IMG/VR virus record: IMGVR_UViG_3300032307_000369
Coordinates: 181,551-245,550 of that record
Length of the DNA: 64,000 nt
Direction: 5' to 3' (one strand)
In this document: one piece after another, positions 1 to 64,000 of the stretch
Position numbering within the stretch: the stretch's first letter is position 1
Layout: every line of letters begins with the position of its first letter
Notes under the pieces: generated by a model
Told to the model about the DNA's origin: nothing
What the model saw: only the letters and a program-made list of their open reading frames with translations
The model's database searches: none
Program-made: the position numbers and the translations under genes

Positions 1-780
1 CTGTATGGTCATGAAGCGTTTGTTGTTCCTATCGTTAAGTTCTCTAAATGCTTTAGCCACTACATCAAAAAACTCTTTATCACAATTTTCTAAAAACTCT
101 TTAATTTGTAATGGGTCAGTGGTGTTGCCTTCTGTAGTGTCAATACGCTTAATTCCGTTTAACATCTGCATGAGAGTAGCATCTGCTAGACGTCCCATGG
201 CGTTTGCTGCCATGTCAATACGCTGTTCTTCACTGAGATCTTCGTTTTGTATAATGGCTTGTAGCACACGATTACTGTCAAAACTTAGTAGGCTATAGTC
301 AGTTAATACCTTGTAGGTCACTGGCTCAATGTATATGGTCATATCGTTGTTGACTTTGACTTCTTCTTCCCAAAAGGTATTTTCCACAATTTGATCTAAC
401 AACGGTCTCAAGTCAATTTCAAAAGGTTCTTTTTCATTGGTGCCTGGAATACTCACATCCATGGTCATTTTTTCGCCGTATGTGGCAATGCGTATGGCAA
501 TTAATATTGCATCTAAATCTAAACTTGGACACTTCCAAGGATCTAAAATATTTGGCACACAGCTTTTAATCACGTCCACAGTGGTACGTCCGTTGAACAA
601 TGCATCTGGAGTTCTGATCAACAGCTCGTCTTTAACGGTCAGTCCATATACAGGGAACTCTCCGTTAGCTGGTATTTCTAAACTGCCTTCAGGCCAAAAG
701 CGTCCTTGGCTGGGCAATTTAAGAAATAGTTTGGGTCTTCTCATAAAAGAAGACAGGGGATTTTTACGTGGACTTTCCAT
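1..780 (-). CDS. Baseplate hub subunit, T4 gp26-like (runs off the left edge)
   Basis: Not in the ORF track. Manual translation from ATG at 780 gives MESPRKNPLSSFMRRPKLFLKLPSQG...TVKDELLIRTPDALFNG...IKSCVPNI...LDLDAILIAIRIATYGE, open to position 1. The LPS..G and DxDxILIAIRxxTYGE pattern is typical of gp26-like proteins. Confidence 0.7.
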   Translation of the reverse strand, partial: MESPRKNPLSSFMRRPKLFLKLPSQGRFWPEGSLEIPANGEFPVYGLTVKDELLIRTPDALFNGRTTVDVIKSCVPNILDPWKCPSLDLDAILIAIRIATYGEKMTMDVSIPGTNEKEPFEIDLRPLLDQIVENTFWEEEVKVNNDMTIYIEPVTYKVLTDYSLLSFDSNRVLQAIIQNEDLSEEQRIDMAANAMGRLADATLMQMLNGIKRIDTTEGNTTDPLQIKEFLENCDKEFFDVVAKAFRELNDRNNKRFMTIQ

Positions 781-792
781 TTTTTAACTCCG

Positions 793-818
793 ATAAATAA
801 TATACTGCATTATTTATA
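793..818. promoter_or_regulatory. Pair of face-to-face late promoters (TAAATA on +, TATAAATA on -)
   Basis: TAAATA at 794-799 (+) and TATTTATA at 811-818 (TATAAATA on -). Together they form the inverted repeat ATAAATAAT-N7-ATTATTTAT between two divergent genes. Confidence 0.6.
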
Positions 819-842
819 TGCGTATATTTCTGGGAAAATTAA

Positions 843-3236
843 ATGTCTGAAGTAACTGGTACACTGGGAAGCGAAAGTATTAGACTGCGTGGTATGGCGC
901 TGGAAGAAACACAGCGTGAACTATTGCTGACCTTGCAAAAAATAGCTAAAATAGACTCTAAGAGTGTGGGTGGATTCTTTGGAGCAATTGGTGATGCTTC
1001 CAAAGATACTAGCGGAAAACTAGGAGTGCTTGGCGGAGCCGTGTCTAAATTTAGCGGTGTTGTTGGAGTTATTACTGGTGCTGGCAAAGTATTAGGCAGT
1101 ATTTTAACTGATCTAACTGGTGGATTTGAAGGAGTGTCGCAACAAATTAGAACTTCTAGTGGAGCCATAAGAGATCAAACTAACAACTTGCGCATATTAG
1201 GATCACGCACTACTGGAGCTACTAGTGCCATTTACAAGTTTGCCGCTGAAGGGATTGGTCAATTAGAAGAACAATTTGATGTTTACAAGCGACTGAGCAA
1301 TATTGGCGGGGTAGTTGCAGGGGACTTTGACAATCTAAGAATTAATGCTAGTACACTAGGCGTTACTATGCAAGAGTACGCTGGATTAATGGAAGAAAAC
1401 TTCCTTAATTTACGATTAAACGGCACTAGTGCAAGAAATGGCATGAGAGATTTGCGTCTATCTGCACAAAGTATGCGTGATAGCGGTGAAGCATTCAACG
1501 ATCAATTCATGCGATTAGGCATTGGAGCAAATGATTACGGAAAAGTTATATTACAAAATTCCATGTTGTTTGGTGGTTTGACTAAAGCACAACAGACTTA
1601 TGGTTCCATGTTTAATGACAAGATGTTGCAGACTACAAAAACTGTAACTCAATTGGGAGATGCATTTGGCTTCAACAGAGAAGTCATTATGAAAGCTGCC
1701 AACGAAGCATTGCAAGATGCTCGCAATAGAACAATCTTTAATAACATTAGAGAAGAAGGTAAGCAACAGATGCTATCTCTAATGACTGGCATGTTTGGCG
1801 GAGATGCACAAAAAGGCATGCGAGCAACCATTGCGGCTTACACAGGGCGTTTTGATGAACAAAGTGCCGTGCTTGCTGGCATGGCTCCTGACCTAATGCA
1901 AAAAATGAAAGCTCTATCGGCAGCAGTGGCCAAAGGTGTGCCAGTAATGGATGCTATCAAACAAGTTGATTTAGGTCCTACGTTCGCAAGGATAGAAAGT
2001 CAGTCAAATGATTTAGCACAAGGATTTTTAGATAATGCTGGCGCTCCTGGTATTGCTGCCAATGCATTGTTAAACTTACAGCAAATGTTTGGCGATATGC
2101 CAGCTGTTCAGAAAAGATTAGAAGATTCCACAAACAGTTTGACAAGTCAGCAAGGTAAGAATTTAGATGCATTAGGCACATTTCAAAGAGAAAATATTAG
2201 AATAGCTGTTAGCATGGGTGAAGCAAATAAAGTATTAAACACATTTGGTTTAGGAGTTGCTCTCAGTTCACAAATTATTACTTCAGCTGTTGGAGAAATT
2301 GCAAAAGGTATAGGAAAATTAGGGGATGACGCATTTTTAAAAAGTAATATAGATGCTGTTACAAGATTAAAAGAGTTGAATATATCAGCAACAAAAGAAA
2401 TACGCGAGTTTAGTAAAACAAGCAGTGAAGGAATTGACAAGATAATTGATCGTGCTGTGAATAAGTTTAACGAATTGACAGGCGGTACTAATACACAAAG
2501 TGGTAATCAAAATCAATCAAGAAATGGATCCCAAGCACAAGGCTCTCCACAAACGCCAAATAATGGCAACGCACAACAAGCATCTGCACAGTCTGCACCA
2601 GCGGCAAACGCAGGAGCTCCTGCAAGACAAGCATTAGGACCTGCGGCTAATGCATTGTTAGGAGCTATTGAAGGTGTTCAAAGAACCAATAGCACTCTTC
2701 CAGATACTGAAAAACTTCGTGGTGGTGTAAAATTTGATTACAAGATTAATAAAGGTCAAGAAGTATCTAGAGAAGTTGACCAGATTAAAAACTTAATGGC
2801 ACAGGCTAACTTAAAAGAAGGAACTGATTTTAAGTTGTCTAGTCAGTATGATGGTACTACTGGTAAAGTTGGAGTTGAATTTATGTCAACTGAGGCCGCA
2901 GATAAATTTGCACAAGTGGCTTCAAAAATTAAAAATCCACCACCGGCACCTCCTGCACCAACCGCATCCGCTCCAAGACCAGAAACGAGTGCGGTGGTAC
3001 AACCTAGAGCTGCCACTCCTACTACCAATACTGCTGAAAGACCTGTGCAAGTATCCACTTCTGCTCAGGAAGCATCACAAAATCAGTTAAATAATAGCAG
3101 AACACAAGTGGCTACATTAGGAACAGACTCTGACATGCTTGCTAGATTAATTCAGAACGATAATGAAAATACCACAAGAGTTATTGACAAATTAGAATCG
3201 TTGACTCAATCTGTTATGAGATCAATACCAGCGTAA
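843..3236 (+). CDS. Putative tape-measure / baseplate hub protein
   Basis: 797 aa, helical and Ala/Gly/Leu-rich, with a Q/P/A low-complexity C-terminal part; lies next to the gp26-like gene. Confidence 0.5.
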   Translation: MSEVTGTLGSESIRLRGMALEETQRELLLTLQKIAKIDSKSVGGFFGAIGDASKDTSGKLGVLGGAVSKFSGVVGVITGAGKVLGSILTDLTGGFEGVSQQIRTSSGAIRDQTNNLRILGSRTTGATSAIYKFAAEGIGQLEEQFDVYKRLSNIGGVVAGDFDNLRINASTLGVTMQEYAGLMEENFLNLRLNGTSARNGMRDLRLSAQSMRDSGEAFNDQFMRLGIGANDYGKVILQNSMLFGGLTKAQQTYGSMFNDKMLQTTKTVTQLGDAFGFNREVIMKAANEALQDARNRTIFNNIREEGKQQMLSLMTGMFGGDAQKGMRATIAAYTGRFDEQSAVLAGMAPDLMQKMKALSAAVAKGVPVMDAIKQVDLGPTFARIESQSNDLAQGFLDNAGAPGIAANALLNLQQMFGDMPAVQKRLEDSTNSLTSQQGKNLDALGTFQRENIRIAVSMGEANKVLNTFGLGVALSSQIITSAVGEIAKGIGKLGDDAFLKSNIDAVTRLKELNISATKEIREFSKTSSEGIDKIIDRAVNKFNELTGGTNTQSGNQNQSRNGSQAQGSPQTPNNGNAQQASAQSAPAANAGAPARQALGPAANALLGAIEGVQRTNSTLPDTEKLRGGVKFDYKINKGQEVSREVDQIKNLMAQANLKEGTDFKLSSQYDGTTGKVGVEFMSTEAADKFAQVASKIKNPPPAPPAPTASAPRPETSAVVQPRAATPTTNTAERPVQVSTSAQEASQNQLNNSRTQVATLGTDSDMLARLIQNDNENTTRVIDKLESLTQSVMRSIPA

Positions 3237-3245
3237 GGATTAAGA

Positions 3246-4982
3246 ATGGCTTGGAAAAAGTTTTTTACACCAGTTAAAGTTAACAATGATGGAGGCTCAA
3301 AGAGTCTTATATCAGGATCGGGCGGTTCAAATTATAACGCATTCAGAAGCAACTATTCCAGTTTCCTTCCTGATGTATATTCAGGGCATCCAAATAGATT
3401 AGAACGATATCAGCAGTATAATACTATGGATGCTGACAGCGAGGTCAATGCGGCATTAGACATTTTAGCTGAATTTTGCACACAAAAGAACAAGGACAAC
3501 GGTACTGCGTTCAACATTGATTATAGAGAACAAGCAACAAATACCGAAGTTAAACTATTAAAGAAATGTTTACAACAGTGGCACAAACTGAATCAATTTG
3601 ATGTAAGAATTTTTAAAACAATCCGTAATCTTTTTAAGTTTGGTGATTGTTTCTTTGTACGTGATCCAGAAACTCAAAAATGGGTTTACATTGATCCTAG
3701 TAAAGTTGACAAAATTATTGTTAACGAAAGTGAAGGCAAAGAGCCTGAGCAATATGTTATTCGAGACCTAAACGTTAACTTACAAAGTTTAACAGTAACA
3801 CAAATCAATCCAAATGCTCCTAATGCAACTCCAGGCAACGCGGCATACGTTACTGGTGGTGGCTTTCAGCGTGGTATGGTTGGTGGTTACCCTCAACTAA
3901 CAGGCAGCAGATTCAGTAACAGTCAAGAACAAGTGGCTATTGATGCTAACCATGTGATACATTTGAGTCTAAGTGAAGGACTTGACAGTAACTTCCCATT
4001 TGGTAATAGCTTGCTTGAAATGTGTTTTAAAGTATACAAGCAAAAAGAATTGCTAGAAGATGCGATCATTATCTATCGTGTGATGAGAGCTCCAGAAAGA
4101 CGTGTGTTCTATGTTGACGTGGGTAACATGCCTAGTCACTTGGCCATGAGCTTTGTTGAACGTGTTAAAAACGAAGTAAATCAAAGACGTATTCCTAGTG
4201 TTACTGGTGGCGGACAAAGTGTTATTGACAGTGGATTTAACCCACTAGCCATTAACGAAGATTACTTTTTCCCACAAACTGCTGAAGGTCGTGGCAGTAA
4301 AGTTGAAGTACTTCCAGGCGGTAGTAACTTAGGTGAAATTGAAGATTTACGCTTCTTTACTAACAAATTATTCCGTGCATTACGTATACCAAGTAGCTAC
4401 TTGCCTACAGGTCCAGACGATTCAAATGCAAGTTTTAGTGATGGTCGTGTAGGCACTGCCTACATACAAGAGCTACGTTTTAACTTTTATTGTGAACGTT
4501 TACAAAGTTTATTCACAGAAGCATTTGATTTAGAATTTAAATTATATCTCAAAAACTGCGGAATTAACATTGATCCAAACTTATTTGATTTAAAATTCAA
4601 TCCTCCACAAAACTTTGCGTCTTATAGACAAGCAGAGATGGATGGACAACGTGTTAGCACGTTCCAGGCAGTTGCAGAAGTTCCATATATGAGTAAACGT
4701 TTTGCTCTAAAACGCTTCTTAGGTCTCAGTGCAGAAGAAATGCAAGAGAACGAAATGCTATGGCGTCAAGAAAACATTGTTGGTAACACTGGCAGTGGAC
4801 AGAATCCAGGACAAGAAATGCGTGGAGCGGGTATAACTCCAGGCGGTATTCAAGGTGACTTGGATGAGTTTACTGACAATGAAGGTGACTCAGGAGTACC
4901 ACCACCAGGTGCAGAACCCACAGGAGAAGCGGGTGGCACAGGCGGAGCAGGCGCCCCACCAAGTCCTGCACAATCGCAATAA
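3246..4982 (+). CDS. Portal protein, T4 gp20-like
   Basis: Motifs LLEDAIIIYRVMRAPERRVFYVDVGNMP, EDYFFP, LPGGSNLGEIEDLRFF..KLFRALRIPSS and ELRF. Confidence 0.95.
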   Translation: MAWKKFFTPVKVNNDGGSKSLISGSGGSNYNAFRSNYSSFLPDVYSGHPNRLERYQQYNTMDADSEVNAALDILAEFCTQKNKDNGTAFNIDYREQATNTEVKLLKKCLQQWHKLNQFDVRIFKTIRNLFKFGDCFFVRDPETQKWVYIDPSKVDKIIVNESEGKEPEQYVIRDLNVNLQSLTVTQINPNAPNATPGNAAYVTGGGFQRGMVGGYPQLTGSRFSNSQEQVAIDANHVIHLSLSEGLDSNFPFGNSLLEMCFKVYKQKELLEDAIIIYRVMRAPERRVFYVDVGNMPSHLAMSFVERVKNEVNQRRIPSVTGGGQSVIDSGFNPLAINEDYFFPQTAEGRGSKVEVLPGGSNLGEIEDLRFFTNKLFRALRIPSSYLPTGPDDSNASFSDGRVGTAYIQELRFNFYCERLQSLFTEAFDLEFKLYLKNCGINIDPNLFDLKFNPPQNFASYRQAEMDGQRVSTFQAVAEVPYMSKRFALKRFLGLSAEEMQENEMLWRQENIVGNTGSGQNPGQEMRGAGITPGGIQGDLDEFTDNEGDSGVPPPGAEPTGEAGGTGGAGAPPSPAQSQ

Positions 4983-4992
4983 ATACATTACT

Positions 4993-5253
4993 ATGTTCTT
5001 ACGCGAATTCATTTACTTCAATAAAGATTCACTTGGTCAAGATGACTACGATAATCAACCTTTGGAAGACAAAAGGTATAACTCTGATGATGACAAAGAT
5101 GTTCTTAAATTGTCAGATACAAGAAAAACTAGATTGTCGTTGAAGCAAATTAATCAAATGCGCAAGAATCATGAAGCACATGTTTCTGAAATGGCTGAAG
5201 AGTCTGAGCTAATACAAGCTCAGTATGCTACTCCAGTTCAGGCTCCTGCTTAA
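4993..5253 (+). CDS. Small head-cluster hypothetical protein (86 aa)
   Basis: Likely start is ATG 4993 (MFLREF...), 7 nt after TAAATA at 4980-4985. The track start at 4855 overlaps the portal gene. Confidence 0.65.
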   Translation: MFLREFIYFNKDSLGQDDYDNQPLEDKRYNSDDDKDVLKLSDTRKTRLSLKQINQMRKNHEAHVSEMAEESELIQAQYATPVQAPA

Positions 5254-5281
5254 TAAAATTCTTAACATTTAAATAAAAAAT

Positions 5282-5305
5282 TGTCAAAAAGACGTCTTTT
5301 TGGCA
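5282..5305. repeat. 18-bp perfect palindrome CAAAAAGACGTCTTTTTG (5285-5302), extendable to 24 bp
   Basis: Read directly; intergenic, about 30 bp upstream of TAAATA at 5335-5340. Confidence 0.75.
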
Positions 5306-5382
5306 TATTTTCGCTATATATATTATCTACGCTGTAAATATACTCGACAGCCTTGCCTATACTATCAAAGGAGAATTTCGCA

Positions 5383-6225
5383 ATGCAAAATAAATTTGAA
5401 CAATTATTAGATTATCTAATTAACGAAGAAACACAAAAAGCCAACGAACTGTTTCATCAGATCGTTGTTGAAAAAAGCCGCGGTATCTACGAGAGTTTAA
5501 TTTCTGAAGAAGAAAAGAAAGAAGACGACGAAGATAACAGCGAAGACAAAGCTGAAAAAACTGATGAGAATTTTGGTTTTGACAGTGGTGAACAAGTTAT
5601 TGAAATCGGCGGTGATCCATCAGACGACCTAATGAAGGATGTTGAAATGGATGGCGACGATGAAGGTGCAGAAGATGACATGGCCATGGACGCAGAGTTT
5701 GGCGATGATTCAGAAATGGGCGGTGACGGTGATGTAGAAGATCGTGTTCAAGATTTAGAAGACGAACTAGAGTCACTTAAAGCAGAATTTGAAGCTCTTA
5801 TCGCAGGTGAAGGTTCTGATATGGGATCTGAAGAAGGCGAAGAAGAAGGTGAAGAAGGCGAAGAAGAAGGTGAAGATGAAGAAGACATGCTTCGCGAATA
5901 TACAGAACAAGTTGGTGGAAAGCAGTACAACCAATTTGGTAAAATGGGTGACGACGGACAGAACACTAAGTCAATCGTTGCTGGAAAGAACGACATGGGT
6001 GGCACAGCAAGCAACATTGCACAAGGCGGTGAAGCTAAAGGCGAAGGCACAAAAGGTGGTTTATTGAACCCAAGTGCTAAAGAAGAAAATGCTGGCAACA
6101 TTAATGTTCCAGGCGGCAATGCTGGTAAAACAGCGTTCAAGAAGAAAGAACCTGGTCATGGCGCAGAGAAGAAAGGCGCTGGTGAGCAAGCAGGTAATAC
6201 TAAGAGCCCACTAGGTTCTAAGTAA
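5383..6225 (+). CDS. Acidic prohead core protein (gp67/gp68-like position)
   Basis: AAGGAG Shine-Dalgarno before ATG 5383; highly acidic; several L/I-x-E sites; lies between portal and protease; 2 x 21-bp repeat at 5830-5871. Confidence 0.6.
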   Translation: MQNKFEQLLDYLINEETQKANELFHQIVVEKSRGIYESLISEEEKKEDDEDNSEDKAEKTDENFGFDSGEQVIEIGGDPSDDLMKDVEMDGDDEGAEDDMAMDAEFGDDSEMGGDGDVEDRVQDLEDELESLKAEFEALIAGEGSDMGSEEGEEEGEEGEEEGEDEEDMLREYTEQVGGKQYNQFGKMGDDGQNTKSIVAGKNDMGGTASNIAQGGEAKGEGTKGGLLNPSAKEENAGNINVPGGNAGKTAFKKKEPGHGAEKKGAGEQAGNTKSPLGSK

Positions 6226-6240
6226 TTTTAGGATAAGTTA

Positions 6241-6867
6241 ATGAGCTTTTTATTGCGCGAAAGTTTGTCGTTTGATCAAGCACGTTGTGTTGTTGAATCA
6301 GACGACAAAGACGGCAAGAACCTTTATATGAAGGGGATTTGTATCCAAGGCGGGATTCGTAATGCGAATCAGCGTGTATATCCTGTTGATCAAATAGGCA
6401 ACGCTGTCAACACGTTAATTGATCAAATTAAAAACGGATACAGCGTATTAGGCGAAGTTGACCATCCAGATGATTTGAAAGTTAATTTGGACCGCGTAAG
6501 TCACATGATTACAGATATGTGGATGGACGGTCCAAATGGTTACGGCAAGTTTAAAATCTTGCCAACACCAATGGGAAATTTAGTCCGTACCATGCTAGAG
6601 TCTGGCGTTAAGCTAGGCGTTTCTAGTCGTGGTAGCGGCAATGTTAATGATGGAACAGGCGAAGTATCAGACTTTGAAATCATAACAGTAGATGTAGTAG
6701 CACAACCAAGTGCGCCAGGAGCATATCCTACAGCCATTTATGAGCATTTTATGAATACTCGTGGTGGTAATAGAGCTATACAAGTGGCACATGAAGTTAG
6801 AGAAGATCCAAAGGCCCAAAAATATCTTAAGGAAAGTATCCTTAATATTATTCAAGGTCTAAAATAA
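6241..6867 (+). CDS. Prohead protease, T4 gp21-like
   Basis: Motifs NANQRVYP, LGEVDHP, LGVSSRGSG and DVVAQPSAPGA. Confidence 0.95.
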   Translation: MSFLLRESLSFDQARCVVESDDKDGKNLYMKGICIQGGIRNANQRVYPVDQIGNAVNTLIDQIKNGYSVLGEVDHPDDLKVNLDRVSHMITDMWMDGPNGYGKFKILPTPMGNLVRTMLESGVKLGVSSRGSGNVNDGTGEVSDFEIITVDVVAQPSAPGAYPTAIYEHFMNTRGGNRAIQVAHEVREDPKAQKYLKESILNIIQGLK

Positions 6868-6885
6868 GCCCGAGGAGAAAAAGAG

Positions 6886-7980
6886 ATGTTGGACGCATTC
6901 AAAAAACTTTTCGAAAGCGGAATGATTTCTGAGGAAATCAAGGCCGAAGTCGAAACAGCTTGGAACGCCAAACTTCAAGAAACTCGCGATGTACTGACAG
7001 CCGAACTTCGTGAAGAGTTCGCTCAACGTTATGAGCACGACCGTGCAACTATTGTTGAGTCACTTGACAAGATGATTGGTGAACAGTTAGAAAGCGAAAT
7101 TGCTGAATTCGTTGCTGACAAACAAAGCCTTGCGGAAGCAAGAGCTCAGTATGAAGCAAAGATTTCAAAAGATTCAGAAGTACTAGAAGCTTTTGTTGTT
7201 AAGAATTTGGCCAGAGAGTTAGGTGAATTTCAAAGCGATCGTCAGAAAGTTGCAGAAAACTTTGGAAAGCTAGAAGCTTTCGTAGTTGAAGCACTTGCTC
7301 GTGAGATTAAAGAATTCGCAGAAGATAAGAAAGACCTTGCAGAAACTAAAGTTAAATTAGTTCGCGAAGCAAAAGAAAAATTTGCTGAAATCAAACAACA
7401 GTTTATCGCTAAGAGCGCAACAATTGTTGAGAACGCAATTACAAAAAATCTTACAAAAGAGATTTCGCAATTACGTGAAGATATTGATAGCGCACGTCAA
7501 AATAACTTTGGACGCAAGATTTTCGAAGCTTTCAATGCAGAATATATGGCTAGTCATGTTAATGAAAAATCCACAACTTCACGTTTGTTGAAGATTGTAG
7601 ATAAGAAAGAAGCAGAACTAGCAGAGGCACAACAAGCTATTGCAGAAGTACAGCAATTGGTCGAAAGCAAAGAACGTGAAATCCGTATTGCTAAAGACAC
7701 AATGCAACGTAAAGAAGCAATGCAAGAATTACTAGCTCCGCTAAGTGGTGAAAAGAAAGCAGTTATGAGTCAGCTTTTAGAAAGTGTACAAACTTTCAAA
7801 TTGGCTGATGCTTTCGACAAGTACTTACCAGCGGTGATGGAAGGCAAGGCACACACTAAGGCACCAAAACAGGCACTAAATGAGAGTAAAGAGGTTACAG
7901 GCGACAAGCCAACCAAGATCACTGCCGAGGAAGGTATTGATAATTTAATTGACATCCGCAAACTAGCGGGTCTAAAATAA
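6886..7980 (+). CDS. Prohead scaffold protein, T4 gp22-like
   Basis: Coiled-coil, Glu/Lys-rich; GRKIFEAF motif; lies between protease and capsid; GAGGAG Shine-Dalgarno. Confidence 0.85.
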   Translation: MLDAFKKLFESGMISEEIKAEVETAWNAKLQETRDVLTAELREEFAQRYEHDRATIVESLDKMIGEQLESEIAEFVADKQSLAEARAQYEAKISKDSEVLEAFVVKNLARELGEFQSDRQKVAENFGKLEAFVVEALAREIKEFAEDKKDLAETKVKLVREAKEKFAEIKQQFIAKSATIVENAITKNLTKEISQLREDIDSARQNNFGRKIFEAFNAEYMASHVNEKSTTSRLLKIVDKKEAELAEAQQAIAEVQQLVESKEREIRIAKDTMQRKEAMQELLAPLSGEKKAVMSQLLESVQTFKLADAFDKYLPAVMEGKAHTKAPKQALNESKEVTGDKPTKITAEEGIDNLIDIRKLAGLK

Positions 7981-7993
7981 TTAGGAGAAACAA

Positions 7994-9181
7994 ATGTCCG
8001 TATTGCTAAATGAAAAATGGCAAGATACAAAAGAGGCCCTACTAGAAGGCCTACAAGGCCACAAGCGTAGTGTCATGGGTGTGACCCTTGAAAACACTCG
8101 TAGGTATCTTGCAGAAAGTGCAACAGCTGGTTCAACCAGTGCAGGTAACGTTGCAACACTAAACCGCGTGATTCTTCCAGTAATCCGCCGTGTAATGCCA
8201 ACAGTCATTGCTAACGAAATCGTTGGCGTACAACCAATGACTGGTCCAGTTGGCCAAATCCACACACTACGTATTCGTTACGCAGATGGTGGTGATGGCG
8301 TAACAGCTGGAGATGAAGCACTAAGCCCATTCAAGATTGCGGCTGCTTATTCTGGTAACAACACAGACGCTACACCAGGTGCAAGTAGTACTGCTAGCCT
8401 AGAAGGCAACCCAGGTAAGCGTATGAGCATCCAAATCTTGAAACAAGCTGTAGAAGCCAAGACACGTAAGCTAAGTGCTCGTTGGACTTTTGAAGCTGCT
8501 CAAGATGCACAAGCTCAGCAAGGTATTGATATCGAAGCTGAAATTATGGCTGCTCTAGCACAAGAAATTACAGCTGAAATTGACCAAGAAATTCTTTCTA
8601 GCCTACGTGGTCTAGCAAGTGTTGGTCAAACTTATGACCAAGCTGCCGTATCTGGTACAGCTACATTCGTTGGTGACGAGCATGCCGCATTGGCAGTTCA
8701 AATCAACCGTGTTGCTAACCAAATCGCTCAGCGTACACGTCGTGGTGCAGGTAACTGGGCTGTTGTGTCTAACCAGGCATTGACAATTCTACAATCTGCA
8801 ACAACAAGTGCGTTTGCACGTACAACAGAAGGTACTTTCGAAGCTCCAACAAACACTAAGTTCGTTGGTACATTGAACGGTGCTATGCGTGTGTATGTTG
8901 ATACATACTTAGCAGACAGTGGTTCATCAACTATCAATGACAACCAAGTATTAGTTGGTTATAAGGGTCCTAGCGAGGCAGATGCTGCCGCGTTCTATTG
9001 CCCATATATTCCTCTAATGAGCTCTGGTGTTGTTCTAGATCCAGCTACTTTTGAACCAGTAGTTGGCTTCATGACACGTTATGGTTATGTAGAGTTAAAC
9101 AACACTGCTTCTTCTCTAGGTAACGCGGCTGACTATCTAAGCAAGGTATCTATTACCGCTGCTAACGTTAGCTTCCAATAA
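7994..9181 (+). CDS. Major capsid protein, T4 gp23-like
   Basis: Motifs VGVQPMTGPVGQI, AKTRKLSARWTFEAAQD, EITAEIDQEI, FYCPYIPL and FMTRYG; probable maturation site YLAE41/S. Confidence 0.97.
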   Translation: MSVLLNEKWQDTKEALLEGLQGHKRSVMGVTLENTRRYLAESATAGSTSAGNVATLNRVILPVIRRVMPTVIANEIVGVQPMTGPVGQIHTLRIRYADGGDGVTAGDEALSPFKIAAAYSGNNTDATPGASSTASLEGNPGKRMSIQILKQAVEAKTRKLSARWTFEAAQDAQAQQGIDIEAEIMAALAQEITAEIDQEILSSLRGLASVGQTYDQAAVSGTATFVGDEHAALAVQINRVANQIAQRTRRGAGNWAVVSNQALTILQSATTSAFARTTEGTFEAPTNTKFVGTLNGAMRVYVDTYLADSGSSTINDNQVLVGYKGPSEADAAAFYCPYIPLMSSGVVLDPATFEPVVGFMTRYGYVELNNTASSLGNAADYLSKVSITAANVSFQ

Positions 9182-9204
9182 TCTTAAGAGATTAGAAGAA
9201 AAAC

Positions 9205-9231
9205 AAAAAGCCCCAGCAATGGGGCTTTTTT
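9205..9231 (+). terminator. Rho-independent terminator after the capsid gene
   Basis: AAAAAGCCCCA-GCAA-TGGGGCTTTTTT: GC stem, GNRA loop and U-tract. Confidence 0.9.
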
Positions 9232-9250
9232 GTGAGTAAATATAGTTGTG

Positions 9251-9529
9251 ATGGAAGATTATTCTATAACTAATAGTTTAGACTGGCAGTTGGTCAGATC
9301 TAGGATGTCTAAGAGTAAAGATAACTTGGGCATATTTAAACGCGACATTGATCGGTTACTTAGAGGTATTGATGTTGAAATTGTTAAATTAGGTAATCTA
9401 GAAATTACAGCAAGAAACAATAAAACACAGTCTAGTCTAGACCGTGCGCAAGCACAATTAGATGTAGTGAATCAACAAATAAAGACATTTAACAAATTTT
9501 ACATAATGGCTCTTATGACGCATAGCTAA
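9251..9529 (+). CDS. Hypothetical helical protein
   Basis: ORF directly after TAAATA at 9237-9242; start is 9248 (GTG) or 9251 (ATG). Confidence 0.6.
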   Translation: MEDYSITNSLDWQLVRSRMSKSKDNLGIFKRDIDRLLRGIDVEIVKLGNLEITARNNKTQSSLDRAQAQLDVVNQQIKTFNKFYIMALMTHS

Positions 9530-9570
9530 TGTTTTTTAGATACAGATAAATATCATATAAGGAAAAATAC

Positions 9571-10662
9571 ATGTCTACAAGAGAAGTCATACGAACAACT
9601 GGTGATTGGCACGTACAAGCTACGCAAGACTTGCACCTAGAAACACAGTACCTAAATGGAAATAACGGTACTGTATATGTTTACGGTAATTTACTGGTTA
9701 GAGGTAATACTACCACTATTGAGTCAAATGACTTGTCCATTGGTGATAAAGTATTGATCTTAAACAAAGGCGAACCTGGAATAGCTGGCGGTACAGAAGC
9801 AGGTGTTAGTATAGACGGTATTTCAGGAATAAGCGTTAGCAGAGGCGGCCCAAACGACCCAGCAGAAAACGCCAACTGGTTTTTTAATCAAAATAAAAAT
9901 TGGAGCTACAATGGCACACTGACTAGTGGCATGTGGGAAGCTATTATTGGACCTCCAACTGGTGGTGTTGGAACACATTCAGGTGCAATACTAAACGCTA
10001 TTCGAACAGGCTCTGCAAATACTGATTTAAGTTTACTTGGCGCTGAAAACGCCAGTGCAGTAGTAACATTGAGCGGAGTTGTTAATTATACTCAACGCAT
10101 TGTATCTAGATCAAATCCAGATGATGTTCCAAACAAAGGTTATGTTGATTACGCTATTGAAGCACAGTTAGATAGAAGAAGAATTCAATTAAATTATAGA
10201 AATAATTTAGGCAACGTTGTACAAGTTTCCAATACGTTTGTGGAACTTACTGATGCAAATGTTCCTGGCTACGGCAGTCCTTCGTCAATACTTGAACCGC
10301 AATTACGCACAAGTATTGGTGGCAATCAATGGATTACTACATACAACAATAGAATTGTTGTTGGTGACATAAAGATTTTAGATTCAAATGAAATTACAAT
10401 GGACACAGCAAACTTGCCATTGGTACTTTCAACAAAACCTGGAGTATCAGCAACACTTAATCCTTCAGTAGAATTAAAAACTTCATTAAGCATGGTTATT
10501 GATACTACGTATTCAGAGCCTAATAATGAAGCTGGTAAAGTTAAACTTTATCCAGAACAAGAAGGTCCAGGGGGGACAGGCTTATATTTTGTAAATAGTG
10601 AAAACGTTAGAGACGAGCTAGTTAGTAAACGTCGTTCTTTCTTCGCTAGTCTAATGTTTTAA
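9571..10662 (+). CDS. Virion structural / fibre-associated protein
   Basis: Contains V.GNLLV.G.TTTI.S..L.I.D..L.LNKGE and DDVPNKGYVD fibre-type motifs; preceded by TAAATA at 9547-9552 and an AAGGA Shine-Dalgarno. Confidence 0.6.
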   Translation: MSTREVIRTTGDWHVQATQDLHLETQYLNGNNGTVYVYGNLLVRGNTTTIESNDLSIGDKVLILNKGEPGIAGGTEAGVSIDGISGISVSRGGPNDPAENANWFFNQNKNWSYNGTLTSGMWEAIIGPPTGGVGTHSGAILNAIRTGSANTDLSLLGAENASAVVTLSGVVNYTQRIVSRSNPDDVPNKGYVDYAIEAQLDRRRIQLNYRNNLGNVVQVSNTFVELTDANVPGYGSPSSILEPQLRTSIGGNQWITTYNNRIVVGDIKILDSNEITMDTANLPLVLSTKPGVSATLNPSVELKTSLSMVIDTTYSEPNNEAGKVKLYPEQEGPGGTGLYFVNSENVRDELVSKRRSFFASLMF

Positions 10663-10671
10663 GGATAAAAA

Positions 10672-10986
10672 ATGATTACAGCAATTAATTTAGCAAATAC
10701 TAATAATACCGAAGCGTTCCTTTCAGATGGAGAAAATGGTATAACAACTTTGATGATTTGCAATCATCACGCAACTACTTCTGCCGTAGTAAATGTTTGG
10801 GTAGTTCCTCAAGGACAAGTAGCAGGAAACGCTAATCAAATTTTAAAAAATTTAGTTATAGTAGCCAGTGATACGTTTGTTATGGACATGGAAAAATTAG
10901 TGTTAAGTGATGGCGATACCATAATGGCTCAAGCAGATGTTGCCGATGTTGTAAACACTGTTATTAGTAGCATGGCGGTAGCATAA
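10672..10986 (+). CDS. Small beta-rich virion protein (paralog of 19079-19408)
   Basis: Shares the I.N...KN..I...EKL.(L/V)...I.A.AD pattern with the 109-aa ORF at 19079. Confidence 0.6.
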   Translation: MITAINLANTNNTEAFLSDGENGITTLMICNHHATTSAVVNVWVVPQGQVAGNANQILKNLVIVASDTFVMDMEKLVLSDGDTIMAQADVADVVNTVISSMAVA

Positions 10987-11714
10987 TGAAATTTATCAAA
11001 CGTAAAAACATTGACACGTATCGTCCAAAAAGTCAACGATTTACTGTTGAAGTAGATGGTCGTGCAATTATTGACACAAATAAATCTTTAACAGTTCCTA
11101 TTGGATCAACCGCTGATAGACCTGCTACAGGTATCCCAGGTATGATAAGATACAATACTGACGATGAAGATTTTGAAGTTTTTACTGGTTATGGTACTTG
11201 GGGTTGGGAAAGGTTAAGAACAAATCGTCCAAGTGAAATCACTGTAAACAACATTGGTACAGGTTTAGGCGATGGCACTGTTTCAGGTGTGCAAGTTACA
11301 GTGGGCGGATCTGGTTATTCGTCAGCACCAACAATTACTTTCAGCGCACCAGATGTTGGTACAGATGTTGCCACTGGCACAGTGAATGTGAATGGTGGTC
11401 AAATTGAATCAATCACTATGACTAATGATGGTTCTGGATATATCACAGTACCAACAGTTACAATTGACGGCGCAAATCAAACAGCTACACTGACTGCAAT
11501 ATTAACAGGAACACAAAATTATCCTTTACCTGCAATACCTGTTGATGATTTAGGAGCACTCAGCGCAACCAACGTGCAGATATATGTAGAAAACGTATTT
11601 CAAATACCAGGAGTAAACTATACTTTGGTACAAGTTGGTCCCACTGCTTCAGTTAAATTTGACGCACCAGTACCATTTGGAAAACCAATATACGCTATAT
11701 TTGGATTTGATTAA
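10986..11714 (+). CDS. Virion structural protein with fibre connector motif
   Basis: PIGSTADRP...GMIRYNT...FEVF connector, GSGY..P repeats and a VENVFQIPG..Y motif. Confidence 0.6.
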   Translation: MKFIKRKNIDTYRPKSQRFTVEVDGRAIIDTNKSLTVPIGSTADRPATGIPGMIRYNTDDEDFEVFTGYGTWGWERLRTNRPSEITVNNIGTGLGDGTVSGVQVTVGGSGYSSAPTITFSAPDVGTDVATGTVNVNGGQIESITMTNDGSGYITVPTVTIDGANQTATLTAILTGTQNYPLPAIPVDDLGALSATNVQIYVENVFQIPGVNYTLVQVGPTASVKFDAPVPFGKPIYAIFGFD

Positions 11715-11746
11715 TCCAATAAATACTAGCATGATAGGAACATGCC

Positions 11747-14700
11747 ATGTCTAGTATTGGAAGAATAACAGGCCCTTTATTAAAAGATAACCTTTTAAGA
11801 AATGGTGTTGATCTTGCGTTTGAGACTGATTTAATATATCTCAATGTTAATGAAGATCGCATTGGTCTAAAAACAGATTCCCCAGCAAGAGAATTAGAAA
11901 TTGACAACTATGGTCAAACGACCAATCTAATAGTTGACGATAATATACACCTACCTAATATTGACATAGATAATGTTAGCAACATTACTACTTCAAATGG
12001 CATATTGTACTTAAATGCGGCTCAACAAATTAACGCAGTTGCACTTGCTGTTGATAATCTCAAAATAGATGCAAATAGACTTTCAACAAGACTTCCAAAT
12101 ACAGACTTAGAAATAAGACCAACTAGAAAATTAGTTATTAATACTAATACCTATGTTGATGCTGATCTACATGCTACAGGAAATATTACCTTTGATGGCA
12201 GTGTCATTTTTGGTAACGATGATACTGACAATGTTGTATTTGCTTCTGACATTAACAGCAGTGTATTTCCTAATATAACAAATGAATATGGCTTAGGCAA
12301 CTCAACGAATCAATGGAAAAAACTTTGGGCAAATTCAGTTAAAGGATCCACATTAACTGTTGATACAATGACTTCGCCTTCAGGAATTGACTTCCAATTG
12401 AGATTTACAAAATCATTATTTGTATCAGTAAACGGAAGTGATAGTAATGCAGGCAATCATCAAAATGCCCCATACGGCACAGTAAAACATGCACTGAGTC
12501 AAGCAACAGCGGGCGATACTATTTTTATTTTTCCTGGTGTATATGACGAGATCACTCCCTTAATAGTTCCTACTGGAGTTAACATTGTTGGCCTTGCCAT
12601 GCGTCAAACAATTATTACACCAGTTGAAGATACGTTGTTTAATGATGTTTTTTTATTAAATGGCGAAACTAGCATAGCAGATATTACTGTAAGAGGATTC
12701 TTATATAATAGTACTCTTAATACAGGTCACGCTTTTAGATTTGCGCCCAATTTTAAAGTAACTACTAGAAGTCCTTATATTCAAAATGTTTCAGTTATTA
12801 CTAGAGGCTCTTCAGTAACTGCTGGTGTTATTGAAATTTTGGATGGTGAATTTTCTAACAGTTATCTAGATCAGATTGCTGAAGGCGGCACATCATTTAC
12901 TGCAATCTTTGAGGCTTTGGCTAATGGCGGATTGTCTAATAATTCAGAAAGCTTTGATGCTAATGATATTTTAGGATTTAATGACGGCGATGCAGGACGA
13001 GGAGTCTACCTAGATGGCAGTGTCGCAGACCCAACAAGTAATGAAGCAAGTATGCTATTCCATTCTTGTACATTTATTACTCCCGGTGTAGATGCAGTAA
13101 CAATGACTAACGGCATTAGAGCTGAGTTGATCAATTGTTTTACATATTTTGCCAACAGAGGATTTTACGCAATACAACCTCCAGGTCCTACAGAGGAAAT
13201 TACAGTAGGACCGGCCTCTACATTATTTTCTTTCACTAGCGATAGTGTAACTTTATCTAAAGAATTTTATAGTCAAAATCTTGTAGATTCTTTAGTAGGT
13301 CAAACAGCAGTTATTGACAGGTATCCTAATCCTCCACTCATTTATACAGTTGTATCAATTGAAACAGAACCATCTTCACCAACACTATGGAGAATGACTG
13401 TTGATACAACTTTCAATTCAGCAGGACAACTTAAACCTATTAGCTTTTATCCAGATGCTGGATCAATAGAGCTGATTACTAATGATATTTGGGATACAAC
13501 AGGCAACTCAGTTGGCGAAAAATGGGTAGCTTGGTTTAAAACTAATTTACCTGTTAATTTTGAAACCACTGTACAACCTGGTTGGACGATCAATGTAGCC
13601 GGAACATTGTATATTGTTGATTACATAGTGCAAGATCCAGTCAATGCCAATCAATGGAGAATATATGTTACTACTTCTCTTGTTGGTGGTGTTGGAATTC
13701 CTATTTTTTCTTCACCATTTACTGTAACATCAGGTTCACTTGGTGCTGAAGTTCGAAGCATTGGTTCAGCTAACGTCTACGGTAATTATGGCGCAGTAGC
13801 AGATGGTACAGATACATTAATGTATCTAATTGGACATAATTTTGGTTATATAGGAAGTGGGTTAGACGCATCTAACGACAACACTTTAGCTATACAGGCT
13901 AACGAAACCGTAGAACTTAATACTGGTAAAATTTATTACACTAGTCAAGCACAAGACGGCGATTTTAGAGTTGGTGATCAATTCTACATTGATTTAGAAA
14001 ACGGCATTGTTTCTTTTGATACTTCAGGAATTTCCGCTAACGGTCCAAGTAGTTTAGCCATAGAAGGCACTAATTCTAGACTATTCATAGATGCTTCTAA
14101 AATTGAATTAGGAGATTTTAGACTTAGCGGCAACACTATTGAGACTCTGACTCAACCATTCAATTTACTAGCCGCTAACGGACAAACGACATTTGCTGAC
14201 AACGTCCAAGTTGGCAAAAATTTAGCTATAACTGGAGATTTGCAAACTGACGGGACTCTAACATTTGGTAATCAAACTCAAGACACAGTTACATTTAACA
14301 CTGACTTAAGTCAAAACTTAAACCCTAAAATCACTAACTCTTTTGATATAGGAGCAGTGGGTAAGATTTGGCGTGACATTTATATTGCCAATATTAAGAC
14401 ACAAGATATCAACATTGGTAGTAATAGAATAGAAACTACATTGACTGATAGTAATCTTTTATTATCAGGTAATGATACTGGAAACACTAGATTAGAGGGA
14501 ATATTATTTGGCAACAACAGTATAACTTCTACAGTGCTTAACAGTAATATAGTGCTGGCTCCATCTAGTAATTCCAACCTAGTTATCGCTAGTAGTACAG
14601 CATTTCGTGTTCCTAGAACCACTGTTACATTAAACAGAATGGGCGAGGTACGATTCAATACAGCAACTGGGTTGTTTGATGGATTTAGTACAGCATTAGT

Positions 14701-15229
14701 TGGATTTGGTGGTGTATATTCTGCTGATAGACAAACAAGTCTACTGGCTCATCCAACAAATAACACCATAATATTTAGGGCAGATAACGTTGCTACAACT
14801 GTGATTGATTCTACAGGATTGACAACAAATGCACTTCACAGCGATGGCCTACAACTTAATAATAACACAATAACTGCTATTGGGACAAATGATCTTGTCT
14901 TAGTAGCAGATAGTGTAAACGTACAAAATCTTACCATAAACGACAACACCATAAGTCCTAGTACACCAAATACTAATTTAGAATTAGGAACTACTGGAAA
15001 TGCTGGCTACATACAATTTACTGGAACCGGGGCATTAGAGTTTCCTGTAGGCGATAATGCAAGTAGACCATCTTCTCCTGTAGTTGGAAATACTAGATTC
15101 AATCCTGAAGTTCAATACACGGAAGTTTGGAGTGGAACTGCATGGATTCCAGTGACTGGTGTTGGTGAACTTTCCACGTTTGAATACGCTAACGAACAGA
15201 CTACTCTTTGGTCTATCATCTTAGGTTAA
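11747..15229 (+). CDS. Large fibre / virion protein with beta-helix-like domain (paralog A)
   Basis: 1160 aa; N-terminus GRITGPLLKDNLLRNGVDLAFETDL is nearly identical to that of the next gene; FVSVNGSD..G...P..TVKHAL and RSPYIQNVS motifs; TAAATA at 11720-11725. Confidence 0.75.
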   Translation: MSSIGRITGPLLKDNLLRNGVDLAFETDLIYLNVNEDRIGLKTDSPARELEIDNYGQTTNLIVDDNIHLPNIDIDNVSNITTSNGILYLNAAQQINAVALAVDNLKIDANRLSTRLPNTDLEIRPTRKLVINTNTYVDADLHATGNITFDGSVIFGNDDTDNVVFASDINSSVFPNITNEYGLGNSTNQWKKLWANSVKGSTLTVDTMTSPSGIDFQLRFTKSLFVSVNGSDSNAGNHQNAPYGTVKHALSQATAGDTIFIFPGVYDEITPLIVPTGVNIVGLAMRQTIITPVEDTLFNDVFLLNGETSIADITVRGFLYNSTLNTGHAFRFAPNFKVTTRSPYIQNVSVITRGSSVTAGVIEILDGEFSNSYLDQIAEGGTSFTAIFEALANGGLSNNSESFDANDILGFNDGDAGRGVYLDGSVADPTSNEASMLFHSCTFITPGVDAVTMTNGIRAELINCFTYFANRGFYAIQPPGPTEEITVGPASTLFSFTSDSVTLSKEFYSQNLVDSLVGQTAVIDRYPNPPLIYTVVSIETEPSSPTLWRMTVDTTFNSAGQLKPISFYPDAGSIELITNDIWDTTGNSVGEKWVAWFKTNLPVNFETTVQPGWTINVAGTLYIVDYIVQDPVNANQWRIYVTTSLVGGVGIPIFSSPFTVTSGSLGAEVRSIGSANVYGNYGAVADGTDTLMYLIGHNFGYIGSGLDASNDNTLAIQANETVELNTGKIYYTSQAQDGDFRVGDQFYIDLENGIVSFDTSGISANGPSSLAIEGTNSRLFIDASKIELGDFRLSGNTIETLTQPFNLLAANGQTTFADNVQVGKNLAITGDLQTDGTLTFGNQTQDTVTFNTDLSQNLNPKITNSFDIGAVGKIWRDIYIANIKTQDINIGSNRIETTLTDSNLLLSGNDTGNTRLEGILFGNNSITSTVLNSNIVLAPSSNSNLVIASSTAFRVPRTTVTLNRMGEVRFNTATGLFDGFSTALVGFGGVYSADRQTSLLAHPTNNTIIFRADNVATTVIDSTGLTTNALHSDGLQLNNNTITAIGTNDLVLVADSVNVQNLTINDNTISPSTPNTNLELGTTGNAGYIQFTGTGALEFPVGDNASRPSSPVVGNTRFNPEVQYTEVWSGTAWIPVTGVGELSTFEYANEQTTLWSIILG

Positions 15230-15242
15230 TTTCAAAAGCAAC

Positions 15243-15349
15243 TAAATAATAGTACTGCAAACAATGACCAATTGTTTGCGAAATCATACTGTGGTAAACC
15301 CGCAATGCAAGGTGGTTAACCGTGAAACACGGGGTACAAGGAGTGAACG
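15243..15349 (+). promoter_or_regulatory. Late promoter plus structured 5' leader
   Basis: TAAATA at 15243-15248; hairpin GCAAACAAT/ATTGTTTGC at 15257-15279; GTGGTWAACC at 15291 and 15312; hairpin CCGTG-AAA-CACGG at 15320-15332; AAGGAG Shine-Dalgarno. Confidence 0.5.
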
Positions 15350-18300
15350 ATGGCTGTTGGTCGAATTTCCGGTCCGCTCTTAAAGGCAAATCTGCTTCGT
15401 AACGGAGTTGATCTGGCTTTTGAGACAGACCTATTATACTTAGATGTTAACAATCTCCGAGTTGGTGTTAAGACTAACAACCCTAGCCACGATTTACACG
15501 TAAACGGTACCACAAGAACAACTACATTAGAAGTAACTGACCAATTAGACATTGGTGAAATCACTGTTACTAACAATACAATTAGCACAACTGCTAGTCA
15601 ATTGACTTTGAATCCTGCAGGATTAAATCCTGTAGTTTATCAGCAAAAAATTGTCATTGATGATTTAGACATTGAAAATAATTCCATAACGGCCAACATA
15701 GCTGATACTGATATTGAGCTGACTGCTAGTGGAACTGGACGTGTAACAGTATTTTCAGACACGCTGATTAACGGTAATTTACACGCAACTGGAACAATCA
15801 CTGCTGACGGTGACATCCAATTGGGCGACGCTAATACTGACAACGTTGTTTTCAATGCTGACATTGACAGTGACTTTATTCCTAATCTAAATATACAGTA
15901 TGATTTGGGATCAACATCAAAACGTTGGAAAGATTTATGGGCAAATGACATTCAGGTTGCCAATTTAGACATTTCAAATACGTTTTTACTTAATGGCGTA
16001 GATCTAACTCTTCGTCCAGGAAATACATTTTTTGTTTCAGAAAATGGCAACAACACACGTACTGGAACTCATCAAAACGATCCGTTTGCAACAGTGGCAC
16101 ATGCATTAAGCGTGGCGCAAGCTGGGGACGTAGTTTATATATATGCTGGAACATATACTGAAACAACACCATTAACAGTGCCTGCAGGAGTTACAATTAA
16201 GGGAGCAGGTCTACGCTCAGTGACTATACAGCCAGCAGTTGGCACCATTAGTAATGACGTCTTCTTACTAAATGGCGAAACTACAATTGAGGATCTAACT
16301 GTTACAGGGTTTAGATATAATAGTGTAGCAAATACTGGTCATGCTTTTAGATTTGCAAACAATTTTACAGTAACATCAAGAAGCCCTTATGTTAGAAACA
16401 TAAGTGTAATTACAACTGGCTCTACTACTTCAGTTAGCGATCCAAGAGGATTTAACAGCGGTAATGCTGGCCGAGGGGCCTACTTAGATGGTAGTGTTGC
16501 CACTGCGCAAAGCAGAGAAGCCGCAATGCTATTCCATAGTGCAACTTTTATTACACCTGGAGTGGATGCCATTACAGCAACCAATGGTGTACGAGTTGAA
16601 TGGCTAAACAGCTTTACATATTTTGCTAACAGAGGATTCGTAGGCCTAAGCGGTTCAACAGGATTTGCTGGATCTGGAAAAACTGAATTAAGAGTTAGTG
16701 GAGTTACTGGCACACTTGCAGTTGGACAAACATTAACTTATTATTCAACATTTCCAACCGTACTAGCAAGCGGTGTAATTAGCAGTATAGCAAGTGATGG
16801 AAAACTTACTCTAACTGGAAAAGTAACTGGTTTACAAACAGCAGTAGAGCGTGGCGGTAAAACAATAACAGCCAACGGAAATGCTAAACTTAGCACTGTA
16901 CAGAAGAAATTTGGTACAGCTAGTCTACTACTAGACGGCACTGGTGACTATGCTACTGTACTTAGTACAGACGATTTTGCTTTTGGCACATCTGATTTTT
17001 GTTTAGAAGCATGGGTTTATCCTACTAGCACTGGTGCTTATAGAACTTTATTTGATATGAGAACAGCCTCTCCATCAGACGGGGGCGGAATTATTTTAGG
17101 TATAACTGATGCTAATCAATTATATTTTTATCATAATTTTAATTTTAGAATTGGACCAGTAGGAACTATATCACAGAACACTTGGACACACGTTGCATTA
17201 TCAAGAGTTTCTGGAAACACGCGAGCATTTATCAACGGTACCCAAGTGGGATCAACCTATGTAGACACAAATAACTATACTATTAAACCAGTAAGGGTTG
17301 GTGCAGATCCAAATGGAAACTTTGCATTTGCTGGATATATAGATGATTTACGCATCAGTAAAGGAGCTGGAAGATATTCTACAAACTTTACAGCACCAAT
17401 CAGTAGATTACCTAATGATCAAAATACTGTTTTATTAAGTAGATTTGATGGTTCAGATAATAGCACAGTGTTTATAGATGAAACTGTGTTGATACAAGAT
17501 ATTAGAAGTAGTGGTGGTGCAACAGCGACCTCTATTACATTAGTTGACTATAGTGACTTTGGTGTAGAAGTTCGTAGTATTGGATCAGCTAACATTTACG
17601 GTAACTTTGGCGCAGTAGGTGACGGGGTTGGAGTAATAATGTATCTAATAGGTCATAACATGGCCTACATTGGTACTGGGTTGCGTAGCGACAACGATGT
17701 CACGTATGTTATACAAGCCAATGAAGTTGTTGAATCAAACGGCGCAAAAATTTATTACAGCAGTGTTGATCATAAAGGTGATTTCCGTGTTGGCGATCTT
17801 TTCTACGTTAATCAACAAACTGGTGAAGTTACATTTACTTCTGCTAATTTTAATATTAATAGTGCGGGCGGACTTACTTTTACTAGCGGCTCAAATGTTA
17901 CCTATATTGATGGTAATGAGATTGACACTGGCAACTTAAAATTAAGCGGTAACACTTTAGAATCTGTTGTTGGACCGTTAAATCTTGTTGCAGCCAACGA
18001 TCAAATCAATTTATTAAACAACGTATCAGTAACAGGTAATTTAGATGTAGTTGGTAATGTTACAATTGGTGGTAACATTATTATTGGTGATGAGATTACT
18101 GACAGTATTAATTTTGTTGCAGGAATCAACAGCAATCTAATACCAAATATCACCAATACCTATGATATTGGCACTAATGATTTACGTTGGAAAGATTTAT
18201 ACGCAAATAGAACATTGGTTGGCAATATTAGTATTACTGGCAACCAAATAACCACTACTAATACCAACGGAAATTTAGAACTAGTTGCAAACGGAACTGG

Positions 18301-19075
18301 TCATGTTGCACTTGAAGGATTCATAGTACAAGAAAATCAAATCAGTACCACTACTGGCGATATGACTCTACAGCCAAGCGGCACTGGCGTAGTTGACATT
18401 GCATCTACAAAGAGTGTAGTTATTCCTGTTGGTACAGAAATTGAGAGACCTAGCGTACCACAAACTGGTATGATTCGTTTTAACACTACGATGGGAAGAT
18501 TTGAAGGATACAACGGAACAACTTGGGTATTCTTAGATGGTGTAACTGACTTAGATGGAAACACTAGAGTAACGGCAGAACTAACTCCAGGAGCAAATGA
18601 CGACACAATACGTTTTTATACTAACGGTGTAGTGGTCGCTGATTTAAACTCCACTAGACTGAATGTGTCTAAAGTTGTAGTTGATGATATTGAACTAAAT
18701 GGTTCATCCATTACCAATACAGCTGGCGGTAATTTGTCATTACAAACTGCTGGTTCTGGTAATGTAGTAGTTGAAAACTTTACCGTTAATGGTAGTGCTA
18801 TTACAAATACAGTATCAAACGCAGTTACAACACTTACATCTACAGGCACTGGTTACGTTAGAATTGCTGGTCAGGGCGGATTTGTTGTACCTTCTGGTAT
18901 ACAATCATTTAGACCAACATTGCCTGTTACTGGCATGATGAGATTTGATACACAGCTAGGTCGTATGGAAGTTTATGACGGCGCTGACTGGATTTCAGTT
19001 GCTGGTGCGGCAACTGGTGTAACAAGAGCAGAAGTAGAAGATTTAGCATTGCAATATGCAATTGCATTAGGATAA
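15350..19075 (+). CDS. Large fibre / virion protein with beta-helix-like and LamG/ConA-like domains (paralog B)
   Basis: 1241 aa; LamG-type motifs KFGTASLLLDG, DFCLEAWVYP, WTHVALSR and GYIDDLRISKG; two PxG...RP/G..RF.T connectors. Confidence 0.8.
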   Translation: MAVGRISGPLLKANLLRNGVDLAFETDLLYLDVNNLRVGVKTNNPSHDLHVNGTTRTTTLEVTDQLDIGEITVTNNTISTTASQLTLNPAGLNPVVYQQKIVIDDLDIENNSITANIADTDIELTASGTGRVTVFSDTLINGNLHATGTITADGDIQLGDANTDNVVFNADIDSDFIPNLNIQYDLGSTSKRWKDLWANDIQVANLDISNTFLLNGVDLTLRPGNTFFVSENGNNTRTGTHQNDPFATVAHALSVAQAGDVVYIYAGTYTETTPLTVPAGVTIKGAGLRSVTIQPAVGTISNDVFLLNGETTIEDLTVTGFRYNSVANTGHAFRFANNFTVTSRSPYVRNISVITTGSTTSVSDPRGFNSGNAGRGAYLDGSVATAQSREAAMLFHSATFITPGVDAITATNGVRVEWLNSFTYFANRGFVGLSGSTGFAGSGKTELRVSGVTGTLAVGQTLTYYSTFPTVLASGVISSIASDGKLTLTGKVTGLQTAVERGGKTITANGNAKLSTVQKKFGTASLLLDGTGDYATVLSTDDFAFGTSDFCLEAWVYPTSTGAYRTLFDMRTASPSDGGGIILGITDANQLYFYHNFNFRIGPVGTISQNTWTHVALSRVSGNTRAFINGTQVGSTYVDTNNYTIKPVRVGADPNGNFAFAGYIDDLRISKGAGRYSTNFTAPISRLPNDQNTVLLSRFDGSDNSTVFIDETVLIQDIRSSGGATATSITLVDYSDFGVEVRSIGSANIYGNFGAVGDGVGVIMYLIGHNMAYIGTGLRSDNDVTYVIQANEVVESNGAKIYYSSVDHKGDFRVGDLFYVNQQTGEVTFTSANFNINSAGGLTFTSGSNVTYIDGNEIDTGNLKLSGNTLESVVGPLNLVAANDQINLLNNVSVTGNLDVVGNVTIGGNIIIGDEITDSINFVAGINSNLIPNITNTYDIGTNDLRWKDLYANRTLVGNISITGNQITTTNTNGNLELVANGTGHVALEGFIVQENQISTTTGDMTLQPSGTGVVDIASTKSVVIPVGTEIERPSVPQTGMIRFNTTMGRFEGYNGTTWVFLDGVTDLDGNTRVTAELTPGANDDTIRFYTNGVVVADLNSTRLNVSKVVVDDIELNGSSITNTAGGNLSLQTAGSGNVVVENFTVNGSAITNTVSNAVTTLTSTGTGYVRIAGQGGFVVPSGIQSFRPTLPVTGMMRFDTQLGRMEVYDGADWISVAGAATGVTRAEVEDLALQYAIALG

Positions 19076-19078
19076 AAC

Positions 19079-19408
19079 ATGGCAACGAATTTTAAGAACA
19101 AAGTATTAGCAGATGTGGGAACAACTCCACAAGTGTTAGTGACTGCTGGATTGACCGCCAAGATTACAGTAATTGGATTGAGTATTACCAATACTACTGA
19201 CGGGGTTGTACTAGCATCATTACAATTAACAGACGATCTTGGAACTAGCGGATATTTTATTAGAAATGTACCAATTCCACCTAACCAAAGTTTACGTGTA
19301 ATCAATGGTGGTGAAAAATTAATTGTGGCACCATCTAATATTTTAACAGCGGTAGCAGATCAAGACACAAGTCTTGATATCATTGCTAGTTTTGTTGAAA
19401 TTACATAA
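19079..19408 (+). CDS. Small beta-rich virion protein
   Basis: Paralog of 10672-10986; tightly coupled to the upstream gene. Confidence 0.6.
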   Translation: MATNFKNKVLADVGTTPQVLVTAGLTAKITVIGLSITNTTDGVVLASLQLTDDLGTSGYFIRNVPIPPNQSLRVINGGEKLIVAPSNILTAVADQDTSLDIIASFVEIT

Positions 19409-19419
19409 GGAATAATTTT

Positions 19420-19785
19420 ATGGCACAAATTAGTATAGGCAATTGGGGTGGGGATAGTCCGTTAGGACCATCAGAACAAAGATATTTCTATGCGCTACGC
19501 ACTGATGAAGAAGGCAATTTGTATTTTACTAGAATAGATCAATGGACTAGTAAAGACAGTGTTCAAATAAACAGACCTGGCGACGGAGATGATGATTTTG
19601 AAGGATTTGAAATTGGTATTGATCACTTTGACGGTAAGGATCCGGACACGCACGAACGACCTTATCCTAATTTAGTTTACGATCAATATAGATTTGACAG
19701 TAAATCGATATACTACTACCTAAACGAAGATGGTGAATTAGTAGTTAGAATTAATAAGACTTACACTTATCCCAGTGATGTGTAA
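19420..19785 (+). CDS. Hypothetical acidic protein in the fibre operon
   Basis: AAGGA Shine-Dalgarno; internal repeat Y..R.DEEGNL / YYLNEDGEL. Confidence 0.65.
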   Translation: MAQISIGNWGGDSPLGPSEQRYFYALRTDEEGNLYFTRIDQWTSKDSVQINRPGDGDDDFEGFEIGIDHFDGKDPDTHERPYPNLVYDQYRFDSKSIYYYLNEDGELVVRINKTYTYPSDV

Positions 19786-19787
19786 GA

Positions 19788-19795
19788 TATAAATA
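19788..19795 (+). promoter_or_regulatory. T4-type late promoter TATAAATA
   Basis: Exact T4 late consensus, 38 nt upstream of the giant fibre ATG. Confidence 0.7.
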
Positions 19796-19833
19796 TAGTA
19801 ACACATTTTTAGAATGGATAAAAAGGAATAAAA

Positions 19834-22800
19834 ATGGCCGAATTTAAACTAGGTAGACTAAGATTCGTATGGAAAGGCACTTGGACTGCCACTACCGCAT
19901 ACGTAAAAGACGATATTGTTCGTCACGGTGGTAAAACATACGTTGCTAAAACAGCGCATACATCAGCATCAAACTTCTATACAGATTCAGATGCAAACAG
20001 ATGGGAACTAATGGCAGATGGTATTCAATGGATTAATACTCCTTGGACTGCTAGCACCACTTATAAAGAAGGTGACTTAGTTCGATATGGCGGAAAAGTT
20101 TATCTATGTATAGACGGTCATACTGCTAATGCTACACAGAACGGCGGCTTTTATACAGATTTAGGTATTAACAAATGGAGTCTATTTGTTGATGGTATCA
20201 CTGCTGTTGGTGATTGGACAGTTAGCACTTACTATAAGTTAGGTGACATTGCCAAATACAATGGTCTTACTTACATTTGTACAGAAGGACACACTTCTTC
20301 ATCTACAACTAGTAGTGGTTTAGAAGCAGACATTGGTAAATGGGATGTCTTTGCTGAAGGTATTAAATATCGAGGTGCTTGGTCAGGCACAACTCGTTAC
20401 ATTCTAAATGACGTAGTTAAATTTGGTGCTAGTTTATATATTTGCGCACTACCACACACAAGTACTAGTGTGTTTGAAGATAACAGATGGTTCTTATTCA
20501 CATCTGGATTTGAATTTGGCGGAGAGTGGACCAATTTAACAGAATATCAAATTGGTGACGTAGTTCGTTATGGTGGTTACTTGTACGTAGCCGTTTCTAG
20601 AAATACTGGACAAGTTCCAACTGGAACTTCTGGTAATTGGACATTGTTGTCCATGGCATATAGTACTAATGGTACTTACAGTAACGTTGCTACATATAAA
20701 CCAGGTGAAGTGGTAAGACACGGTGGTAATACATTCGTAGCCAATCAAGAAATTGGCGTAGGTGAAACACCAGTTAGTGATGTTGCCAAATGGGACTTGC
20801 TAGTTTCAGGTGTTCGTTGGACTGGTGATTGGACTGCGACTCCAACTGAAGTAACTTACAAGATTAATGATCTAGTAAAATATGTTGCTACAACATACGT
20901 TTGCGTAACAGAACATGATCCTACAAACTTAAATCGTCCTGACTTAGATGCACTTGGAACAAATTGGATTCCTTTTGCAGAAGGTGCAGACGTAAACGTT
21001 ATGGTTCGTAGAGGTGATTTAGTCACTCGTAATGCCATACAGAATATTAGATTACCAGTGGGTGATGCTGGACAAATTCTAAAGGTGCAGAATAACGGCC
21101 TTGATTTAACTTGGGGTAACGTTGGTAGTATCACTAACATTTATTATGTTAGTACTGAAGGTCTTGATGGCCCAACACGTGGAACATCTATTGACCAGCC
21201 ATTTAGAACAATCAAGTACGCTTGTGATTATGTAAGAACAGTTGCTCCTGCTGGATTTGATAGCCCAGCAGTTATTAATGTTAAGGCAGGTGTTTACACT
21301 GAAATCTTCCCAATAAGTTTACCAAAATTTACATCCTTGGTAGGTGATGAACTACGTATGAGTATTGTTCAACCAACACCTGAAACAAGTCACTTGGACA
21401 AGTTTAGAATGCGTGATAGTACAACTATCCGTAACTTTACATTCCGTGGGGCAACTGGTGCACCAGGCGGTGGATTTACAGATGTTAATCAGTATGGAAC
21501 AAGACGTCCAACTGGTGCGGCATGGTGCTGTTTAGATCCAGGTACTGGTCCTAATGATGAAAGCGTATGGGTAGGCGCACGTTCACCTTACATTCAAAAC
21601 GTAACAACATTTGGTGATAACTGCGTTGGTCAAAAAATTGACGGTGCATTACACAATGGTGGTAACAAGTCTATTACATCAAACGACTTTACACAAGTTA
21701 TGAGTGATAGTATTGGTGCTTGGTGTACTAACCAAGGTCGTGCAGAACTTGTTTCTGTGTTCACATACTATAGCTACATTGGTTATCTATGTGAAAACGG
21801 CGGTGTTATTCGTGCAACTAACGGTAACAACTCTTATGGTACATTTGGCTCGGTGTCTGAAGGCGTTGACCCAACTGAAATTTCTCGTACTGCCACTGTT
21901 GACAATAGAAGATTAAACGCAATTGTTGATGTTACACAAACAGATGGTGAAAGCGTTTTATACTTAGAATATTTAAATGCTGGTGAAAATTATACCTCAG
22001 CAACTTATGGATTTACTGGTTCAGGTGTAAGTGCAAGTCTTAGTGCGACTGCTGATATTGCCGCAGGCGGTGTAGCAGAAGTTCGAGTATTAGCTGACGG
22101 TGATAGTTATGTTGGCGTACAAAACAACGCACAGTTGGGTGATGCAACTTATATTAGACTAGGCGCATCAGATATCCAAATTACAAATGGATACAACGGA
22201 ATGCGTATCCTTTTAATTGACGGTACTGGTACTGGACAATATGCCTACATTAGTGCTTTTGATGGCGGTAGTAAAGATTTAACAGTCAATAAAGAAACAT
22301 TTACACCGTTAACTGTTACTGCGGTTGCTTCAACTGGTAATCTATTTACAACAGCAGACACTAGCACATTGACATTAAACATGCCAATTAATTTCCAAGG
22401 AACAGTACTTGGAAACGTTGTTGCAGATACAATTTATTATGTTAAAACTATTCCAGGTGGAACAACATTTACAGTCAGTGCTTCTATCAGTGGTGGTGTA
22501 GCTGGTACAACATTTAACCCAGGAACTGCTACTGGCACTATGGTTTTACATGCAGTTGGTTGGGACGTATTTGCTGACAATATTGTTACAAACATTGGCG
22601 GCGCAACTCAAGCTAACCCAGTAGTAATTACAACATCAACACCACACGGATTAAAGTCTACTTGGAACGCTAGAATTAGTGGCGTGACTGGTATGACACA
22701 GTTGAATGGTAACACATACTTTGTTGACGTGTTGTCAAATACAACATTTGCCCTATACACAGATTTTGGATTAACTTCGTCAGTTAACGGAACAGCATAT

Positions 22801-25800
22801 GGCGCATATTCTTCTGGTGGTGCAGTTAACGGAAAACAAAGCATTGCTCCATTCTTGAATACAACGACAAGATATGTAATTGAACCACGACCAGTTTTCT
22901 CAACAGGTTCAGGCGCAAGTGCAACTCCTGTTAGAACATTAGGTATTGATGCTTTTACTATTGTTAACGGCGGTAAAGGTTACACAGACGCACCTACACC
23001 AATCATTGCAGGCCCAGACACTGTATTAGACGCGGTTAATGCAACAGCGACAACTACTATTTCTGGACCAGTTGACACTGTAACTGTTTATTCTAGAGGT
23101 GGTGGCTATACTAGCGCACCTACTTTACAGTTTGTAGGTGGAGGCTTACCAACAGATTATGTTGATTTTGCGGCAGAAGCTGTTGTTACATTAGGTACTG
23201 CAATTTTTGTTCCTGGAACTTTAAGATTTTATGAAGTAACTGTTGCTGGAACACTTGGACTAACAGCGCCAACACACACTAGCGGAACTGCTACTAACGG
23301 AACTGCTACCGTAAGATACTTAGGTAGAAGAGCCAGTGCAACTGCTAACATGACCAATATTATTAAAACATTGGTATTGAATAGTGGCGGTGTTGGATAC
23401 ACTAGCACTCCTAGTGTGCAAGTAAGTGGGGCTAGTGGTTCAGGAGCAATTATTTCTGCAACCATCAGTCAGGTTATTAACCAAATTACACTTGATACAC
23501 CAGGTGCTGGATATAACACTGCTCCTACAGTCACTCTAATAGGCGGAGATCCGTTAGAGTTTGCAACAGCTCAAGCAGTACTAGATGCTACGTTAACTGG
23601 AGTTACTATCGTTGAAGGTGGTAACGGATATGTTCCTGCATCAACAACAGTTATTGTATCTGCTCCACCTGCTGGCGGTACAACTGCTACTGCTGAAGCA
23701 GTTATTGACTTTGGTGCATATATTCCAGGAATTACACCAGGAGCAGTTACCAGCATTAATATTCTTACTGCTGGTAGTGGTTATGCAACATCGCCTGCAA
23801 TAATTATTAATGGTGTTGGTAGCGGAGCTAGTGCTCAAACAATTATTACTGGTGAAATTGATAGAATTGAAGTGATCAACAGAGGTAGAGGATACGAATC
23901 TACTCCAGCAGTTAGTATTACTGGTGGCGGCGGATTTGGTGCAACAGCTACAGCTAGCAGAACAGGCTCAGTAAACACTATTACAATTATTGATGGTGGA
24001 GCTGGATTTACTGGCAATCCTACATTAGAATTTATTGGCGGTGGTCTACCCAACGGAAGTCCAAGTCATGCAACAGCCGTAGTTTCAGCAATTGACTCTG
24101 TAGTCTCAACTGTCACTCTTGTAGACGCTGGTGATAATTATACTTCAAACCCTGCAATTTCTGTAACAGGTGGTGGCGGAACAGGACCAACACTAAGAGC
24201 TAGAATTAATGGTCAGATTAGAACTATCACAGTAACTGATCCAGGTAGTGATTATAGTGCTGTAGTAGCACCAGTCATTGCGTTTAGTGGTGGTCGAGTG
24301 TACAAATCACCAGTTGCTGGTCTAAGATATTATACAAATGCCAGTGCATTAACCGCAATTGGTATTAGTCAGTTGACTCAAACACTTGCTGGTATTGCAA
24401 GAGCAACTGTTCTAGCTAAAAACGTTGTTGCTAACACAAACCCTGTGACCTCATATCAACAAGCAGTGACTCGTACTGCTGGCGGTGTAGGTTATACTCA
24501 GCCAACAAACATTGGTTTTGCAATTGACAGTTGGATGAACGGTGTATATTACACAATTGAAAACGGTCAAAATCATGTCAATGCCGCACAAGTGCTAAGA
24601 CTAAACAGACGTTTTTTAAGAACAGACGCAATGCAGTTCTTGGCAAACAACTATCCAGCTGTTTCAGATAGTACTTGGAGCAGAGATATTGGATTGATAA
24701 TTGATGCAATTGCAAAAGATATTGAAACACGCGGAGTAGTTAACTCTTCAACAGTTGCAATTAAACAGGCTTTCATAGATGCTAGAACTGCTGAACCTTT
24801 GGCAGTATTAGGCGTAATGGATTTCTTAAGAGATAGTATTGTTAGCATTGTTCAAAACATAGTATTAACTCCACAAGTTGATGGAACTACTACTTGGGAA
24901 GGACTATGGGTAGATGCTAAGAGCTATCAAACTAATGATGTGGTGTTCTTTGCAGGCAAGACTTATACTGCACAAAGCAATCATTTCTCTAACACATTGT
25001 TCAGTGTTGATTTGGCAGCTGGTCGCTGGGTTGAAAATATCAATGGTCAACAGACTTTAGATCTTCCATTAGAACCAGGCGCTATTACCGCTACTGAAAA
25101 TTTAGGAAATTACATTAAAGGGATATTACAATATCCACCAGCTAATGCATCTTGGACAGCGGCTGCAACATTGTTGTCAAGTAACCAATCTTATATCAAA
25201 GCAGAAGTAATTGCTTATATAAACAACACATATGAAGATTTTGTATACAATCAATCACTATGTGCTCGTGATATTGGATTTATTTTAGATGCTGTAGCAT
25301 ACGACTTATTAAATGCTCTAATTGCAGAAGCTACTGCTACTGCTAGCACAACTGGTGTTATATCAAAACTTACAGTTGATACTGGCGGTGAAGGATATAG
25401 TGGAGGGGTTGTAATTGCACTTGCAGGTGGTGGCGCTAGCGGAGCACCAACAGTTAATGCAACTGCAACTGCCATTAGAAATCAACTAACTGGTGCAATC
25501 ACTGGCTTTACAATGACTAATAAGGGTAAAGGATACGCTTCTTTACCAACTGTTACAATTACTCCTGATACAGGTAGTGGCGTAGTTGCTAGATGCCGAG
25601 TTGTTGGTGGTAACGTAAGTAAAGTGAATATTATTCATCCAGGTAGTGGCTATACTTCTGGACCGTTCCTAAGACTAGTTGATCCAAATAACAGTGGAGA
25701 TGCGGCATTCCAAGTGCGTGTTGCAAACGGCGTTCTAAAACAGCCTAAATTTACTGGTAGAGGAACAGGATTCTTAACTGCTGCCGTTGACATTAGTGGT

Positions 25801-28800
25801 GACGGATTTGCTGAAATTGCACAAACAGGTAGCTTTATATATGTTAAGAACTTAACAAATATTCCTACTCCAGGTGCAAACATACAGTTTGAAGATAATG
25901 ACACATTCTATAAACTAGTTACAGTTCGTGAAGTTATTGGACCACAAGGAACAATTAATGCTAGAGCAATTTTACTAGCTAACAAAGCGTTCGTACAGGC
26001 AGAAGTTATTAGCTATTTGAATAACTTCACATTTGACAGTGTAAAATGCTCACGAGATATTGGTTATATTATTGATGCTTTAGCTGATGATTCATTAACT
26101 GGATCTAATCAAAGACTATTAGCAGTAAGATGGCAGTATGCTAGAGGATTATATACTACATTTGACCGTCAAAGAATGCAAACTGCGTATGTATTAGAAT
26201 ACTTGCAGACAGAAATTAATCAATTATTCAACTATGCTGATAATGAAATATCTCAAACATTGAATGATTTGATTGAGTGGATTAAGAACGAAGAATATTA
26301 TAAAGATATTAAAGTTCCTTTAAATCCTCCTGCTGGATATGATGCAGAAAACGATGCTGGTTCTGCTGTACTAACTGCTAACCGAGAGTTTATTGCAGGA
26401 AATGCGCTAAGAAGATTTATCAACAATGCCCCTGCTGGCACATATACTTACAACTTAGAAATATGGTTGCAAGAATTTAGACAAGTAGTCGACAGTGTTG
26501 CATATGACTTAATGTACGCTGGAAATCAACAAGTGATCGAACACAGCTCAACTTTCTATAGTGGAGCAAACTTCATACTTGCTGGTTATACTGGTGACAC
26601 AAGTTTAGTAAAAGCAGAATTTGTAAACACGTTAACTTACATTAAGACATTGGCACAAGACATTGTACAGAATAATGTAATAGCTTCATTACAATCTGGA
26701 TATACAGTTAGCGGAACTGTTGCGGTGGTCAACGCATCAACAGGCGCTGTTACTGGTCCTGCACAAGACAGAACTCTAAGTGCTGGTGATACTGGTACCG
26801 CATTCCGTTCAGGCGGATTGTGTGATGACTTTATTTCAATTGTTAACAATAGTCCAACAACTATTGGCACAACTGTTACAGCTACCGGTACTTCCTTTGC
26901 AGGATTTGCTAGTGGCGATGTTGCTAAGAGAACAACGCTTCTAAATGCTAAACCAACATTGCGTACACAAGCAACAACTTGGATGACTGACAACTTTGTT
27001 GATTTTACGTATGATCAAGAAAAATGTTCTAGAGACGTTGGAATTATCGTTCAAGCAATTGCTGATGATATATATGGTGACGTAGCTAAATCTGTTGAAG
27101 CAGGTCAACGATATTATGCAGCCACTGCGGCTTTAGTGATTAGTGCGCAGAAGCCACAAACTATCGCAGCCATTAATTGGATTGGTGAAGTAGTACGCCG
27201 TGTTACAAATAACGTTACATGGGTAAGAACACAGAATCGTGTTTTCCAAGAACGATTCCCAAGTTTAACTGGCATGAGCGAAGCATTACCAGTACTACAA
27301 GAACGTGTAAACATTATTAAACGAATTGTTGAATATGGTGCATTCTTTGATCAAGTTAAACAAATTCTTTTAGATAACAAGTCTTATATTCAAGCTGAAG
27401 TAGTAAGTTTTGTTGACGCAACTTATGAAAACTTAAACTACAGTAGATCACTATGTTCTAGAGATGCAGGTTTAATTGTAGACGCATTGATATATGACGT
27501 ATATGGCGGATTGAGTAGAAGTCGTGAAGCTGGTCTACGTTATTATCAAAGCGCCAGTGCGTTGCTTGCCATTACTGGAGATCAATTGATTCCAACAACT
27601 ACTGCTATTAACTATCTAAGACAGTTAGCACAAGCAGTAATTTTAAATCAAAATCCTTCAGTTCAGTTCCAAGAAGCTGTTCTAAGAACAAGTATCAACA
27701 CAAACACTGGATCAATAGCGTTTGTAGCAGTTACTCCAGGATCTAATTATAGCCAAGGTACAAGTATCACAGTGAATACTGGTGGTAGTGGATCAATTGC
27801 TGGCGAAATTGATGCTGTGGTTGATGTTGCTACTGGTAGTATTATTGAAGCAACAGTTGTTAATGGTGGTTCAGGATTTAATAATGCACCAAGTTTAGCA
27901 ATAACAAAACCTGTTGCAGTGGTAAAAACTTATGCTAATATTTCAGGAACAACGTTGACTGTAAGTGACACTGTTGGAATATTTGTTGGCATGGAAGTTA
28001 CTGGTACAGGATTTACTAGCAATCAACGTGTAGTATCTATTAACAGTAATGGAATTGCAGTTGAACTTAGTGCAACGTCTGACGGTACTCCTGCAGGCAA
28101 TATCACATTCACTGATATTGGTAGTGGAGCAAGCGCAACCGCTATTTTAGGAGTTGCTTATAATACTGCACATGTATCAGAACTACTAGTTGATGAGAAG
28201 ATTGACGAAGCAACTGCGGCACTATTGGCAGTTATTGCTGGCGGTCCAAGTGTATTACCTGCTGGTAGATATGCGGCACGTCTACAAGTTAGTCCAGAGA
28301 TTCCAATTCAAATTAGTCCTCCACATGACACAAACACTGTGGTACGTAGTAAGTACTCACAAGTTCGTTTAACTGGTCACGACTTCTTGAATATTGGTAC
28401 TGGTAACAAGAACGATACCAACTACCCAGGCATTCCATTGAACGCTCCAGATCAAGCTAACGAAGTTGTTGAAGTTGGCGGTGGTCGTGTGTTCTACACC
28501 TCAACTGACCAAGACGGTAACTTTAGAGTTGGTGAACTATTCCGAGTTGAACAGTCAACTGGTATTGCTACATTGAATGCTGATGCGTTTAACTTGAGTG
28601 GTTTGAACGAACTATCACTTGGTGGTGTTACACTAGGCGGTTCAGGCGCTGTTATTCGTGAATTCTCAACAGACAGTACATTCTTTGCTAATAGTGACAA
28701 TATTGTTCCAACACAGAAAGCTATTAAGACTTACATTCAAAGTGCTTTAGGTTCTGGTGGTGGTAACATTGCTGTTAACGCGGTTATTGCTGGTGAGATT

Positions 28801-29979
28801 TTGATTACTGGTGATGAGATCACAACAACAAGCGGTGTACCAGTTAGATTTACTAATGCCCCAGGTCTACAATTTGAAGGCGGAGCAAACAGTACAAGTA
28901 CAACTACTGGTACAATTAGAGTTGGTACTGTATTAACTCCAGGTGGTATTGGTGTAACAGGTAACGTGTTTGTTGGCGGAACTGTTAACACACAAAGTTT
29001 AGTTGCTGCCGCCCTTGATAACACACCAATTGGTTCAAATACTCGTAGTACAGCATTGTTTACTACACTGGGTGCTAACGGTATTGTAACATTAACTGCT
29101 GGTTTGGCAGCGACAGGTAACACTACTGGAACATTGCGTGTTCAAGGTGGCGCTGGTATTACTGGTGATATTTTTGCAGGCGGTAATATTAGTACAACTG
29201 GTAGTTTAGAAGGCGCTAGTTTAGACAATACACCAATTGGTGCAACTGTTCGAAGCTCAGCATTGTTTACTACACTGGCTGCTAACGACAACGTACAGTT
29301 TACTAAAAATACAAACAGCACAAGTACTGGTACAGGAACACTAGTAGTAGTTGGTGGTGCAGGATTTAGTGGTAACATCACAGTTGGACAGCAACTAAGA
29401 CTTTCTGGATCAACAAGCGGTGTTACTGGATTCCAAGCTCCAGCTAGTGCAGGTAGCACAATTTATGTACTACCAGGTGCAGACGGTGCCGCAGGAACTA
29501 GTTTGGTTACTAACGGTAGTGGTGTTTTAAGTTGGGGTCAAGCAGGCGCAACAATTGCTGATGATACAACTACGAACAGCACGTTCTATCCAGCACTTTC
29601 AAACGTAACTACAGGTGGCGTTACAAGTTTAAGAGTGTCAAGTACTAAGTTTACATTTAATCCAAGCAGTGGTTTGCTAACTGTTACAGCACTAACAGAA
29701 AGTTCAAGTATTGCATTGAAACAAAATGTTAACCCAATTACTGATGCATTGGATAATGTGTTAAAACTAGTTGGTGTTACATACGATCGTAAAGATGGTA
29801 CACGTGACAACGAACCAGGATTGATTGCGGAAGATGTTAATAAAGTAATTCCAAACTTGGTAACTAAAGATGCACAAGGAAATCCAGATGGTATTCACTA
29901 TAGTAAGTTAACTGCTTATTTGGTTGAAGCAATTAAAGCACTAAAAGCAGAAATTGACGATTTGAAAAACGGTAAGTAA
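19834..29979 (+). CDS. Giant (3381 aa) multidomain tail-fibre / virion protein with C-terminal S74 intramolecular chaperone
   Basis: N-terminal W....Y..GD.V.YGG..Y repeats (CBM5/12-like); split beta-helix; more than 10 GxGY..xP beta repeats; helical CxRD repeats; TG.L.V.GG.G fibre repeats; C-terminal SSIALK...GLIAEDV...Y.KL...LVEAIK. Confidence 0.85.
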   Translation: MAEFKLGRLRFVWKGTWTATTAYVKDDIVRHGGKTYVAKTAHTSASNFYTDSDANRWELMADGIQWINTPWTASTTYKEGDLVRYGGKVYLCIDGHTANATQNGGFYTDLGINKWSLFVDGITAVGDWTVSTYYKLGDIAKYNGLTYICTEGHTSSSTTSSGLEADIGKWDVFAEGIKYRGAWSGTTRYILNDVVKFGASLYICALPHTSTSVFEDNRWFLFTSGFEFGGEWTNLTEYQIGDVVRYGGYLYVAVSRNTGQVPTGTSGNWTLLSMAYSTNGTYSNVATYKPGEVVRHGGNTFVANQEIGVGETPVSDVAKWDLLVSGVRWTGDWTATPTEVTYKINDLVKYVATTYVCVTEHDPTNLNRPDLDALGTNWIPFAEGADVNVMVRRGDLVTRNAIQNIRLPVGDAGQILKVQNNGLDLTWGNVGSITNIYYVSTEGLDGPTRGTSIDQPFRTIKYACDYVRTVAPAGFDSPAVINVKAGVYTEIFPISLPKFTSLVGDELRMSIVQPTPETSHLDKFRMRDSTTIRNFTFRGATGAPGGGFTDVNQYGTRRPTGAAWCCLDPGTGPNDESVWVGARSPYIQNVTTFGDNCVGQKIDGALHNGGNKSITSNDFTQVMSDSIGAWCTNQGRAELVSVFTYYSYIGYLCENGGVIRATNGNNSYGTFGSVSEGVDPTEISRTATVDNRRLNAIVDVTQTDGESVLYLEYLNAGENYTSATYGFTGSGVSASLSATADIAAGGVAEVRVLADGDSYVGVQNNAQLGDATYIRLGASDIQITNGYNGMRILLIDGTGTGQYAYISAFDGGSKDLTVNKETFTPLTVTAVASTGNLFTTADTSTLTLNMPINFQGTVLGNVVADTIYYVKTIPGGTTFTVSASISGGVAGTTFNPGTATGTMVLHAVGWDVFADNIVTNIGGATQANPVVITTSTPHGLKSTWNARISGVTGMTQLNGNTYFVDVLSNTTFALYTDFGLTSSVNGTAYGAYSSGGAVNGKQSIAPFLNTTTRYVIEPRPVFSTGSGASATPVRTLGIDAFTIVNGGKGYTDAPTPIIAGPDTVLDAVNATATTTISGPVDTVTVYSRGGGYTSAPTLQFVGGGLPTDYVDFAAEAVVTLGTAIFVPGTLRFYEVTVAGTLGLTAPTHTSGTATNGTATVRYLGRRASATANMTNIIKTLVLNSGGVGYTSTPSVQVSGASGSGAIISATISQVINQITLDTPGAGYNTAPTVTLIGGDPLEFATAQAVLDATLTGVTIVEGGNGYVPASTTVIVSAPPAGGTTATAEAVIDFGAYIPGITPGAVTSINILTAGSGYATSPAIIINGVGSGASAQTIITGEIDRIEVINRGRGYESTPAVSITGGGGFGATATASRTGSVNTITIIDGGAGFTGNPTLEFIGGGLPNGSPSHATAVVSAIDSVVSTVTLVDAGDNYTSNPAISVTGGGGTGPTLRARINGQIRTITVTDPGSDYSAVVAPVIAFSGGRVYKSPVAGLRYYTNASALTAIGISQLTQTLAGIARATVLAKNVVANTNPVTSYQQAVTRTAGGVGYTQPTNIGFAIDSWMNGVYYTIENGQNHVNAAQVLRLNRRFLRTDAMQFLANNYPAVSDSTWSRDIGLIIDAIAKDIETRGVVNSSTVAIKQAFIDARTAEPLAVLGVMDFLRDSIVSIVQNIVLTPQVDGTTTWEGLWVDAKSYQTNDVVFFAGKTYTAQSNHFSNTLFSVDLAAGRWVENINGQQTLDLPLEPGAITATENLGNYIKGILQYPPANASWTAAATLLSSNQSYIKAEVIAYINNTYEDFVYNQSLCARDIGFILDAVAYDLLNALIAEATATASTTGVISKLTVDTGGEGYSGGVVIALAGGGASGAPTVNATATAIRNQLTGAITGFTMTNKGKGYASLPTVTITPDTGSGVVARCRVVGGNVSKVNIIHPGSGYTSGPFLRLVDPNNSGDAAFQVRVANGVLKQPKFTGRGTGFLTAAVDISGDGFAEIAQTGSFIYVKNLTNIPTPGANIQFEDNDTFYKLVTVREVIGPQGTINARAILLANKAFVQAEVISYLNNFTFDSVKCSRDIGYIIDALADDSLTGSNQRLLAVRWQYARGLYTTFDRQRMQTAYVLEYLQTEINQLFNYADNEISQTLNDLIEWIKNEEYYKDIKVPLNPPAGYDAENDAGSAVLTANREFIAGNALRRFINNAPAGTYTYNLEIWLQEFRQVVDSVAYDLMYAGNQQVIEHSSTFYSGANFILAGYTGDTSLVKAEFVNTLTYIKTLAQDIVQNNVIASLQSGYTVSGTVAVVNASTGAVTGPAQDRTLSAGDTGTAFRSGGLCDDFISIVNNSPTTIGTTVTATGTSFAGFASGDVAKRTTLLNAKPTLRTQATTWMTDNFVDFTYDQEKCSRDVGIIVQAIADDIYGDVAKSVEAGQRYYAATAALVISAQKPQTIAAINWIGEVVRRVTNNVTWVRTQNRVFQERFPSLTGMSEALPVLQERVNIIKRIVEYGAFFDQVKQILLDNKSYIQAEVVSFVDATYENLNYSRSLCSRDAGLIVDALIYDVYGGLSRSREAGLRYYQSASALLAITGDQLIPTTTAINYLRQLAQAVILNQNPSVQFQEAVLRTSINTNTGSIAFVAVTPGSNYSQGTSITVNTGGSGSIAGEIDAVVDVATGSIIEATVVNGGSGFNNAPSLAITKPVAVVKTYANISGTTLTVSDTVGIFVGMEVTGTGFTSNQRVVSINSNGIAVELSATSDGTPAGNITFTDIGSGASATAILGVAYNTAHVSELLVDEKIDEATAALLAVIAGGPSVLPAGRYAARLQVSPEIPIQISPPHDTNTVVRSKYSQVRLTGHDFLNIGTGNKNDTNYPGIPLNAPDQANEVVEVGGGRVFYTSTDQDGNFRVGELFRVEQSTGIATLNADAFNLSGLNELSLGGVTLGGSGAVIREFSTDSTFFANSDNIVPTQKAIKTYIQSALGSGGGNIAVNAVIAGEILITGDEITTTSGVPVRFTNAPGLQFEGGANSTSTTTGTIRVGTVLTPGGIGVTGNVFVGGTVNTQSLVAAALDNTPIGSNTRSTALFTTLGANGIVTLTAGLAATGNTTGTLRVQGGAGITGDIFAGGNISTTGSLEGASLDNTPIGATVRSSALFTTLAANDNVQFTKNTNSTSTGTGTLVVVGGAGFSGNITVGQQLRLSGSTSGVTGFQAPASAGSTIYVLPGADGAAGTSLVTNGSGVLSWGQAGATIADDTTTNSTFYPALSNVTTGGVTSLRVSSTKFTFNPSSGLLTVTALTESSSIALKQNVNPITDALDNVLKLVGVTYDRKDGTRDNEPGLIAEDVNKVIPNLVTKDAQGNPDGIHYSKLTAYLVEAIKALKAEIDDLKNGK

Positions 29980-29986
29980 TAATACT

Positions 29987-31039
29987 ATGGCGATATTAAA
30001 AAATACTTCTTTTAGAGATTCCAACAGCGTACTCACAATACCTTCTGGAACTACTGCACAACGTCCATTGCGCCCGCCTAACGGCGCAATGAGATTTAAC
30101 ACGTCATTTGGTGTCACAGAGATTTATATGAATAATGGTTGGCACGATGCATCTAACGGTTCTAGACTGATTGATGCTTGGCCAACCAGTATTGATAGCG
30201 GTGGCATGTTTGTTGAACTTTGGGGTGGTGGCGGTGGGGGCGGAAGACCAGGCGGCTGGAGTCAAGGATCAGAAGGAGGAGCTGGCGGATATTCTTGGGG
30301 TTGGATAAACACTGAAGTAGTTCCAACTGGATCAACGCTTATATTGCAAGTAGCTGGCGGTGGCGCAGTTGGAGGTACTTCTAGTGCTTTCCCAGGCGGC
30401 GGAACAGTTATTGGCGGCGGCGATAATAGATATGGATCGGCTGGCGGTGGATATTCTGGTTTATTTCTAACCACGGTCACACAGGCTAATGCAATTTTAA
30501 TCGCAGGCGGTGGTGGTGGTGGCGGCAGTAGTCGAGCAAATACAGGTAATATTGGTGGCGCAGGCGGTGGCATTGAAGGCAGAGATGGGCACAGTCCATA
30601 TGATTCAAAAGAAGAATGGCGTGGTCGTGGCGGCACACAGACATTTGCTGGTGAAGCAAGTGGTCGTGATAGATACGGTATAACTTGTAACAATTCAAGT
30701 GATCAACAAGGCGCACTGCAAGGCGGTCGATGTACAGTTGGCAGTGGCTACGGTGGTGGCGGAGGCGGCGGTTACTGGGGTGGATCAGGAGGCGGCTATT
30801 CAGAATCAAACACCATGGCAGGTGGTGGCGGCGGTAGCGGATTTGTACACCCATCAAGAATTGTAGGGGGCGGCACGCTAGCAGGCGCTTGGAGAACTCC
30901 ACCAAATCCACCTAGCGGTAGTTTAGGATACGGCGGAACAAACAGTAGTGCTGGAAATAACGGATTTGCAAGGATAACTAGAAATGGCGTAGTAACCACA
31001 TACAGTTTTACTGGCAGTAATGTGACGATCACCTTATAA
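29987..31039 (+). CDS. Glycine-rich (polyglycine-II-type) adhesin-like virion protein
   Basis: PSGTTAQRP..GAMRFNT connector followed by many GGGGG runs (ELWGGGGGGG, GGGGGYWGG). Confidence 0.7.
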   Translation: MAILKNTSFRDSNSVLTIPSGTTAQRPLRPPNGAMRFNTSFGVTEIYMNNGWHDASNGSRLIDAWPTSIDSGGMFVELWGGGGGGGRPGGWSQGSEGGAGGYSWGWINTEVVPTGSTLILQVAGGGAVGGTSSAFPGGGTVIGGGDNRYGSAGGGYSGLFLTTVTQANAILIAGGGGGGGSSRANTGNIGGAGGGIEGRDGHSPYDSKEEWRGRGGTQTFAGEASGRDRYGITCNNSSDQQGALQGGRCTVGSGYGGGGGGGYWGGSGGGYSESNTMAGGGGGSGFVHPSRIVGGGTLAGAWRTPPNPPSGSLGYGGTNSSAGNNGFARITRNGVVTTYSFTGSNVTITL

Positions 31040-31052
31040 TGGAATAATAAGA

Positions 31053-32969
31053 ATGGCAATTTTAAGAAATACAACTTTTAGTGAAACTGGTGGATTTTTA
31101 TCCTTACCCGCTGGTACAACAGCCCAGCGTCCTGGACTTTATACTTCAGCTACAATTGTACAGTTAACTACAGTGGGCACTAGTACATGGACGGTTCCAG
31201 CAGGGGTTACTACTATTGAAGTATTATTAGTTGCTGGAGGTGGTGGTGGCGGTTTCCAAGTTGGCGGTGGTGGTGGTGGTGGCGGAGTAGTATACCGTCC
31301 ATTTTATCCAGTAACTCCTGGCGCAAATATCACGTATACTATTGGTGGTGGCGGAACTGGCGCAGCCAATAGTGGTGTCGCTGGCACAAACGGACAAGAT
31401 ACTACGTTTGGTTCTGGCGGCGATCAAGTGGTAGCTAAAGGCGGTGGCGCCGGAGCAAATCATAGTACTAGCGTTGGAGGTTATGACGGGATTGGTCAAT
31501 CAGGCGGGTCAGGTGGTGGCGGCGCTGGAGATAGTTCTAGTAGAAGTCAACGTGGCGGATATCCAGTAGACGGTCAAGGTTACCCAGGCGGAAGAGGTCG
31601 AGGTGGTAATCATCCAGGATTTAGTGGGAATGCTTGGGCAGGCGGTGGTGGTGGTGGCGCTGGTGGCCCAGGCCAAGATTCAAACGTAAATGGTCAAGGT
31701 GGTAATGGTGGTCCAGGCATTACAACAAACATAACATGGAACGGCACTGGCGCACAAACACTAACAAATTACGGCGGTGGCGGTGGTGGATGTAGCGGCC
31801 CAGGTTCATCTGGCCACCGTGCTGGTGGTGGTATTGGTGGTGGCGGTTCTGGTGCTGGAGATGGCGACAGTGGAGCTCCTAAAAACGGTGTTGCTAACAC
31901 AGGTGGCGGTGGTGGTGGCGTTCGCGACACTTCAGGTGCTGCCGGAAATGGCGGAAGTGGTATTATCATAATTCGTTATTTTGCTGATAGACAGCCCTTA
32001 ATGTCTGGATCTATTAGATTAAACACTGACACTGGTAGAGTTGAACAGTTTCAAAGCAATGGTGTTTGGGGTGAAGTTGCTATTCCATTTTTAACAAGAC
32101 AAATTATTACCACTGCATACATGTTAGGTGGTTACAAAGATGCGGCAGCTTGGAATAACGTTAATAGAACTAGTGTGGCTACTGATGTAACTATTAACAT
32201 TGGTGATAACTCTATTGAAAGAAGTTTTAATTACCAAGGTGGTGCGTGTAGCACTAACCTAGCCTACGTTTTTGGTGCAGGTAACGGCCATGCTATTAAC
32301 AGTAACTATGTTATAGCGTTCAACATGCGAACAGAACAAGCGTATAACCCAGGCAGCGGCATGAGCAGAACTATGGCAGGTAGTAGATGGACGTTTGGTA
32401 CAATGTTCAAAGAAACTTATTTGGCATGGAGTGCTGGCGGTGGCGATGCAAGATTAGAAGAATATAACATGACCACTCAAACTCTAGTGGGAACAATTAC
32501 AAGTGTTAGACAAGGTGGAAATACATGGGCCATGAGCCATGAAAATTTTGGATACATTTATTGGGCAAATGATCAAGATAGATTTGATTTTGCCACCCGA
32601 ACATTGCAGTCTGCGGGTATTCGAAATGGCATATCCAACCACGATCAACAAAAATCTATACAAAGTAAATACATGTGGGCATGGGCAGGAAATGAAGGAA
32701 GTTATAACGGCGGAAATAGTCTAAGAAGAACTAACATGCAAACAGACACTACTATGGGAACATATGGTAAACCAGTTGGTAATAGTGGTGAAGAAAATCT
32801 TACTATGGGACAAGACTGGCAATACATGATAGGCATGTATAACGGCGCACAAAATAATATTAGTTGGAAATGGTATTACTACACTGAAACTGGTGCACAA
32901 AACTCAAGCACACTTGAACCAAAAGGTAAGGGCGGAGCGAGTTCTGGTACATGTAGCTGGAGAGATTAA
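31053..32969 (+). CDS. Gly-rich plus beta-propeller-like adhesin
   Basis: WTVPAGVTTIEVLLVAGGGGGG ... GGSGIIIIRY Gly-rich domain, then AYMLGG/AYVFGA-type kelch-like blades; ends CSWRD. Confidence 0.7.
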   Translation: MAILRNTTFSETGGFLSLPAGTTAQRPGLYTSATIVQLTTVGTSTWTVPAGVTTIEVLLVAGGGGGGFQVGGGGGGGGVVYRPFYPVTPGANITYTIGGGGTGAANSGVAGTNGQDTTFGSGGDQVVAKGGGAGANHSTSVGGYDGIGQSGGSGGGGAGDSSSRSQRGGYPVDGQGYPGGRGRGGNHPGFSGNAWAGGGGGGAGGPGQDSNVNGQGGNGGPGITTNITWNGTGAQTLTNYGGGGGGCSGPGSSGHRAGGGIGGGGSGAGDGDSGAPKNGVANTGGGGGGVRDTSGAAGNGGSGIIIIRYFADRQPLMSGSIRLNTDTGRVEQFQSNGVWGEVAIPFLTRQIITTAYMLGGYKDAAAWNNVNRTSVATDVTINIGDNSIERSFNYQGGACSTNLAYVFGAGNGHAINSNYVIAFNMRTEQAYNPGSGMSRTMAGSRWTFGTMFKETYLAWSAGGGDARLEEYNMTTQTLVGTITSVRQGGNTWAMSHENFGYIYWANDQDRFDFATRTLQSAGIRNGISNHDQQKSIQSKYMWAWAGNEGSYNGGNSLRRTNMQTDTTMGTYGKPVGNSGEENLTMGQDWQYMIGMYNGAQNNISWKWYYYTETGAQNSSTLEPKGKGGASSGTCSWRD

Positions 32970-34021
32970 TGGCAAATTTAAGAAATACACGAATTAACGA
33001 CACTGGTTTTTTAACTTTACCAGGCCCAGTTTTTAATACTAGCGGGCAAGCACAAATACGATATAATCCAGGAAGAAATGCAATTGAAACCTTTAGTCCA
33101 ACGGAAGCAGGACAATATGGACAAGGCACTTGGCGCATTGCATCAATTCCATTCTTTACCAGACAAATTATAACCACTGGATACTTGCACGGCGGGTATC
33201 AGTCAAGCGTGGTTTTTAACACAACCAACAGGACTGTATTTGCAACAGATACAACTATTGATTTAACTGGCGCAACACAAAAGCAAGAAGCGGCGCACAA
33301 TTATCAAAGTGAAGCTCATAGCGGCACATTTAGTTTTACATGGGGAGCTTCAGGAAGCCACTGCGTGGCTGCTGCCAACGTTATTTGTTTTAACATGAGA
33401 ACAGAAGTTAGAAAAACTTCTGGATACACAAGAAGTTGGCCATTTGCGCACATTAATAACGGCACTGTACAACAAGATTTGGTAAAAGCATGGGTCACTA
33501 GTACATATGGTTCTAGTGCAACGTACGAGTTCGACCTTGTTACTGAAACGCTGGGTGCTAATTTAGGTAATAGTACTGGCGGACAAAACTGGGGGACTAG
33601 TCATGACAATTTGGGAATTTTTTATGGCAACGGAGAACGTAATTTTTACTTTGCCACTAGAACAATGACTACTCGATCAGGAACTGCGGTAGCAGGAGAC
33701 GGTCTACAACATACAATTCAATTCAAACAAGGCATGCACATGTCTGGTAGAGAAGGAAACCCAAGTACAAACTGGCGAGAAACTGACATGATTACTAATG
33801 CTTCAAGAGATGTTGTTGGAGCAAAACCAAACGTAAGTGGCGAAGAAAACATGACCGTAGGTCAAGATTGGGGCTACTGCTTAGGGTTTTACAACGGAGC
33901 ACACGTCAATACCACATATAAATTTATCTATCAAACAAGAACTGGACAAACCATGGGCAGTACAACTGAGCCTAAAGGTAATGGTGGAAACAGTTCCGCA
34001 ACTATGTCCTGGCGAGATTAA
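32969..34021 (+). CDS. Beta-propeller-like virion protein (paralog of the C-terminal half of the previous gene)
   Basis: Shares IPF.TRQIITT.Y..GGY, FNMRTE, SGEEN.T.GQDW.Y and EPKG.GG.SS; ends MSWRD. Confidence 0.7.
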   Translation: MANLRNTRINDTGFLTLPGPVFNTSGQAQIRYNPGRNAIETFSPTEAGQYGQGTWRIASIPFFTRQIITTGYLHGGYQSSVVFNTTNRTVFATDTTIDLTGATQKQEAAHNYQSEAHSGTFSFTWGASGSHCVAAANVICFNMRTEVRKTSGYTRSWPFAHINNGTVQQDLVKAWVTSTYGSSATYEFDLVTETLGANLGNSTGGQNWGTSHDNLGIFYGNGERNFYFATRTMTTRSGTAVAGDGLQHTIQFKQGMHMSGREGNPSTNWRETDMITNASRDVVGAKPNVSGEENMTVGQDWGYCLGFYNGAHVNTTYKFIYQTRTGQTMGSTTEPKGNGGNSSATMSWRD

Positions 34022-34060
34022 TAAGGTTAAATATAAGACTTAATATATTTAGAGGGACTT

Positions 34061-34936
34061 ATGACAGATAGAATTAAACAATACAACTCTCAGAGATTTC
34101 AAAGCACAATCAATACAGATGTAAGCATGATTGATGATGCTGGTAAAAAGTTGATTGAAAGAGCAATGAACAAAGAATGGACTAATCCAAAGTACAAATT
34201 GCGTTGGTTTGTGGGACAGCAACAAATTACTCCATTTTCTAAATATCGTCAATGGCTCTTAGAATTAAAAAGCAAAGAAGAGTCTTTAGAAAATATGGAA
34301 TATGAAATTGCAAAATTGCAAGTTGAATATGACAGATATAAAAGAATCAAAGACAACTCTACTGACGATTTAGATAAACGCCTTGCAGACATTGAAATGT
34401 GGAAAACTGATAGAAGCATTTATATGAGCAAGCGACGAATCCAAGATTGGTATTTGGAAAGACAGCACCTAATTGATCTAATTGAAGAATTTATGGCTTC
34501 AGATGAAGCTAAGTTGCCAGATGGATCTGGAAGAACTTATGCTGATGTTTTGGACACTGAAGAAGAAGATGTATATGAAGCGCAGTATTGGACAAACAGA
34601 CTAGCAAAACAGGCAGCTTGTGACATGTTGTTTTATGGTCGTATTGGCACTGGTAATATGGACGCCATACTAAGTATGAGTCCAGAACAGCAAGCAGAAA
34701 CACTTGCATTAACTGTGAACTTCAGTACTCAATTACAATCTTATCAAACAAGATTACAAAATGAAGCTACACAAATGTTACAGATGCAACAAGCAAGTGA
34801 TAATAAAGATTTGACATTTCCAACGTCATCACACTTGATTAATGATAGCAGTGCGCAAAATATTCAAAAAGCAGATGTATCAAACGATGCCGAGGACTTA
34901 TTAAATGTATATAGTATTCGAAACACTGGCGAGTAA
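34061..34936 (+). CDS. Hypothetical coiled-coil protein (possible fibre/adhesin assembly factor)
   Basis: TAAATA at 34028-34033 and GAGGG Shine-Dalgarno; C-terminal YWTNRLAKQAACD...GRIGTGNMDAI block. Confidence 0.6.
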   Translation: MTDRIKQYNSQRFQSTINTDVSMIDDAGKKLIERAMNKEWTNPKYKLRWFVGQQQITPFSKYRQWLLELKSKEESLENMEYEIAKLQVEYDRYKRIKDNSTDDLDKRLADIEMWKTDRSIYMSKRRIQDWYLERQHLIDLIEEFMASDEAKLPDGSGRTYADVLDTEEEDVYEAQYWTNRLAKQAACDMLFYGRIGTGNMDAILSMSPEQQAETLALTVNFSTQLQSYQTRLQNEATQMLQMQQASDNKDLTFPTSSHLINDSSAQNIQKADVSNDAEDLLNVYSIRNTGE

Positions 34937-35447
34937 TGATCCAAGATTAGATCCAAAGATGAATATCTTTGGCAAATACTGGCATTATAGTATTGCTTTT
35001 ATTGCTCCTGAGCATGAGGAAAGCGTCTATTTAAAATGGATGCCTCATGAAGTAATTTCAGAAAAGGTAGCTAAGTCTGACAAGTTAGCATCATCAATAG
35101 ATGGAGAAATTGCCTTATTGGTTAAAAACTTTGGTACGTATGAAGAGATTATCTCTCCTACTAGCAAAGGGGATAATAACTATAGAAAACAACTATACTA
35201 CTTGACTCCAGAAGACGATAAAAATTGCACAGATTTGTTAAAAGCTATTGCAAAAATACATATTTTAACCAAGTTATCAGAAGATAATGAGCCAAATGTT
35301 AAAGAAAGATTGCTGACAATTGTAAACCAGCTAACTAACTTAAATGATGCGCAAGTGTTCTTCCATAATTATTTTAATGTACAATTAACAGCGTATACAC
35401 ACAAGTTAGAAAAAACTGCTGAATTTGTTGCAAATTTTAATCCTTGA
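34905..35447 (+). CDS. Hypothetical protein
   Basis: 180-aa ORF with GAGGA Shine-Dalgarno, overlapping the end of the previous gene. Confidence 0.6.
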   Translation: MYIVFETLASNDPRLDPKMNIFGKYWHYSIAFIAPEHEESVYLKWMPHEVISEKVAKSDKLASSIDGEIALLVKNFGTYEEIISPTSKGDNNYRKQLYYLTPEDDKNCTDLLKAIAKIHILTKLSEDNEPNVKERLLTIVNQLTNLNDAQVFFHNYFNVQLTAYTHKLEKTAEFVANFNP

Positions 35448-35454
35448 GTTCAAT

Positions 35455-35504
35455 TTTACATTTTACTAGAAAGGTGCTATAATAAGTATATAGTACCTTT
35501 TTTT
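35455..35504 (+). promoter_or_regulatory. Sigma70-type promoter overlapping a terminator-like hairpin
   Basis: TTTACA (35455-35460), 17-nt spacer, TATAAT (35478-35483), with an extended TG. Arms 35470-35481 and 35489-35500 pair (one G-U) and are followed by TTTT. Confidence 0.6.
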
Positions 35505-37196
35505 ATGGCTCTTATGAAGAAAAAAATTTTTAGCGTTCCACTTAATCCAAAACTTTCTCCAGATCAATATCTAGAATTTTATAACTTTCTAGCGGAGTAT
35601 AAAGATTATATTCGAGATGTTTATTTCACTTCTCGAATTAAACCATTTATGCAAGATGCAATGGGAGACGTGTTTGTCATACAAGAAGATTATCAATATG
35701 CTATTGATGCGGCTTTGTATATTCAAAACACTTTGGGTATTCCTGTTAGTGCAACATTTAACAATATTAGTGTCCCACCAACACAGATTAACCTAGATAC
35801 CTTTATATCTAATTTCAAACCATTGTATGATAAGGGCATAAGAAATGCCACTATCCCACATACGCACTGGATGGCTACTGGTCAGATCAAGGCAGCATTT
35901 CCTGAACTGTATGTAAAAAATACAATTTTAAGAGAAGTGCATACCGCACAAGAAGTTGTTAATCTAGCCAAAGCAGGATTTGATTATGTTAATTTAGATA
36001 GAGATCTGATGAGAGATCGTGATGCTTTATTAAAGATTAAAAAGGCTAAAGAATATATTAAAGAAACAATGGGGAAAGATATTGCGATCAGTCTGCTATC
36101 TAATGAAGGTTGCTTAGGTGGCTGTTCCATGATGGTGGAACATTTTGAGTTCAATAACAATAGAATAGGCGCAAGCCCGCAATACTTTAATGATCCAATC
36201 AGTAGAGTTAGTTGTCCTAAATGGGACGTATTGGATCCAGCAGTGCATCTTAAAACAGCCAACTTTCCTCCTTGGAGAGCTGACTGGGTAGAATTTGTAG
36301 AGGAGTTAGGCATTGACAGTTTTAAAATGCACGGCAGAGAAGCAGTGTCAAGACTCTACGAGACAATGGAAATTATTAGAAGATTTGCTCGAGAAGAAGA
36401 AATTTTAATTGACGGGTTTGAAAAGTATTTAGAAGAAACAAATTTAGTAGATAAGCCAATTAACATATGGCGACAAAAAATTAAGAATTGCAAATTTGAA
36501 TGTTGGGAATGCCAATATTGTGATAAAATTTACGATAAAAAGGCAGCTGACATTAAGTATTCAGAACTTGTACAACACGTAGTTGAGTGTATAGCGGATA
36601 GTGGAATTCCAACAGTTAGTACAAATGTTCCAGGACTTACAAGTATTCGAGTTCAATCATTGTTAAATGCAATTGCATCAGGCGTTGATACGTATTTAGA
36701 AGTTGGATCAGGTGTTGGTGCAACAATGTCTGCGGTGTTAAAAAATAATCCTATACATGCTATTGCAGTTGATAACTGGCAGCAGAATATACAACCATTA
36801 ACTGATAACATAGCACAGCTACCTGAAAATACTGTAGAAAACTTTACTGAAAATATTAAAAAATATAGTGGCGCATCAAGAATTGATGTATATAACGGGG
36901 ATCTTTTTAGTATAGATACTAGTACATTTGAAAAACCAATCAAAATGTTTTTCTATGATGGCCCGCATGATTTAGCCAGCACTAAACGTGCAGTTCAACA
37001 TTATGCCAGTTGTTTAGATAACGAGGCAATTTTAATTTTTGATGATGCAAATTGGGAAGGCGTTGTTGAAGGCGCTAGACAAGGGATCAACGCTGTTGGA
37101 GGTCACGTGACTTATGAAAAATTAATTTTAAATAGTGTTGAAAATCCAAGAGAGTGGTGGAACGGCTTGTATATATTAGTAATGAGGAAAAGATGA
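35505..37196 (+). CDS. Peptidase U32-like Fe-S protein fused to a class I SAM methyltransferase (Methyltransf_24-like)
   Basis: U32-like NEGCLGGC...H, SCPKW and FKMHGRE; Cys cluster CKFECWECQYC; C-terminal YLEVGSGVG, FFYDGPH and IFDDANW. Confidence 0.7.
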   Translation: MALMKKKIFSVPLNPKLSPDQYLEFYNFLAEYKDYIRDVYFTSRIKPFMQDAMGDVFVIQEDYQYAIDAALYIQNTLGIPVSATFNNISVPPTQINLDTFISNFKPLYDKGIRNATIPHTHWMATGQIKAAFPELYVKNTILREVHTAQEVVNLAKAGFDYVNLDRDLMRDRDALLKIKKAKEYIKETMGKDIAISLLSNEGCLGGCSMMVEHFEFNNNRIGASPQYFNDPISRVSCPKWDVLDPAVHLKTANFPPWRADWVEFVEELGIDSFKMHGREAVSRLYETMEIIRRFAREEEILIDGFEKYLEETNLVDKPINIWRQKIKNCKFECWECQYCDKIYDKKAADIKYSELVQHVVECIADSGIPTVSTNVPGLTSIRVQSLLNAIASGVDTYLEVGSGVGATMSAVLKNNPIHAIAVDNWQQNIQPLTDNIAQLPENTVENFTENIKKYSGASRIDVYNGDLFSIDTSTFEKPIKMFFYDGPHDLASTKRAVQHYASCLDNEAILIFDDANWEGVVEGARQGINAVGGHVTYEKLILNSVENPREWWNGLYILVMRKR

Positions 37197-38704
37197 TTAG
37201 TAAGGTAAAAAATATAGTAATTTTTGGCGGAGGTACAAGCGGTTGGCTTACTGCGGCCTACATGGTAAACAATTTAAAAATACCAACTAAGATTACATTA
37301 ATAGAAGATACTTCTCTTGGACCAATTGGTGTTGGAGAAGGTACTCAACCATTGACTGCACAATTTTTACATCAGTGCGGTATTCCACCAAAAATGTGGA
37401 TGAAACCAAGCCAAGCAAGTTTTAAATTTGGTGTTGAATTGGTTGGTTGGAATGACGAGCCATATTTTGTAGATAACGACACTATCAATAATGCAGTTAT
37501 ATCAGAAGACTTTTTTACTAGTGATTACTTTTTAAATAAGGACCCTAAAGAATTTAGAGATTGGCATCCTGCTTATCAATTGGCAAAAGAAAACATTTGT
37601 CCTAAAATTGAAGGAAGTATGGATGTAAATTTTGGTTCAGGAGAGGCTGGATATGGCGCAGTACATTTTAATGCTTACGAAATTATAAAAACAATAAAAG
37701 ATATCATACTTGATAAAATTACATATATTGATACTAAAATTGAAAATATTGAAAAAGACATATATGGAATTACTAAGCTAGTTGATGACAAGAATAACTC
37801 TTACACTGCTGATTTGTTTATAGATTGCAGTGGGTTTAAATCACTGTTACTTGAAAAAACATTAGGATCTCCATTCACTTCATACACAGATTATTTGCCG
37901 TGTGACAAGGCAGTAGTACTTCCAACACAATATACTGATCCTGAAAAAGAATGTTTTCCTTACACTCGTGCAACAACCATGACGTCAGGTTGGAGATTTA
38001 CGATTCCAATTTTTACAAGGGTTGGTAATGGTTACATTTATAGCAGTAAATTTATCAGTAAAGAAGATGCAGAAAAAGAGTTAAGAGAAAGCGTTGGCGA
38101 ATTTGATGCAACTGCAAGACACTTAGATATGAAATGTGGAACACATAAAGAAATTGCTGTTAAAAATGTCTGTGCAGTGGGATTAAGTGCAGGGTTTGTG
38201 GAACCATTGGAAGCAACTGGCATCACTTTTACTACTGCTGTGGTAAGATCAATTACTGACTTATTAAACATGAGTGGAAATGTTTGGAATCAACAAGTAA
38301 AAGACTACATTAACAGAGGATTTCATGAAATGACTACTGAAATTGTAGCATTTGTTTGGGCCCACTACCACTTTGCTACAAGACGAGACACAGATTTTTG
38401 GAAAAATATTGGTGAACAACGCTTAGAAAATTTGCCAGAAGATGTACAGTATGTATTAAGCAATTTTTACCCAATGCCAAGTAAGTATCTTTATTTTAGT
38501 CCTGGCTCAATGTTTAACGCTGTGCAATGGTTTAGTGTTATTCATGCTGGTAAGGGATATGCTAACGTAAAAAATACACTGTCAGAAAAACAAGAACTTT
38601 ACGGAAAATATTTTAAAGAAGTACATGAATCAAGAGTTGGCATGGCAAAGAATACTTTTCCAAATCAATATCAGTATCTAAAGGATTGGTATGCAAAAGT
38701 GTAA
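37193..38704 (+). CDS. Flavin-dependent (tryptophan halogenase family) halogenase
   Basis: GGGTSG FAD motif, GVGEGT, ASFKFG (catalytic Lys position), FIDCSGF, WRFTIP and GFVEPLEATG; start at 37193 via ATGA overlap. Confidence 0.9.
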   Translation: MISKVKNIVIFGGGTSGWLTAAYMVNNLKIPTKITLIEDTSLGPIGVGEGTQPLTAQFLHQCGIPPKMWMKPSQASFKFGVELVGWNDEPYFVDNDTINNAVISEDFFTSDYFLNKDPKEFRDWHPAYQLAKENICPKIEGSMDVNFGSGEAGYGAVHFNAYEIIKTIKDIILDKITYIDTKIENIEKDIYGITKLVDDKNNSYTADLFIDCSGFKSLLLEKTLGSPFTSYTDYLPCDKAVVLPTQYTDPEKECFPYTRATTMTSGWRFTIPIFTRVGNGYIYSSKFISKEDAEKELRESVGEFDATARHLDMKCGTHKEIAVKNVCAVGLSAGFVEPLEATGITFTTAVVRSITDLLNMSGNVWNQQVKDYINRGFHEMTTEIVAFVWAHYHFATRRDTDFWKNIGEQRLENLPEDVQYVLSNFYPMPSKYLYFSPGSMFNAVQWFSVIHAGKGYANVKNTLSEKQELYGKYFKEVHESRVGMAKNTFPNQYQYLKDWYAKV

Positions 38705-39269
38705 ACTTTTTAGAGCTGATCTGTTTTTAGAATCAAATGTTGGTACAGATGAGCAATACAATGATTTACTAAAACAAATTAGATTCGCTCAGAGTATGAA
38801 TAGTAATCCTGCTCCTCACAGTAATGAGAACTGTTGGAGAACTGAAACACAGTATCAAAATATTGGATGGTTACTGCAAGGTTTAAGAAAGTTGTTAGAT
38901 GAATTTATTCTTGAATATAAACATGAATTAGACTATAAGAATTTAGATTACAATAAAATTTCATATTTTTATTGGACAAACATCAATGCACCACATAGTA
39001 AAAATGCTAGACACGCACATGTCAAAAGTCATTTTTCAGCGGTGTACTACTTGCAATCAGAAAATACTGGAGCCCTTAGACTAATTAATCCAGCAAACGG
39101 ACTGTCTGAATGTAACCCAGGCGCTCCGTATATTTCAGACGTTGTTTATCCACCAAAGGATCGAGATTTAGTAATGTGGCCTGCCTGGGTTCCACATGAA
39201 GTTGATCCAAATTATTCAAATAAAGAAAGAATAAACTTAACATTTGATATTACAATAGGTCCAAAATGA
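38691..39269 (+). CDS. Putative 2OG-Fe(II) oxygenase (TIGR02466-like)
   Basis: W.NIN....N..HAH...FSAVYY ... PAWVPHEV.PN....RINLTF. Confidence 0.8.
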   Translation: MQKCKLFRADLFLESNVGTDEQYNDLLKQIRFAQSMNSNPAPHSNENCWRTETQYQNIGWLLQGLRKLLDEFILEYKHELDYKNLDYNKISYFYWTNINAPHSKNARHAHVKSHFSAVYYLQSENTGALRLINPANGLSECNPGAPYISDVVYPPKDRDLVMWPAWVPHEVDPNYSNKERINLTFDITIGPK

Positions 39270-40003
39270 AAGATATAATTTTCTTCTCAACGGTTGAGGG
39301 AGTTTCAGAAGTTTGTCCAATTGTTCCCGCATTAAAATCATTACCAGCCTGGACGAATGTTGCTAGAGAAAAATACATTAAGGAAAAAAATGACAGTAAC
39401 GAAAGAGTTAGTCATCTTTATCAATGCCCAGGAATTTTTGATTTGTATAACTATGGATATATAGTTACAGCTTGGCACGATTTTGTAATTAAAACTGATC
39501 AAAATAAACAAGGGTTTGCTTGGACTATTCCACATTCAGAATTGGCAGATTTGATGAACGGTATAGATATTATTGGTACACATCAACAAAGAATAAGTGA
39601 ACTTATTCCATCTCGACCAACTTCGATCAAACAGATTATTAAACTTAATACACCTTGGCATGTGATTGCACCAAAAGGAATCAAATTTATTGTACTACCT
39701 ATCGCATATCCTGATTCATTTGAATTTGATAGTCATATTGGTATTTTGGATCCTTCTGTCAGTTCTGAAATTAATGTCCAATTAAACTGGAATGTTAAAG
39801 ATGGCGAAACATTAATCAAAGCAGGAACGCCTTTAGCACACCTAATACCAATTAGCGAAGATAAATTTAATCTAATTTGTAGAGATGCAACTGACAATGA
39901 CAAGCGTTGGTTGCGAAAAAGAAATTTCTTTAACAATTTCACTTTTAAACTCAAAAGAAATGTGATTAAAGAATTTTATTATAAACATTTTTATGGAAAA
40001 TAA
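39266..40003 (+). CDS. Hypothetical protein, possible dUTPase-like beta fold
   Basis: CPGIFD...GYI, KLNTPW, GILD and IKAGTPLAHLIP; canonical dUTPase catalytic motifs are not evident. Confidence 0.45.
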   Translation: MKDIIFFSTVEGVSEVCPIVPALKSLPAWTNVAREKYIKEKNDSNERVSHLYQCPGIFDLYNYGYIVTAWHDFVIKTDQNKQGFAWTIPHSELADLMNGIDIIGTHQQRISELIPSRPTSIKQIIKLNTPWHVIAPKGIKFIVLPIAYPDSFEFDSHIGILDPSVSSEINVQLNWNVKDGETLIKAGTPLAHLIPISEDKFNLICRDATDNDKRWLRKRNFFNNFTFKLKRNVIKEFYYKHFYGK

Positions 40004-40005
40004 TT

Positions 40006-40404
40006 ATGCTACACGAAATCAATGACGGAGAATTCGCAACATATATTGTTGTTGAGAGGAAAGTTAAAGACGAATATACTGCAAGAAAAGTACAAAAAGA
40101 TAGACGTAAATTGCAAATATGGTTAGATGCATTATTAAGTGATCGCCATGTTATTATCTTCTATAAAGACGGTATTGAAGAAAAAATGTTTGTGGGTAGT
40201 AAAAAAGAAATGTTTGGTGAACTACCAACAACTCCTATGAATATTGACATTGTTAATAACAAAGTAAAATTACAAAGCTATTACTGCACTTGTTTTGAAG
40301 TTCCCAATAGAACTCCTGTTGCTGTACATGTTGATTCTGTGACTAAATTTATTGTTAAGCAAGAAGGATTATCAGAACTCAGTTCAAGGATTAGATTTAT
40401 ATGA
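40006..40404 (+). CDS. Hypothetical protein (weak resemblance to phage WYL/Sm-like proteins)
   Basis: IIFYKDG..KM ... HVDSV pattern only; the ORF is coupled to its neighbours. Confidence 0.4.
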   Translation: MLHEINDGEFATYIVVERKVKDEYTARKVQKDRRKLQIWLDALLSDRHVIIFYKDGIEEKMFVGSKKEMFGELPTTPMNIDIVNNKVKLQSYYCTCFEVPNRTPVAVHVDSVTKFIVKQEGLSELSSRIRFI

Positions 40405-40985
40405 TTGAAAACGATTTTATTGGGGTATACGACCAAGCGTTGACCAAGGAAGAGTGTGATGAAATCATACGCTACTTTGAAGAGATGAAAAAATTAAACT
40501 TAGTATTTGACCGCCAAAGTTTAAAAGACGGACATGCCCACGAAAAACAAGATGAAACTTGTTTTCCTATGGAACTAGATGAGTTCTATGTTGACAAAAC
40601 TCATCCAACTCTTAAATTATTTTTTGATAAATTTTGGCCATGCTACGAAGAATATGTAAAAAAATACAGTGTGTTAGCAACATCGGTCAAACACGGATCA
40701 CTTGGTATTAGAGTTCAAAAAACCCCAATTGGTGGCGGGTACCATCCTTGGCATTACGAAAATGATGGAAGATTGTCATCATCACGTGTCATAGCATTTA
40801 TGCTATACCTTAACACTGTTACTATTGGTGGTGAGACAGAATTTTTATATCAGCACAAACGAGTCAGTCCAACGCAAGGTAGAGTAGTAATTTGGCCCGC
40901 AGGATTTACGCATACTCATAGAGGAAACCCTCCATTAAGCGGTGAAAAATATATTGTCACTGGTTGGTTAGAGTGGATGGCTTAA
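40401..40985 (+). CDS. 2OG-Fe(II) oxygenase, prolyl-4-hydroxylase-like
   Basis: GGYHPWHYE, R....MLYLN.V..GGETEF, WPAGFTHTHRG.PP and KYIVTGW. Confidence 0.9.
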   Translation: MIENDFIGVYDQALTKEECDEIIRYFEEMKKLNLVFDRQSLKDGHAHEKQDETCFPMELDEFYVDKTHPTLKLFFDKFWPCYEEYVKKYSVLATSVKHGSLGIRVQKTPIGGGYHPWHYENDGRLSSSRVIAFMLYLNTVTIGGETEFLYQHKRVSPTQGRVVIWPAGFTHTHRGNPPLSGEKYIVTGWLEWMA

Positions 40986-42856
40986 TTGACAATCATTATC
41001 ATGCCACGCATTGTAGTATGGTATTGACAATTATAGTATAATTCATCAGGAGCATCCATAGGCACAACAAATGTGATAGTGCCGTTATCTGTTCCGTTAT
41101 TACCTACACCATAATATGCATCAACAGATCCTAATGTTAGCGTAGTTTTGATCCAAAATGGATGTCCCACAGCATTAATGTTGAACACATATCGCTGACC
41201 TCTAGTTAAGGTAAACATTGGATTAATACCTGATACACCTCCACTAAAGACATAATTTCCTGATCCGTTGTTTGTAACATTAAATGCAACTGGCGCAGGA
41301 TTTGTGTAGCCCACTTCTGTGGTTACTTCATACACAACGCTTCTATTAAATGGCTGACGTAAAAATCTATTAGGAGCAGATTGCAAACTTTGTACGTCTG
41401 TGTATCCTCCGCCAGTATCACTTAATCTACCAGTTCTGGCAATGGTCTGTACCCAAGTTCTAACTTTTGCAGGAGTCCAATTTTTTCTACTTTGTAACAT
41501 ACATGCAACAACGCCTGCAACTTGTGGACCTGCCATACTAGTGCCGCTAGATTTGACAGATTTAAAGTTACTATCTGTTGGGTAATCAACTGACCCTGAA
41601 TCAAATAAGGAACCAACAGCTGCCGCACTGATAATATTTTCTCCAGGAGCAAATACGTCTACTCTTGGGCCACAGCAACTGAAAAAACTTTTACCTTCTG
41701 GATTAGCTGATTTTACAGAACCAACACTTATTACGCCTGAAGTTGAACTAGGAGTGGAACCTCTATGATAATATATTGTTCCGTTAACTGTACTGGTATA
41801 GCTGTTATTATAATCAGTTCCTGTAGGTATATCTATTTTGTGAGCATCGTTTCCAGCAGAGCCTACTAGTATGACCCCTGCATCTATACAATCTGCAATA
41901 TCAGCGTCTACAGAAGCAACTCTAACAGGGTGAATATAAACAAAGTTTGGGCTTACTCCAGTTCTATTGTATAATGTTTGAATCATACCATAAGCACTGA
42001 CCATACTGGATCCAGTCCATGGAGTACCACGATATGATCCGCCATTTATATTAGTATACGAATTAAAATAACCCCAACTCATATTGACCACTGTAGGTCT
42101 TCTTGCACCATCAAGAGCATTTACTGGCTTACTTAGATGCCAAGCTCGTATCATGTTGAAGCTAGCACTAACACCAAATGCATCAGTATCAAATATTTTG
42201 ATAGCATATATATTGGCTTCTTTAGCCCAACCATATAATCTTCCTGCAACAGTTCCAGCACAATGTGTTCCATGACCTTCTTGGTCAGTATAATGACTTG
42301 AACCTTGTGTATAAGTTCCAGTTAATCCGCTAATTCCAGGCCAATTTACCTGTTGAAATCTAGAGGCTGTGCCTTCTAAATTAAGCCATTCTGGATGAGT
42401 AGGATCAATACCACTGTCTTGGATTACTACATCAACACCATTTCCACTTAAAGAATATGCATGTTGAAAATTCAATGTTGTTGTAGTGTAAGGATTTGTT
42501 GCGGCGACACAAGCAGGAAACGCCCAATTATAATGTGAGGAGTCCACAGTTATTGATTTGTCGTAAACCCTAGAGTCTTCTAATATATGAGGTTTTAAAA
42601 AGATATTATTTTCTTGCTTTGTTCCATATCTAACATCAATAATTCTTGGATCGCCTTTTAATGTTTCTGCTTCTAACCTAGTTAATACAAAATCAACATT
42701 ACGCAAGCTGTCTATTTTTTCATTATATAATTCTACAGGTCTATTGGGCATGAATTCGTTATGATTTTTGCCACTGACCATGTCCTCAATAAATGCGTCA
42801 ACGTCTACACCTTTATGTAGAGTGACAACTGCTTTGTTTGTATCTTCTGTACTCAT
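40982..42856 (-). CDS. Subtilisin-like (S8) serine protease with C-terminal cupredoxin-like domain
   Basis: Catalytic triad motifs QDSG, HGTHCAGT and SGTSMAGP; oxyanion SAGN; N-terminal propeptide-like region; C-terminal GHPF...YYNCQYHTTMRG. Confidence 0.9.
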   Translation of the reverse strand: MSTEDTNKAVVTLHKGVDVDAFIEDMVSGKNHNEFMPNRPVELYNEKIDSLRNVDFVLTRLEAETLKGDPRIIDVRYGTKQENNIFLKPHILEDSRVYDKSITVDSSHYNWAFPACVAATNPYTTTTLNFQHAYSLSGNGVDVVIQDSGIDPTHPEWLNLEGTASRFQQVNWPGISGLTGTYTQGSSHYTDQEGHGTHCAGTVAGRLYGWAKEANIYAIKIFDTDAFGVSASFNMIRAWHLSKPVNALDGARRPTVVNMSWGYFNSYTNINGGSYRGTPWTGSSMVSAYGMIQTLYNRTGVSPNFVYIHPVRVASVDADIADCIDAGVILVGSAGNDAHKIDIPTGTDYNNSYTSTVNGTIYYHRGSTPSSTSGVISVGSVKSANPEGKSFFSCCGPRVDVFAPGENIISAAAVGSLFDSGSVDYPTDSNFKSVKSSGTSMAGPQVAGVVACMLQSRKNWTPAKVRTWVQTIARTGRLSDTGGGYTDVQSLQSAPNRFLRQPFNRSVVYEVTTEVGYTNPAPVAFNVTNNGSGNYVFSGGVSGINPMFTLTRGQRYVFNINAVGHPFWIKTTLTLGSVDAYYGVGNNGTDNGTITFVVPMDAPDELYYNCQYHTTMRGMIMIVN

Positions 42857-42858
42857 TT

Positions 42859-43956
42859 TTAAATTCCTGTTGTATCCGCGTTGTAGAAAAAGTATCCAGT
42901 ACCATCACTTGTTGTGGCAATTCCTGGACCACTAAATGAAAATGTTATGAAGGCAGCTCCTACACCATTTCCGTATAATACTCTAACTGGATAGTATGTA
43001 CCAGCTGTCAATTGTATATTCCCACTTGTGACTGTACCAGTATTAAATGTGGCAAACACATTGGCATTGCCAGTAGTATAACCACTAACGGCATTGTTAC
43101 CAATCCAAAAATAACTGCCATCATCAGATGCTAGTCTAAAATTATAAATTCCAGTTGTTGGTGCTAGGAAGTAACCTACCCATTGGTAGCTGATGTTATC
43201 ACCAATTGACGGATAATTAACTGCGTTAGTTGCACCTTCTGCCGTAGGGGCGGTCATGTAATTCACGTTTTCGTTATGATAACCCAGTTGATATGATTGA
43301 TATAATCCTGCAATTGGATATATGGTTCCTCGTATTTGCATCCAATCAATTCTAAAATCGTCAACGGCTGTGGCTCCAAAATCAAATCTAATACCAGTAA
43401 TGGTATTATTGGTCCAGTCAGTGCCTCCAGCTGTTAAATTTCTATTATCAATGATCATGTATTGATAGTCAACCCCGTTCCATGTTGGTTGAGTGTAAAC
43501 GTTTCTAAATGAATTTGACTCACCATGACCACCAGTTGTGTAGTAGAATGTACCGTCCCATCCAGTGCCTCCAGTTCTAAGTAATGAAACTTCAACATAT
43601 GGATATCTACTGCCATCAAAACTCAAACCTGTTCTTCTAAGCTGGGGATCAACTGTTGTGGCATCTAAAGTTGAATATGTTGAACCAGATGCAGTCAAAG
43701 TAGCATTAGTGGTAGTAAAGGATTGATTAGTTGCGCCAAAATCAAAAACAATACCAGGACCAGCAGTTGTAACTCCTACTGGCACAATTGCATTGCTTTT
43801 TCCATAGCCATCAGCAGCCAATCGTATGGCTCCTGCACCAACTCCATATAGAGTTCTAACAGATGCTTGTCCTAAAGATATTTGTGTAGTGCCAGTAAGT
43901 CCTAGCTCTACGTTAATATCACTAAAGTCTATTTGTCCGTTTGCTGGTAATGGCAT
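42859..43956 (-). CDS. Fibre-tip adhesin with PA14/GLEYA-like domain
   Basis: N-terminal MPLP..G.I...DIN.ELG...YGKS cap; C-terminal WVGYFLAPTTG.YNF.LASDDGSY.WI...L.AG.YYPVR. Confidence 0.8.
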   Translation of the reverse strand: MPLPANGQIDFSDINVELGLTGTTQISLGQASVRTLYGVGAGAIRLAADGYGKSNAIVPVGVTTAGPGIVFDFGATNQSFTTTNATLTASGSTYSTLDATTVDPQLRRTGLSFDGSRYPYVEVSLLRTGGTGWDGTFYYTTGGHGESNSFRNVYTQPTWNGVDYQYMIIDNRNLTAGGTDWTNNTITGIRFDFGATAVDDFRIDWMQIRGTIYPIAGLYQSYQLGYHNENVNYMTAPTAEGATNAVNYPSIGDNISYQWVGYFLAPTTGIYNFRLASDDGSYFWIGNNAVSGYTTGNANVFATFNTGTVTSGNIQLTAGTYYPVRVLYGNGVGAAFITFSFSGPGIATTSDGTGYFFYNADTTGI

Positions 43957-43957
43957 G

Positions 43958-46900
43958 TTAACCTAACTTCTTTTTAATTTCGTCAACTTGATCTGCTAGC
44001 TCATTAATTGCTTGAATAATCAAACCAGCCATTTTTTCATACTTGACCGCTTTATGTCCGTCTGGACGTGTGGCAACTACCTCTGGTAGTACTACTTCAA
44101 CATCTTGTGCAATCACACCAGTGTCATGTTTGCGCACAAAATAATCATCTTCGCCTCCACGACGTTCAACTTCTTCGTCAGTCCAATCAAACATAACACC
44201 AGTAATTTGTCTTAGTTTTCCCAATGCATTTTCAATTGGTTGAATATTTTCTTTTAGATTTCTGTCTGAAGAAAAGTATGCAGTGATTTCGTTTGTAGCA
44301 CGGATTTCACCAGTAGTAGAACTAGCCGCTGTGCCTACTCCAAGTGAACTATATTGTGGATAGGCAGAACCACTTAACGATGCAGTTGCACTTTCTGATA
44401 AACGCAATCTTACTCCATTGCAGAAATTAAATGTACCATCGTCGCCATTACGTACACACAACAATATCCATGTATGAGGTACTTCTAATGCCGATGTATA
44501 ACTAGCAACTCTAAAGTTTGCTGCCGTACTAGTAAAAGTACTTCCTGTTGGAAGAATATAATACAATGCTTCCCATGCGGCTAGTGGAACTCCTGCCGCA
44601 GTGGCTGTTTTATTTGCCGCTCCACCAACACCAGTTACAGTGCCACTGGTAGGACAGGTAATATCAAAATAACCAGCAGTGCTGAATGTTGCGCCAAAAC
44701 CGTTGGAAATAACAATAAATCTAGTAGCCCATAATACGCTTCCAGTAGAATTGACAGTGATTGCTCCTCCACCACTAACATTAAAGCCTGCTTTGATGCT
44801 TGCTGAATATGTGGCTTGCACAATGCCATTGTATTGAGTTGCAGTTGTAGCAGTTCCCGATAACGTTCCAACAGTCAGCGTGTTTGTATTTGGATTATAT
44901 GTAAATTCTGCCGCACTGTCTTGTAATAGACCATAGTTGCCAGTAGTTGATACAGTTGTATTAGCAAATGGAACTTTGAAAGCACTGTTAGTATTTGATG
45001 CTGTTAATGCAACGTTTGTTGCGTTGGTTGCAGTTGTGGCTGTAGAAGAAGTGACTCCAGTTAAGTTAGCACCATTTCCATAAAAAGCGTTGGCATATAT
45101 GTTACCAGTCACGCCCATACCACCAGTAACACGCAATGTGCCTGTGCTAGTACTTGTTGCCGCACTATTTTGCGTAAACGAAATTGTACCAGACGCAGTT
45201 AATGCGTTACCAAAATTTACTGCACCGCCTACACCTAACCCACCAGTGACTGTTAATGCACCAGTATTTGTACTAGAACTTGCAGTATTATTTGTAAAAT
45301 TAGTAATTCCTGAAACGTTACCACCAGCAAAAGTTTGCGCAATTACACCAGTTAAGTTTGCACCACTACCGTAAAACCCAGTAGCGTACACATCACCAGC
45401 AACTCCTAAGCCGCCGTCTACAATTAATGCTCCAGTACTTGTTGAACTGCTTGCATCAGTGTTTGTTATTTCAATAGCGCCAGCATGTGTTAGTTTACCA
45501 GTACTTGCCCATTGTGCTCTTATGTTTCCTTGTCCATCAGCAATAATAATATTATTGTCGGATGTGGCAATACTTGTGCCGTCATACATACCTAGAATCA
45601 AGTTGTTACTACCAGTAGTAATTGCACTACCTGAGCCACTTCCAACTGTGGTATTCTGAATACCAGTCACATTTAATAAACTATTGTAACCTATACTTGT
45701 GTTGTGATCACCAGTCGCACCAACTGATTGTGAAAATGTACCAACCGCAACGTTAGTTGACCCTTCATTAGCTTTAAGAACATCAGTACCAATAGCAACG
45801 TTTGAACCACCACCTGTTTTAGCACCCATGGCATTATAGCCAATAGACACGTTATTGTTAGTAGTAGTAAGCTGACCTTGGTTACTATAACCAATTGCAA
45901 TATTATTTTGTCCACCAATGTTTGAACCTAATGGAGCATTTACTCCTGATCCACCACCAATGGCCACGTTGGTATCATAGTTTTGACCGCCAGCACCAAA
46001 AGCAATACCGCCAGATTTAAATGTTCCGCCAACGTTCAAGTTACCTTGAACACCCATACCACCAACAACACGTATGGCACCAGTGGTTGTACTAGTACTA
46101 GGAGTCACGTTGTTAACAACCAATGTTCCAGTAATTGTACCACCATTATAACTACCGCTAGCACTGGTCAATACTGGACTGCCAGCCACATAAATTGTGC
46201 CGCCAAAATATCCATCGCCACCTACACCAATACCACCGCCAACAATTAAGGCACCAGTTGTCGTACTAGTACTGGCTGTTACCGCTTGAATTTGAATAGC
46301 GTTTGGAACTGCACCACCCGCAAATTGACTACTAGCCGCATCAACGTATGCTTTGTTAACAGCATCTGTACTTTCAGTTGGACTGGCTACGTTAACAATT
46401 TTACTGCCACTAACGTTAACCTCGCCAGGAGCATCAATAATAAAATCACTACCGCTGGTAAATTTAAGTGCGCCGGTGGTGTCATCAAATAGTGTTTTAA
46501 CTTTTAACTTACCACTAACTATTAGATCATTGCCTACAGTGATGTCATTATAAACGGCTAGGTTATTACCAACTGTTGCATTAGACACTGTAGAAAACAA
46601 TCCAGTAACTTGTGCATTTGTAGCAGTTAATTTGTTAGTTGCTGGGTCCCATGTTAAATCAGATGACGTGTCATCAACTACTGTTCCACTAGCAGTATAA
46701 TAGGCTAATCTATTAACAACACCAGAACTTACTGTTCCACTAGCACTTAAATCTAAACTACCAATTTCTGTGTCAACATAAGTTTTAACTGCTTTTTCGG
46801 TTGGTACTGCCGCATCACTATTACCTGCTAGTGTTCCGTCAATACTAAATTCACTAACTGTCGCACCTTGTGCAAATCCTAAACTGGTAATTGTAATACT

Positions 46901-47311
46901 GGCATTTAAACTGCCAGTAACTGTTAGGTTTTGTGCTGTAAGTGTTCCTGTTGCATCATTCCAAGTTAATGCGGCACTAGTTCCTGATGTAATACCTTGA
47001 GCATTATAGTAAGCAACACGTCCAGGACTTCCTGTACCTAATGGCAAGTTAGTCAGTTGACTACCATCACCAACAAAACTTTGCGCGGTGATTGTTCCGC
47101 TAGCATTTACGGTTCCTGTGTTTATTCCAGGAGTAGTGACCGACCCTGCAGATAAAGGACCAGTAATAGTAGCACTGGTAGAAGTAATTGATGAAAAAGT
47201 AGGACTGTTATTTGGTCTTAAATCCCAAGTGGTGCCATTCCATTCCCAGGTTGTTGTACCAGAAGTATATGTTTGATTTAGTGTTGGACTTAGTGGAAAA
47301 TTAACTGGCAT
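43958..47311 (-). CDS. Tail/neck fibre with S74 intramolecular chaperone
   Basis: S.STTTGAL.V.GG.GV repeats, N.A.G repeats and DAVNKAYVD; C-terminal SSDRNLKENI...GVIAQDV...V.YEK. Confidence 0.85.
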   Translation of the reverse strand: MPVNFPLSPTLNQTYTSGTTTWEWNGTTWDLRPNNSPTFSSITSTSATITGPLSAGSVTTPGINTGTVNASGTITAQSFVGDGSQLTNLPLGTGSPGRVAYYNAQGITSGTSAALTWNDATGTLTAQNLTVTGSLNASITITSLGFAQGATVSEFSIDGTLAGNSDAAVPTEKAVKTYVDTEIGSLDLSASGTVSSGVVNRLAYYTASGTVVDDTSSDLTWDPATNKLTATNAQVTGLFSTVSNATVGNNLAVYNDITVGNDLIVSGKLKVKTLFDDTTGALKFTSGSDFIIDAPGEVNVSGSKIVNVASPTESTDAVNKAYVDAASSQFAGGAVPNAIQIQAVTASTSTTTGALIVGGGIGVGGDGYFGGTIYVAGSPVLTSASGSYNGGTITGTLVVNNVTPSTSTTTGAIRVVGGMGVQGNLNVGGTFKSGGIAFGAGGQNYDTNVAIGGGSGVNAPLGSNIGGQNNIAIGYSNQGQLTTTNNNVSIGYNAMGAKTGGGSNVAIGTDVLKANEGSTNVAVGTFSQSVGATGDHNTSIGYNSLLNVTGIQNTTVGSGSGSAITTGSNNLILGMYDGTSIATSDNNIIIADGQGNIRAQWASTGKLTHAGAIEITNTDASSSTSTGALIVDGGLGVAGDVYATGFYGSGANLTGVIAQTFAGGNVSGITNFTNNTASSSTNTGALTVTGGLGVGGAVNFGNALTASGTISFTQNSAATSTSTGTLRVTGGMGVTGNIYANAFYGNGANLTGVTSSTATTATNATNVALTASNTNSAFKVPFANTTVSTTGNYGLLQDSAAEFTYNPNTNTLTVGTLSGTATTATQYNGIVQATYSASIKAGFNVSGGGAITVNSTGSVLWATRFIVISNGFGATFSTAGYFDITCPTSGTVTGVGGAANKTATAAGVPLAAWEALYYILPTGSTFTSTAANFRVASYTSALEVPHTWILLCVRNGDDGTFNFCNGVRLRLSESATASLSGSAYPQYSSLGVGTAASSTTGEIRATNEITAYFSSDRNLKENIQPIENALGKLRQITGVMFDWTDEEVERRGGEDDYFVRKHDTGVIAQDVEVVLPEVVATRPDGHKAVKYEKMAGLIIQAINELADQVDEIKKKLG

Positions 47312-47312
47312 C

Positions 47313-47582
47313 TTATTCTCCTAAATCCGCAACATTTACCACATGCACTCTATTTTCTAAACAGCAGTTATATCCGCCGTTAATTGAATGTTGTGACTCG
47401 TCCCATAACATTTGAAAGAAATCTTCTCTTTCAAATATTCTAGTCAATTGATCCATTTTAATTGCTGTATTGGTTACAGTATTAAACAAGGTTAAATCGT
47501 ATAAGGAATTAATAGTGCCATCAGCAGACTGTCGTGTGCCGTTCTCAGTTATTGTATATTTCCATGTTCCTAATATTTGCAT
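47313..47582 (-). CDS. Hypothetical small protein in the fibre operon
   Basis: 89 aa; fills the gap exactly, with 1-nt spacing to both neighbours. Confidence 0.6.
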   Translation of the reverse strand: MQILGTWKYTITENGTRQSADGTINSLYDLTLFNTVTNTAIKMDQLTRIFEREDFFQMLWDESQHSINGGYNCCLENRVHVVNVADLGE

Positions 47583-47583
47583 T

Positions 47584-50343
47584 TTAATATCCTACCACGA
47601 AAGAGTTATTACCAGCACCACCAATTCCCATTATTGAATAATGTTTTGTTGTTTGTGGTAAAATTGTAAATGTTTGGCTAGTTGTTGGAGTCATTGTTGC
47701 ATTAGTTCCGCCCTGTAAAGTTAGCGTGGTATTTGAACCTGACACACTTGCTGTTACATACAGTTTGGTTTCTACACCAGGGATAACATTCGTTAATGTT
47801 ATAGTTGCTGATGTACTAGATAGATTAAAATGGAACGCCCTAGCTGTTCTACAATCAATAGTAGTAGTACCACTAGTGTCAATTTCGTTAGCAGGCTCAA
47901 TATAAATGTTTCCAACCATTGCTGGGTGCAACGTACAAATATACTGATAACGTCCTACAGTGTCTCTAGGAATTTGCCAATATAAAGTACCACTTATTTT
48001 TGCTTGAGCTGAAGCACCTGTTGATACAGTGCCATCTCTTGTAATATGCACTAGACCTAAATTGTAATTTGAACCTGCTTGATCAAGAATTGCAAATGGA
48101 TGTGTCCCTTGCATTGTGTTCAAATTAAATGCAATAGTCTGACCAGCTTTAAAATATAAAGTTGGATTATCAGTTGTACCTGTAAAATTAGTAAATGTGT
48201 AGGATAATAAACTATTGTTTACTACATCTAATGATGTACTCGCTGACAATACAATTCTATCCATGGTGAATGTTGGATAATTTTTCCAACCAGTACCGTC
48301 ATAGTATAGTACTTGACCCAAACTTAAATTATTACCTACACCGCCAATTGTTACGTCGCTTAGTTCGTCTAAAGTGGTTGCACCCGTTGTGCCAGTCAAC
48401 GTTATAGTATCAGTAGTTGCATTTGTAGTAATAGTAATACCGCCTGCACCAACTAAGGTCAATGTATCAGTGGTTCCATCAGCTACTACACTAGTCTGTC
48501 CAGCAACTGCGATTGTTTCAAAACTATTACTTGCGGCACCACCTGCACCAGCATTGTCAGTTCCTGGTACCCATTGTGCTAGCGCACCGTTGTATTTTAA
48601 TACTTGTCCATCAGTTGGCGTCACTGATATTTGTACATCAGACAAATCATCTAATGTTGTAGGTACTGTAGGTATTGTTGGACCAGTAAAGGTAATAGTG
48701 TCAGTGGTTGCATTTGTGGTGATAGTGATACCACCTGCACCAACAAATGTTAAATTATCTGCTGGTATGTCAGCAGTGACTGTGGGTTGTGCTTGTACAA
48801 TAATGTTAGCAAACGTATTTTGTTGTGTAATAGTTTGCGTATTATTAATGGTTATAGTATCAGTGGCAGCATCTGTTATTAGAGAAATGTTGGTTCCTGC
48901 AACTAATGTCAATGTATCTGCACTAGAATCTGCAATTACGTTAGGCTGACCACTTACTGCAATAGTACTAAATGAAGTAGCAACTCCTGAGCCAGACAAA
49001 CTTGCACTAATACTGATTGTATTTGCATCAACTCTAGTTAGACTAACGTTAGCACCTTCTTCAAACAAAACGTTTTGGGTTGTATTGTCACTACCAGCTA
49101 GCCTTACGTTAACACCGCCAGCGGCTGGTTGTGTATTAAAAGTATATGTTGTTTGAGCAGGCACGGTCGCCGCAATAGTGATAGTGTCAGCAGTTGAATT
49201 TGAAGTTAATGATATGTTGCTACCAGCAACTAATGTCAAAGTATCTGTTGGACTATCTGCAACAACGCTTGCTTGTCCTGCAATTGATATTGTTCTAAAA
49301 CTATCGCTAGCTGAACTTCCGCTTAAATCAGGAGCATTAACCCATTGTGTCCCGTCATATTTTAAAACTTCACCATTTGTTGGTCCAGACACTGCGACAT
49401 CTGACAAACTAATTAATCTTGGATTCACAAACTGTATATTAGAACCCATATTGCGATGGTTGTAGCACCAGTAGTATAATGTTGTTGGAAAATTATTTCC
49501 AACAGTTAATTCCACAGTTCTAGTAGTAGCTCCATTAAAAGCAGTGCCATTGTACACTTGACTAGTTACGACTACACCGTCTAATTTGTAGACCACATTG
49601 GTCACAAAGGCTGTACCACCATCACGTTCGCCGTTTAATTGATCTGCGCTAAAATTTAAATTGTGTGGGTTTGGAGTTGTGCCATTAGCATTGGGAAAAT
49701 ATACGTTTGTGTCATCGCTTTGATCAAACACATAGGTATAGCCTCGTTGTAAAATCAGTGGTGACGGCTTGTACTCGCCATTAATTCTATACTTGTTGCC
49801 AATATCAGGAGCTTGAGGAGGTACTATGGTAACAACAAAGGTTACTTTTGGTGTTAAGGTAGTATCAACGGCACTACTGCCTTGTAAATCAGCACTGTTA
49901 GTCCAAAAAGCACCATTCCACTTTAATACTTGTCCAACTGACGGACTGCCTACCACGCTAACATCAGTAAGCTGTGTTAGTGCTGTTGCTCCTCCACCGC
50001 CACCTGCGCCACCCCCTGCTTGCCCAAACTGTGGCATTGCAGGTTGTACCCATTGATTGCTGTCACCGTCATCTACATAGACATACAAAACGCCAGTATT
50101 AGTATTAAACCACAAACTGCCGCTACGACTGTTTGATGGTGGAACTTGTGCTACTGCTACCCCAAGACCGCTTTTAGCGTTAGTCAAATCTGCACGTAAA
50201 AGTGGAATTCCGCCCTTAATTAAGCCGTCATAAAGCACCAATGTTTTTTGATCTGCATCGTAGTACAGATCCCCATTGTTGAATCTACTGTCTAAAAAAT
50301 CGCTGTCGTTTGGGACTAGTCTAATTGAACGTAGCGGCGTCAT
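47584..50343 (-). CDS. Repetitive fibre protein with two cupredoxin-like domains
   Basis: Four F.TI.V.GQ..V.AD...D.LT.V repeats and four L.DV......G.VL...G..W repeats; YYWCYNHRNMG and YQYICTLHPAMVG. Confidence 0.75.
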   Translation of the reverse strand: MTPLRSIRLVPNDSDFLDSRFNNGDLYYDADQKTLVLYDGLIKGGIPLLRADLTNAKSGLGVAVAQVPPSNSRSGSLWFNTNTGVLYVYVDDGDSNQWVQPAMPQFGQAGGGAGGGGGATALTQLTDVSVVGSPSVGQVLKWNGAFWTNSADLQGSSAVDTTLTPKVTFVVTIVPPQAPDIGNKYRINGEYKPSPLILQRGYTYVFDQSDDTNVYFPNANGTTPNPHNLNFSADQLNGERDGGTAFVTNVVYKLDGVVVTSQVYNGTAFNGATTRTVELTVGNNFPTTLYYWCYNHRNMGSNIQFVNPRLISLSDVAVSGPTNGEVLKYDGTQWVNAPDLSGSSASDSFRTISIAGQASVVADSPTDTLTLVAGSNISLTSNSTADTITIAATVPAQTTYTFNTQPAAGGVNVRLAGSDNTTQNVLFEEGANVSLTRVDANTISISASLSGSGVATSFSTIAVSGQPNVIADSSADTLTLVAGTNISLITDAATDTITINNTQTITQQNTFANIIVQAQPTVTADIPADNLTFVGAGGITITTNATTDTITFTGPTIPTVPTTLDDLSDVQISVTPTDGQVLKYNGALAQWVPGTDNAGAGGAASNSFETIAVAGQTSVVADGTTDTLTLVGAGGITITTNATTDTITLTGTTGATTLDELSDVTIGGVGNNLSLGQVLYYDGTGWKNYPTFTMDRIVLSASTSLDVVNNSLLSYTFTNFTGTTDNPTLYFKAGQTIAFNLNTMQGTHPFAILDQAGSNYNLGLVHITRDGTVSTGASAQAKISGTLYWQIPRDTVGRYQYICTLHPAMVGNIYIEPANEIDTSGTTTIDCRTARAFHFNLSSTSATITLTNVIPGVETKLYVTASVSGSNTTLTLQGGTNATMTPTTSQTFTILPQTTKHYSIMGIGGAGNNSFVVGY

Positions 50344-50368
50344 CTCATTTAAATCCTCTTAATAGTAC

Positions 50369-50374
50369 TATTTA
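50369..50374 (-). promoter_or_regulatory. Late promoter box TAAATA for the - strand fibre operon
   Basis: TATTTA on + strand; AGAGGA Shine-Dalgarno before ATG 50343. Confidence 0.55.
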
Positions 50375-50401
50375 CCAACTTTCAAACCAATACTTAAAAG
50401 G

Positions 50402-50836
50402 TCAAATGATGTTGATTAAGTCAAATACTGTTTCTAGTTTGGTTCTAATAATCTTATTAGAAAAGCTACTTTTTAGCCCTTGATGCAATGGTTTGGGCGA
50501 ATGATCCATCTCTGACCAGCACCAACCTTTGTGCTCGCCGTTGAGCTTGGGGATAAATTCGTCTTCTATAATCATTAGATATGTGTGATAAAAGAACTTG
50601 TCGTCCTTACTCACAAATAGCTCTAAGGGAATTGTCTTTTTTACATCAGGCATTACCCCAATTTCTTCAACAATTTCTCTCTTCAAAGCTTCAAAATTAT
50701 TGGCGTCTGTATCTTCTTGTTTCCCGCCCACAATGCCCCAAGTACCGCTAGTCCTGCCGCCATTGCGAAGCAAGAATAAAAATCTCTTGGTTGATTTGGC
50801 ATAGAAAAGTGCTCCACTACAGACTATATCGTTCAT
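50402..50836 (-). CDS. Nudix hydrolase
   Basis: Nudix box GGKQE....EALKREIVEEIG; start at 50836 overlaps the gp15 stop (ATGA). Confidence 0.85.
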   Translation of the reverse strand: MNDIVCSGALFYAKSTKRFLFLLRNGGRTSGTWGIVGGKQEDTDANNFEALKREIVEEIGVMPDVKKTIPLELFVSKDDKFFYHTYLMIIEDEFIPKLNGEHKGWCWSEMDHSPKPLHQGLKSSFSNKIIRTKLETVFDLINII

Positions 50837-52284
50837 AAAATAATTTGCCAACTTCCGTTATCAAAGGTTCCTTCCATACTCTTGGTCCATGTTTCTCCGT
50901 CCCATTTGTATTGAATACCTGTATAAGCATTAGTTATGAACGTTGGGCCATTTTGCGCACCACTATTGAAAATAACGTGCCAAGTTGTGCCATCCCATTG
51001 AATTACATCATTAGCATTGGCTCTTAAAAATGTAGTTCCATTTGCATTTCTAAAATATGGAACACTGTCTGCAAAATCTACAATACTTGCAGGATTAATT
51101 TCTTCTAAGATTAAAAATCTCATGTCTACTGTTTTAGATGCTGGTAGTGGACGAGTAGGATCTACGATCGCATCCACTGTGCCTCTTGCGGCTGTTACTG
51201 CTCCAGCACCTGCAATCAATGTATTAGTTGGAAGACTTTGATTATCAAAGGTTAGATGCATTATTGTTTCGTCAGCAGAATCCAAACTCAATGTAGCAGT
51301 GGCAATTTTTCCATCTGCTTTGGTCAATTGTAACTTACTGTAGCCAGCAACAAATTTTCCTGGATAGCGTTCTAAAATTTCTCTCCAATTAATATTTTGT
51401 CCTAGTTTAGAAATTTGTGTATCAAATGTGTTAGTAACACCTTCAACGTTACCAAGCAGTTTGGCAATATATTGTGGACTACCACTAGAAGAATTATTAG
51501 TAATCATTACTCCATAGCCGTACAGCGTGATCACTTGTCTACTGATCATACTACCTGCTAATAGGTCGTTGGTAATATTTCCTTCTTCATCAAATACTCT
51601 AGCAATGATGCTTGTAATAACGCCTTGACGTTTGACTTTTGCAGGCGGGCTCAACCAAATAGGAGCCATAAATTTCAAACTGGCAACTTCTAAATCTTGG
51701 TCGCCTGTTGGAATAGTTTGGTTAGTATAATTAATTTCCATCAACTCTAGTGTGGTCAAACTAGTCCAATCTAGATAGTTGCTAGTAGTTTGTAATTCAA
51801 TTGCAGGATTAAACAACACTACTATCTGTTCTAAAATTTGTAATTTTTGATCAATGTTAGTTGTCCATATGTCTGCTTTTAAACTCAACTGATATGGATT
51901 AGGCATTAAACGTTCTACGGTTACGTCTGCACCACGCTTTGCCGCATAGTCTTCAATGAATTGTCCATAAGTGGGACTGTTAATATTTTCATCAGTATAT
52001 CCGTACTCACGTTCAATAACGTGTACTTTGCTCACATACGTAGGGTCCTGCATTCTTGTACGACTTAATTCTAAATTTTCAATGTAAGCACTAATAAAAG
52101 GTGCCTGCATTAAAAAGTTTTCACTGTTTTGTCTAAGAATTGATGCAGTTTGTTTGTTTAAGGTACCAAAACGTACAGGAACTTGTACTAGATTACCTTC
52201 ACCGTCTTGATAATGAAATCCACTCAATGCTCTTATAAATTGAGTAAGATATCTTCTTATTTGTCCATCGTAAAAGAAATCCAT
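50833..52284 (-). CDS. Tail sheath stabilizer / tail terminator, T4 gp15-like, C-terminally extended
   Basis: FFYDGQIRRY..QF, VPVRFG, P.PY.L and Q..QILEQI..LFNP. Confidence 0.8.
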   Translation of the reverse strand: MDFFYDGQIRRYLTQFIRALSGFHYQDGEGNLVQVPVRFGTLNKQTASILRQNSENFLMQAPFISAYIENLELSRTRMQDPTYVSKVHVIEREYGYTDENINSPTYGQFIEDYAAKRGADVTVERLMPNPYQLSLKADIWTTNIDQKLQILEQIVVLFNPAIELQTTSNYLDWTSLTTLELMEINYTNQTIPTGDQDLEVASLKFMAPIWLSPPAKVKRQGVITSIIARVFDEEGNITNDLLAGSMISRQVITLYGYGVMITNNSSSGSPQYIAKLLGNVEGVTNTFDTQISKLGQNINWREILERYPGKFVAGYSKLQLTKADGKIATATLSLDSADETIMHLTFDNQSLPTNTLIAGAGAVTAARGTVDAIVDPTRPLPASKTVDMRFLILEEINPASIVDFADSVPYFRNANGTTFLRANANDVIQWDGTTWHVIFNSGAQNGPTFITNAYTGIQYKWDGETWTKSMEGTFDNGSWQIIL

Positions 52285-53513
52285 TATGGGTTATCCGCCT
52301 TTGGTTTTAAATTTTTGCCAATCTCTAAAGGTTTAGATATTGACTGACGCTCGTCAATCTCTTTGTTACCAATAGTTGTTTTATTTTTATTATTAATGAA
52401 ACTGGTCTTCTGCGTCATGCGTGTTGAATTGTTGGTCATGGTCATACGCACATTGTTCTCAAATACTGACCATTTGCCTGTGTCGTATCTAAACAATCTA
52501 CTTGGCATAAAATCTGTTCTTAAGAAGAAATTACCCTCTTCTGGATTTGAAGGAAATTGCGCACCCATGCCATTAGGGCTAGAACTGTCACCTGTTAATT
52601 TAAGTCCATTTGGTGGTATGTTATCTCCCACCATGTAGCCTAGATAATAATTTTGTCTAGGCGTTTTTAATGTAACACTGGAATCTAATCCCAATGTGCT
52701 AGCATCTACTAGCGTTTGACTTGCATCATTTAACATGACCTTGCCATTTCTGTCAACTGGTACCATCCACAATTTTTCAGTACTGTAACCACTGAATGGT
52801 GCTTCAATTTCTGCTTGTTCAACAATCTTTTGATTAATTTCTAAGTTGGTATTATAAGAGCTAATTAGGTCTCTCAATGCTAACTGATCATCTGTAGGAG
52901 CATATGGACTCATTGGGTCTTCAGCAGACTTGTCCAATATATCTTTAAATTCTTGGCTATCAACAAGTGGTTTACATTTTAATTTAATCAAGTGTGGATA
53001 CCATGTTTGACTGAAACCTTCTGTTGGTCGCAGTACATCGTCAACCACATAAAATCTTCTTAAAGCTACTTGTGCATCATTTAATGCGTATGGATCTTTT
53101 AAGTGTGGAAGTTCTAAGACATCCCCAGCCATTATTTTGCGACCAATACGTTTTACACTGTCAGTTAAGTGTACGTGAATAAAAATTGTATCTTGTGCTA
53201 GAAAAAGTCCAAACTGTGTTAGACTCCAATCCAACTGTTGCATATTGTAAATGCAACGCATTACATATACGTCATCGCTGTATTTTCTATCTCTATTTTC
53301 TAGTAGTAAAAGATCTTGGATTCCTAACTCTGGGATCGCATTGCCGTTAGTGGGTTGCGCAGGGCTAGCGGTCCCTTCAATAGGATCTTTTGGTCCTAAA
53401 TACTTATGAACGTAAATATCGGTGCCACCCACCATAAATTGTTCTAAGATAGTTCTATCTAGAAATTTATAGTCGTGTGCTTTTTCTGGTCTGTATAGGC
53501 TTAGTCTTGGCAT
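52284..53513 (-). CDS. Neck protein, T4 gp14-like
   Basis: Start MPRLSLY at 53513; LTQFGLF..D and GDVLELP motifs; lies between gp13 and gp15. Confidence 0.75.
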   Translation of the reverse strand: MPRLSLYRPEKAHDYKFLDRTILEQFMVGGTDIYVHKYLGPKDPIEGTASPAQPTNGNAIPELGIQDLLLLENRDRKYSDDVYVMRCIYNMQQLDWSLTQFGLFLAQDTIFIHVHLTDSVKRIGRKIMAGDVLELPHLKDPYALNDAQVALRRFYVVDDVLRPTEGFSQTWYPHLIKLKCKPLVDSQEFKDILDKSAEDPMSPYAPTDDQLALRDLISSYNTNLEINQKIVEQAEIEAPFSGYSTEKLWMVPVDRNGKVMLNDASQTLVDASTLGLDSSVTLKTPRQNYYLGYMVGDNIPPNGLKLTGDSSSPNGMGAQFPSNPEEGNFFLRTDFMPSRLFRYDTGKWSVFENNVRMTMTNNSTRMTQKTSFINNKNKTTIGNKEIDERQSISKPLEIGKNLKPKADNP

Positions 53514-53553
53514 AGTAGTATATTTATTGTAATAGGATAAGGTAAATATAAGC
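53514..53553. promoter_or_regulatory. Back-to-back late promoters
   Basis: TATTTA at 53521-53526 (- strand, 7 nt from the gp14 ATG) and TAAATA at 53543-53548 (+ strand, 5 nt from the gp13 ATG). Confidence 0.6.
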
Positions 53554-54327
53554 ATGAGTGAACAAATTGATATTCTAAAAGACGAAAAAGAAAAGGTATT
53601 CAACTACTGCAAGGCTTTCTTAGCGGATGGCATGGTAGATGTTGAATTAGACCCAATTCATTACGAAACTGCATTAGAAAAGTCATTGGCTATATATCGC
53701 CAACGCAGTCCTAACAGTGTAGAAGAAAGCTATGCATTTTTAGACATGGTTAGAGATCAAAACGAGTATATTTTACCTGCAGAAATTATACAAGTGCGTG
53801 AAATATTCCGTAGAAGTATTGGATCTAGAACTGGTGGTGGTGATGGCGGTACTTTATTTGAGCCGTTTAACCTTGCCTATACAAATACATATTTGTTAAG
53901 TTCTAGTAACATGGGCGGCTTGGCCACATATTATATGTTTGGCGGATATCAAAAACTTGTAGGCAAAATGTTTGGTAGTTTTATCAATTTTACATTTAGT
54001 CCTACCACACGAAAATTAGTAGTTCAACAACGCCCACAAAGCAATGAACGTGTGCTCTTGCAAATCTATAACAAACGCCCTGATTTTGCGTTTTTACAAG
54101 ATACCTATGCTAACATTTGGATCAAAGAATACACTCTTGCCAACTGTAAGCTGATGCTAGGTGAAGCACGTGAAAAGTTTGGCACCATTGCTAGTCCACA
54201 AGGCGGCACACAACTTAACGGAACAGCTCTAAAAGCAGAAGCTACTGCTAGAATCAAAGAACTTGAAGACGAACTCAAGAAGGGCGATGCGGCAGCAATG
54301 GGCGGTTATACCTGGATTATTGGTTAA
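53554..54327 (+). CDS. Neck protein, T4 gp13-like
   Basis: L..GMVDVELD, WIKEYTLA.CK..LG..R.KF and P.GG.QLNG..LK.EA. Confidence 0.85.
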   Translation: MSEQIDILKDEKEKVFNYCKAFLADGMVDVELDPIHYETALEKSLAIYRQRSPNSVEESYAFLDMVRDQNEYILPAEIIQVREIFRRSIGSRTGGGDGGTLFEPFNLAYTNTYLLSSSNMGGLATYYMFGGYQKLVGKMFGSFINFTFSPTTRKLVVQQRPQSNERVLLQIYNKRPDFAFLQDTYANIWIKEYTLANCKLMLGEAREKFGTIASPQGGTQLNGTALKAEATARIKELEDELKKGDAAAMGGYTWIIG

Positions 54328-54336
54328 CCATTTCAC

Positions 54337-54365
54337 TTGACATCCCAGTAGAAACAATATAAAAT
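54337..54365 (+). promoter_or_regulatory. Sigma70-type promoter for the dNMP kinase gene
   Basis: TTGACA (54337-54342), 17-nt spacer, TAAAAT (54360-54365). Confidence 0.7.
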
Positions 54366-54388
54366 ATGTAGTATCACTTGGGGGTACT

Positions 54389-55051
54389 ATGATTATAGGC
54401 GTTTGCGGATTCATTGGTAGCGGCAAAGATACCATTGCTGATTACCTAGTAAATTTTCACGGTTTTAGAAGAGAAAGTTTTGCCAACAGTTTAAAAGATG
54501 CTGTGGCACAAGTATTTGGTTGGGACAGAACCATGCTTGAAGGGCGCACAAAGCAAGCCCGTGAATGGCGGGAGCAAGTAGATCCTTGGTGGGCAGAACG
54601 CTTGAACATGCCCAATCTTACACCACGCTTAATGTTACAGCTATGGGGCACTGAAGTGTGTCGCCGAGGATTTCATGACGATATTTGGATCGCCAGCTTA
54701 GAAAACAAACTACGCAACTCAAAAGACGACATTGTGATTAGTGATTGTCGGTTCCCTAACGAAATCAAATCAATCCGCAACGCTGGTGGCCAAATTGTGT
54801 GGGTCAAACGTGGTGAACTTCCTGAATGGTATGATTGGGCACTGAATGCCAACAAGGGCGAGGTTCAAAATTTTAATTGGTCTACCAGTAAGTCTAAACT
54901 AGAACAAGCAGGTATTCACGCTAGCGAAACTGCTTGGGTTGGTACAAAGTTTGATGCAGAATTTGACAATAACGGATCCATAGACGACTTATTCTTACAG
55001 ATTAAAGATCTGGTGTCAAATCGCCTTGCTTCCAGCCCAGCCCTTGTTTGA
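54389..55051 (+). CDS. Deoxynucleoside monophosphate kinase (T4 gp1-like)
   Basis: GFIGSGKDT P-loop, SFA..LKD, TPR..LQ..GTE, ISDCRFPNE and HASE. Confidence 0.92.
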   Translation: MIIGVCGFIGSGKDTIADYLVNFHGFRRESFANSLKDAVAQVFGWDRTMLEGRTKQAREWREQVDPWWAERLNMPNLTPRLMLQLWGTEVCRRGFHDDIWIASLENKLRNSKDDIVISDCRFPNEIKSIRNAGGQIVWVKRGELPEWYDWALNANKGEVQNFNWSTSKSKLEQAGIHASETAWVGTKFDAEFDNNGSIDDLFLQIKDLVSNRLASSPALV

Positions 55052-55340
55052 TCAGCATTCTTTGGCAGTTTGCGCACACCGTTTTAAGATTACTGTGTGC
55101 GCAATTGTTTAAATTTCCGTCCACGTGATAAACATCAAAGACCATTGGTTGCCCGCTAGTAAATCCGCATTTATCACACTTATTTTTCTTTTTGTAACCA
55201 CTGCGTGACCATCTAGGTTCTAAAACCGTAGTTCCTCTAGCACAGCTATCACATACACTTCGATAGTATACCCTGTTGTCTTTGTGGTAGTTAATCGCAG
55301 ACAAGTTCTTTTTACAATTCTTACACAAAGGTCGTTTCAT
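55002..55340 (-). CDS. Zn-finger / degenerate HNH protein
   Basis: CKNC, CDSC, CDKC and VYHVDGN..N...NL..VCANCQ; probable start MKRPLC at 55340. Confidence 0.75.
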   Translation of the reverse strand: MKRPLCKNCKKNLSAINYHKDNRVYYRSVCDSCARGTTVLEPRWSRSGYKKKNKCDKCGFTSGQPMVFDVYHVDGNLNNCAHSNLKTVCANCQRMLIKQGLGWKQGDLTPDL

Positions 55341-55448
55341 ATAATTAATTAGCCCTTTTCGTGCCCTTTTCTGCCTTGTATAACCAGCCAAATATTAAAA
55401 ATATCACTAAATATTATGGAACAAGGATCCCACTAAGGAGATTAGGAC

Positions 55449-58400
55449 ATGGCACAATTAGGATCACCTGGCGTACAAGTTAACGTCATTGATGAAAGTT
55501 TTTACAATCCTGCGCAACCAGGAACAATCCCATTGATTGTTTTAGCAACTGCGCAAGATAAATCAAATGCATCTGGTACAGGCATTGCTCCTGGAACACA
55601 AGCCGCAAACGCTAACAGTTTATATTTGGCAACTAGCCAAAAAGATCTAACTGATAGATTTGGCGTGCCAGTATTCCAGAAGGATAACAGCGGAAACGCT
55701 ATTCAAGGAAGCGAACTAAACGAATACGGTTTATTTGCAACCTACAGTTATTTGGGTGCAAGCAACAGCGCATATATTTTAAGAGCACCTGTTGATTTAG
55801 GAGCACTAACTAGCAGATCATCTGCTCCAGTTGGTAACCCAGCGGCAGATAGTTATTGGTTTGATACAGCATCATCACGCTTTGGTATTTTTGAATGGAA
55901 CAAAGACTCACAGTCATTTGTTAACAAAAATACATTAGTTTTGAATTCAGCAAATGATGTAGTTGGTACAAGCGGTGGAACAGCTTATCAGCCAAAAGCA
56001 AGCATTGGAGTTGCAGGCGACTACGCTATTGTAACTTACAGCGTTGAAGGAAACCCAAATGACAAAAACGTGTTATGGTTTAAAAATAACGATAGCGCAT
56101 GGGTCAAAGTAGGTAGCAAAAATGGCACAACATTTAGTGGCACAAGTTTTACTGCTGGTGACTGGACTGCTAGTTGGCCAACAGTTTCTTCTAAGGCATT
56201 CACTAATGTTGATGTAAGCGCAATTACATATACCAGCGTTAGCGCCACAGGCGGTGACGGTACTGGTGCAACATTTAACGTTACACGTAATGGCACACAA
56301 TATACTAGCGTAACAGTAGTTCCAGCAAGCGGCGGAGCTGGATCAGGAAGTTCAGGAACTGGTACTGGTTATGCAACGGGCAACGTGTTGACAATTCCAG
56401 GTACAAGTTTAGGCGGAACAAGCCCAACAAACGATTTAACAATTAGTTTAGCCAGCATGAGTGGTGGCGGAACTATTTTTAACGGTAACATTACACCAAA
56501 CCCATCAGCTATTGCAGTTTCTACTAGCAACTTGGGTATGAAAGTTACTGTTGGTAACTATGATAGATCTGGAAGCCCAAGTGTAATTAACTTTTCAGTT
56601 GATGGCGGTGGCAGTGGAAGTAGTCAGGGAGTTGAAGCAAGTCCAGCAGAGATTGCTACTCAACTAAATGCTCTATTACCAGCAAGCGTTTCCGTAAGAG
56701 TGAAAAATGGTAAATTAGAATTTATTGCTCAAAGCGATGTGTATATCAAGTTAGAAGATCCAGTATCTGGAACAACATTGCTTGCTCCAGCAGGATCTTC
56801 TGATGCCGCAATAGCTTCAAGTCCATTAGGAATTGAAGTTGGTACATACAATGCGCCATCAGTACAATTCAGTGATCACACTAAAGTTCCATTCTGGAAC
56901 GAAGATGACGTATTGTTAACATATCCAAGTGGCAGACCAAGTGGAAGTTTGTGGGTTAAGACTACAGAATTTAACCTAGGCGCTAAATGGGTTGTTAAGC
57001 GTTTCAATGGCGATACAAGAATTTATGAAACTAAGTCAGCACCTGTTTATGTTGGCACAGCTGAAGCACTAGCAAAGTTAGATCCACTAGGTGGCGGCGC
57101 AAATATTCCTGTAAATTCATTGTTTGTTAACGCAAACTTTGAACAAGATACTGATGCTAATTTTAGAATCATGTACAGAGCAGGTACAGGAGCAACTAGT
57201 GTTACTACAACATTAGATGCCAACTTTGTGACAACTAATGAAACAGTGATCATAGCAGAAACAACAACAGGTAGTGCAACAGTTAATGCTGTATCAATTC
57301 CTACAGGCGGCACAATTAGTGCGGCTGATTTTGTGGCGTTGATCCAAGCATCTGCACTAACCAAAGTTACTGCCACATATAATACTACTACAAGAAGTTT
57401 CACACTAACTCACGCAAGTGGTGGTGAAATTATGCTAAGTGGTACTACTTGGGCAGACGTGTTTACTGGCGACGAAAGCGATTTATATACAGGTCCAAGT
57501 GGCACAACATATGAGTTTAGAGTTAGCAACTGGAAGCCATTATCAACTGATGGTTACACAGTGTCTGGCACACAACCAACAGATGTTCCAGCAGACAGCA
57601 CATTATGGTATGCAGGTTATCAAAATCAAGTGGACATTATGGTTCATAATGGTACTACTTGGGTTGGTTACTTACAAGCATATCCAGCAACTAACGCAAC
57701 TGGCCCATTTGTACAGGCAACTAAGCCAACAAGACAAACTGATGGTACAGCACTAGTTGAAAATGATCTATGGATTGATACAAGTGATCAAGACATGTAT
57801 GGTCAAAACATCAAACGCTGGAATGATCGTAGCAAGACATGGGACGCAGTTACAACAACTGATCACACAAGTCAATTTGGTATTATCTACTCAGATGCAC
57901 GTTGGGGTGCAAGCGGCGACAGTACTACAGCAGGCTCAATTGTTGAATTGCTATCAAGTAGCTATGTTGACTTTGATGCTCCAGATCCAACAGCATATCC
58001 ACGCGGCATGCTATTGTGGAATACACGTAGAAGTGGTTTCAACATCAAGCAATACAGAGTTGGTTATGTAGATACAAGCGCAACTAACCCACGTCAAAGT
58101 GATGAGCCAATGACTGGTTACTTTGCTGATCGTTGGGTGAGCGTAAGTGGTCAAGATTTGAACCAAGTTTCATATTTTGGTCGTAAAGCACAAAGAGCAT
58201 ACGTTGTTGGTCAACTAAAAGTTGCTATCAATACAAATCAACGTATTTTAGATGAAGACAATATTTTCTTCAACCTAATTGCTTGCCCAGGATATCCAGA
58301 ACTAATTAGCGACATGGTGAACTTAAACAATTCACGCAATGGTACAGCACTTGTAGTTGGTGATACACCAATTCGTTTAGCAAGTGATGCTAACAGCATT

Positions 58401-59120
58401 GTTAACTATGGAACTGATTATTTTAACAGTGGTATTGATGGTGAACAAGGATTACATACAAACAGTGACCATTTAGCAGTGTACTATCCAAGCGGATTAA
58501 CTACTGACCTAAGTGGAAGCAACGTTGTTGTTCCAGCAAGTCACATGATGTTACGTACAATTGCAATTAGCGATCAACGTAGCTTCCAATGGTTTGCTCC
58601 AGCTGGTACACGTCGTGGTGGTGTTACTAACGCAACAAGCGTTGGTTACCTAAAAGACGGTAGTTTTGTGCCAGTTAGTTTAAATCAAGGAACCCGTGAC
58701 CAAATGGCACAGGTTAAGATCAATCCAATTACAAATATTCCTGGCGCAGGATTAGTTGCATTTGGACAGTATACAAAGACTGGAGTTAATAGTAGTTTAG
58801 ACAGAATTAACGTGGCACGTTTAGTCAGCTACCTACGTAGACAATTGGGTATTATCACTAAGCCATTCTTGTTTGAACCAAATGACAAACAGACACGTAG
58901 TGAGATTAAGAATGTTTGCGAAAGCCTAATGTTAGACTTAGTCAGCTTACGTGGTGTTTATGACTTTATTGTTGTTTGTGATGAAACTAATAACACACCA
59001 AACGTTATTAGCAACAACCAACTTTACGTAGACATTGCTGTTGAGCCAGTTAAGGCAGTTGAATTCATTTACATTCCTTTGAGATTGAAGAATGTGGGTG
59101 ATATTAAGTCACGTCAATAA
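55449..59120 (+). CDS. Tail sheath protein, T4 gp18-like, with large insertions (1223 aa)
   Basis: SPGVQV..IDES, WFAPAG..RG, INPI, SLDRINVARL, FEPND..TR and VCDETNNTP..I..N.L..DI...P.K..EFIYI; TAAATA at 55408-55413. Confidence 0.95.
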   Translation: MAQLGSPGVQVNVIDESFYNPAQPGTIPLIVLATAQDKSNASGTGIAPGTQAANANSLYLATSQKDLTDRFGVPVFQKDNSGNAIQGSELNEYGLFATYSYLGASNSAYILRAPVDLGALTSRSSAPVGNPAADSYWFDTASSRFGIFEWNKDSQSFVNKNTLVLNSANDVVGTSGGTAYQPKASIGVAGDYAIVTYSVEGNPNDKNVLWFKNNDSAWVKVGSKNGTTFSGTSFTAGDWTASWPTVSSKAFTNVDVSAITYTSVSATGGDGTGATFNVTRNGTQYTSVTVVPASGGAGSGSSGTGTGYATGNVLTIPGTSLGGTSPTNDLTISLASMSGGGTIFNGNITPNPSAIAVSTSNLGMKVTVGNYDRSGSPSVINFSVDGGGSGSSQGVEASPAEIATQLNALLPASVSVRVKNGKLEFIAQSDVYIKLEDPVSGTTLLAPAGSSDAAIASSPLGIEVGTYNAPSVQFSDHTKVPFWNEDDVLLTYPSGRPSGSLWVKTTEFNLGAKWVVKRFNGDTRIYETKSAPVYVGTAEALAKLDPLGGGANIPVNSLFVNANFEQDTDANFRIMYRAGTGATSVTTTLDANFVTTNETVIIAETTTGSATVNAVSIPTGGTISAADFVALIQASALTKVTATYNTTTRSFTLTHASGGEIMLSGTTWADVFTGDESDLYTGPSGTTYEFRVSNWKPLSTDGYTVSGTQPTDVPADSTLWYAGYQNQVDIMVHNGTTWVGYLQAYPATNATGPFVQATKPTRQTDGTALVENDLWIDTSDQDMYGQNIKRWNDRSKTWDAVTTTDHTSQFGIIYSDARWGASGDSTTAGSIVELLSSSYVDFDAPDPTAYPRGMLLWNTRRSGFNIKQYRVGYVDTSATNPRQSDEPMTGYFADRWVSVSGQDLNQVSYFGRKAQRAYVVGQLKVAINTNQRILDEDNIFFNLIACPGYPELISDMVNLNNSRNGTALVVGDTPIRLASDANSIVNYGTDYFNSGIDGEQGLHTNSDHLAVYYPSGLTTDLSGSNVVVPASHMMLRTIAISDQRSFQWFAPAGTRRGGVTNATSVGYLKDGSFVPVSLNQGTRDQMAQVKINPITNIPGAGLVAFGQYTKTGVNSSLDRINVARLVSYLRRQLGIITKPFLFEPNDKQTRSEIKNVCESLMLDLVSLRGVYDFIVVCDETNNTPNVISNNQLYVDIAVEPVKAVEFIYIPLRLKNVGDIKSRQ

Positions 59121-59133
59121 TAAGGAGCTATAA

Positions 59134-59760
59134 ATGGCAATTTCAAGTTTAAGTAGATTTTCAGTACCCGTTCCAGGGGGCCAAAGCGCAACTAGCCAAG
59201 GCTTACTAATGCCTAAGCTCAAGTACCGATTCCGTGTACTTTTAGATAACTTTGGCGTTACAAAACCAGCAACTGAACTGACCAAACAGGTTATGACAGT
59301 TGCACGTCCAAACGTACAGTTTGATAGTCAAACCATTGATGTTTACAACAGCAAGATTTTCTATGCTGGTAAGCACACATGGCAACCTATCCAAATGACT
59401 GTGCGTGATGATGTAAACGGTCAAGTTTCAAGACTAGTGGGCGAGCAAGTGCAAAAGCAATTTGACATGTTAGAACAAGTAAGTGCGGCTTCAGGCAGCG
59501 ATTACAAATTCACAATGCGTGTTGAATTGTTAGATGGCGGTAATGGAGCACAAGATCCAAACGTGTTAGAAACATTTGAACTTTATGGATGTTTCCTAAC
59601 AGATATCAACTACAACGAACTAACCTATGCGGAAAGTGGTCCAGTTGATATTACAATGTCAATCCAGTATGATAATGCGCTACAGTTAAACGGCGCAGGT
59701 AATCCTAATGGTATTGGTACGTTTGTTGGCAGAGCTTTACGTCAGACTTTGACAGGCTAA
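59134..59760 (+). CDS. Tail tube protein, T4 gp19-like
   Basis: PKLKYRFRV, YAGKHTW..I...RDD and L.Y.......I...I.YDNA; follows the sheath gene. Confidence 0.9.
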   Translation: MAISSLSRFSVPVPGGQSATSQGLLMPKLKYRFRVLLDNFGVTKPATELTKQVMTVARPNVQFDSQTIDVYNSKIFYAGKHTWQPIQMTVRDDVNGQVSRLVGEQVQKQFDMLEQVSAASGSDYKFTMRVELLDGGNGAQDPNVLETFELYGCFLTDINYNELTYAESGPVDITMSIQYDNALQLNGAGNPNGIGTFVGRALRQTLTG

Positions 59761-59781
59761 TACAAATTAGGGAGTGAATCG

Positions 59782-59809
59782 AAAAGCCTGGATTTTTCCA
59801 GGCTTTTTT
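59782..59809 (+). terminator. Rho-independent terminator after the tube gene
   Basis: AAAAGCCTGGA-TTTT-TCCAGGCTTTTTT. Confidence 0.85.
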
Positions 59810-59827
59810 ATTATACTAAATATTGTT

Positions 59828-61333
59828 ATGGCTAATATATTCACAAATTTCTTAAACAATGCCTCTGGTGACTTGGCGAATACCAATTTAAAAGATGCTA
59901 GACATGCCACTAGGCTGTTTGTGCAAAACTTTTATAGATTGGCTCCCAAACACGGATTTTTGTATTTTGTTCGATTTAGACTTAACCCAGAAGTGGCTAA
60001 TGCTGAAGCTTGGAGAACTAGCCGTCAAGATTTAGAACTAGGTATGTTGGTTAAAAAATGTGACTTGCCCAAAGTTACTTTTGAAGGTGGCACAGTTAAT
60101 GCCTATAACAAAAAACAACCAGTATATACCAAACTCACATATCAACCAATTAACATGGTCTTGCATGATGACAATGCAGGACTAGTAAGAAGTTTTTGGC
60201 AGTTGTATTATCAATATTATTCTGCAGACAGTTATTCAGGTGGGGCCAATCCTGCACCAGGTGCAGGAACTGTAAACTATATTAATAGATACATACGTCC
60301 AACACTACGTCCAAATGAACAACAAATAGCTCGTTCAAATCCAAGCGCAGGCAATTATTCAGATACAACAGATCCTGCACGTTATGGCTTGGACAGTGAT
60401 CCTGTAACACCACTAATACGTTCCATTGAAATATATCAGTTGAGTCGTAAGAACTTTTTCATGCACACGCTGATCAATCCAAAAATTAGAGCTTGGAACA
60501 TGGACACTGTGGCTAGTGATAAAAAAGATTTAATGGAACACAATGTTACTCTTGAATATGAGGGTATATATTTTGGTAAAGGCAGAGTCACACGTTTTAA
60601 TCCAGATGGTTGGACTGACTTACACTATGATTTAGATCCAAGTCCAATTGGTGGATTGTTTGGAAGAACTGACGGAACATTGTTTGGTCCATTTGGTTTA
60701 ATTGCAGACGGAACAACATTGTTCCAAGACTTACAAGGTATTGACAACGGTCAGCCAGTAGATCAAAGAACTGCACTTGCCATCCTACTTAAGTCTGCAA
60801 GATTAATAGGCAATGCAAGTAATTTAAATACGTCATTAGCAGAACAAGAAGTATTAAATGCCACACTAAATTCTGCAGGGTTTGGCATAACTGACACTGC
60901 AACTGGATCAGTAGTTGGTCTAGTAATCCCAAGTAACAATGTGACTAGCACTACCACAGTGGCACAACCAAGAAATGTAACACAGTCAACTGCTACACCA
61001 ACTACTACAACTACGACTACTACAACTTATAGTGATCCTTATTCAACACCTGATGGTAAACCAGTAAAAGTAAATAATGCAGATGTTGACACTGCCCTTA
61101 ATCAATTTTTAGCATCAAGTCCTTTTAATAGACAAGCATATAATAATCTTTCTGAAAATGACCAAATTGCGTTATACAATAAAGCAAATACAGCAATAAG
61201 TAATCCTGTTGTGCCTTATAGTGTTTATACCAGTGCAGATCAAGTTGCAGCCGCCAAAACGGGATATGCAAACAAAGTATTTTTAGAAAAATTACAAGCG
61301 GCAGCTATAAATTTAGCCGCTTACGGAACTTAA
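59828..61333 (+). CDS. Tube-fold baseplate protein (gp48/gp54-like)
   Basis: gp19-like N-terminal half (VKKCDLPK, YQPI...HDD, TLEYE); start at 59828 follows TAAATA at 59817-59822. The track start lies inside the terminator region. Confidence 0.6.
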   Translation: MANIFTNFLNNASGDLANTNLKDARHATRLFVQNFYRLAPKHGFLYFVRFRLNPEVANAEAWRTSRQDLELGMLVKKCDLPKVTFEGGTVNAYNKKQPVYTKLTYQPINMVLHDDNAGLVRSFWQLYYQYYSADSYSGGANPAPGAGTVNYINRYIRPTLRPNEQQIARSNPSAGNYSDTTDPARYGLDSDPVTPLIRSIEIYQLSRKNFFMHTLINPKIRAWNMDTVASDKKDLMEHNVTLEYEGIYFGKGRVTRFNPDGWTDLHYDLDPSPIGGLFGRTDGTLFGPFGLIADGTTLFQDLQGIDNGQPVDQRTALAILLKSARLIGNASNLNTSLAEQEVLNATLNSAGFGITDTATGSVVGLVIPSNNVTSTTTVAQPRNVTQSTATPTTTTTTTTTYSDPYSTPDGKPVKVNNADVDTALNQFLASSPFNRQAYNNLSENDQIALYNKANTAISNPVVPYSVYTSADQVAAAKTGYANKVFLEKLQAAAINLAAYGT

Positions 61334-61334
61334 T

Positions 61335-61709
61335 ATGGCAAACGTATATTCAAATTTACCTAGTAAAGAACTAAACAGTTTACAAAAAGTTGTTCAATAT
61401 TTTGACGGTTACTATACAGCACCAATTGATTTAGATGTTGAAAGCATTGACATGCTCACTGGCTTTTTTGAAAGCAAAGGGTTTGATCAATCTAGTGCTC
61501 AAAATATTACCTATGTAATTTTAAAAACAGCCAAACAAAGTAACTACAAAGCTCAAGAAATTATTGACGCCCTAAACAGTTACAACTCATTACAGCTAAA
61601 TGAATTCCTATTAAGTATACTAAATTACAATAGAATAAAAACTAGTAGTCTTGGTTTGATCAAGAAAGTTAATTCATTAGAGGCTATTGAACGCAATATA
61701 AGAGCATGA
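61335..61709 (+). CDS. Hypothetical protein
   Basis: 124-aa ORF coupled to its neighbours. Confidence 0.6.
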   Translation: MANVYSNLPSKELNSLQKVVQYFDGYYTAPIDLDVESIDMLTGFFESKGFDQSSAQNITYVILKTAKQSNYKAQEIIDALNSYNSLQLNEFLLSILNYNRIKTSSLGLIKKVNSLEAIERNIRA

Positions 61710-62146
61710 GTTTAAAGTTTGCCAAAGGAAAATTTACTTTAAAAAATCCTGACAAGTATGTGGGATTAAAAGAACCAACCTATAGAAGCAGTTGGGAATG
61801 GCATTTTATGCACATGTGTGACAACCATCCTAACATTACCAACTGGGCCAGTGAAGGTGTTAAGATTCCCTACAGATGCCCGTTGACACAAAAACAAACA
61901 GTATATGTTCCAGACTTCTTAATACAGTATGATGACAAGCGTGGTAAGAGAAGAACTGAACTAGTTGAAATAAAACCTGCCAACCAAATGATTGCAGAAA
62001 AGGTGGGCAAAAATGCATATAACCAAGCACAGTTTATAAAGAATCAAGCAAAGTGGGCGGCAGCTGGGGCCTGGTGTAAGCAGAATGGTATTGTCTTCAG
62101 GATAATTAATGAGGAAGACATTTTTCACAACGGAAAGAAAAAATGA
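61706..62146 (+). CDS. Head completion nuclease, T4 gp4-like (TnsA-type PD-(D/E)xK)
   Basis: NP.KY.G, YRSSWE..FM..CD, W.SE...IPY, YVPDF, EIKP and N.AKW.AA. Confidence 0.9.
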   Translation: MSLKFAKGKFTLKNPDKYVGLKEPTYRSSWEWHFMHMCDNHPNITNWASEGVKIPYRCPLTQKQTVYVPDFLIQYDDKRGKRRTELVEIKPANQMIAEKVGKNAYNQAQFIKNQAKWAAAGAWCKQNGIVFRIINEEDIFHNGKKK

Positions 62147-62634
62147 CCAAAAAATTAGAAGAACTGTTAGATTTGCCGCCTGTTGAAAATAAAAAAATTG
62201 CGGCAGAAATTATCGATCCAAAGAGTGTAGAAGAGCCTGCCGAAGACCGACTAAGAACTATTGAAGAATTTGATAAAATTAGTTCAGCACTACCGCAAGT
62301 CAAAGGGTTAGGTGACATGAGCGATGGTGAACTAGATGCACTAGCTCTTAGAGCCACTGAAGCCTACGACGATTTAATGGATTTAGGCATGAACGTAGAA
62401 GCACGTTATGGTCCTAGAATCTTTGAAGTTGCTAGTAGTATGCTAAAAAATGCTATCGATGCTAAAAGTGCTAAAATAGACAAAAAACTCAAAATGATTG
62501 AATTACAGCTTAAAAAGCAAGCATTAGACCAAAAAATGAATGGCATGGACGATCCAGGGGTAGTTGAAGGTAAGGCCTTTATTGTTTCAGACCGTAATAG
62601 TCTACTGCAAAAGTTAAAAAACATAGATAAATAA
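62143..62634 (+). CDS. Probable terminase small subunit (gp16-like)
   Basis: Helical; PRIFEVA..MLK motif and C-terminal DRNSLL; follows gp4. Confidence 0.55.
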   Translation: MTKKLEELLDLPPVENKKIAAEIIDPKSVEEPAEDRLRTIEEFDKISSALPQVKGLGDMSDGELDALALRATEAYDDLMDLGMNVEARYGPRIFEVASSMLKNAIDAKSAKIDKKLKMIELQLKKQALDQKMNGMDDPGVVEGKAFIVSDRNSLLQKLKNIDK

Positions 62635-62654
62635 ATTAAAGGGCCATTGATAAC

Positions 62655-63236
62655 ATGAAAACTTTAAAAGATTACATTACTGAATCGTTTAAACAACGAA
62701 AATACCAATTCAAGGTAAAAATTGCTGGTGACGTCTCAGAAGACCAAGAAAAAGCGATTAAGACTTTATTAGAAAAGTTTGGCATTGACAACTTTGCTAA
62801 GAACAGCACTACGCCAATTCAAAGTTTACCACTAGACTTTCCTACATTAAAAAACGTCAACGTAAACATTTATGACGTTTCTTTAAACTATCCAACAACA
62901 CCGTTTGAATTAAAAGAATATATTTGTGGCGGTGCTAAATTACACGCAAACCAAGTGGTAGTTAGAAATCCAGCAGAGCCAACAGAACAATATCAGCAAC
63001 CAGTTGAAAAACGTAAGGGTGCATTGTTAGATGATCCTAACTACAAAGAAGCTGATAAGATTAAAACTGATGACTACTATGGTACTAAGTTCAATCAAAA
63101 CTTGTTAAAAGAATTAGCTAAAGAAAGTAAACAACGTGCTAAGGACCGTGGAGAAAAGAATCCTACAGAAGGAACAAAGAGTTCTCCAGAGTACGCTGAG
63201 GGTGCTAGTACAAGTCCAATTAGCGGGAAGAAATAA
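62655..63236 (+). CDS. Hypothetical protein, candidate internal head protein
   Basis: N-terminus MKTLKDYITE resembles T4 capsid-targeting sequences; TAAATA at 62628-62633. Confidence 0.55.
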   Translation: MKTLKDYITESFKQRKYQFKVKIAGDVSEDQEKAIKTLLEKFGIDNFAKNSTTPIQSLPLDFPTLKNVNVNIYDVSLNYPTTPFELKEYICGGAKLHANQVVVRNPAEPTEQYQQPVEKRKGALLDDPNYKEADKIKTDDYYGTKFNQNLLKELAKESKQRAKDRGEKNPTEGTKSSPEYAEGASTSPISGKK

Positions 63237-63238
63237 TT

Positions 63239-64000
63239 ATGAATTTTAGAGAACTGTTTAGCAAATTAGATGAGCTTATGGTGCCAGGCGATGACCAACC
63301 AATGGCAGATAAAATGGGCAAGACAGATCCAATGTCAAAGCCAGAAGTTCCTGCACAAGACATGCAAAAACCAATTCCAGGTGCACAGCCTCAATTGGGT
63401 GCAAAGCCTACTATGGTTGCTCCAGCAGTTCCATTTGGTAACAAAGAACCTGAACCGCAAGCAGTTCCTGATCCAAAATCAGATATCAATGCCATGGCTC
63501 GTGCGTTGCAAGTTATGGCCATGCAAAACAAACAAAGCCCCGCAAATATTGGCATGCAATCTACACCAACAAGTGCAGAAAAAGCCATGCCAGTTGGTAC
63601 ACAATCCAAACAAACAATTGGTAGACCAGGCGAGCCATTAGAAGAAAAATCAGAACCAAAAGGCGACACAAGTCGAATCTGGCTTGATAGAAAACTTAGA
63701 CCAGGTAAAACAGTTGATAATTGGATTGCTGACATTAAGAAAGATCCAAAAGCATATTATTCGATTACTGATCCTAAAGAAAGAGAAGCAGTTAGAAAAA
63801 TTATAAATGATGGCGATGCAGATCTAATTAATAAGATAAAGGCTGCTAATCCAAATGCACCTGCTCCAGCACCTGTTACTGATCCAAAAGCCACAGCAAC
63901 TGATCCAAAAGCCACAGCAACTGATCCAAAAGCCACAGCAACTGATCCAAAAGCCACAGCAACTGATCCAAAAGCCACAGCAACTGATCCAAAAGCCACA
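63239..64000 (+). CDS. Pro/Ala-rich hypothetical protein (runs off the right edge)
   Basis: Not in the ORF track. Manual translation gives [17 protein letters not shown]...[19 protein letters not shown]..., open to the window end. Confidence 0.75.
63878..64000 (+). repeat. Perfect 21-bp coding tandem repeat ACTGATCCAAAAGCCACAGCA (TDPKATA), at least 5.8 copies
   Basis: Read directly; truncated by the window end. Confidence 0.95.

What the first reader, a model, noticed from the sequence alone, without database searches (positions are those of the whole stretch)
35505..37196. U32-like Fe-S hydroxylase fused to a SAM methyltransferase
Seen: U32-type Cys and K..GR motifs, an extra CKFECWECQYC cluster, and a C-terminal methyltransferase domain. 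Known: U32 proteins (TrhP, RlhA, UbiU/V) are O2-independent Fe-S hydroxylases rather than proteases. Inference: one polypeptide hydroxylates and then O-methylates. Its location beside O2-dependent oxygenases suggests modification under both oxic and anoxic conditions; a tRNA or rRNA substrate is also possible.
Basis: partly seen in the sequence, partly recalled or inferred. Interest (0 to 1): 0.6.

Follow-up and report, generated by a model that had tools for sequence, protein, structure and literature searches.

The report
Phage U32-like Fe-S enzyme fused to O-methyltransferase
A jumbo T4-like phage encodes one protein that joins a very divergent relative of the oxygen-independent "U32" iron-sulfur hydroxylases to an O-methyltransferase; with a strictly co-occurring helper gene, it is carried by 126 sequenced phages, where it is annotated only as hypothetical.

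Summary

It is not a canonical U32. Pfam PF01136 does not match, and the E-x7-C-x6-C signature is replaced by CX3CX29C plus a distal CX3CX2CX2C.

The family (phrog_1458, cyanophage T4-GC354) is "hypothetical" in all 40 listed of 126 matching phage genomes. It co-occurs with a helical protein of unknown function (GC353-like, 34061-34936) in what appears to be the same 126 genomes. The halogenase and 2OG-oxygenase neighbours are conserved only in this window's clade.

Most likely mechanism: oxygen-independent hydroxylation of an aromatic or heteroaromatic ring, then O-methylation. The substrate is unknown; peptide/protein, tRNA and DNA remain open. Rating: new variant of a known kind, moderately high interest.

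The parts
35455..35483 (+). Sigma-70-type promoter-like site (TTTACA, 17 nt, TATAAT with an upstream TG) in the 57-nt gap before the gene
   Evidence: Best site in the region, 11 of 12 matches; sequence read. The region as a whole has no more such sites than shuffled sequence, so this is a lead only.
35505..37196 (+). Whole ORF, 563 aa: U32-like domain fused to an O-methyltransferase-like domain (phrog_1458; cyanophage cluster T4-GC354)
35514..36404 (+). (beta/alpha)8 TIM barrel, residues about 4-300, U32-like
36111..36215 (+). First cysteine group, C203-x3-C207-x29-C237, with near-invariant E201, E212 and H213; candidate [4Fe-4S] site after strand 7
   Evidence: Invariant in 71 sequences. The location is the same loop region as the U32 cluster ligands, but the spacing differs.
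36324..36341 (+). K274-M-H-G-R-E279 motif on strand 8, counterpart of the U32 'KIEGR' motif
   Evidence: K274, G277 and R278 are at least 90% conserved. hhalign aligns the motif to KIEGR.
36405..36599 (+). Helical extension after the barrel, residues 301-365, which carries the second cysteine group
   Evidence: Secondary structure of the model. A genuine U32 cluster in the ESM Atlas aligns over query residues 7-370.
36489..36521 (+). Second cysteine group, C329-x3-C333-x2-C336-x2-C339 (CKFECWECQYC)
   Evidence: Invariant in 71 sequences. C333, C336 and C339 persist in divergent short relatives that lack C203, C207, C237 and C329.
36600..37193 (+). Class I SAM-dependent methyltransferase domain, residues 366-563, COMT/TylF-like
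   Evidence: Pfam Methyltransf_24. AF2 model pLDDT 89.3. The top structural neighbours are nearly all cation-dependent O-methyltransferases.
36699..36719 (+). SAM-binding motif I, E399-V-G-S-G-V-G405
   Evidence: E399, G401 and G405 are nearly invariant.
36957..37052 (+). Acidic motifs 'FYDG' (D485) and 'DDAN' (D513, D514, N516), candidates for the metal-binding/catalytic set of cation-dependent O-methyltransferases
   Evidence: Nearly invariant. HMMER aligns them with the corresponding motifs of 3ntv.
34061..34936 (+). GC353-like helical protein (phrog_1409), the strictly co-occurring partner gene
   Evidence: Found in 126 phage records with the same organism breakdown as the U32-like gene. 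Adjacent in every phage locus examined and in a Leptospirales chromosome. Co-occurs with GC354 in the same 5 of 16 cyanophages.
34905..35447 (+). 180-aa ORF between the partner gene and the fusion gene, function unknown
   Evidence: An ORF of 152-194 aa holds the same position in relatives. No family match.
37193..38704 (+). Flavin-dependent halogenase-like gene. Its likely ATG overlaps the fusion gene's TGA as ATGA, which suggests translational coupling.
   Evidence: Pfam Trp_halogenase E 3.4e-90. PDB relatives PyrH (1e-64) and VirX1. Junction sequence read. The same 4-nt overlap occurs in relative L042.
38691..39269 (+). 2OG-Fe(II) oxygenase (2OG-FeII_Oxy_5)
40401..40985 (+). Second 2OG-Fe(II) oxygenase (phrog_61)

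Best explanation
The gene encodes a two-domain tailoring enzyme. The N-terminal domain is a deeply divergent member of the U32 superfamily, the TrhP/RlhA/UbiU-UbiV type of TIM-barrel iron-sulfur protein. Inferred: it binds one U32-type [4Fe-4S] cluster through C203, C207 and C237, with C329 as a tentative fourth ligand, and a second metal centre through C333, C336 and C339. Inferred: it adds a hydroxyl group to an aromatic or heteroaromatic ring without using O2, probably with prephenate as the oxygen donor, as proposed for other U32 proteins. The fused C-terminal domain is a cation-dependent, COMT/TylF-like SAM O-methyltransferase. Inferred: it methylates the new hydroxyl, so the polypeptide converts C-H to C-OCH3. 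The enzyme works with an obligate, uncharacterised helical partner encoded just upstream (GC353-like). The substrate is not established. My ranking is: an aromatic residue of a peptide or protein, or a small aromatic molecule, slightly ahead of a pyrimidine C5 in tRNA or DNA. Shown here: the fold, the remote homology, the conserved residues, the domain fusion and the gene co-occurrence. Inferred: the metal content, both chemical steps, their order and the substrate.
Confidence: 0.5

Rival explanations
1. It is a phage version of the TrhP + TrmR pathway. The U32-like domain hydroxylates U34 (or another pyrimidine C5) of tRNA or rRNA, and the fused methyltransferase makes 5-methoxyuridine, tuning decoding for the phage.
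Confidence: 0.2
2. The N-domain keeps the U32 scaffold but does a different job. It could be a redox or electron-transfer module, a dehydratase-type or radical-type Fe-S enzyme with a three-Cys site-differentiated cluster, or a zinc-stabilised binding domain. In that case the methyltransferase acts on a pre-existing hydroxyl, for example a sugar on a virion or cell-surface glycan, as MycF, TylF, SpnH and MeT1 do.
For: The canonical U32 catalytic signature is absent. Only three cysteines lie in the canonical loop region, with conserved E201, E212 and H213 nearby. Sugar O-methyltransferases (MeT1, MycF, SpnH, NovP) tie with catechol O-methyltransferases as the best neighbours. In T4-like phages the gene lies in the structural/fibre region. 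Stand-alone N-domains are common without any fused methyltransferase.
Against: Fusion of two enzymes usually marks consecutive steps. The U32-plus-O-methyltransferase pairing has a proven biochemical logic. No glycosyltransferase or sugar-nucleotide gene was seen in the cassette.
Confidence: 0.22
3. It modifies phage DNA, making a C5-hydroxy or C5-methoxy pyrimidine hypermodification that protects against host nucleases.
For: T4-like phages commonly hypermodify pyrimidine C5 (general knowledge). U32 chemistry targets pyrimidine C5. In Ralstonia phage RP31 a dCTP deaminase gene lies about 4 kb from the U32-like gene.
Against: No nucleotide-metabolism gene is consistently adjacent. The gene is sporadic among closely related cyanophages, in 5 of 16 genomes, which is unusual for a genome-wide DNA modification. 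PHROGs similarity to a 'DNA methyltransferase' family is weak (E 6.6e-11 to phrog_2675, against 3.5e-171 to phrog_1458) and covers only the generic methyltransferase fold.
Confidence: 0.06
4. It is a protease, a collagenase-like 'peptidase U32' that processes the neighbouring glycine-rich structural proteins.
For: This is the historical family name. Glycine-rich proteins are encoded just upstream.
Against: Current literature treats U32 proteins as Fe-S hydroxylation factors, not proteases. Fusion to a methyltransferase and invariant cysteine clusters do not fit a protease.
Confidence: 0.02

Closest known systems
TrhP (YegQ) / TrhP1-TrhP2 (YrrO-YrrN) with TrmR (YrrM), the bacterial ho5U34 to mo5U34 tRNA pathway
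   Same: A U32-type Fe-S TIM barrel is paired with a COMT-like SAM O-methyltransferase. In B. subtilis the three genes form one operon (PMC6599085). TrmR is among the structural neighbours of the C-domain.
   Different: Here the two activities are fused in one polypeptide. The N-domain fails the PF01136 model and lacks the E-x7-C-x6-C signature and the Peptidase_U32_C domain. It has an extra CX3CX2CX2C motif and an obligate helical partner, and it is phage-encoded.
UbiU-UbiV (+UbiT), O2-independent, prephenate-dependent ubiquinone hydroxylases
   Same: Same superfamily fold. Each has a [4Fe-4S] cluster on four cysteines, with relocated ligands tolerated (UbiU CX6CX16CX38C, UbiV CXnCX12CX3C). 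They need a non-catalytic accessory protein, and their substrate is an aromatic ring.
   Different: UbiU and UbiV form a heterodimer of paralogs, whereas the phage has a single copy. The partner here is a helical protein, not an SCP2 protein. There is no quinone-pathway context.
Mk0906 (PDB 5d88), U32 protein of Methanopyrus kandleri
   Different: Only 9-10% sequence identity. It has no methyltransferase, and the phage protein has a further 80-residue Cys-rich helical extension.
Cation-dependent O-methyltransferases (COMT, CCoAOMT-like, TomG, SafC, MycF/TylF, MeT1)
   Different: Sequence identity is 10-18%. It is not assignable to any one subfamily, and it is fused to a U32-like domain.
TrhO-TrmR fusion proteins (Phytophthora, Phaeodactylum)
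   Same: A hydroxylase fused to the O-methyltransferase of the next step (PMC6599085).
   Different: The hydroxylase there is the O2-dependent rhodanese-type TrhO, not a U32 protein.

Membership tests
Peptidase U32 family/superfamily (PF01136; TrhP, RlhA, UbiU, UbiV) | Match to the Pfam Peptidase_U32 model above its gathering score | tested here: not met
   No hit for the whole protein or for the N-half even at E<=10. One of 71 relatives hits, at E 0.033. No PF01136 match anywhere in the phage record.
Peptidase U32 family/superfamily (PF01136; TrhP, RlhA, UbiU, UbiV) | U32-type (beta/alpha)8 barrel fold | tested here: met
Peptidase U32 family/superfamily (PF01136; TrhP, RlhA, UbiU, UbiV) | Detectable sequence homology at profile level | tested here: met
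   hhalign E 2e-5, probability 77%, 262 columns in register. The MTHFR control gives E 0.28, probability 0.2%. The probability is moderate, not decisive.
Peptidase U32 family/superfamily (PF01136; TrhP, RlhA, UbiU, UbiV) | Signature E-x-F-x2-G-[SA]-x-C-x6-C (TrhP E162, C170, C177, all essential) | tested here: not met
   The family has 'SLLxNEGC-x3-C'. There is no Glu at -8, and the spacing is CX3C.
Peptidase U32 family/superfamily (PF01136; TrhP, RlhA, UbiU, UbiV) | Four conserved cysteines that bind a [4Fe-4S] cluster (CX6CX15CX3/4C or a relocated variant) | tested here: inconclusive
   Seven invariant cysteines are present, three of them in the equivalent loop region, with different spacing.
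Peptidase U32 family/superfamily (PF01136; TrhP, RlhA, UbiU, UbiV) | 'KIEGR' motif on the last barrel strand | tested here: met
   K274-x-H-G277-R278-E is at least 90% conserved and is aligned to KIEGR by hhalign.
Peptidase U32 family/superfamily (PF01136; TrhP, RlhA, UbiU, UbiV) | Fe-S content and prephenate-dependent, O2-independent hydroxylation | not testable with these tools
   This needs anaerobic biochemistry and isotope labelling.
Cation-dependent class I O-methyltransferases (COMT/CCoAOMT/TrmR, TylF/MycF; Methyltransf_3/24) | Pfam methyltransferase model above its cut-off and SAM motif I | tested here: met
   Methyltransf_24 scores 35.7 bits against a cut-off of 26.3. E399-x-G-x-G-x-G405 and D423 are conserved.
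Cation-dependent class I O-methyltransferases (COMT/CCoAOMT/TrmR, TylF/MycF; Methyltransf_3/24) | Structural neighbours are O-methyltransferases of this class | tested here: met
Cation-dependent class I O-methyltransferases (COMT/CCoAOMT/TrmR, TylF/MycF; Methyltransf_3/24) | Acidic metal-binding set (Asp ... Asp-Asn or Asp-Asp) | tested here: inconclusive
   D485, D513, D514 and N516 are nearly invariant and align with the 3ntv motifs. The Asn is shifted by one position relative to D-N, and no metal site was modelled.
TrmR (tRNA ho5U34 O-methyltransferase) as an equivalog | Match to a curated TrmR or O-methyltransferase NCBIfam model | tested here: not met
   No NCBIfam hit approaches its curated cut-off for the protein or for five C-domains.
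Radical SAM superfamily | PF04055 match and a CX3CX2C motif after strand 1 of the barrel | tested here: not met
   No Radical_SAM hit. The CX3CX2C-like string lies after the barrel, at residues 329-339. The Atlas similarity to a radical-SAM fusion cluster (TM 0.68) was not resolved.

The most novel reading that the evidence does not exclude
A widespread but unrecognised phage system consists of a divergent U32-type Fe-S enzyme with an obligate helical partner, fused in aquatic T4-like phages to an O-methyltransferase. It would install a methoxy group without O2 on a substrate class not known for U32 proteins: either pyrimidines of phage DNA or tRNA (a new 5-methoxy hypermodification), or aromatic side chains of virion or secreted proteins. 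That would make it the first viral O2-independent hydroxylase and a soluble single-chain model for the still unreconstituted U32 chemistry.
Probability: 0.2. Interest if true: 0.85.

Novelty: new variant of a known kind. Interest (0 to 1): 0.62.

Why it matters
U32 proteins are a recently recognised class of oxygen-independent hydroxylation factors, and their chemistry has never been reconstituted in vitro (PMC10990095). None has been described from a virus in the literature I could search. This family is "hypothetical protein" in all 40 phage records listed of the 126 that match, cultured Prochlorococcus and Synechococcus phages among them, and in well over 1,700 metagenomic proteins. Three consequences follow.
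- It gives a testable function to a common cyanophage gene pair, T4-GC353 and T4-GC354.
- It offers a compact fusion in which the product of the U32 step is trapped by methylation, which could make the elusive U32 activity easier to detect.
- It shows the superfamily extends beyond what the Pfam model captures, with a different cysteine arrangement and a new accessory protein.

Carriage of an O2-independent, Fe-S-dependent enzyme by phages of oxygen-producing hosts is itself unexpected.

Tried and rejected
- **Binding of the partner to the N-domain.** Complex prediction gave no verdict (score 0.00). It is no evidence for or against binding.
- **Fused copies of the partner.** The 200-230-aa N-terminal extensions of P0137, P0229 and P0253 are not GC353-like (hhalign probability below 1%). 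Neither they nor seven other extended relatives have a Pfam domain.
- **A conserved UbiV-like paralog downstream.** The Halarcobacter downstream ORF is unrelated to the N-domain, to RP31 ORF135 and to the Leptospirales neighbour.
- **Characterising the GC353-like protein.** Pfam, NCBIfam, PHROGs (family of unknown function), a PDB profile search and two ESM Atlas look-ups gave nothing usable.
- **Sequence-only PDB searches for the N-domain.** Only weak de novo TIM-barrel hits appeared.
- **First genome-contig scan.** It was rerun with a 22-sequence alignment.
- **Mapping which cysteine equals which U32 ligand.** hhalign alignment of that region is low-confidence.
- **Literature.** I found no paper linking U32 with cyanophages, viruses or DNA modification. 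The main text of the 2010 cyanophage genomics paper does not discuss GC353 or GC354.
- **Expression.** No RNA run holds the stretch.
- **Column-shuffled U32 control.** The script printed nothing usable, and I do not cite it.
- **Megablast of the region against phage genomes.** No match.

Full report
**What is there.** The window is the structural module of a T4-like myovirus, with portal, major head protein, baseplate wedge, tail fibres and sheath. It forms the last 64 kb of a 245,550-bp IMG/VR virus record that CheckV rates about 70% complete. A 97%-identical copy of a neighbouring gene lies on a 349,857-bp contig, which suggests a jumbo genome of about 350 kb. DNA of this phage occurs in an unlabelled metagenome and in a subsurface metagenome, with small shares of its sampled words in freshwater metagenomes. 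I did not lay reads, so I make no firmer habitat claim. ORF 35505-37196 (+) encodes 563 aa.

**The family.** The protein is a full-length member of phrog_1458 (E 3.5e-171), a PHROG of unknown function. Its N-half alone matches phrog_36869. tblastn finds it in 126 of 50,697 phage records. These are Synechococcus and Prochlorococcus T4-like phages at 42-46% identity over the full length, plus three Ralstonia jumbo phages that carry only the N-domain. All 40 records listed annotate it as a hypothetical protein. In the cyanophage literature it is cluster T4-GC354. The word search found more than 1,700 metagenomic relatives, named at best 'predicted O-methyltransferase YrrM' or 'class I SAM-dependent methyltransferase'. 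An exhaustive HMMER search with the N-domain found only 262 clusters (50% identity) among 1.8 billion representatives. Many of these are stand-alone N-domains of 330-440 aa. So this is a compact, distinct family, and the methyltransferase fusion is one branch of it.

For a direct test I collected 14 real U32 proteins from E. coli and four other genomes. hhalign against that profile gives E 2e-5, probability 77% and 262 columns in register (query 5-308 against U32 5-290). It places the family's K274-x-H-G-R-E motif on the U32 'KIEGR' motif. The same procedure against MTHFR, the structural runner-up, gives E 0.28 and probability 0.2%. Three independent lines therefore place the domain in the U32 superfamily.

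It is not a canonical member. The Pfam model fails. The signature whose Glu and two Cys are essential in TrhP and RlhA (E162, C170, C177; PMC6599085) is replaced by 'NEGC-x3-C'. The published ligand spacing CX6CX15CX3/4C (PMC6747719) is replaced by C203-x3-C207-x29-C237 plus C329-x3-C333-x2-C336-x2-C339.

**Metal sites (inferred).** The seven cysteines are the only invariant columns in the 71-sequence alignment, whose mean column identity is 23%. That is a strong signature of metal binding. UbiU and UbiV show that U32 cluster ligands can move far along the sequence. Two very divergent short relatives in Campylobacterales loci lack C203, C207, C237 and C329 but keep C333, C336 and C339. This suggests, tentatively, a U32-type four-Cys site (203, 207, 237, 329) and a separate CX2CX2C site. 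I could not measure distances because model coordinates were not exposed. A zinc site for the C-terminal group is not excluded.

**Gene context.** The decisive finding is upstream. The 291-aa helical protein at 34061-34936 (phrog_1409, T4-GC353) is found in exactly 126 phage records with the same organism breakdown as the U32-like gene: Synechococcus 77, Cyanophage 38, Prochlorococcus 8, Ralstonia 3. I compared counts and breakdowns, not the full accession lists. The two genes are adjacent in nearly all listed records. A sensitive HMM finds the partner beside the U32-like gene in every phage locus fetched and in a Leptospirales chromosome. In the 16-genome study of 2010, the two clusters occupy the same five genomes. 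This partner has no detectable family, fold lead or PDB relative.

The flavin-dependent halogenase-like gene is a different case. Its ATG overlaps the fusion's stop codon as ATGA. It and the 2OG-Fe(II) oxygenases are conserved next to the fusion only in this window's clade, at 66-68% identity. Among cultured phages the halogenase is in 64 records, mostly not those with the U32-like pair.

**Cellular relatives.** Stand-alone N-domains occur in assemblies of Campylobacterota, Syntrophaceae/Smithella, Leptospirales, Bacillota, Victivallales and Pirellulaceae, including a complete Halarcobacter chromosome. The recurring neighbours are:
- radical-SAM/SPASM enzymes, in L011, L013 and L020;
- a C39-domain ABC exporter with HlyD (L012, L018, L024), plus a TolC-like protein in L012;
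- a second full copy of the gene, in L011 and L014;
- in Syntrophaceae, GNAT, TauE, PAPS-reductase-domain and CysN/CysC-type genes.

In Ralstonia phage RP31 and in Leptospirales the gene is followed by a homologous DUF401-type membrane protein (36% identity, E 1e-58). The radical-SAM/SPASM and export contexts are typical of peptide maturation. That is why I rank a peptide, protein or small-molecule substrate slightly above RNA.

**Mechanism and rivals.** The best reading has two steps. First, an O2-independent, probably prephenate-type, hydroxylation of an aromatic or heteroaromatic ring by the U32-like Fe-S domain, working with its helical partner. Second, O-methylation by the fused domain. 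The logic is proven for TrhP1/TrhP2 with TrmR, and hydroxylase-TrmR fusions exist. The tRNA version remains a live rival. The phage record has 19 tRNA genes, including Thr(UGU) and Pro(UGG), and a near-consensus sigma-70-type promoter lies directly upstream. Against it, the protein lacks the TrhP C-terminal domain and signature residues, and nothing in the bacterial contexts points to translation. A non-hydroxylase role for the N-domain, with an independent (for example sugar) O-methylation, is about equally likely as the tRNA rival. DNA hypermodification and proteolysis are minor rivals. No U32 protein has yet been shown to hydroxylate in vitro (PMC10990095), so every chemical step here is an inference.

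**Novelty.** I found no paper describing U32-like proteins in phages. The fold, the Fe-S idea and the hydroxylase-plus-O-methyltransferase logic are known. The divergent cysteine architecture, the fusion, the phage distribution and the obligate partner are new. I rate it a new variant of a known kind.

**Limits.** The full-length protein and the partner were not folded, and cysteine geometry was not measured. The complex prediction gave no verdict.

Noticed in passing
window 37193-38704 (+): A flavin-dependent halogenase-like gene, about 1e-64 to the tryptophan 5-halogenase PyrH and also related to the cyanophage iodinase VirX1 (6qgm). It keeps GxGxxG, the lysine in 'SFKFG' and the glutamate in 'EPLE', but has 'GWRFTIP' in place of WxWxIP. 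Its likely ATG overlaps the fusion gene's TGA as ATGA. The ORF finder's GTG start at 37154 is probably too far upstream.
   Followed up: partly
window 38691-39269 and 40401-40985 (+): Two 2OG-Fe(II) oxygenase genes flank a 245-aa ORF (phrog_7084) and a 132-aa ORF of unknown function. The same order recurs in related contigs L043 and L044, where a second, oppositely oriented halogenase is inserted.
   Followed up: partly
window 19834-32969 (+): A 3,381-aa ORF is followed by two glycine-rich proteins (Pfam ALK_LTK_GRD and Gly_rich_2 domains). G+C jumps to 0.51 at 30001-32000, against about 0.38 elsewhere, probably because of glycine codons.
   Followed up: no
G000 C1 376-3414 and 50781-53988 (outside the window): The phage record carries 19 tRNA genes, 16 of them in one cluster at the start of the record. 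They include Thr(UGU), Pro(UGG) and three Leu.
   Followed up: partly
L002 6034-7074 (Ralstonia phage RP31 ORF135) and L021 8972-10174 (Leptospirales): A homologous DUF401-type polytopic membrane protein (36% identity, E 1e-58) directly follows the U32-like gene in a Ralstonia jumbo phage and in a Leptospirales chromosome. With the GC353-like gene this forms a block shared between phage and bacterium (the Leptospirales copy has one extra ORF).
   Followed up: partly
L013 5988-10156; L011 8-3013; L020 1722-5679 (Campylobacterales MAGs): These operons combine radical-SAM/SPASM enzymes, a U32-like gene and, in L013 and L020, a short divergent protein that keeps only a C-terminal Cys-rich motif. 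They look like uncharacterised peptide-maturation clusters.
   Followed up: partly
L012 147-5921; also L018 and L024: In L012 the U32-like gene leads an operon with a TolC-like protein, a C39-peptidase-domain ABC transporter and HlyD, a type I secretion or bacteriocin-export system. L018 and L024 share the ABC transporter and HlyD genes.
   Followed up: partly
L014-L017 (Syntrophaceae/Smithella MAGs): Downstream of the U32-like gene lie a conserved 259-aa protein without a family, then GNAT, TauE/SafE exporter, PAPS-reductase-domain (possibly CysD-type) and CysN/CysC-type genes, a sulfur-activation context.
   Followed up: no
NC_021559.1 (Prochlorococcus phage P-SSM3) 114189-115493: The P-SSM3 homolog matches only residues 2-429 of the query, so its methyltransferase domain may be truncated, split off or lost.
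   Followed up: no
window 55449-59120 (+): The tail sheath gene encodes 1,223 aa, much longer than the 915-position PHROG profile it matches end to end, which implies large insertions.
   Followed up: no
ESM Atlas row 6: A bacterial (Acidobacteriota) cluster of 622-aa proteins carrying Radical_SAM and Fer4_12 aligns to the N-domain model at TM 0.68 over 305 residues. I did not resolve whether this is a radical-SAM/U32-like fusion or only barrel similarity.
   Followed up: no

What the first reader, a model, noticed from the sequence alone, without database searches (positions are those of the whole stretch)
35505..40985. Six-gene halogenase/hydroxylase/methyltransferase cassette wedged between two fibre operons
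Seen: tightly coupled U32-methyltransferase, flavin-dependent halogenase, TIGR02466-like oxygenase, dUTPase-like-fold protein, small unknown and P4H-like oxygenase, flanked on both sides by adhesin and fibre genes. No precursor peptide, scaffold synthase or flavin reductase is visible. Known: these families halogenate aromatics and hydroxylate or methylate substrates; a phage halogenase (VirX1) has been characterised, but I know of no established natural substrate for it. Inference: a virion post-translational tailoring system acting on Trp/Tyr/Pro-rich adhesins (receptor tuning, protease resistance) rather than auxiliary metabolism.
Basis: partly seen in the sequence, partly recalled or inferred. 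Interest (0 to 1): 0.75.

Follow-up and report, generated by a model that had tools for sequence, protein, structure and literature searches.

The report
Phage halogenase-oxygenase tailoring operon beside fibres
An uncultured freshwater T4-like phage carries six tightly packed genes for intact halogenating, hydroxylating and methylating enzymes next to its tail-fibre genes; this is a compact new version of a cyanophage gene cluster known since 2010, and its natural substrate is still unknown.

Summary
Six overlapping + strand genes at 35505-40985 encode:
- a TIM-barrel (U32-like fold)/O-methyltransferase fusion;
- a flavin-dependent halogenase with all catalytic residues;
- a TIGR02466 dioxygenase;
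- a DUF6065 protein with a dUTPase-like fold;
- a small unknown protein;
- a P4H-like dioxygenase.

Fibre and adhesin genes lie on both sides.

The cassette is not a new kind. Genes 2-6 are a reduced form of the Syn9/Syn10 (VirX1) halogenase-dioxygenase-"dUTPase-fold" cluster described by Iyer et al. 2010. Gene 1 is a separately conserved cyanomyovirus gene (T4-GC354) that is fused into the operon only in this freshwater lineage.

Evidence for a link to fibres:
- In all eight cultured phage species whose cluster I inspected, the cluster follows the tail-fibre block directly.
- In five of seven it sits behind a late-type promoter motif, and in the other two it abuts the fibre genes.
- The gene 1 homologue in P-HM2 is experimentally late.

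Evidence against:
- Here a conserved terminator hairpin and a sigma-70-type promoter separate the cassette from the fibre operon.
- The fibres are neither Pro-rich nor collagen-like.
- Related enzymes also occur beside bacterial TonB receptors.

The substrate remains unproven. My estimates are phage late proteins or peptides about 0.35, small molecules about 0.30, and nucleic acid about 0.10.

The parts
29987..34021 (+). Three fibre-module proteins upstream: 29987-31039, 31053-32969 and 32969-34021. The first two are 23-27% Gly.
   Evidence: The first has an ALK/LTK glycine-rich domain, PF12810, E 2e-13. PHROG matches phrog_1417 and phrog_863 'tail fiber assembly'. Composition. Homologues lie upstream of the cassette in 68 of 80 related loci.
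34027..34034 (+). Late-promoter-like motif TTAAATAT, 34 nt upstream of the 291-aa gene.
   Evidence: The same NTAAATA motif lies 12-50 nt upstream of ten operon-leading structural genes in the window. NATAAATA is the cyanomyovirus late promoter according to PMC2984593.
34061..35447 (+). Two late-module genes of unknown function, 291 aa (34061-34936) and 180 aa (34905-35447), that precede the cassette.
   Evidence: phrog_1409 for the first; no family for the second. They are present in 74 and 54 of 80 related loci, always in this order before gene 1. The 291-aa protein is homologous to T4-GC353 of P-HM2 and Syn19.
35455..35483 (+). Sigma-70-type promoter: TTTACA, 17 nt, TG-extended TATAAT. It ends 22 nt before the start codon of gene 1.
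   Evidence: It is the best site in 9.1 kb. Equivalent sites with a 17-nt spacer are conserved upstream of gene 1 in related loci: 27% of 64 distinct loci score at least 11 of 13, against 0.5% of control windows. Genome-wide, 23 of 45 such sites lie in the 4.8% of DNA that is non-coding, mostly in the non-structural part of the genome.
35468..35502 (+). Terminator-like hairpin (14-bp stem, then a U-run) that overlaps the -10 box, between the 180-aa gene and gene 1.
   Evidence: -14.9 kcal/mol, z -3.8 against shuffles. Comparable hairpin-plus-T-run sequences are visible in many related loci.
35505..37196 (+). Gene 1 (563 aa): an N-terminal Cys-rich TIM barrel with a U32-like fold, fused to a class I SAM-dependent, cation-dependent-O-methyltransferase-like domain.
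   Evidence: Seven Cys are invariant (C203, C207, C237, C329, C333, C336, C339). It is homologous to T4-GC354 in 126 phage records.
37193..38704 (+). Gene 2 (503 aa): flavin-dependent halogenase.
   Evidence: PF04820, E 3e-90. PDB matches: PyrH 1e-64 and VirX1 2e-54. GGGTSGW, K78, E337 and W267-x-[W/F]269-x-I-P are conserved in 60 orthologues.
38691..39269 (+). Gene 3 (192 aa): TIGR02466 / 2OG-FeII_Oxy_5 dioxygenase.
   Evidence: H108-x-H110, H169 and R180 are invariant in 57 orthologues.
39266..40003 (+). Gene 4 (245 aa): DUF6065 / Syn9-gp43 family, dUTPase-like fold, invariant Cys54.
   Evidence: It lies immediately downstream of the halogenase in the seven DUF6065-carrying cyanophage species where both coordinates were listed.
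40006..40404 (+). Gene 5 (132 aa): unknown, lineage-restricted, with a basic N-terminal motif.
   Evidence: No family match. Present in 47 of 80 related loci at 25-45% identity. No detectable homology to Syn9 gp44.
40401..40985 (+). Gene 6 (194 aa): P4H-like 2OG-Fe(II) dioxygenase.
   Evidence: PF13640, E 6e-12. Nearest solved homologue is B. anthracis P4H, E 8e-6. H118-x-E120, H171/H173 and K183 are invariant.
40982..50343 (-). Convergent fibre/adhesin operon: a subtilase-fibre-connector fusion (40982-42856), a PA14/GLEYA lectin protein (42859-43956), a long-tail-fibre-like 1117-aa protein (43958-47311), an 89-aa ORF (47313-47582) and a 919-aa fibre-connector-like protein (47584-50343).
   Evidence: A late-like motif GTAAATAG lies 32 nt upstream of the 919-aa gene. 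The stop codon of the subtilase-fusion gene overlaps the end of gene 6 tail to tail.

Best explanation
The locus is a tailoring-enzyme operon built from two parts.

- Genes 2-6 are a compact member of the cyanomyovirus cluster of halogenase, DUF6065 and tandem 2OG-dioxygenases. This is the cluster that contains VirX1 in Syn10.
- Gene 1 is a separately conserved late-module gene. It encodes an Fe-S-type hydroxylase-like TIM barrel fused to an O-methyltransferase. It has been joined to the cluster in this freshwater lineage.

No version of the cluster encodes a scaffold-making enzyme. The enzymes must therefore act on something already present in the infected cell.

My committed reading, at about 0.35, is that the substrates are side chains of phage-encoded late proteins or peptides of the fibre module. 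The proposed steps are all inferred:
- The P4H-like and TIGR02466 dioxygenases hydroxylate residues.
- The halogenase uses FADH2 from a host flavin reductase and halide to halogenate an exposed Trp or Tyr on a flexible tail or loop.
- DUF6065 is the halogenase's dedicated partner, as a substrate-presenting or thiol-dependent accessory protein.
- Gene 1 adds hydroxyl-then-O-methyl groups.

Shown here: gene order, intact catalytic residues, folds, synteny, and promoter and terminator motifs. Inferred: every substrate and every reaction.
For: Enzymes are intact and under purifying selection.

The cluster type is attached to the 3' end of the tail-fibre block in all eight cultured phage species whose cluster I inspected, plus this lineage. 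The downstream neighbours differ: neck genes, helicase/methylase genes, or a convergent fibre operon. Three solitary halogenases lie elsewhere.

In marine phages the first cluster gene has a late-type NTAAATA motif at -29 to -34 (5 of 7) or abuts the fibre-assembly gene (2 of 7).

The gene 1 homologue PHM2_101 is experimentally 'Late', like its fibre-module neighbours.

P-RSM6 has a 2OG oxygenase inside its fibre block.

Gene 6 is nearest to a collagen-peptide prolyl hydroxylase.

DUF6065 is fused to JmjC/Cupin_8 domains in bacteria. Iyer et al. read bacterial JmjC enzymes as peptide modifiers.

VirX1 has an unusually large, open active site and no assigned natural substrate or gene cluster (PMC8407142).

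A small late protein (Syn9 gp40 family) sits at most about 100 nt upstream of the halogenase in all nine species where both coordinates are known. In 6 of 7 it carries a conserved P-x-W motif in a variable C-terminal tail, which makes it a candidate substrate. The 180-aa protein family here has a Trp within its last 12 residues in roughly half of its members, by eye.

No synthase or flavin reductase was found.
Against: No modified protein has been observed.

In this lineage a terminator hairpin and a conserved sigma-70-type promoter uncouple the cassette from the late fibre operon.

The neighbouring fibres are not Pro-rich and have no collagen repeats.

In the window phage itself, the C-terminal Trp of the 180-aa protein family is replaced by Phe. 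No gp40-like gene exists in this genome.

To my knowledge, flavin-dependent halogenases are known to act only on small molecules, carrier-bound substrates or short peptides, never on folded proteins. VirX1 halogenates small aromatics in vitro.

DUF6065 keeps dUTPase motif III- and IV-like residues, which suggests a small-ligand pocket.

Related enzyme sets lie beside TonB receptors in bacteria.

All fibre-linked clusters are in one virus family with collinear genomes. The linkage could therefore stem from a single ancestral insertion into a hyperplastic site.
Confidence: 0.35

Rival explanations
1. Small-molecule tailoring (an auxiliary metabolic or secondary-metabolite function). The enzymes hydroxylate, halogenate and O-methylate a free host metabolite such as tryptophan, an indole, a phenol or a quinone-type compound. 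The product would be a bioactive or protective compound. This is the reading proposed for Syn9 by Iyer et al. 2010, and is reported as a suggestion from the Syn9 genome paper in PMC2984593.
For: This is the literature's reading for the homologous cluster (PMC2938197; PMC2984593).

VirX1 halogenates diverse small aromatics.

The halogenase is about equally close to free-Trp halogenases such as PyrH and PrnA.

DUF6065 keeps the dUTPase ligand-pocket motifs.

Halogenase, 2OG and JmjC-DUF6065 sets sit beside TonB-dependent receptors in bacteria.

The cassette has its own host-type promoter here.

Solitary phage halogenases sit among metabolic genes, for example next to psbA and hli in S-MbCM6.

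From my own knowledge, U32 hydroxylases followed by O-methylation are the logic of anaerobic ubiquinone synthesis (UbiU/V then UbiG).
Against: No scaffold, transporter or resistance gene occurs in any phage version.

Up to ten different dioxygenases without a synthase is odd for one metabolite.

The cluster is consistently attached to the fibre block, with late-type promoters or late expression in marine relatives.

P4H-like and JmjC enzymes mostly act on proteins.
Confidence: 0.3
2. Nucleic-acid or nucleotide modification. Gene 1 hydroxylates and O-methylates a pyrimidine C5 in tRNA, rRNA or DNA, as TrhP plus TrmR do. The dUTPase-fold protein binds a pyrimidine nucleotide, and the halogenase and dioxygenases act on bases.
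For: The gene 1 N-domain matches TrhP2 and TrhP by fold.

Its methyltransferase domain's best real PDB sequence matches are TrmR/YrrM and the uncharacterised S. aureus protein MW1564, which I take to be related. Both are weak (E about 0.03; two viral protease chains scored better).

The Atlas shows bacterial U32+Methyltransf_3 fusions named tRNA 5-hydroxyuridine methyltransferase. This is a lead only, at score 0.81.

DUF6065 aligns with dUTPase motifs III and IV.

The genome encodes 19 tRNAs, including Thr-UGU and Pro-UGG.

The promoter is host-type.
Against: There is no sequence-level U32 match.

DUF6065 shows no counterpart of the dUTPase C-terminal phosphate-binding motif V, and I found no match to motifs I and II.

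The gene 1 homologue in P-HM2 is a late gene inside the fibre operon. That is too late for DNA-precursor modification.

To my knowledge no flavin-dependent halogenase is known to act on nucleobases.
Confidence: 0.1
3. The six genes are not one pathway. Gene 1 (with the two genes upstream of it) belongs to the conserved late fibre module and has its own function. Genes 2-6 are a mobile cluster that inserted next to it. The tight coupling is lineage-specific packing. This rival is about anatomy and is compatible with any of the substrate readings above.
For: Gene 1 homologues occur in 126 phage records. In P-HM2 and Syn19 no halogenase lies beside them.

The eleven most divergent related loci have gene 1 without a halogenase.

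The five marine clusters tested by tblastn lack gene 1.

Gene order within the cassette varies, gene 6 can sit upstream of gene 1, and extra dioxygenase genes come and go.
Against: Gene 1 and the halogenase share an ATGA overlap and one promoter here. They stay adjacent in 69 of 80 related loci across 51-72% protein identity.
Confidence: 0.4

Closest known systems
Syn9 gp40-gp54 / Syn10 cluster: two Trp-type halogenases (one is VirX1), the gp43 'dUTPase-fold' protein and about ten tandem dioxygenases (Iyer et al. 2010, PMC2938197)
   Same: Both have a halogenase followed by a DUF6065/gp43 homologue (35% identity), plus TIGR02466-type and P4H-type dioxygenases. Both have the same orientation and the same position directly after the tail-fibre block. 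Neither has a scaffold gene.
   Different: Here there is one halogenase and two dioxygenases. There is no JmjC member and no gp40- or gp44-like gene. A U32-like/O-methyltransferase gene is fused in front. The promoter is sigma-70-type with a terminator, not a late motif. The halogenase is only about 28-33% identical to those of cultured phages. The distribution is freshwater.
VirX1 (PDB 6QGM) and bacterial tryptophan halogenases (PyrH, PrnA, RebH)
   Same: Same Pfam family. FAD motif, catalytic Lys and Glu are conserved.
   Different: The second Trp of WxWxIP is Phe in the window enzyme and is W/F polymorphic in the lineage. Substrate and halide preference are untested.
U32-family hydroxylases (TrhP, RlhA, UbiU/UbiV) followed by an O-methyltransferase (TrmR/YrrM or UbiG)
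   Same: TIM-barrel fold match to MJ1657, TrhP2 and TrhP. Conserved Cys clusters. A cation-dependent-O-methyltransferase-like C-domain with weak TrmR matches. The 'hydroxylate then O-methylate' logic comes from my own knowledge of these pathways.
   Different: No Pfam U32 match in 31 members or in the genome. The Cys spacing includes a CX3CX2CX2C block. The protein is a single fused polypeptide. In P-HM2 it is a late gene within the fibre module.
Bacterial loci with a TonB-dependent receptor, Trp-halogenase-like genes, SapC and JmjC (Iyer et al. 2010)
   Same: The same enzyme families co-occur without a synthase. DUF6065 is fused to Cupin_8/JmjC in Pseudomonadota, and one DUF6065 relative lies next to a Plug-domain receptor.
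   Different: Cellular context, an outer-membrane receptor in place of fibres, and no U32-like fusion.
Collagen-type prolyl 4-hydroxylases (Bacillus anthracis P4H)
   Same: Gene 6 shares the PF13640 domain and the HxE...H...K residues.
   Different: Only E 8e-6 over 95 residues. No collagen-like G-X-Y repeat exists anywhere in the 245-kb record.

Membership tests
Flavin-dependent (tryptophan-type) halogenase | Match to PF04820 over its full length | tested here: met
   E 3.4e-90, profile positions 1-446 of 458. PDB homologues PyrH 1e-64 and VirX1 2e-54.
Flavin-dependent (tryptophan-type) halogenase | GxGxxG FAD motif, catalytic Lys and conserved Glu | tested here: met
   GGGTSGW, K78 and E337 are invariant in 60 orthologues. 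The assignment of K78 and E337 to the PrnA K79/E346 positions rests on motif resemblance recalled from memory.
Flavin-dependent (tryptophan-type) halogenase | WxWxIP motif | tested here: inconclusive
   The window enzyme has W-R-F-T-I-P. The second position is W in 33 and F in 27 of 60 orthologues.
Flavin-dependent (tryptophan-type) halogenase | Halogenating activity, and a partner flavin reductase | not testable with these tools
   No PF01613 reductase in the 245-kb record. Supply from the host is assumed.
Cyanomyovirus halogenase-dioxygenase cluster (Syn9 type) | Halogenase plus several distantly related 2OG dioxygenases in tandem on one strand | tested here: met
   Genes 2, 3 and 6. Relatives carry one more dioxygenase.
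Cyanomyovirus halogenase-dioxygenase cluster (Syn9 type) | gp43-type dUTPase-fold protein with a conserved Cys next to the halogenase | tested here: met
   Gene 4 is 35% identical to Syn9 gp43. Fold. Cys54 is invariant.
Cyanomyovirus halogenase-dioxygenase cluster (Syn9 type) | JmjC/MINA-type dioxygenase, and a gp40-like leading gene | tested here: not met
   No Cupin_8/JmjC match in the cassette. No gp40-like sequence in the genome or in related loci.
Peptidase U32 / TrhP-RlhA-UbiUV hydroxylases (gene 1 N-domain) | U32 TIM-barrel fold | tested here: met
   Foldseek: MJ1657 E 1e-9 with TM 0.66 normalised by the hit, TrhP2 2e-7, TrhP 1e-6. Atlas structural neighbours are U32 clusters.
Peptidase U32 / TrhP-RlhA-UbiUV hydroxylases (gene 1 N-domain) | Sequence match to PF01136 | tested here: not met
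   None of 31 members matches at E up to 1. No match in the genome at E up to 10.
Peptidase U32 / TrhP-RlhA-UbiUV hydroxylases (gene 1 N-domain) | Four Cys ligating a 4Fe-4S cluster at the family's positions | tested here: inconclusive
   Seven Cys are invariant, but they lie in low-confidence loops. I did not align them to the U32 Cys positions.
Cation-dependent O-methyltransferase / TrmR-like (gene 1 C-domain) | Class I SAM-methyltransferase domain of the Methyltransf_24/3 type | tested here: met
   PF13578 matches in all 31 members, best E 2.8e-11. Structural matches are COMT-like O-methyltransferases. TrmR/YrrM only at E 0.027.
dUTPase / dCTP deaminase (gene 4) | Five dUTPase sequence motifs, including the C-terminal P-loop-like motif V | tested here: not met
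   Only motif III-like (G-x-L-D) and motif IV-like (IKAGTPxAQLI) segments align, at E 0.04-0.4. The C-terminus is helical. There is no Pfam dUTPase match. Gene 4 therefore shares the fold but is not a dUTPase.
TIGR02466 / 2OG-FeII_Oxy_5 (gene 3) | Score above the curated cut-off, and metal/2OG-binding residues | tested here: met
   66.8 bits against 62.5. H-x-H...H...R is invariant.
Prolyl-4-hydroxylase-like 2OG oxygenase (gene 6) | PF13640 match and HxD/E...H...K/R residues | tested here: met
   46.8 bits against a cut-off of 27. H118-x-E120, H171/H173 and K183 are invariant.
RiPP or other biosynthetic gene cluster | Precursor peptide or scaffold synthase in the cluster | tested here: not met
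   No synthase family was found in the cassette or flanks. Gene 5 and the 180-aa protein show no precursor-like features in this phage.

The most novel reading that the evidence does not exclude
Proteins of the tail-fibre module are enzymatically halogenated on Trp or Tyr and hydroxylated or O-methylated by this operon. Candidates are the small late protein encoded just upstream of the cluster, or the glycine-rich and lectin-type fibre proteins. This would be the first enzymatic protein halogenation known in a virus. It might mirror bacterial loci where the same enzyme families sit beside TonB-dependent receptors, so that both sides of the phage-receptor interface would be chemically edited.
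Probability: 0.2. Interest if true: 0.9.

Novelty: new variant of a known kind. Interest (0 to 1): 0.55.

Why it matters
Tryptophan-halogenase genes were already noted in cyanophage genomes in 2005 (PMC1079782), and VirX1 is a sought-after iodinating biocatalyst. Even so, no natural substrate or role is known.

This locus shows three things:
- The cluster exists in a minimal five-gene form.
- In one deep freshwater lineage it is wired to a U32-like hydroxylase/O-methyltransferase.
- Across at least eight cultured phages it travels with the 3' end of the tail-fibre module.

This narrows the question to two testable alternatives, modification of late or virion proteins versus a halogenated metabolite. 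It also names concrete candidates for mass spectrometry in phages that are already in culture: the gp40-like P-x-W tail and the fibre-module proteins.

If proteins are the target, it would add a new chemistry to phage host recognition. If metabolites are, it would show that phages make organohalogens in lakes and oceans.

Tried and rejected
**Checks that came back negative**
- Collagen link for the P4H-like enzyme: no run of five or more G-X-Y triplets in any frame of the 245-kb record, and Pro is not enriched in the fibres.
- Cyanophage identity: no psbA (PF00124) in the record, so the host is unknown. The sequence occurs in freshwater, lake and subsurface metagenomes.
- Expression data: the one run search (asked with kind 'any', which is not a dedicated RNA search) listed no RNA run holding the region.
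- Sequence-level U32 membership: negative.
- Flavin reductase: none.
- Homology of the 180-aa protein to Syn9 gp40, and of gene 5 to gp44: hhalign probabilities are 0.4% or less.
- gp40-like gene in this genome: none.

**Searches that led nowhere**
- DUF6065 as a general fibre-associated protein. Contexts are mixed: one relative follows a tail-collar fibre gene, others lie among small ORFs, next to a TonB receptor, or after a ferredoxin.
- The search for homologous proteins with the DUF6065 alignment listed only close viral relatives.
- Megablast of the cassette against cultured phages: no match.
- The PDB Foldseek search with the gene 1 model was dominated by the methyltransferase domain.

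**Papers not held**
- The Syn9 transcriptome paper (Doron 2016) and the VirX1 paper are not in the library. The timing of the Syn9 cluster therefore rests on promoter motifs only.

**Idea considered and set aside**
- I considered a radical-SAM reading of the CX3CX2C block in gene 1. The best fold matches are U32 proteins. A radical-SAM cluster appears in the Atlas list at TM 0.48 against 0.49 for the best-annotated U32 cluster. The reading is not excluded.

Full report
**Setting**

The window is the last 64 kb of a 245,550-bp IMG/VR virus record that CheckV estimates to be 70% complete. It is the structural module of a T4-like myovirus:
- Portal, major head protein, baseplate-wedge-like giants, tail sheath and tail tube are all present.
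- The record carries 19 tRNA genes and no psbA.
- The sequence recurs in freshwater, lake and subsurface metagenomes.
- The nearest cultured relatives of its genes are marine cyanomyoviruses (Kyanoviridae), at 28-46% protein identity.

The host is therefore unknown, and 'cyanophage' is an analogy rather than a finding.

Six + strand ORFs occupy 35505-40985.
- Four junctions overlap and the fifth is a 2-nt spacer, once the halogenase is started at the ATG at 37193.
- Related IMG/VR loci fetched with gene 1 keep this order: 291-aa gene, 180-aa gene, gene 1, halogenase, gene 3, gene 4, gene 5. Homologues covering at least 40% of the query were found in 69, 65, 58, 47 and 22 of 80 loci for genes 2 to 6.
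- Catalytic residues are invariant in the orthologues:
  - Halogenase: FAD motif, K78 and E337.
  - Gene 3: H-x-H...H...R.
  - Gene 6: H-x-E...H...K.

These are real, selected genes.

**What each gene is**

*Gene 1.* It has a Methyltransf_24 domain at residues 398-514.
- An AF2 model built on 31 homologues has mean pLDDT 77 and shows an eight-stranded beta/alpha barrel at residues 8-345.
- The best Swiss-Prot structural matches to the barrel are U32-family proteins: MJ1657 (E 1e-9), B. subtilis TrhP2 and E. coli TrhP.
- The C-domain resembles cation-dependent O-methyltransferases.
- The best real PDB sequence matches to that C-domain are TrmR/YrrM and an uncharacterised S. aureus protein. Both are weak, at E about 0.03.
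- No member of the family matches Pfam Peptidase_U32.
- Seven Cys are invariant, including a CX3CX2CX2C block. They lie in low-confidence loops, as expected for metal sites.

*Gene 2.* It is a full-length flavin-dependent halogenase. The second Trp of WxWxIP is Phe here and is W/F polymorphic in the lineage.

*Gene 3.* It is a TIGR02466 dioxygenase.

*Gene 4.* The model is confident (pLDDT 92).
- All of its top-50 PDB matches are dUTPases or dCTP deaminases.
- A family profile hits dUTPases weakly, at motifs III and IV.
- The remaining dUTPase motifs were not found, so it is not a dUTPase.
- It belongs to DUF6065, the family of Syn9 gp43. The family is large, with 3068 clusters at 50% identity.

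*Gene 5.* It has no relatives outside the lineage.

*Gene 6.* It is P4H-like. Its nearest solved homologue is the B. anthracis collagen-peptide prolyl hydroxylase.

**This is a known kind**

Iyer et al. 2010 (PMC2938197) described 'remarkable' cyanophage neighbourhoods in Syn9. [quoted passage not shown] They proposed the synthesis of halogenated, hydroxylated secondary metabolites.

Syn10, the source of VirX1, has the same cluster. VirX1 has a large open active site, and no natural substrate or gene cluster is assigned to it (PMC8407142).

Genes 2, 3, 4 and 6 of the window have homologues in those clusters. In the seven DUF6065-carrying cyanophage species where both coordinates were listed, the DUF6065 gene lies immediately downstream of a halogenase.

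**What is new here**

Gene 1 is the homologue of T4-GC354.
- It is a 'hypothetical protein' present in 126 phage records.
- In P-HM2 and Syn19 it ends the conserved block T4-GC351-354 after the tail fibres, with no halogenase beside it.
- Only in this freshwater lineage is it joined to the halogenase cluster, by an ATGA overlap or with one extra dioxygenase gene in between.
- The cluster here is minimal: one halogenase and two dioxygenases. It lacks the JmjC member and the gp40- and gp44-like genes.

**Linkage to fibres**

All eight cultured phage species whose cluster I inspected show the same order: tail fibre, fibre-assembly-like glycine-rich proteins, gp40-like gene, halogenase(s), then dioxygenases.
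- The eight are Syn9, Syn10, S-RIM44, P-TIM40, S-CREM1, S-WAM1, Sf-FR1 and P-RSM6.
- What follows the cluster differs: neck genes in S-RIM44 and Sf-FR1, and helicase and methylase genes in Syn9 and P-TIM40.
- P-RSM6 even has a dioxygenase inside its fibre block.
- Solitary halogenases lie elsewhere: between the terminase subunits in HTVC008M, after SbcCD in S-B64, and beside psbA in S-MbCM6.

However, all positive cases belong to one family with collinear genomes, so the number of independent events is unknown.

**Timing**

In the window, an NTAAATA motif lies 12-50 nt upstream of ten operon-leading structural genes, including the 291-aa gene. The late promoter of cyanomyoviruses is NATAAATA (PMC2984593). 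The motif is absent upstream of gene 1.

Instead, the 57-nt gap before gene 1 holds two elements:
- The best sigma-70-type site in 9 kb: TTTACA, 17 nt, TG-extended TATAAT.
- A 14-bp hairpin followed by a U-run, at -14.9 kcal/mol and z -3.8. The hairpin overlaps the -10 box.

Comparative and genome-wide support for the promoter:
- The -35 and -10 boxes are kept in related loci while the spacer changes. Among 64 distinct loci, 27% score at least 11 of 13, against 0.5% of control windows.
- Genome-wide, 23 of 45 such sites fall in the 4.8% of DNA that is non-coding, mostly in the non-structural part of the genome.

I infer that this lineage terminates the late fibre transcript and restarts the cassette from a host-type promoter.

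Elsewhere the picture is late:
- Five of seven marine clusters have an NTAAATA motif 29-34 nt before the gp40-like gene. The other two abut the fibre genes.
- PHM2_101, the gene 1 homologue, is classed 'Late' in light and in dark, like its neighbours PHM2_098 to PHM2_100 (Thompson et al. 2016, supplement).

Timing therefore does not decide the function.

**Candidate substrates**

The window's fibres are Gly/Thr-rich. Trp is raised to 2.3-2.6% in three of them, Pro is not enriched, and no collagen repeat exists.

In marine clusters the gp40 family is a cluster component:
- It was found in 20 cyanophage records.
- It lies at most about 100 nt upstream of a halogenase in all nine species where both coordinates are known.
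- In 6 of 7 species it carries a conserved P-x-W motif in an otherwise variable, Pro- and acid-rich C-terminal tail.

The positional counterpart here is the 180-aa protein. By eye, a Trp lies within the last 12 residues in about half of its distinct homologues, but in the window phage that Trp is Phe. These are leads only.

**Weighing the readings**

*For a protein or peptide substrate:*
- The fibre-module attachment.
- Late co-expression in relatives.
- P4H- and JmjC-type hydroxylases.
- No scaffold gene in any version.
- VirX1's open active site.
- The candidate Trp-bearing tails.

*For a small molecule:*
- Everything known about the substrates of flavin-dependent halogenases.
- The ligand-pocket motifs of DUF6065.
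- Bacterial loci where the same families sit by TonB receptors.
- The host-type promoter here.

*For nucleic acid:*
- Only the fold resemblances of genes 1 and 4.

I put these at about 0.35, 0.30 and 0.10, with the rest unassigned. Separately, I put 0.4 on gene 1 not sharing a substrate with genes 2-6.

**Verdict**

The locus is a new variant of a known but functionally unsolved cluster. It is of moderate interest because it turns a question that has been open since halogenase genes were first noted in cyanophage genomes into specific mass-spectrometry experiments on phages already in culture.

Noticed in passing
window 40982-42856 (- strand): A 624-aa protein combines a subtilase domain (Peptidase_S8, E 3e-32, residues 138-474) with a C-terminal part like a baseplate-wedge tail-fibre connector (phrog_677). 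It may be a virion-borne protease.
   Followed up: no
window 42859-43956 (- strand): A 365-aa protein in the fibre operon carries a GLEYA/PA14 lectin-type domain (E 2e-23), as found in fungal adhesins. It has 7.1% Tyr.
   Followed up: no
window 29987-32969 (+ strand): Two fibre-module proteins are 23-27% Gly. The first matches the ALK/LTK glycine-rich domain PF12810 (E 2e-13). This explains the local GC peak of 0.51. Proteins ending in similar Gly-rich sequence lie just upstream of the halogenase cluster in marine phages.
   Followed up: partly
L084:9998-10492 (Syn9 gp40) and homologues in L086, L087, L088, L103, L104, L105: A small protein family found in 20 cyanophage records lies at most about 100 nt upstream of the halogenase in all nine species where both coordinates are known. 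It is behind a late-type motif in 5 of 7 and has a conserved P-x-W motif in a variable C-terminal tail in 6 of 7. It is a candidate halogenase substrate or partner. It is absent from this window's genome.
   Followed up: partly
window 34905-35447 and homologues in L004-L073: By eye, about half of the distinct homologues of the 180-aa protein end in a P-x-F-x-[VI]-x-W-type tail, with a Trp in the last 12 residues. In the window phage and its closest relative the Trp is Phe.
   Followed up: partly
L012:11662-12258 and equivalents in about 15 related loci: Many relatives carry an extra dioxygenase of about 200 aa (2OG-FeII_Oxy_5, H-E-H motif) between gene 1 and the halogenase. Gene 6 sits upstream of gene 1 in some loci. 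The dioxygenase content is therefore fluid.
   Followed up: yes
Syn9, S-RIM44, P-TIM40, S-WAM1 and Sf-FR1 records (L084, L086, L087, L103, L104): Several genes in these dioxygenase arrays are labelled 'DNA endonuclease V', 'ferrochelatase' or 'minor coat protein'. Gene 6 of the window, a clear 2OG oxygenase, also matches PHROGs carrying the endonuclease and ferrochelatase names. The labels are therefore probably propagated annotation errors.
   Followed up: partly
window 19788-19795 and 19834-29979: A 3381-aa ORF is preceded at -45 by one of only two exact TATAAATA sites in the window.
   Followed up: no
window 54337-54365, upstream of ORF 54389-55051: This is the only other strong sigma-70-type site in intergenic DNA of the structural window (TTGACA, 17 nt, TAAAAT). 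It precedes a 220-aa gene of unknown function between the fibre operon and the tail sheath gene.
   Followed up: no
G000 positions 376-3414 (outside the window): An array of 16 tRNA genes lies at the start of the record, with three more at about 50.8 kb and 53.8-54.0 kb. No psbA is found in 245 kb, so the host is unresolved.
   Followed up: no
L089:6806-8795: In an unrelated T4-like phage contig, a DUF6065 relative directly follows a tail-collar (PF07484) fibre gene with no halogenase nearby. Other relatives lie next to a TonB Plug receptor or a ferredoxin.
   Followed up: partly
one search hit list (Ralstonia phage records): Gene 1 homologues also occur in three Ralstonia solanacearum phage records, so the U32-like/methyltransferase fusion is not confined to cyanophage-like viruses.
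   Followed up: no

What the first reader, a model, noticed from the sequence alone, without database searches (positions are those of the whole stretch)
40982..49850. Three type-1 copper (amicyanin-like) motifs on fibre-operon proteins
Seen: an upstream His plus C-x2-H-x2-M occurs three times: GHPF...YNCQYHTTMRG (protease C-terminus, about 40982-41290), THPF...YICTLHPAMVG (about 47890-48230) and PHNL...YWCYNHRNMG (about 49420-49850). Known: His...Cys-x2-His-x2-Met is the blue-copper ligand loop of amicyanin (CTPHPFM). All four ligands are kept in three divergent copies, which implies selection for metal binding. Inference: copper-loaded domains are displayed on the virion, for example to engage host copper or redox surface proteins or to sense redox state.
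Basis: partly seen in the sequence, partly recalled or inferred. Interest (0 to 1): 0.75.

Follow-up and report, generated by a model that had tools for sequence, protein, structure and literature searches.

The report
Blue-copper domains on phage tail fibres
Three proteins parts in the tail-fibre operon of a freshwater giant phage are genuine blue-copper (cupredoxin) domains with a complete copper site, members of a huge, almost unstudied family that decorates the tails of aquatic phages, so these virions probably carry bound copper whose purpose is still unknown.

Summary
C-x2-H-x2-M occurs three times in coding frames (0.018 expected), each with an upstream His, at the places given. The three stretches are homologous domains of 105-150 aa: the C-terminus of an intact subtilisin-like protease and two domains of a 919-aa fibre-like protein. 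AlphaFold models (pLDDT 92-94) are eight-stranded cupredoxins (Z 11.1, rmsd 2.0 A to the cupredoxin domain of a copper nitrite reductase), with the ligands at the canonical positions. A family profile finds only blue-copper proteins in the PDB. In 608 related domains the His/Cys/His triad is kept in 568 and is otherwise lost almost always together; a fourth copy in this same phage has lost all four ligands. So the site is under selection as a unit. The family is vast (12,016 clusters), forms the C-terminus of gp9 of marine cyanomyoviruses (found in virions by proteomics) and also ends exported CHRD lipoproteins of Flavobacteriaceae. I found no paper on it; pipelines call some members "plastocyanin". 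Copper loading and function are untested. My best guess is a metal-locked, stable display or adhesion module; redox or mimicry roles remain open.

The parts
40982..42856 (-). Gene for a 624-aa subtilisin-like serine protease with a C-terminal cupredoxin domain; last gene of the fibre operon
   Evidence: Pfam Peptidase_S8 3.1e-32, residues 138-474; Asp147, His197, Ser440 motifs present; same fusion in cyanophages
40985..41329 (-). D1, cupredoxin domain (residues 510-624), ligands His565, Cys610, His613, Met616
   Evidence: AF2 pLDDT 92.4, 8 strands; Foldseek PDB top 50 all cupredoxin-fold copper proteins; VIA Z 11.1, rmsd 2.0 A over 91 residues to 2dv6_A; profile 2.8e-41
47584..50343 (-). Gene for a 919-aa fibre-like protein: N-terminal fibre motif, D2, repeat region, D3, variable C-terminal domain
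   Evidence: PHROG tail-fibre families at residues 57-102 and phrog_677 three times; orthologue profile; repeats
49384..49848 (-). D2, cupredoxin domain with two insertions (residues 166-320), ligands His227, Cys293, His296, Met299
   Evidence: AF2 pLDDT 93.8; Foldseek top rusticyanin, nitrite reductase, AcoP, plastocyanin; VIA Z 7.9, all top 50 cupredoxin-fold; invariant H, C, H, M columns
47863..48276 (-). D3, cupredoxin domain (residues 690-827), ligands His748, Cys803, His806, Met809
   Evidence: phmmer to PDB: copper nitrite reductase cupredoxin domain 0.0054, amicyanins; Pfam Copper-bind 0.045, below cut-off; profile 5.8e-32. Not modelled
47313..47582 (-). 89-aa ORF between the 919-aa protein and the fibre gene, conserved in the relative
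   Evidence: no family match
43958..47311 (-). 1117-aa tail fibre with C-terminal intramolecular chaperone
   Evidence: Pfam Peptidase_S74 2.8e-15; many PHROG fibre families
42859..43956 (-). 365-aa protein with PA14/GLEYA carbohydrate-binding domain
   Evidence: Pfam GLEYA 2.3e-23, PA14 9.2e-17
50402..52284 (-). Upstream genes of the same strand block: gp15-like tail sheath stabiliser and NUDIX hydrolase
   Evidence: PHROG 11196, 227; Pfam T4-gp15_tss and NUDIX in the syntenic relative; NUDIX

Best explanation
Layer 1, what it is (about 0.85): the three motifs are the metal sites of three true cupredoxin domains, each from a different old branch of one very large subfamily (consensus GHPF ... 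YYxCxxHxxMxGxI). The subfamily is a mobile module on baseplate, fibre and accessory proteins of aquatic myoviruses and also ends exported lipoproteins of Flavobacteriaceae. Layer 2 (about 0.8): the His/Cys/His/Met set is kept by selection as one unit, so each domain binds one metal ion, most likely copper in a type-1 site. Layer 3, how it works (inferred, about 0.4-0.5): on the virion the domains are metal-locked, very stable globular knobs strung along the fibre and hung on the protease. They hold or present the attached working parts (variable fibre tip, protease) at the cell surface, perhaps with weak adhesion, as Ig-like domains do on other phages. The metal serves mainly to stabilise an exposed domain, not to catalyse. 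Shown: motif, homology, fold, ligand placement, conservation, coupled loss, operon context. Inferred: virion location in this phage, copper as the metal, the stabilising role.
For: Fold: AF2 pLDDT 92.4 and 93.8; PDB matches all cupredoxin-fold copper proteins, Z 11.1 and 7.9. Ligands sit where cupredoxins have them: His1 just before a strand, Cys at the end of the seventh strand, His2 and Met in the loop before the last strand. Profile of 86 family members against the PDB: 8e-06 to nitrite reductase cupredoxin domain, then pseudoazurin, plastocyanin, amicyanin, azurin, auracyanin; pseudoazurin's GHN and C..H....M align with the family's ligands. Conservation: H 99.4, C 99.7, H 99.7, M 98.7% in 316 domains. 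In 608 domains 568 keep the triad, 2 lost one ligand, 38 lost two or three; joint Cys+His2 loss 35 against 2.25 expected. A fourth copy in the same genome lost all four yet keeps the family signature, so the fold does not need the ligands. Module behaviour: fused to S8 protease, collagen, LamG, S74, FGE-sulfatase, Hint, CHRD, gp9/10_N; up to 9 copies per protein; 26 of 30 proteins with a degenerate copy also keep an intact one. Virion: cyanophage gp9 (T4-GC 398) detected by virion proteomics (PMC3037559 Table S8) and carries the domain with all ligands. Not the specificity tip.
Against: No copper measurement exists. The phage proteins have no signal peptide and fold in the cytoplasm, where free copper is scarce and where recombinant cupredoxins often take up zinc (own knowledge). 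No copper chaperone gene in the 245 kb held, which is about 70% of the genome. A purely stabilising role does not easily explain why 93% of copies keep an electron-transfer type site when ligand-free copies fold. Fusions to an ArsC-family domain and to FGE-sulfatase-type domains hint at redox partners. Model coordinates could not be read, so ligand distances were not measured. D3 was not modelled.
Confidence: 0.5

Rival explanations
1. Redox-active centre: the virion-borne type-1 copper exchanges electrons with something at the host surface (a redox protein, superoxide, Cu or Fe species) and this is used as a signal or trigger for adsorption, or protects the tail from oxidants.
For: The ligand set and fold are those of dedicated electron carriers. 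Near-universal retention of the full site. Fusions with an ArsC-family thioredoxin-fold domain (L031) and FGE-sulfatase-type domains (P0049, P0064). The short C-x2-H-x2-M loop is the one in which the exposed His ligand protonates near neutral pH in reduced amicyanin (own knowledge).
Against: No partner is known on any host surface. Type-1 sites change shape very little on redox change, so they make poor mechanical triggers (own knowledge). The residue after His1 is Pro in 94% of the family, unlike known carriers. About 7% of copies, one of them in this phage, do without the site.
Confidence: 0.2
2. Mimicry or bait: the phage domain imitates an exported host cupredoxin domain, or offers bound copper, to dock on the host's partner or uptake receptor, a copper version of the 'Ferrojan horse' idea for iron on tail fibres.
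For: D1 is 47% identical (1e-28) to the C-terminal domain of a chromosomal CHRD lipoprotein of cultured Flavobacterium, closer than to D2 or D3 of its own genome; AFDB best match is such a CHRD protein, TM 0.89. The host of this phage is unknown and its G+C (about 39%) would fit Bacteroidota.
Against: The tree does not place D1 inside the Flavobacteriaceae clade, which is a separate group (92/83), and gives no direction of transfer. The domain is on phages of very different hosts, cyanobacteria included. Domains are not hypervariable among orthologues. No receptor is known.
Confidence: 0.12
3. Site empty or filled with another metal: the domain is loaded with zinc, or nothing, during cytoplasmic assembly, and the ligands persist for folding or by recent descent from cellular copper proteins.
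For: Cytoplasmic folding, no signal peptide, no phage copper chaperone found.
Against: The three copies belong to old, separate branches (19-35% identity) and still keep all ligands. Losses are all-or-none, which argues for a working site. The ligand-free fourth copy shows the fold does not need them. Type-1 sites bind copper at femtomolar affinity, so loading after lysis is thermodynamically possible (own knowledge).
Confidence: 0.12
4. Chance recurrence of a short motif in unrelated sequence.
For: The motif has only three fixed residues.
Against: 0.018 expected, 3 seen; the stretches are homologous and fold alike.
Confidence: 0.01

Closest known systems
Amicyanin (Paracoccus, Methylobacterium)
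   Same: Cupredoxin fold, His...Cys-x2-His-x2-Met, the shortest natural type-1 loop; weak direct sequence hits.
   Different: Amicyanin is a free periplasmic carrier between methylamine dehydrogenase and cytochrome c-551i with a signal peptide and His-Asn after ligand 1. Here: domains inside virion proteins, no such gene context, His-Pro in D1 and D3.
Extra cupredoxin domains fused to copper nitrite reductases and multicopper oxidases (2dv6, 6tfd, 6hbe, 9cck)
   Same: Best structural match (Z 11.1, rmsd 2.0 A, 26% identity) and best sequence matches (8e-06); loop 'YICTLHPWMKG' nearly identical to D3's; a cupredoxin used as a fused module.
   Different: There the domain feeds electrons to a catalytic copper centre in the same enzyme. 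No catalytic copper domain is fused here; the partners are a serine protease and fibre repeats.
Rusticyanin and AcoP of Acidithiobacillus
   Same: Top Foldseek matches for both models; larger cupredoxins with extra loops, like D2.
   Different: Acid-stable periplasmic carriers of iron oxidation; 11-21% identity; different loop lengths.
Plastocyanin PetE, the cyanophage auxiliary metabolic gene
   Same: Same superfamily; JGI's pipeline names many family members 'plastocyanin'.
   Different: PetE is a free 100-aa protein with C-x2-H-x4-M, acting inside the infected cell (PMC3037559). None is present in the 245 kb of this phage.
[quoted passage not shown]
   Same: Same domain family with all ligands; structural proteins, gp9 detected in virions.
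   Different: Those carry the T4 gp9/10 N-terminal domain or collagen repeats. The window's proteins do not, and the phage is a freshwater jumbo myovirus nearer to PA5oct-type phages by its portal. T4 gp9 itself has no such domain.
CHRD-cupredoxin lipoproteins of Flavobacteriaceae
   Same: 47% identity to D1, same ligands, C-terminal position.
   Different: Exported lipoprotein with three CHRD domains in ordinary chromosomal context; uncharacterised.
Ig-like decoration domains of phage structural proteins; iron-binding HxH sites of T4 gp37 ('Ferrojan horse')
   Same: Beta-sandwich modules added to virion proteins; metal on a tail fibre (own knowledge; PMC11705849 listed).
   Different: No metal in Ig-like domains; the gp37 sites are inter-chain His clusters binding iron, not a cupredoxin site.

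Membership tests
Cupredoxin superfamily, type-1 (blue) copper site | Greek-key beta-sandwich of seven or eight strands, about 100-150 residues | tested here: met
   D1: 8 strands, pLDDT 92.4, Z 11.1 to 2dv6_A. D2: pLDDT 93.8, Z 7.9, top 50 all cupredoxin-fold. D3 by homology only.
Cupredoxin superfamily, type-1 (blue) copper site | Four ligands: one His upstream, then Cys, His, Met in the loop between the last two strands | tested here: met
   Present in D1, D2, D3; invariant columns; positions relative to strands canonical; aligned with ligands of pseudoazurin and nitrite reductase domains.
Cupredoxin superfamily, type-1 (blue) copper site | Detectable sequence homology to known members | tested here: met
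   Family profile against the PDB: only copper proteins at the top, 8e-06 to 0.1, up to 80 of 123 positions.
Cupredoxin superfamily, type-1 (blue) copper site | Ligands conserved across homologues | tested here: met
   98.7-99.7% in 316 domains; 568 of 608 keep the triad; loss is coupled.
Cupredoxin superfamily, type-1 (blue) copper site | Binds one copper: band near 600 nm, small parallel hyperfine splitting in EPR | not testable with these tools
   Needs protein and spectroscopy.
Cupredoxin superfamily, type-1 (blue) copper site | Ligand atoms within bonding distance in the structure | not testable with these tools
Cupredoxin superfamily, type-1 (blue) copper site | Residue after His1 (Asn, or Ser in rusticyanin) whose backbone NH bonds to the Cys sulfur (own knowledge) | tested here: not met
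   Pro in D1 and D3 and in 94% of the family; Asn in D2. A difference in the second shell, not a defining feature of the fold.
Pfam PF00127 Copper-bind | Score above the gathering cut-off of 21.2 bits | tested here: not met
   D3 14.6 bits, D1 and D2 no hit; 3 of 86 family members at E below 0.01; own genome 13 bits. The family is a branch that the Pfam model does not cover.
Amicyanin proper | C-x2-H-x2-M loop | tested here: met
Amicyanin proper | Free exported protein encoded with methylamine dehydrogenase genes | tested here: not met
   Domains lie inside 624-aa and 919-aa proteins without signal peptide in a fibre operon.
Plastocyanin PetE | Free protein of about 100 aa, C-x2-H-x4-M loop | tested here: not met
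   Loop is x2/x2; no free copy in the genome.
T4 gp9 baseplate wedge tail fibre connector (the PHROG 677 label) | T4 gp9/10 N-terminal domain PF07880 | tested here: not met
   No Pfam hit in either window protein. PHROG 677 matches only through its C-terminal cupredoxin part, profile positions 179-410 and 259-409.
Virion structural protein | Detected in purified particles | not testable with these tools
   Only indirect: gp9 of cyanophages detected; operon with fibre, gp13- and gp15-like genes.

The most novel reading that the evidence does not exclude
Blue-copper centres are a working part of the adsorption apparatus of a large share of aquatic myoviruses, nearly all marine cyanomyoviruses included. 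The copper, or the cupredoxin surface around it, is needed for infection, by docking on the partner of a host exported cupredoxin or by reading the redox or copper state at the cell surface. Phage particles would then also be an uncounted pool of tightly bound copper in natural waters.
Probability: 0.15. Interest if true: 0.85.

Novelty: new variant of a known kind. Interest (0 to 1): 0.6.

Why it matters
Type-1 copper sites are known as electron carriers inside cells. Finding them, with the site under strong selection, on tail proteins of phages would add a metal cofactor to the phage adsorption machinery. The family is large: 12,016 clusters at 50% identity, 337 GenBank phage records, gp9 of most marine cyanomyoviruses. 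It is testable at once in culturable cyanophages by ICP-MS and EPR of virions. It also bears on trace-metal budgets, since phages are very abundant. There is a practical point: pipelines label these fibre proteins 'plastocyanin', which can inflate counts of photosynthesis or copper-enzyme auxiliary genes in viromes.

Tried and rejected
Megablast of the operon against GenBank phages: no match. Single-sequence Pfam: only a sub-threshold Copper-bind hit. Three-sequence alignment misplaced the His of D2; corrected with 56 sequences. Cyanophage host considered and set aside: no psbA or hli, portal nearest jumbo phages, freshwater runs. Phage-encoded copper chaperones (HMA, SCO1, PCuAC): none. Sigma-70 promoter and terminator scan: at background; T4 late promoter motif TATAAATA: 2 sites, fewer than chance. 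Tree of 128 domains: shows three old branches and one Flavobacteriaceae clade, but no root and no direction of transfer. Nine literature searches found only petE or nirK auxiliary genes and nothing on virion cupredoxins; the library lacks most subscription journals, so absence is not proof.
Full report
OBSERVATION. The region holds a block of minus-strand genes: a gp15-like tail protein (50833-52284), a NUDIX gene, a 919-aa protein (47584-50343), an 89-aa ORF, a 1117-aa fibre with an S74 chaperone end (43958-47311), a PA14/GLEYA protein (42859-43956) and a 624-aa subtilisin-like protease (40982-42856). C-x2-H-x2-M occurs at protease residue 610 and at residues 293 and 803 of the 919-aa protein; the only other three matches in six frames lie in frames broken by stops. 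From the composition of the 20,268 coded residues 0.018 matches are expected. Ligand codons are listed. Two of the three cysteines of the 919-aa protein are these ligands.

THE THREE STRETCHES ARE HOMOLOGOUS DOMAINS. Pairwise BLASTP gives 4e-07 (D1-D3) and 5e-05 (D1-D2). A profile built from 86 family members scores them 2.8e-41, 2.2e-27 and 5.8e-32 and finds nothing else in the window. With enough sequences the upstream His of D2 ('PHNL') falls in the same column as 'GHPF' of D1 and D3; H, C, H and M are invariant in that alignment of 56. D2 differs by two insertions.

FOLD. AlphaFold2 with these alignments gives confident models: D1 pLDDT 92.4, pTM 0.83, eight strands; D2 pLDDT 93.8, pTM 0.86. 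For D1 all 50 best Foldseek matches in the PDB are cupredoxin-fold copper proteins: AcoP, rusticyanin, nitrite reductases, laccases, pseudoazurin, plastocyanin. VIA-align gives Z 11.1, rmsd 2.0 A over 91 residues and 26% identity to the N-terminal cupredoxin domain of Hyphomicrobium nitrite reductase. For D2 the list is again cupredoxins, with Z up to 7.9. That value is middling on its own but uniform in kind. In both models His1 lies just before a strand, Cys at the end of the seventh strand, and His2 and Met in the loop before the last strand, the canonical arrangement. I could not read coordinates, so ligand distances are unmeasured, and D3 was not modelled.

SEQUENCE LINK TO KNOWN COPPER PROTEINS. 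D3 alone hits the cupredoxin domain of a copper nitrite reductase (0.0054) and amicyanins weakly. The family profile finds only copper proteins at the top of the PDB list (8e-06 downwards), and the family's ligands align with those of pseudoazurin and the fused cupredoxin domains. Pfam's Copper-bind model stays below its cut-off and recognises 3 of 86 members. This is therefore a branch that current models do not cover.

SELECTION ON THE SITE. Homologues of both proteins gave 343 domains, of which 333 have the exact motif. In 316 distinct domains the four ligand columns are 98.7-99.7% conserved and are among the most conserved columns. Adding the best 150 of a search of 1.84 billion representatives gives 608 domains. 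Of these, 568 keep His/Cys/His, 2 have lost one ligand, 14 two and 24 all three. Joint loss of Cys and His2 was seen 35 times against 2.25 expected if losses were independent. Axial variants (Phe, Asp, Gln for Met) occur, as in known cupredoxins. A fourth copy in the same phage, outside the window in a 4748-aa open frame, has replaced all four ligands yet still scores 2.2e-17. So the fold does not need the ligands, and where they are kept they are kept as a unit. That is the behaviour of a working metal site. The sample is biased towards relatives of the window's proteins.

WHERE THE FAMILY LIVES. There are 12,016 clusters at E up to 0.001, with up to nine copies per protein. In GenBank phages the domain is in 337 records, almost all cyanophages. 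[quoted passage not shown] S-RIM2 gp9 and P-SSM2 PSSM2_028 carry all four ligands. Virion proteomics detected cyanophage gp9, T4-GC 398 (PMC3037559, Table S8). Fusion partners include S8 protease, collagen, LamG, S74, Hint, FGE-sulfatase, CHRD, YHYH and gp9/10_N. The family is not confined to phages. A pattern scan of prokaryote genomes followed by the profile found it at 130-150 bits in cultured Flavobacterium, Gaetbulibacter, Maribacter and Tenacibaculum. There it is the C-terminal domain of a lipoprotein with three CHRD domains in ordinary chromosomal context. That domain is 47% identical to D1 and is the best AlphaFold DB match, TM 0.89. In a tree the Flavobacteriaceae copies form one clade. 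D1, D2 and D3 sit in three separate groups, two of them with full support. They are therefore old paralogues or separate acquisitions, not recent duplicates.

THE PHAGE. The window is the end of a 245,550-base IMG/VR record, about 70% complete. Its portal is nearest to jumbo phages such as PA5oct and Phosso, at about 49%. It lacks psbA, hli and petE. Its DNA is found in freshwater, lake and subsurface metagenomes, and a relative with the same operon lies on a 349,857-base contig. It is a freshwater jumbo myovirus of unknown host.

HOW IT MOST LIKELY WORKS. Shown: three cupredoxin domains with complete, selected type-1 ligand sets in the fibre operon. Inferred: they are exposed on the virion and hold copper. 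Among orthologues of 80-92% identity the cupredoxin domains are as conserved as the rest (82-88%), whereas the last 100 residues of the 919-aa protein fall to 60%. So the domains are not the specificity tip. Their promiscuous fusion, their repetition along fibres and the survival of ligand-free copies fit a general module that presents other parts. I therefore favour a metal-locked, stable knob with at most weak adhesion (about 0.4-0.5). A redox role (0.2), mimicry or copper bait (0.12) and an empty or zinc-filled site (0.12) are not excluded. Against copper loading: the proteins fold in the cytoplasm, have no signal peptide, and no phage copper chaperone was found. One unusual feature is Pro after His1 in 94% of the family, where known cupredoxins have Asn or Ser. 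That should remove one hydrogen bond to the Cys sulfur and shift the potential; this rests on my own knowledge and inference.

COMPARISON AND NOVELTY. The domains are members of the cupredoxin superfamily. They share the loop length of amicyanin but not its biology. They are closest in structure and sequence to cupredoxin domains fused to copper nitrite reductases and oxidases. They belong with the C-terminal domain of cyanophage gp9. Pipelines already tag some members as 'plastocyanin' or 'blue (type 1) copper domain', but nine full-text searches found no study of a copper domain on a virion. I rate it a new variant of a known kind: a known cofactor domain in an undescribed setting, and widespread.

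VERDICT. Interest 0.6.

Noticed in passing
outside the window: G000:C1:165190-165492 (-), locus L004:1450-1860: A fourth copy of the domain in a 4748-aa open frame has all four ligands replaced (Gln for His1; no Cys, His or Met in the loop) but still matches the family profile at 2.2e-17.
   Followed up: partly
window 1-64000; G000 whole record: The phage is a freshwater or subsurface jumbo myovirus: portal nearest PA5oct and Sinorhizobium phage Phosso (about 49%), no psbA, hli or petE, and a syntenic relative on a 349,857-base contig. Yet its fibre accessory genes (cupredoxin modules, S8 protease, Trp halogenase, 2OG-Fe(II) oxygenases) are those typical of marine cyanomyoviruses.
   Followed up: partly
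loci L014, L020, L022, L042, L080, L083, L087 (Flavobacteriaceae genomes): Chromosomal lipoprotein with signal peptide and lipobox, three CHRD domains and a C-terminal cupredoxin domain 47% identical to D1; uncharacterised. In Maribacter a SCO1/SenC copper chaperone gene lies about 3.5 kb away.
   Followed up: partly
locus L031:1696-2640 (-) (Bdellovibrionales MAG): An ArsC-family, glutaredoxin-like domain fused to the same cupredoxin domain, with a second domain-bearing ORF next to it. This is a possible hint at a redox partner; the contig may be viral.
   Followed up: no
window 40982-42856 (-): The subtilisin-like protease has its Asp147, His197, Ser440 motifs intact and so looks active. The same protease-cupredoxin fusion occurs in several Synechococcus phages (S-H38, S-CREM1, S-RSM4, ACG-2014h).
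   Followed up: partly
window 47584-50343 (-), residues 313-695 and 821-919: The 919-aa protein holds repeats of an 'L-x-D-L-S-D-V ... G-Q-V-L-x-Y-x-G' unit and at least three 'D-T-L-T-L-V-A-G ... D-T-I-T-I' units. Its last 100 residues are by far the most variable part among orthologues (60% against 82-88%), the likely specificity tip.
   Followed up: partly
window 29987-31039 (+): A G+C spike (0.51 against about 0.39) coincides with a 350-aa ORF holding a glycine-rich domain (PF12810, 2.4e-13).
   Followed up: partly
window 19788-29979 (+): A 3381-aa ORF is preceded by one of only two TATAAATA (T4 late promoter type) sites in the window. The motif is rarer than chance overall, so late promoters here probably differ from T4's.
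   Followed up: no
window 37154-40985 (+): Trp halogenase, two 2OG-Fe(II) oxygenase genes and small ORFs converge on the protease gene; the two stop codons overlap at 40982-40985. The arrangement is conserved in the 350-kb relative.
   Followed up: no
window 50402-50851 (-): A NUDIX hydrolase gene sits inside the tail gene block between the gp15-like gene and the 919-aa protein, also in the relative.
   Followed up: no
proteins P0044, P0054, P0068, P0122, P0130, P0131, P0137 and others: JGI's pipeline names these fibre-like proteins 'plastocyanin', while UniProt names relatives 'tail fiber' or 'baseplate wedge tail fiber connector'. Automatic labels could create false petE-type auxiliary gene calls in viromes.
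   Followed up: no
BFVD hits A0A481Z6J5, A0A481YVH3, A0A7D3QVK4: Metagenomic giant viruses (Pithovirus-, Marseillevirus-like, Fadolivirus) encode small 'beta-sandwich' or 'blue type 1 copper' proteins that match the D1 model at TM 0.56-0.74.
   Followed up: no
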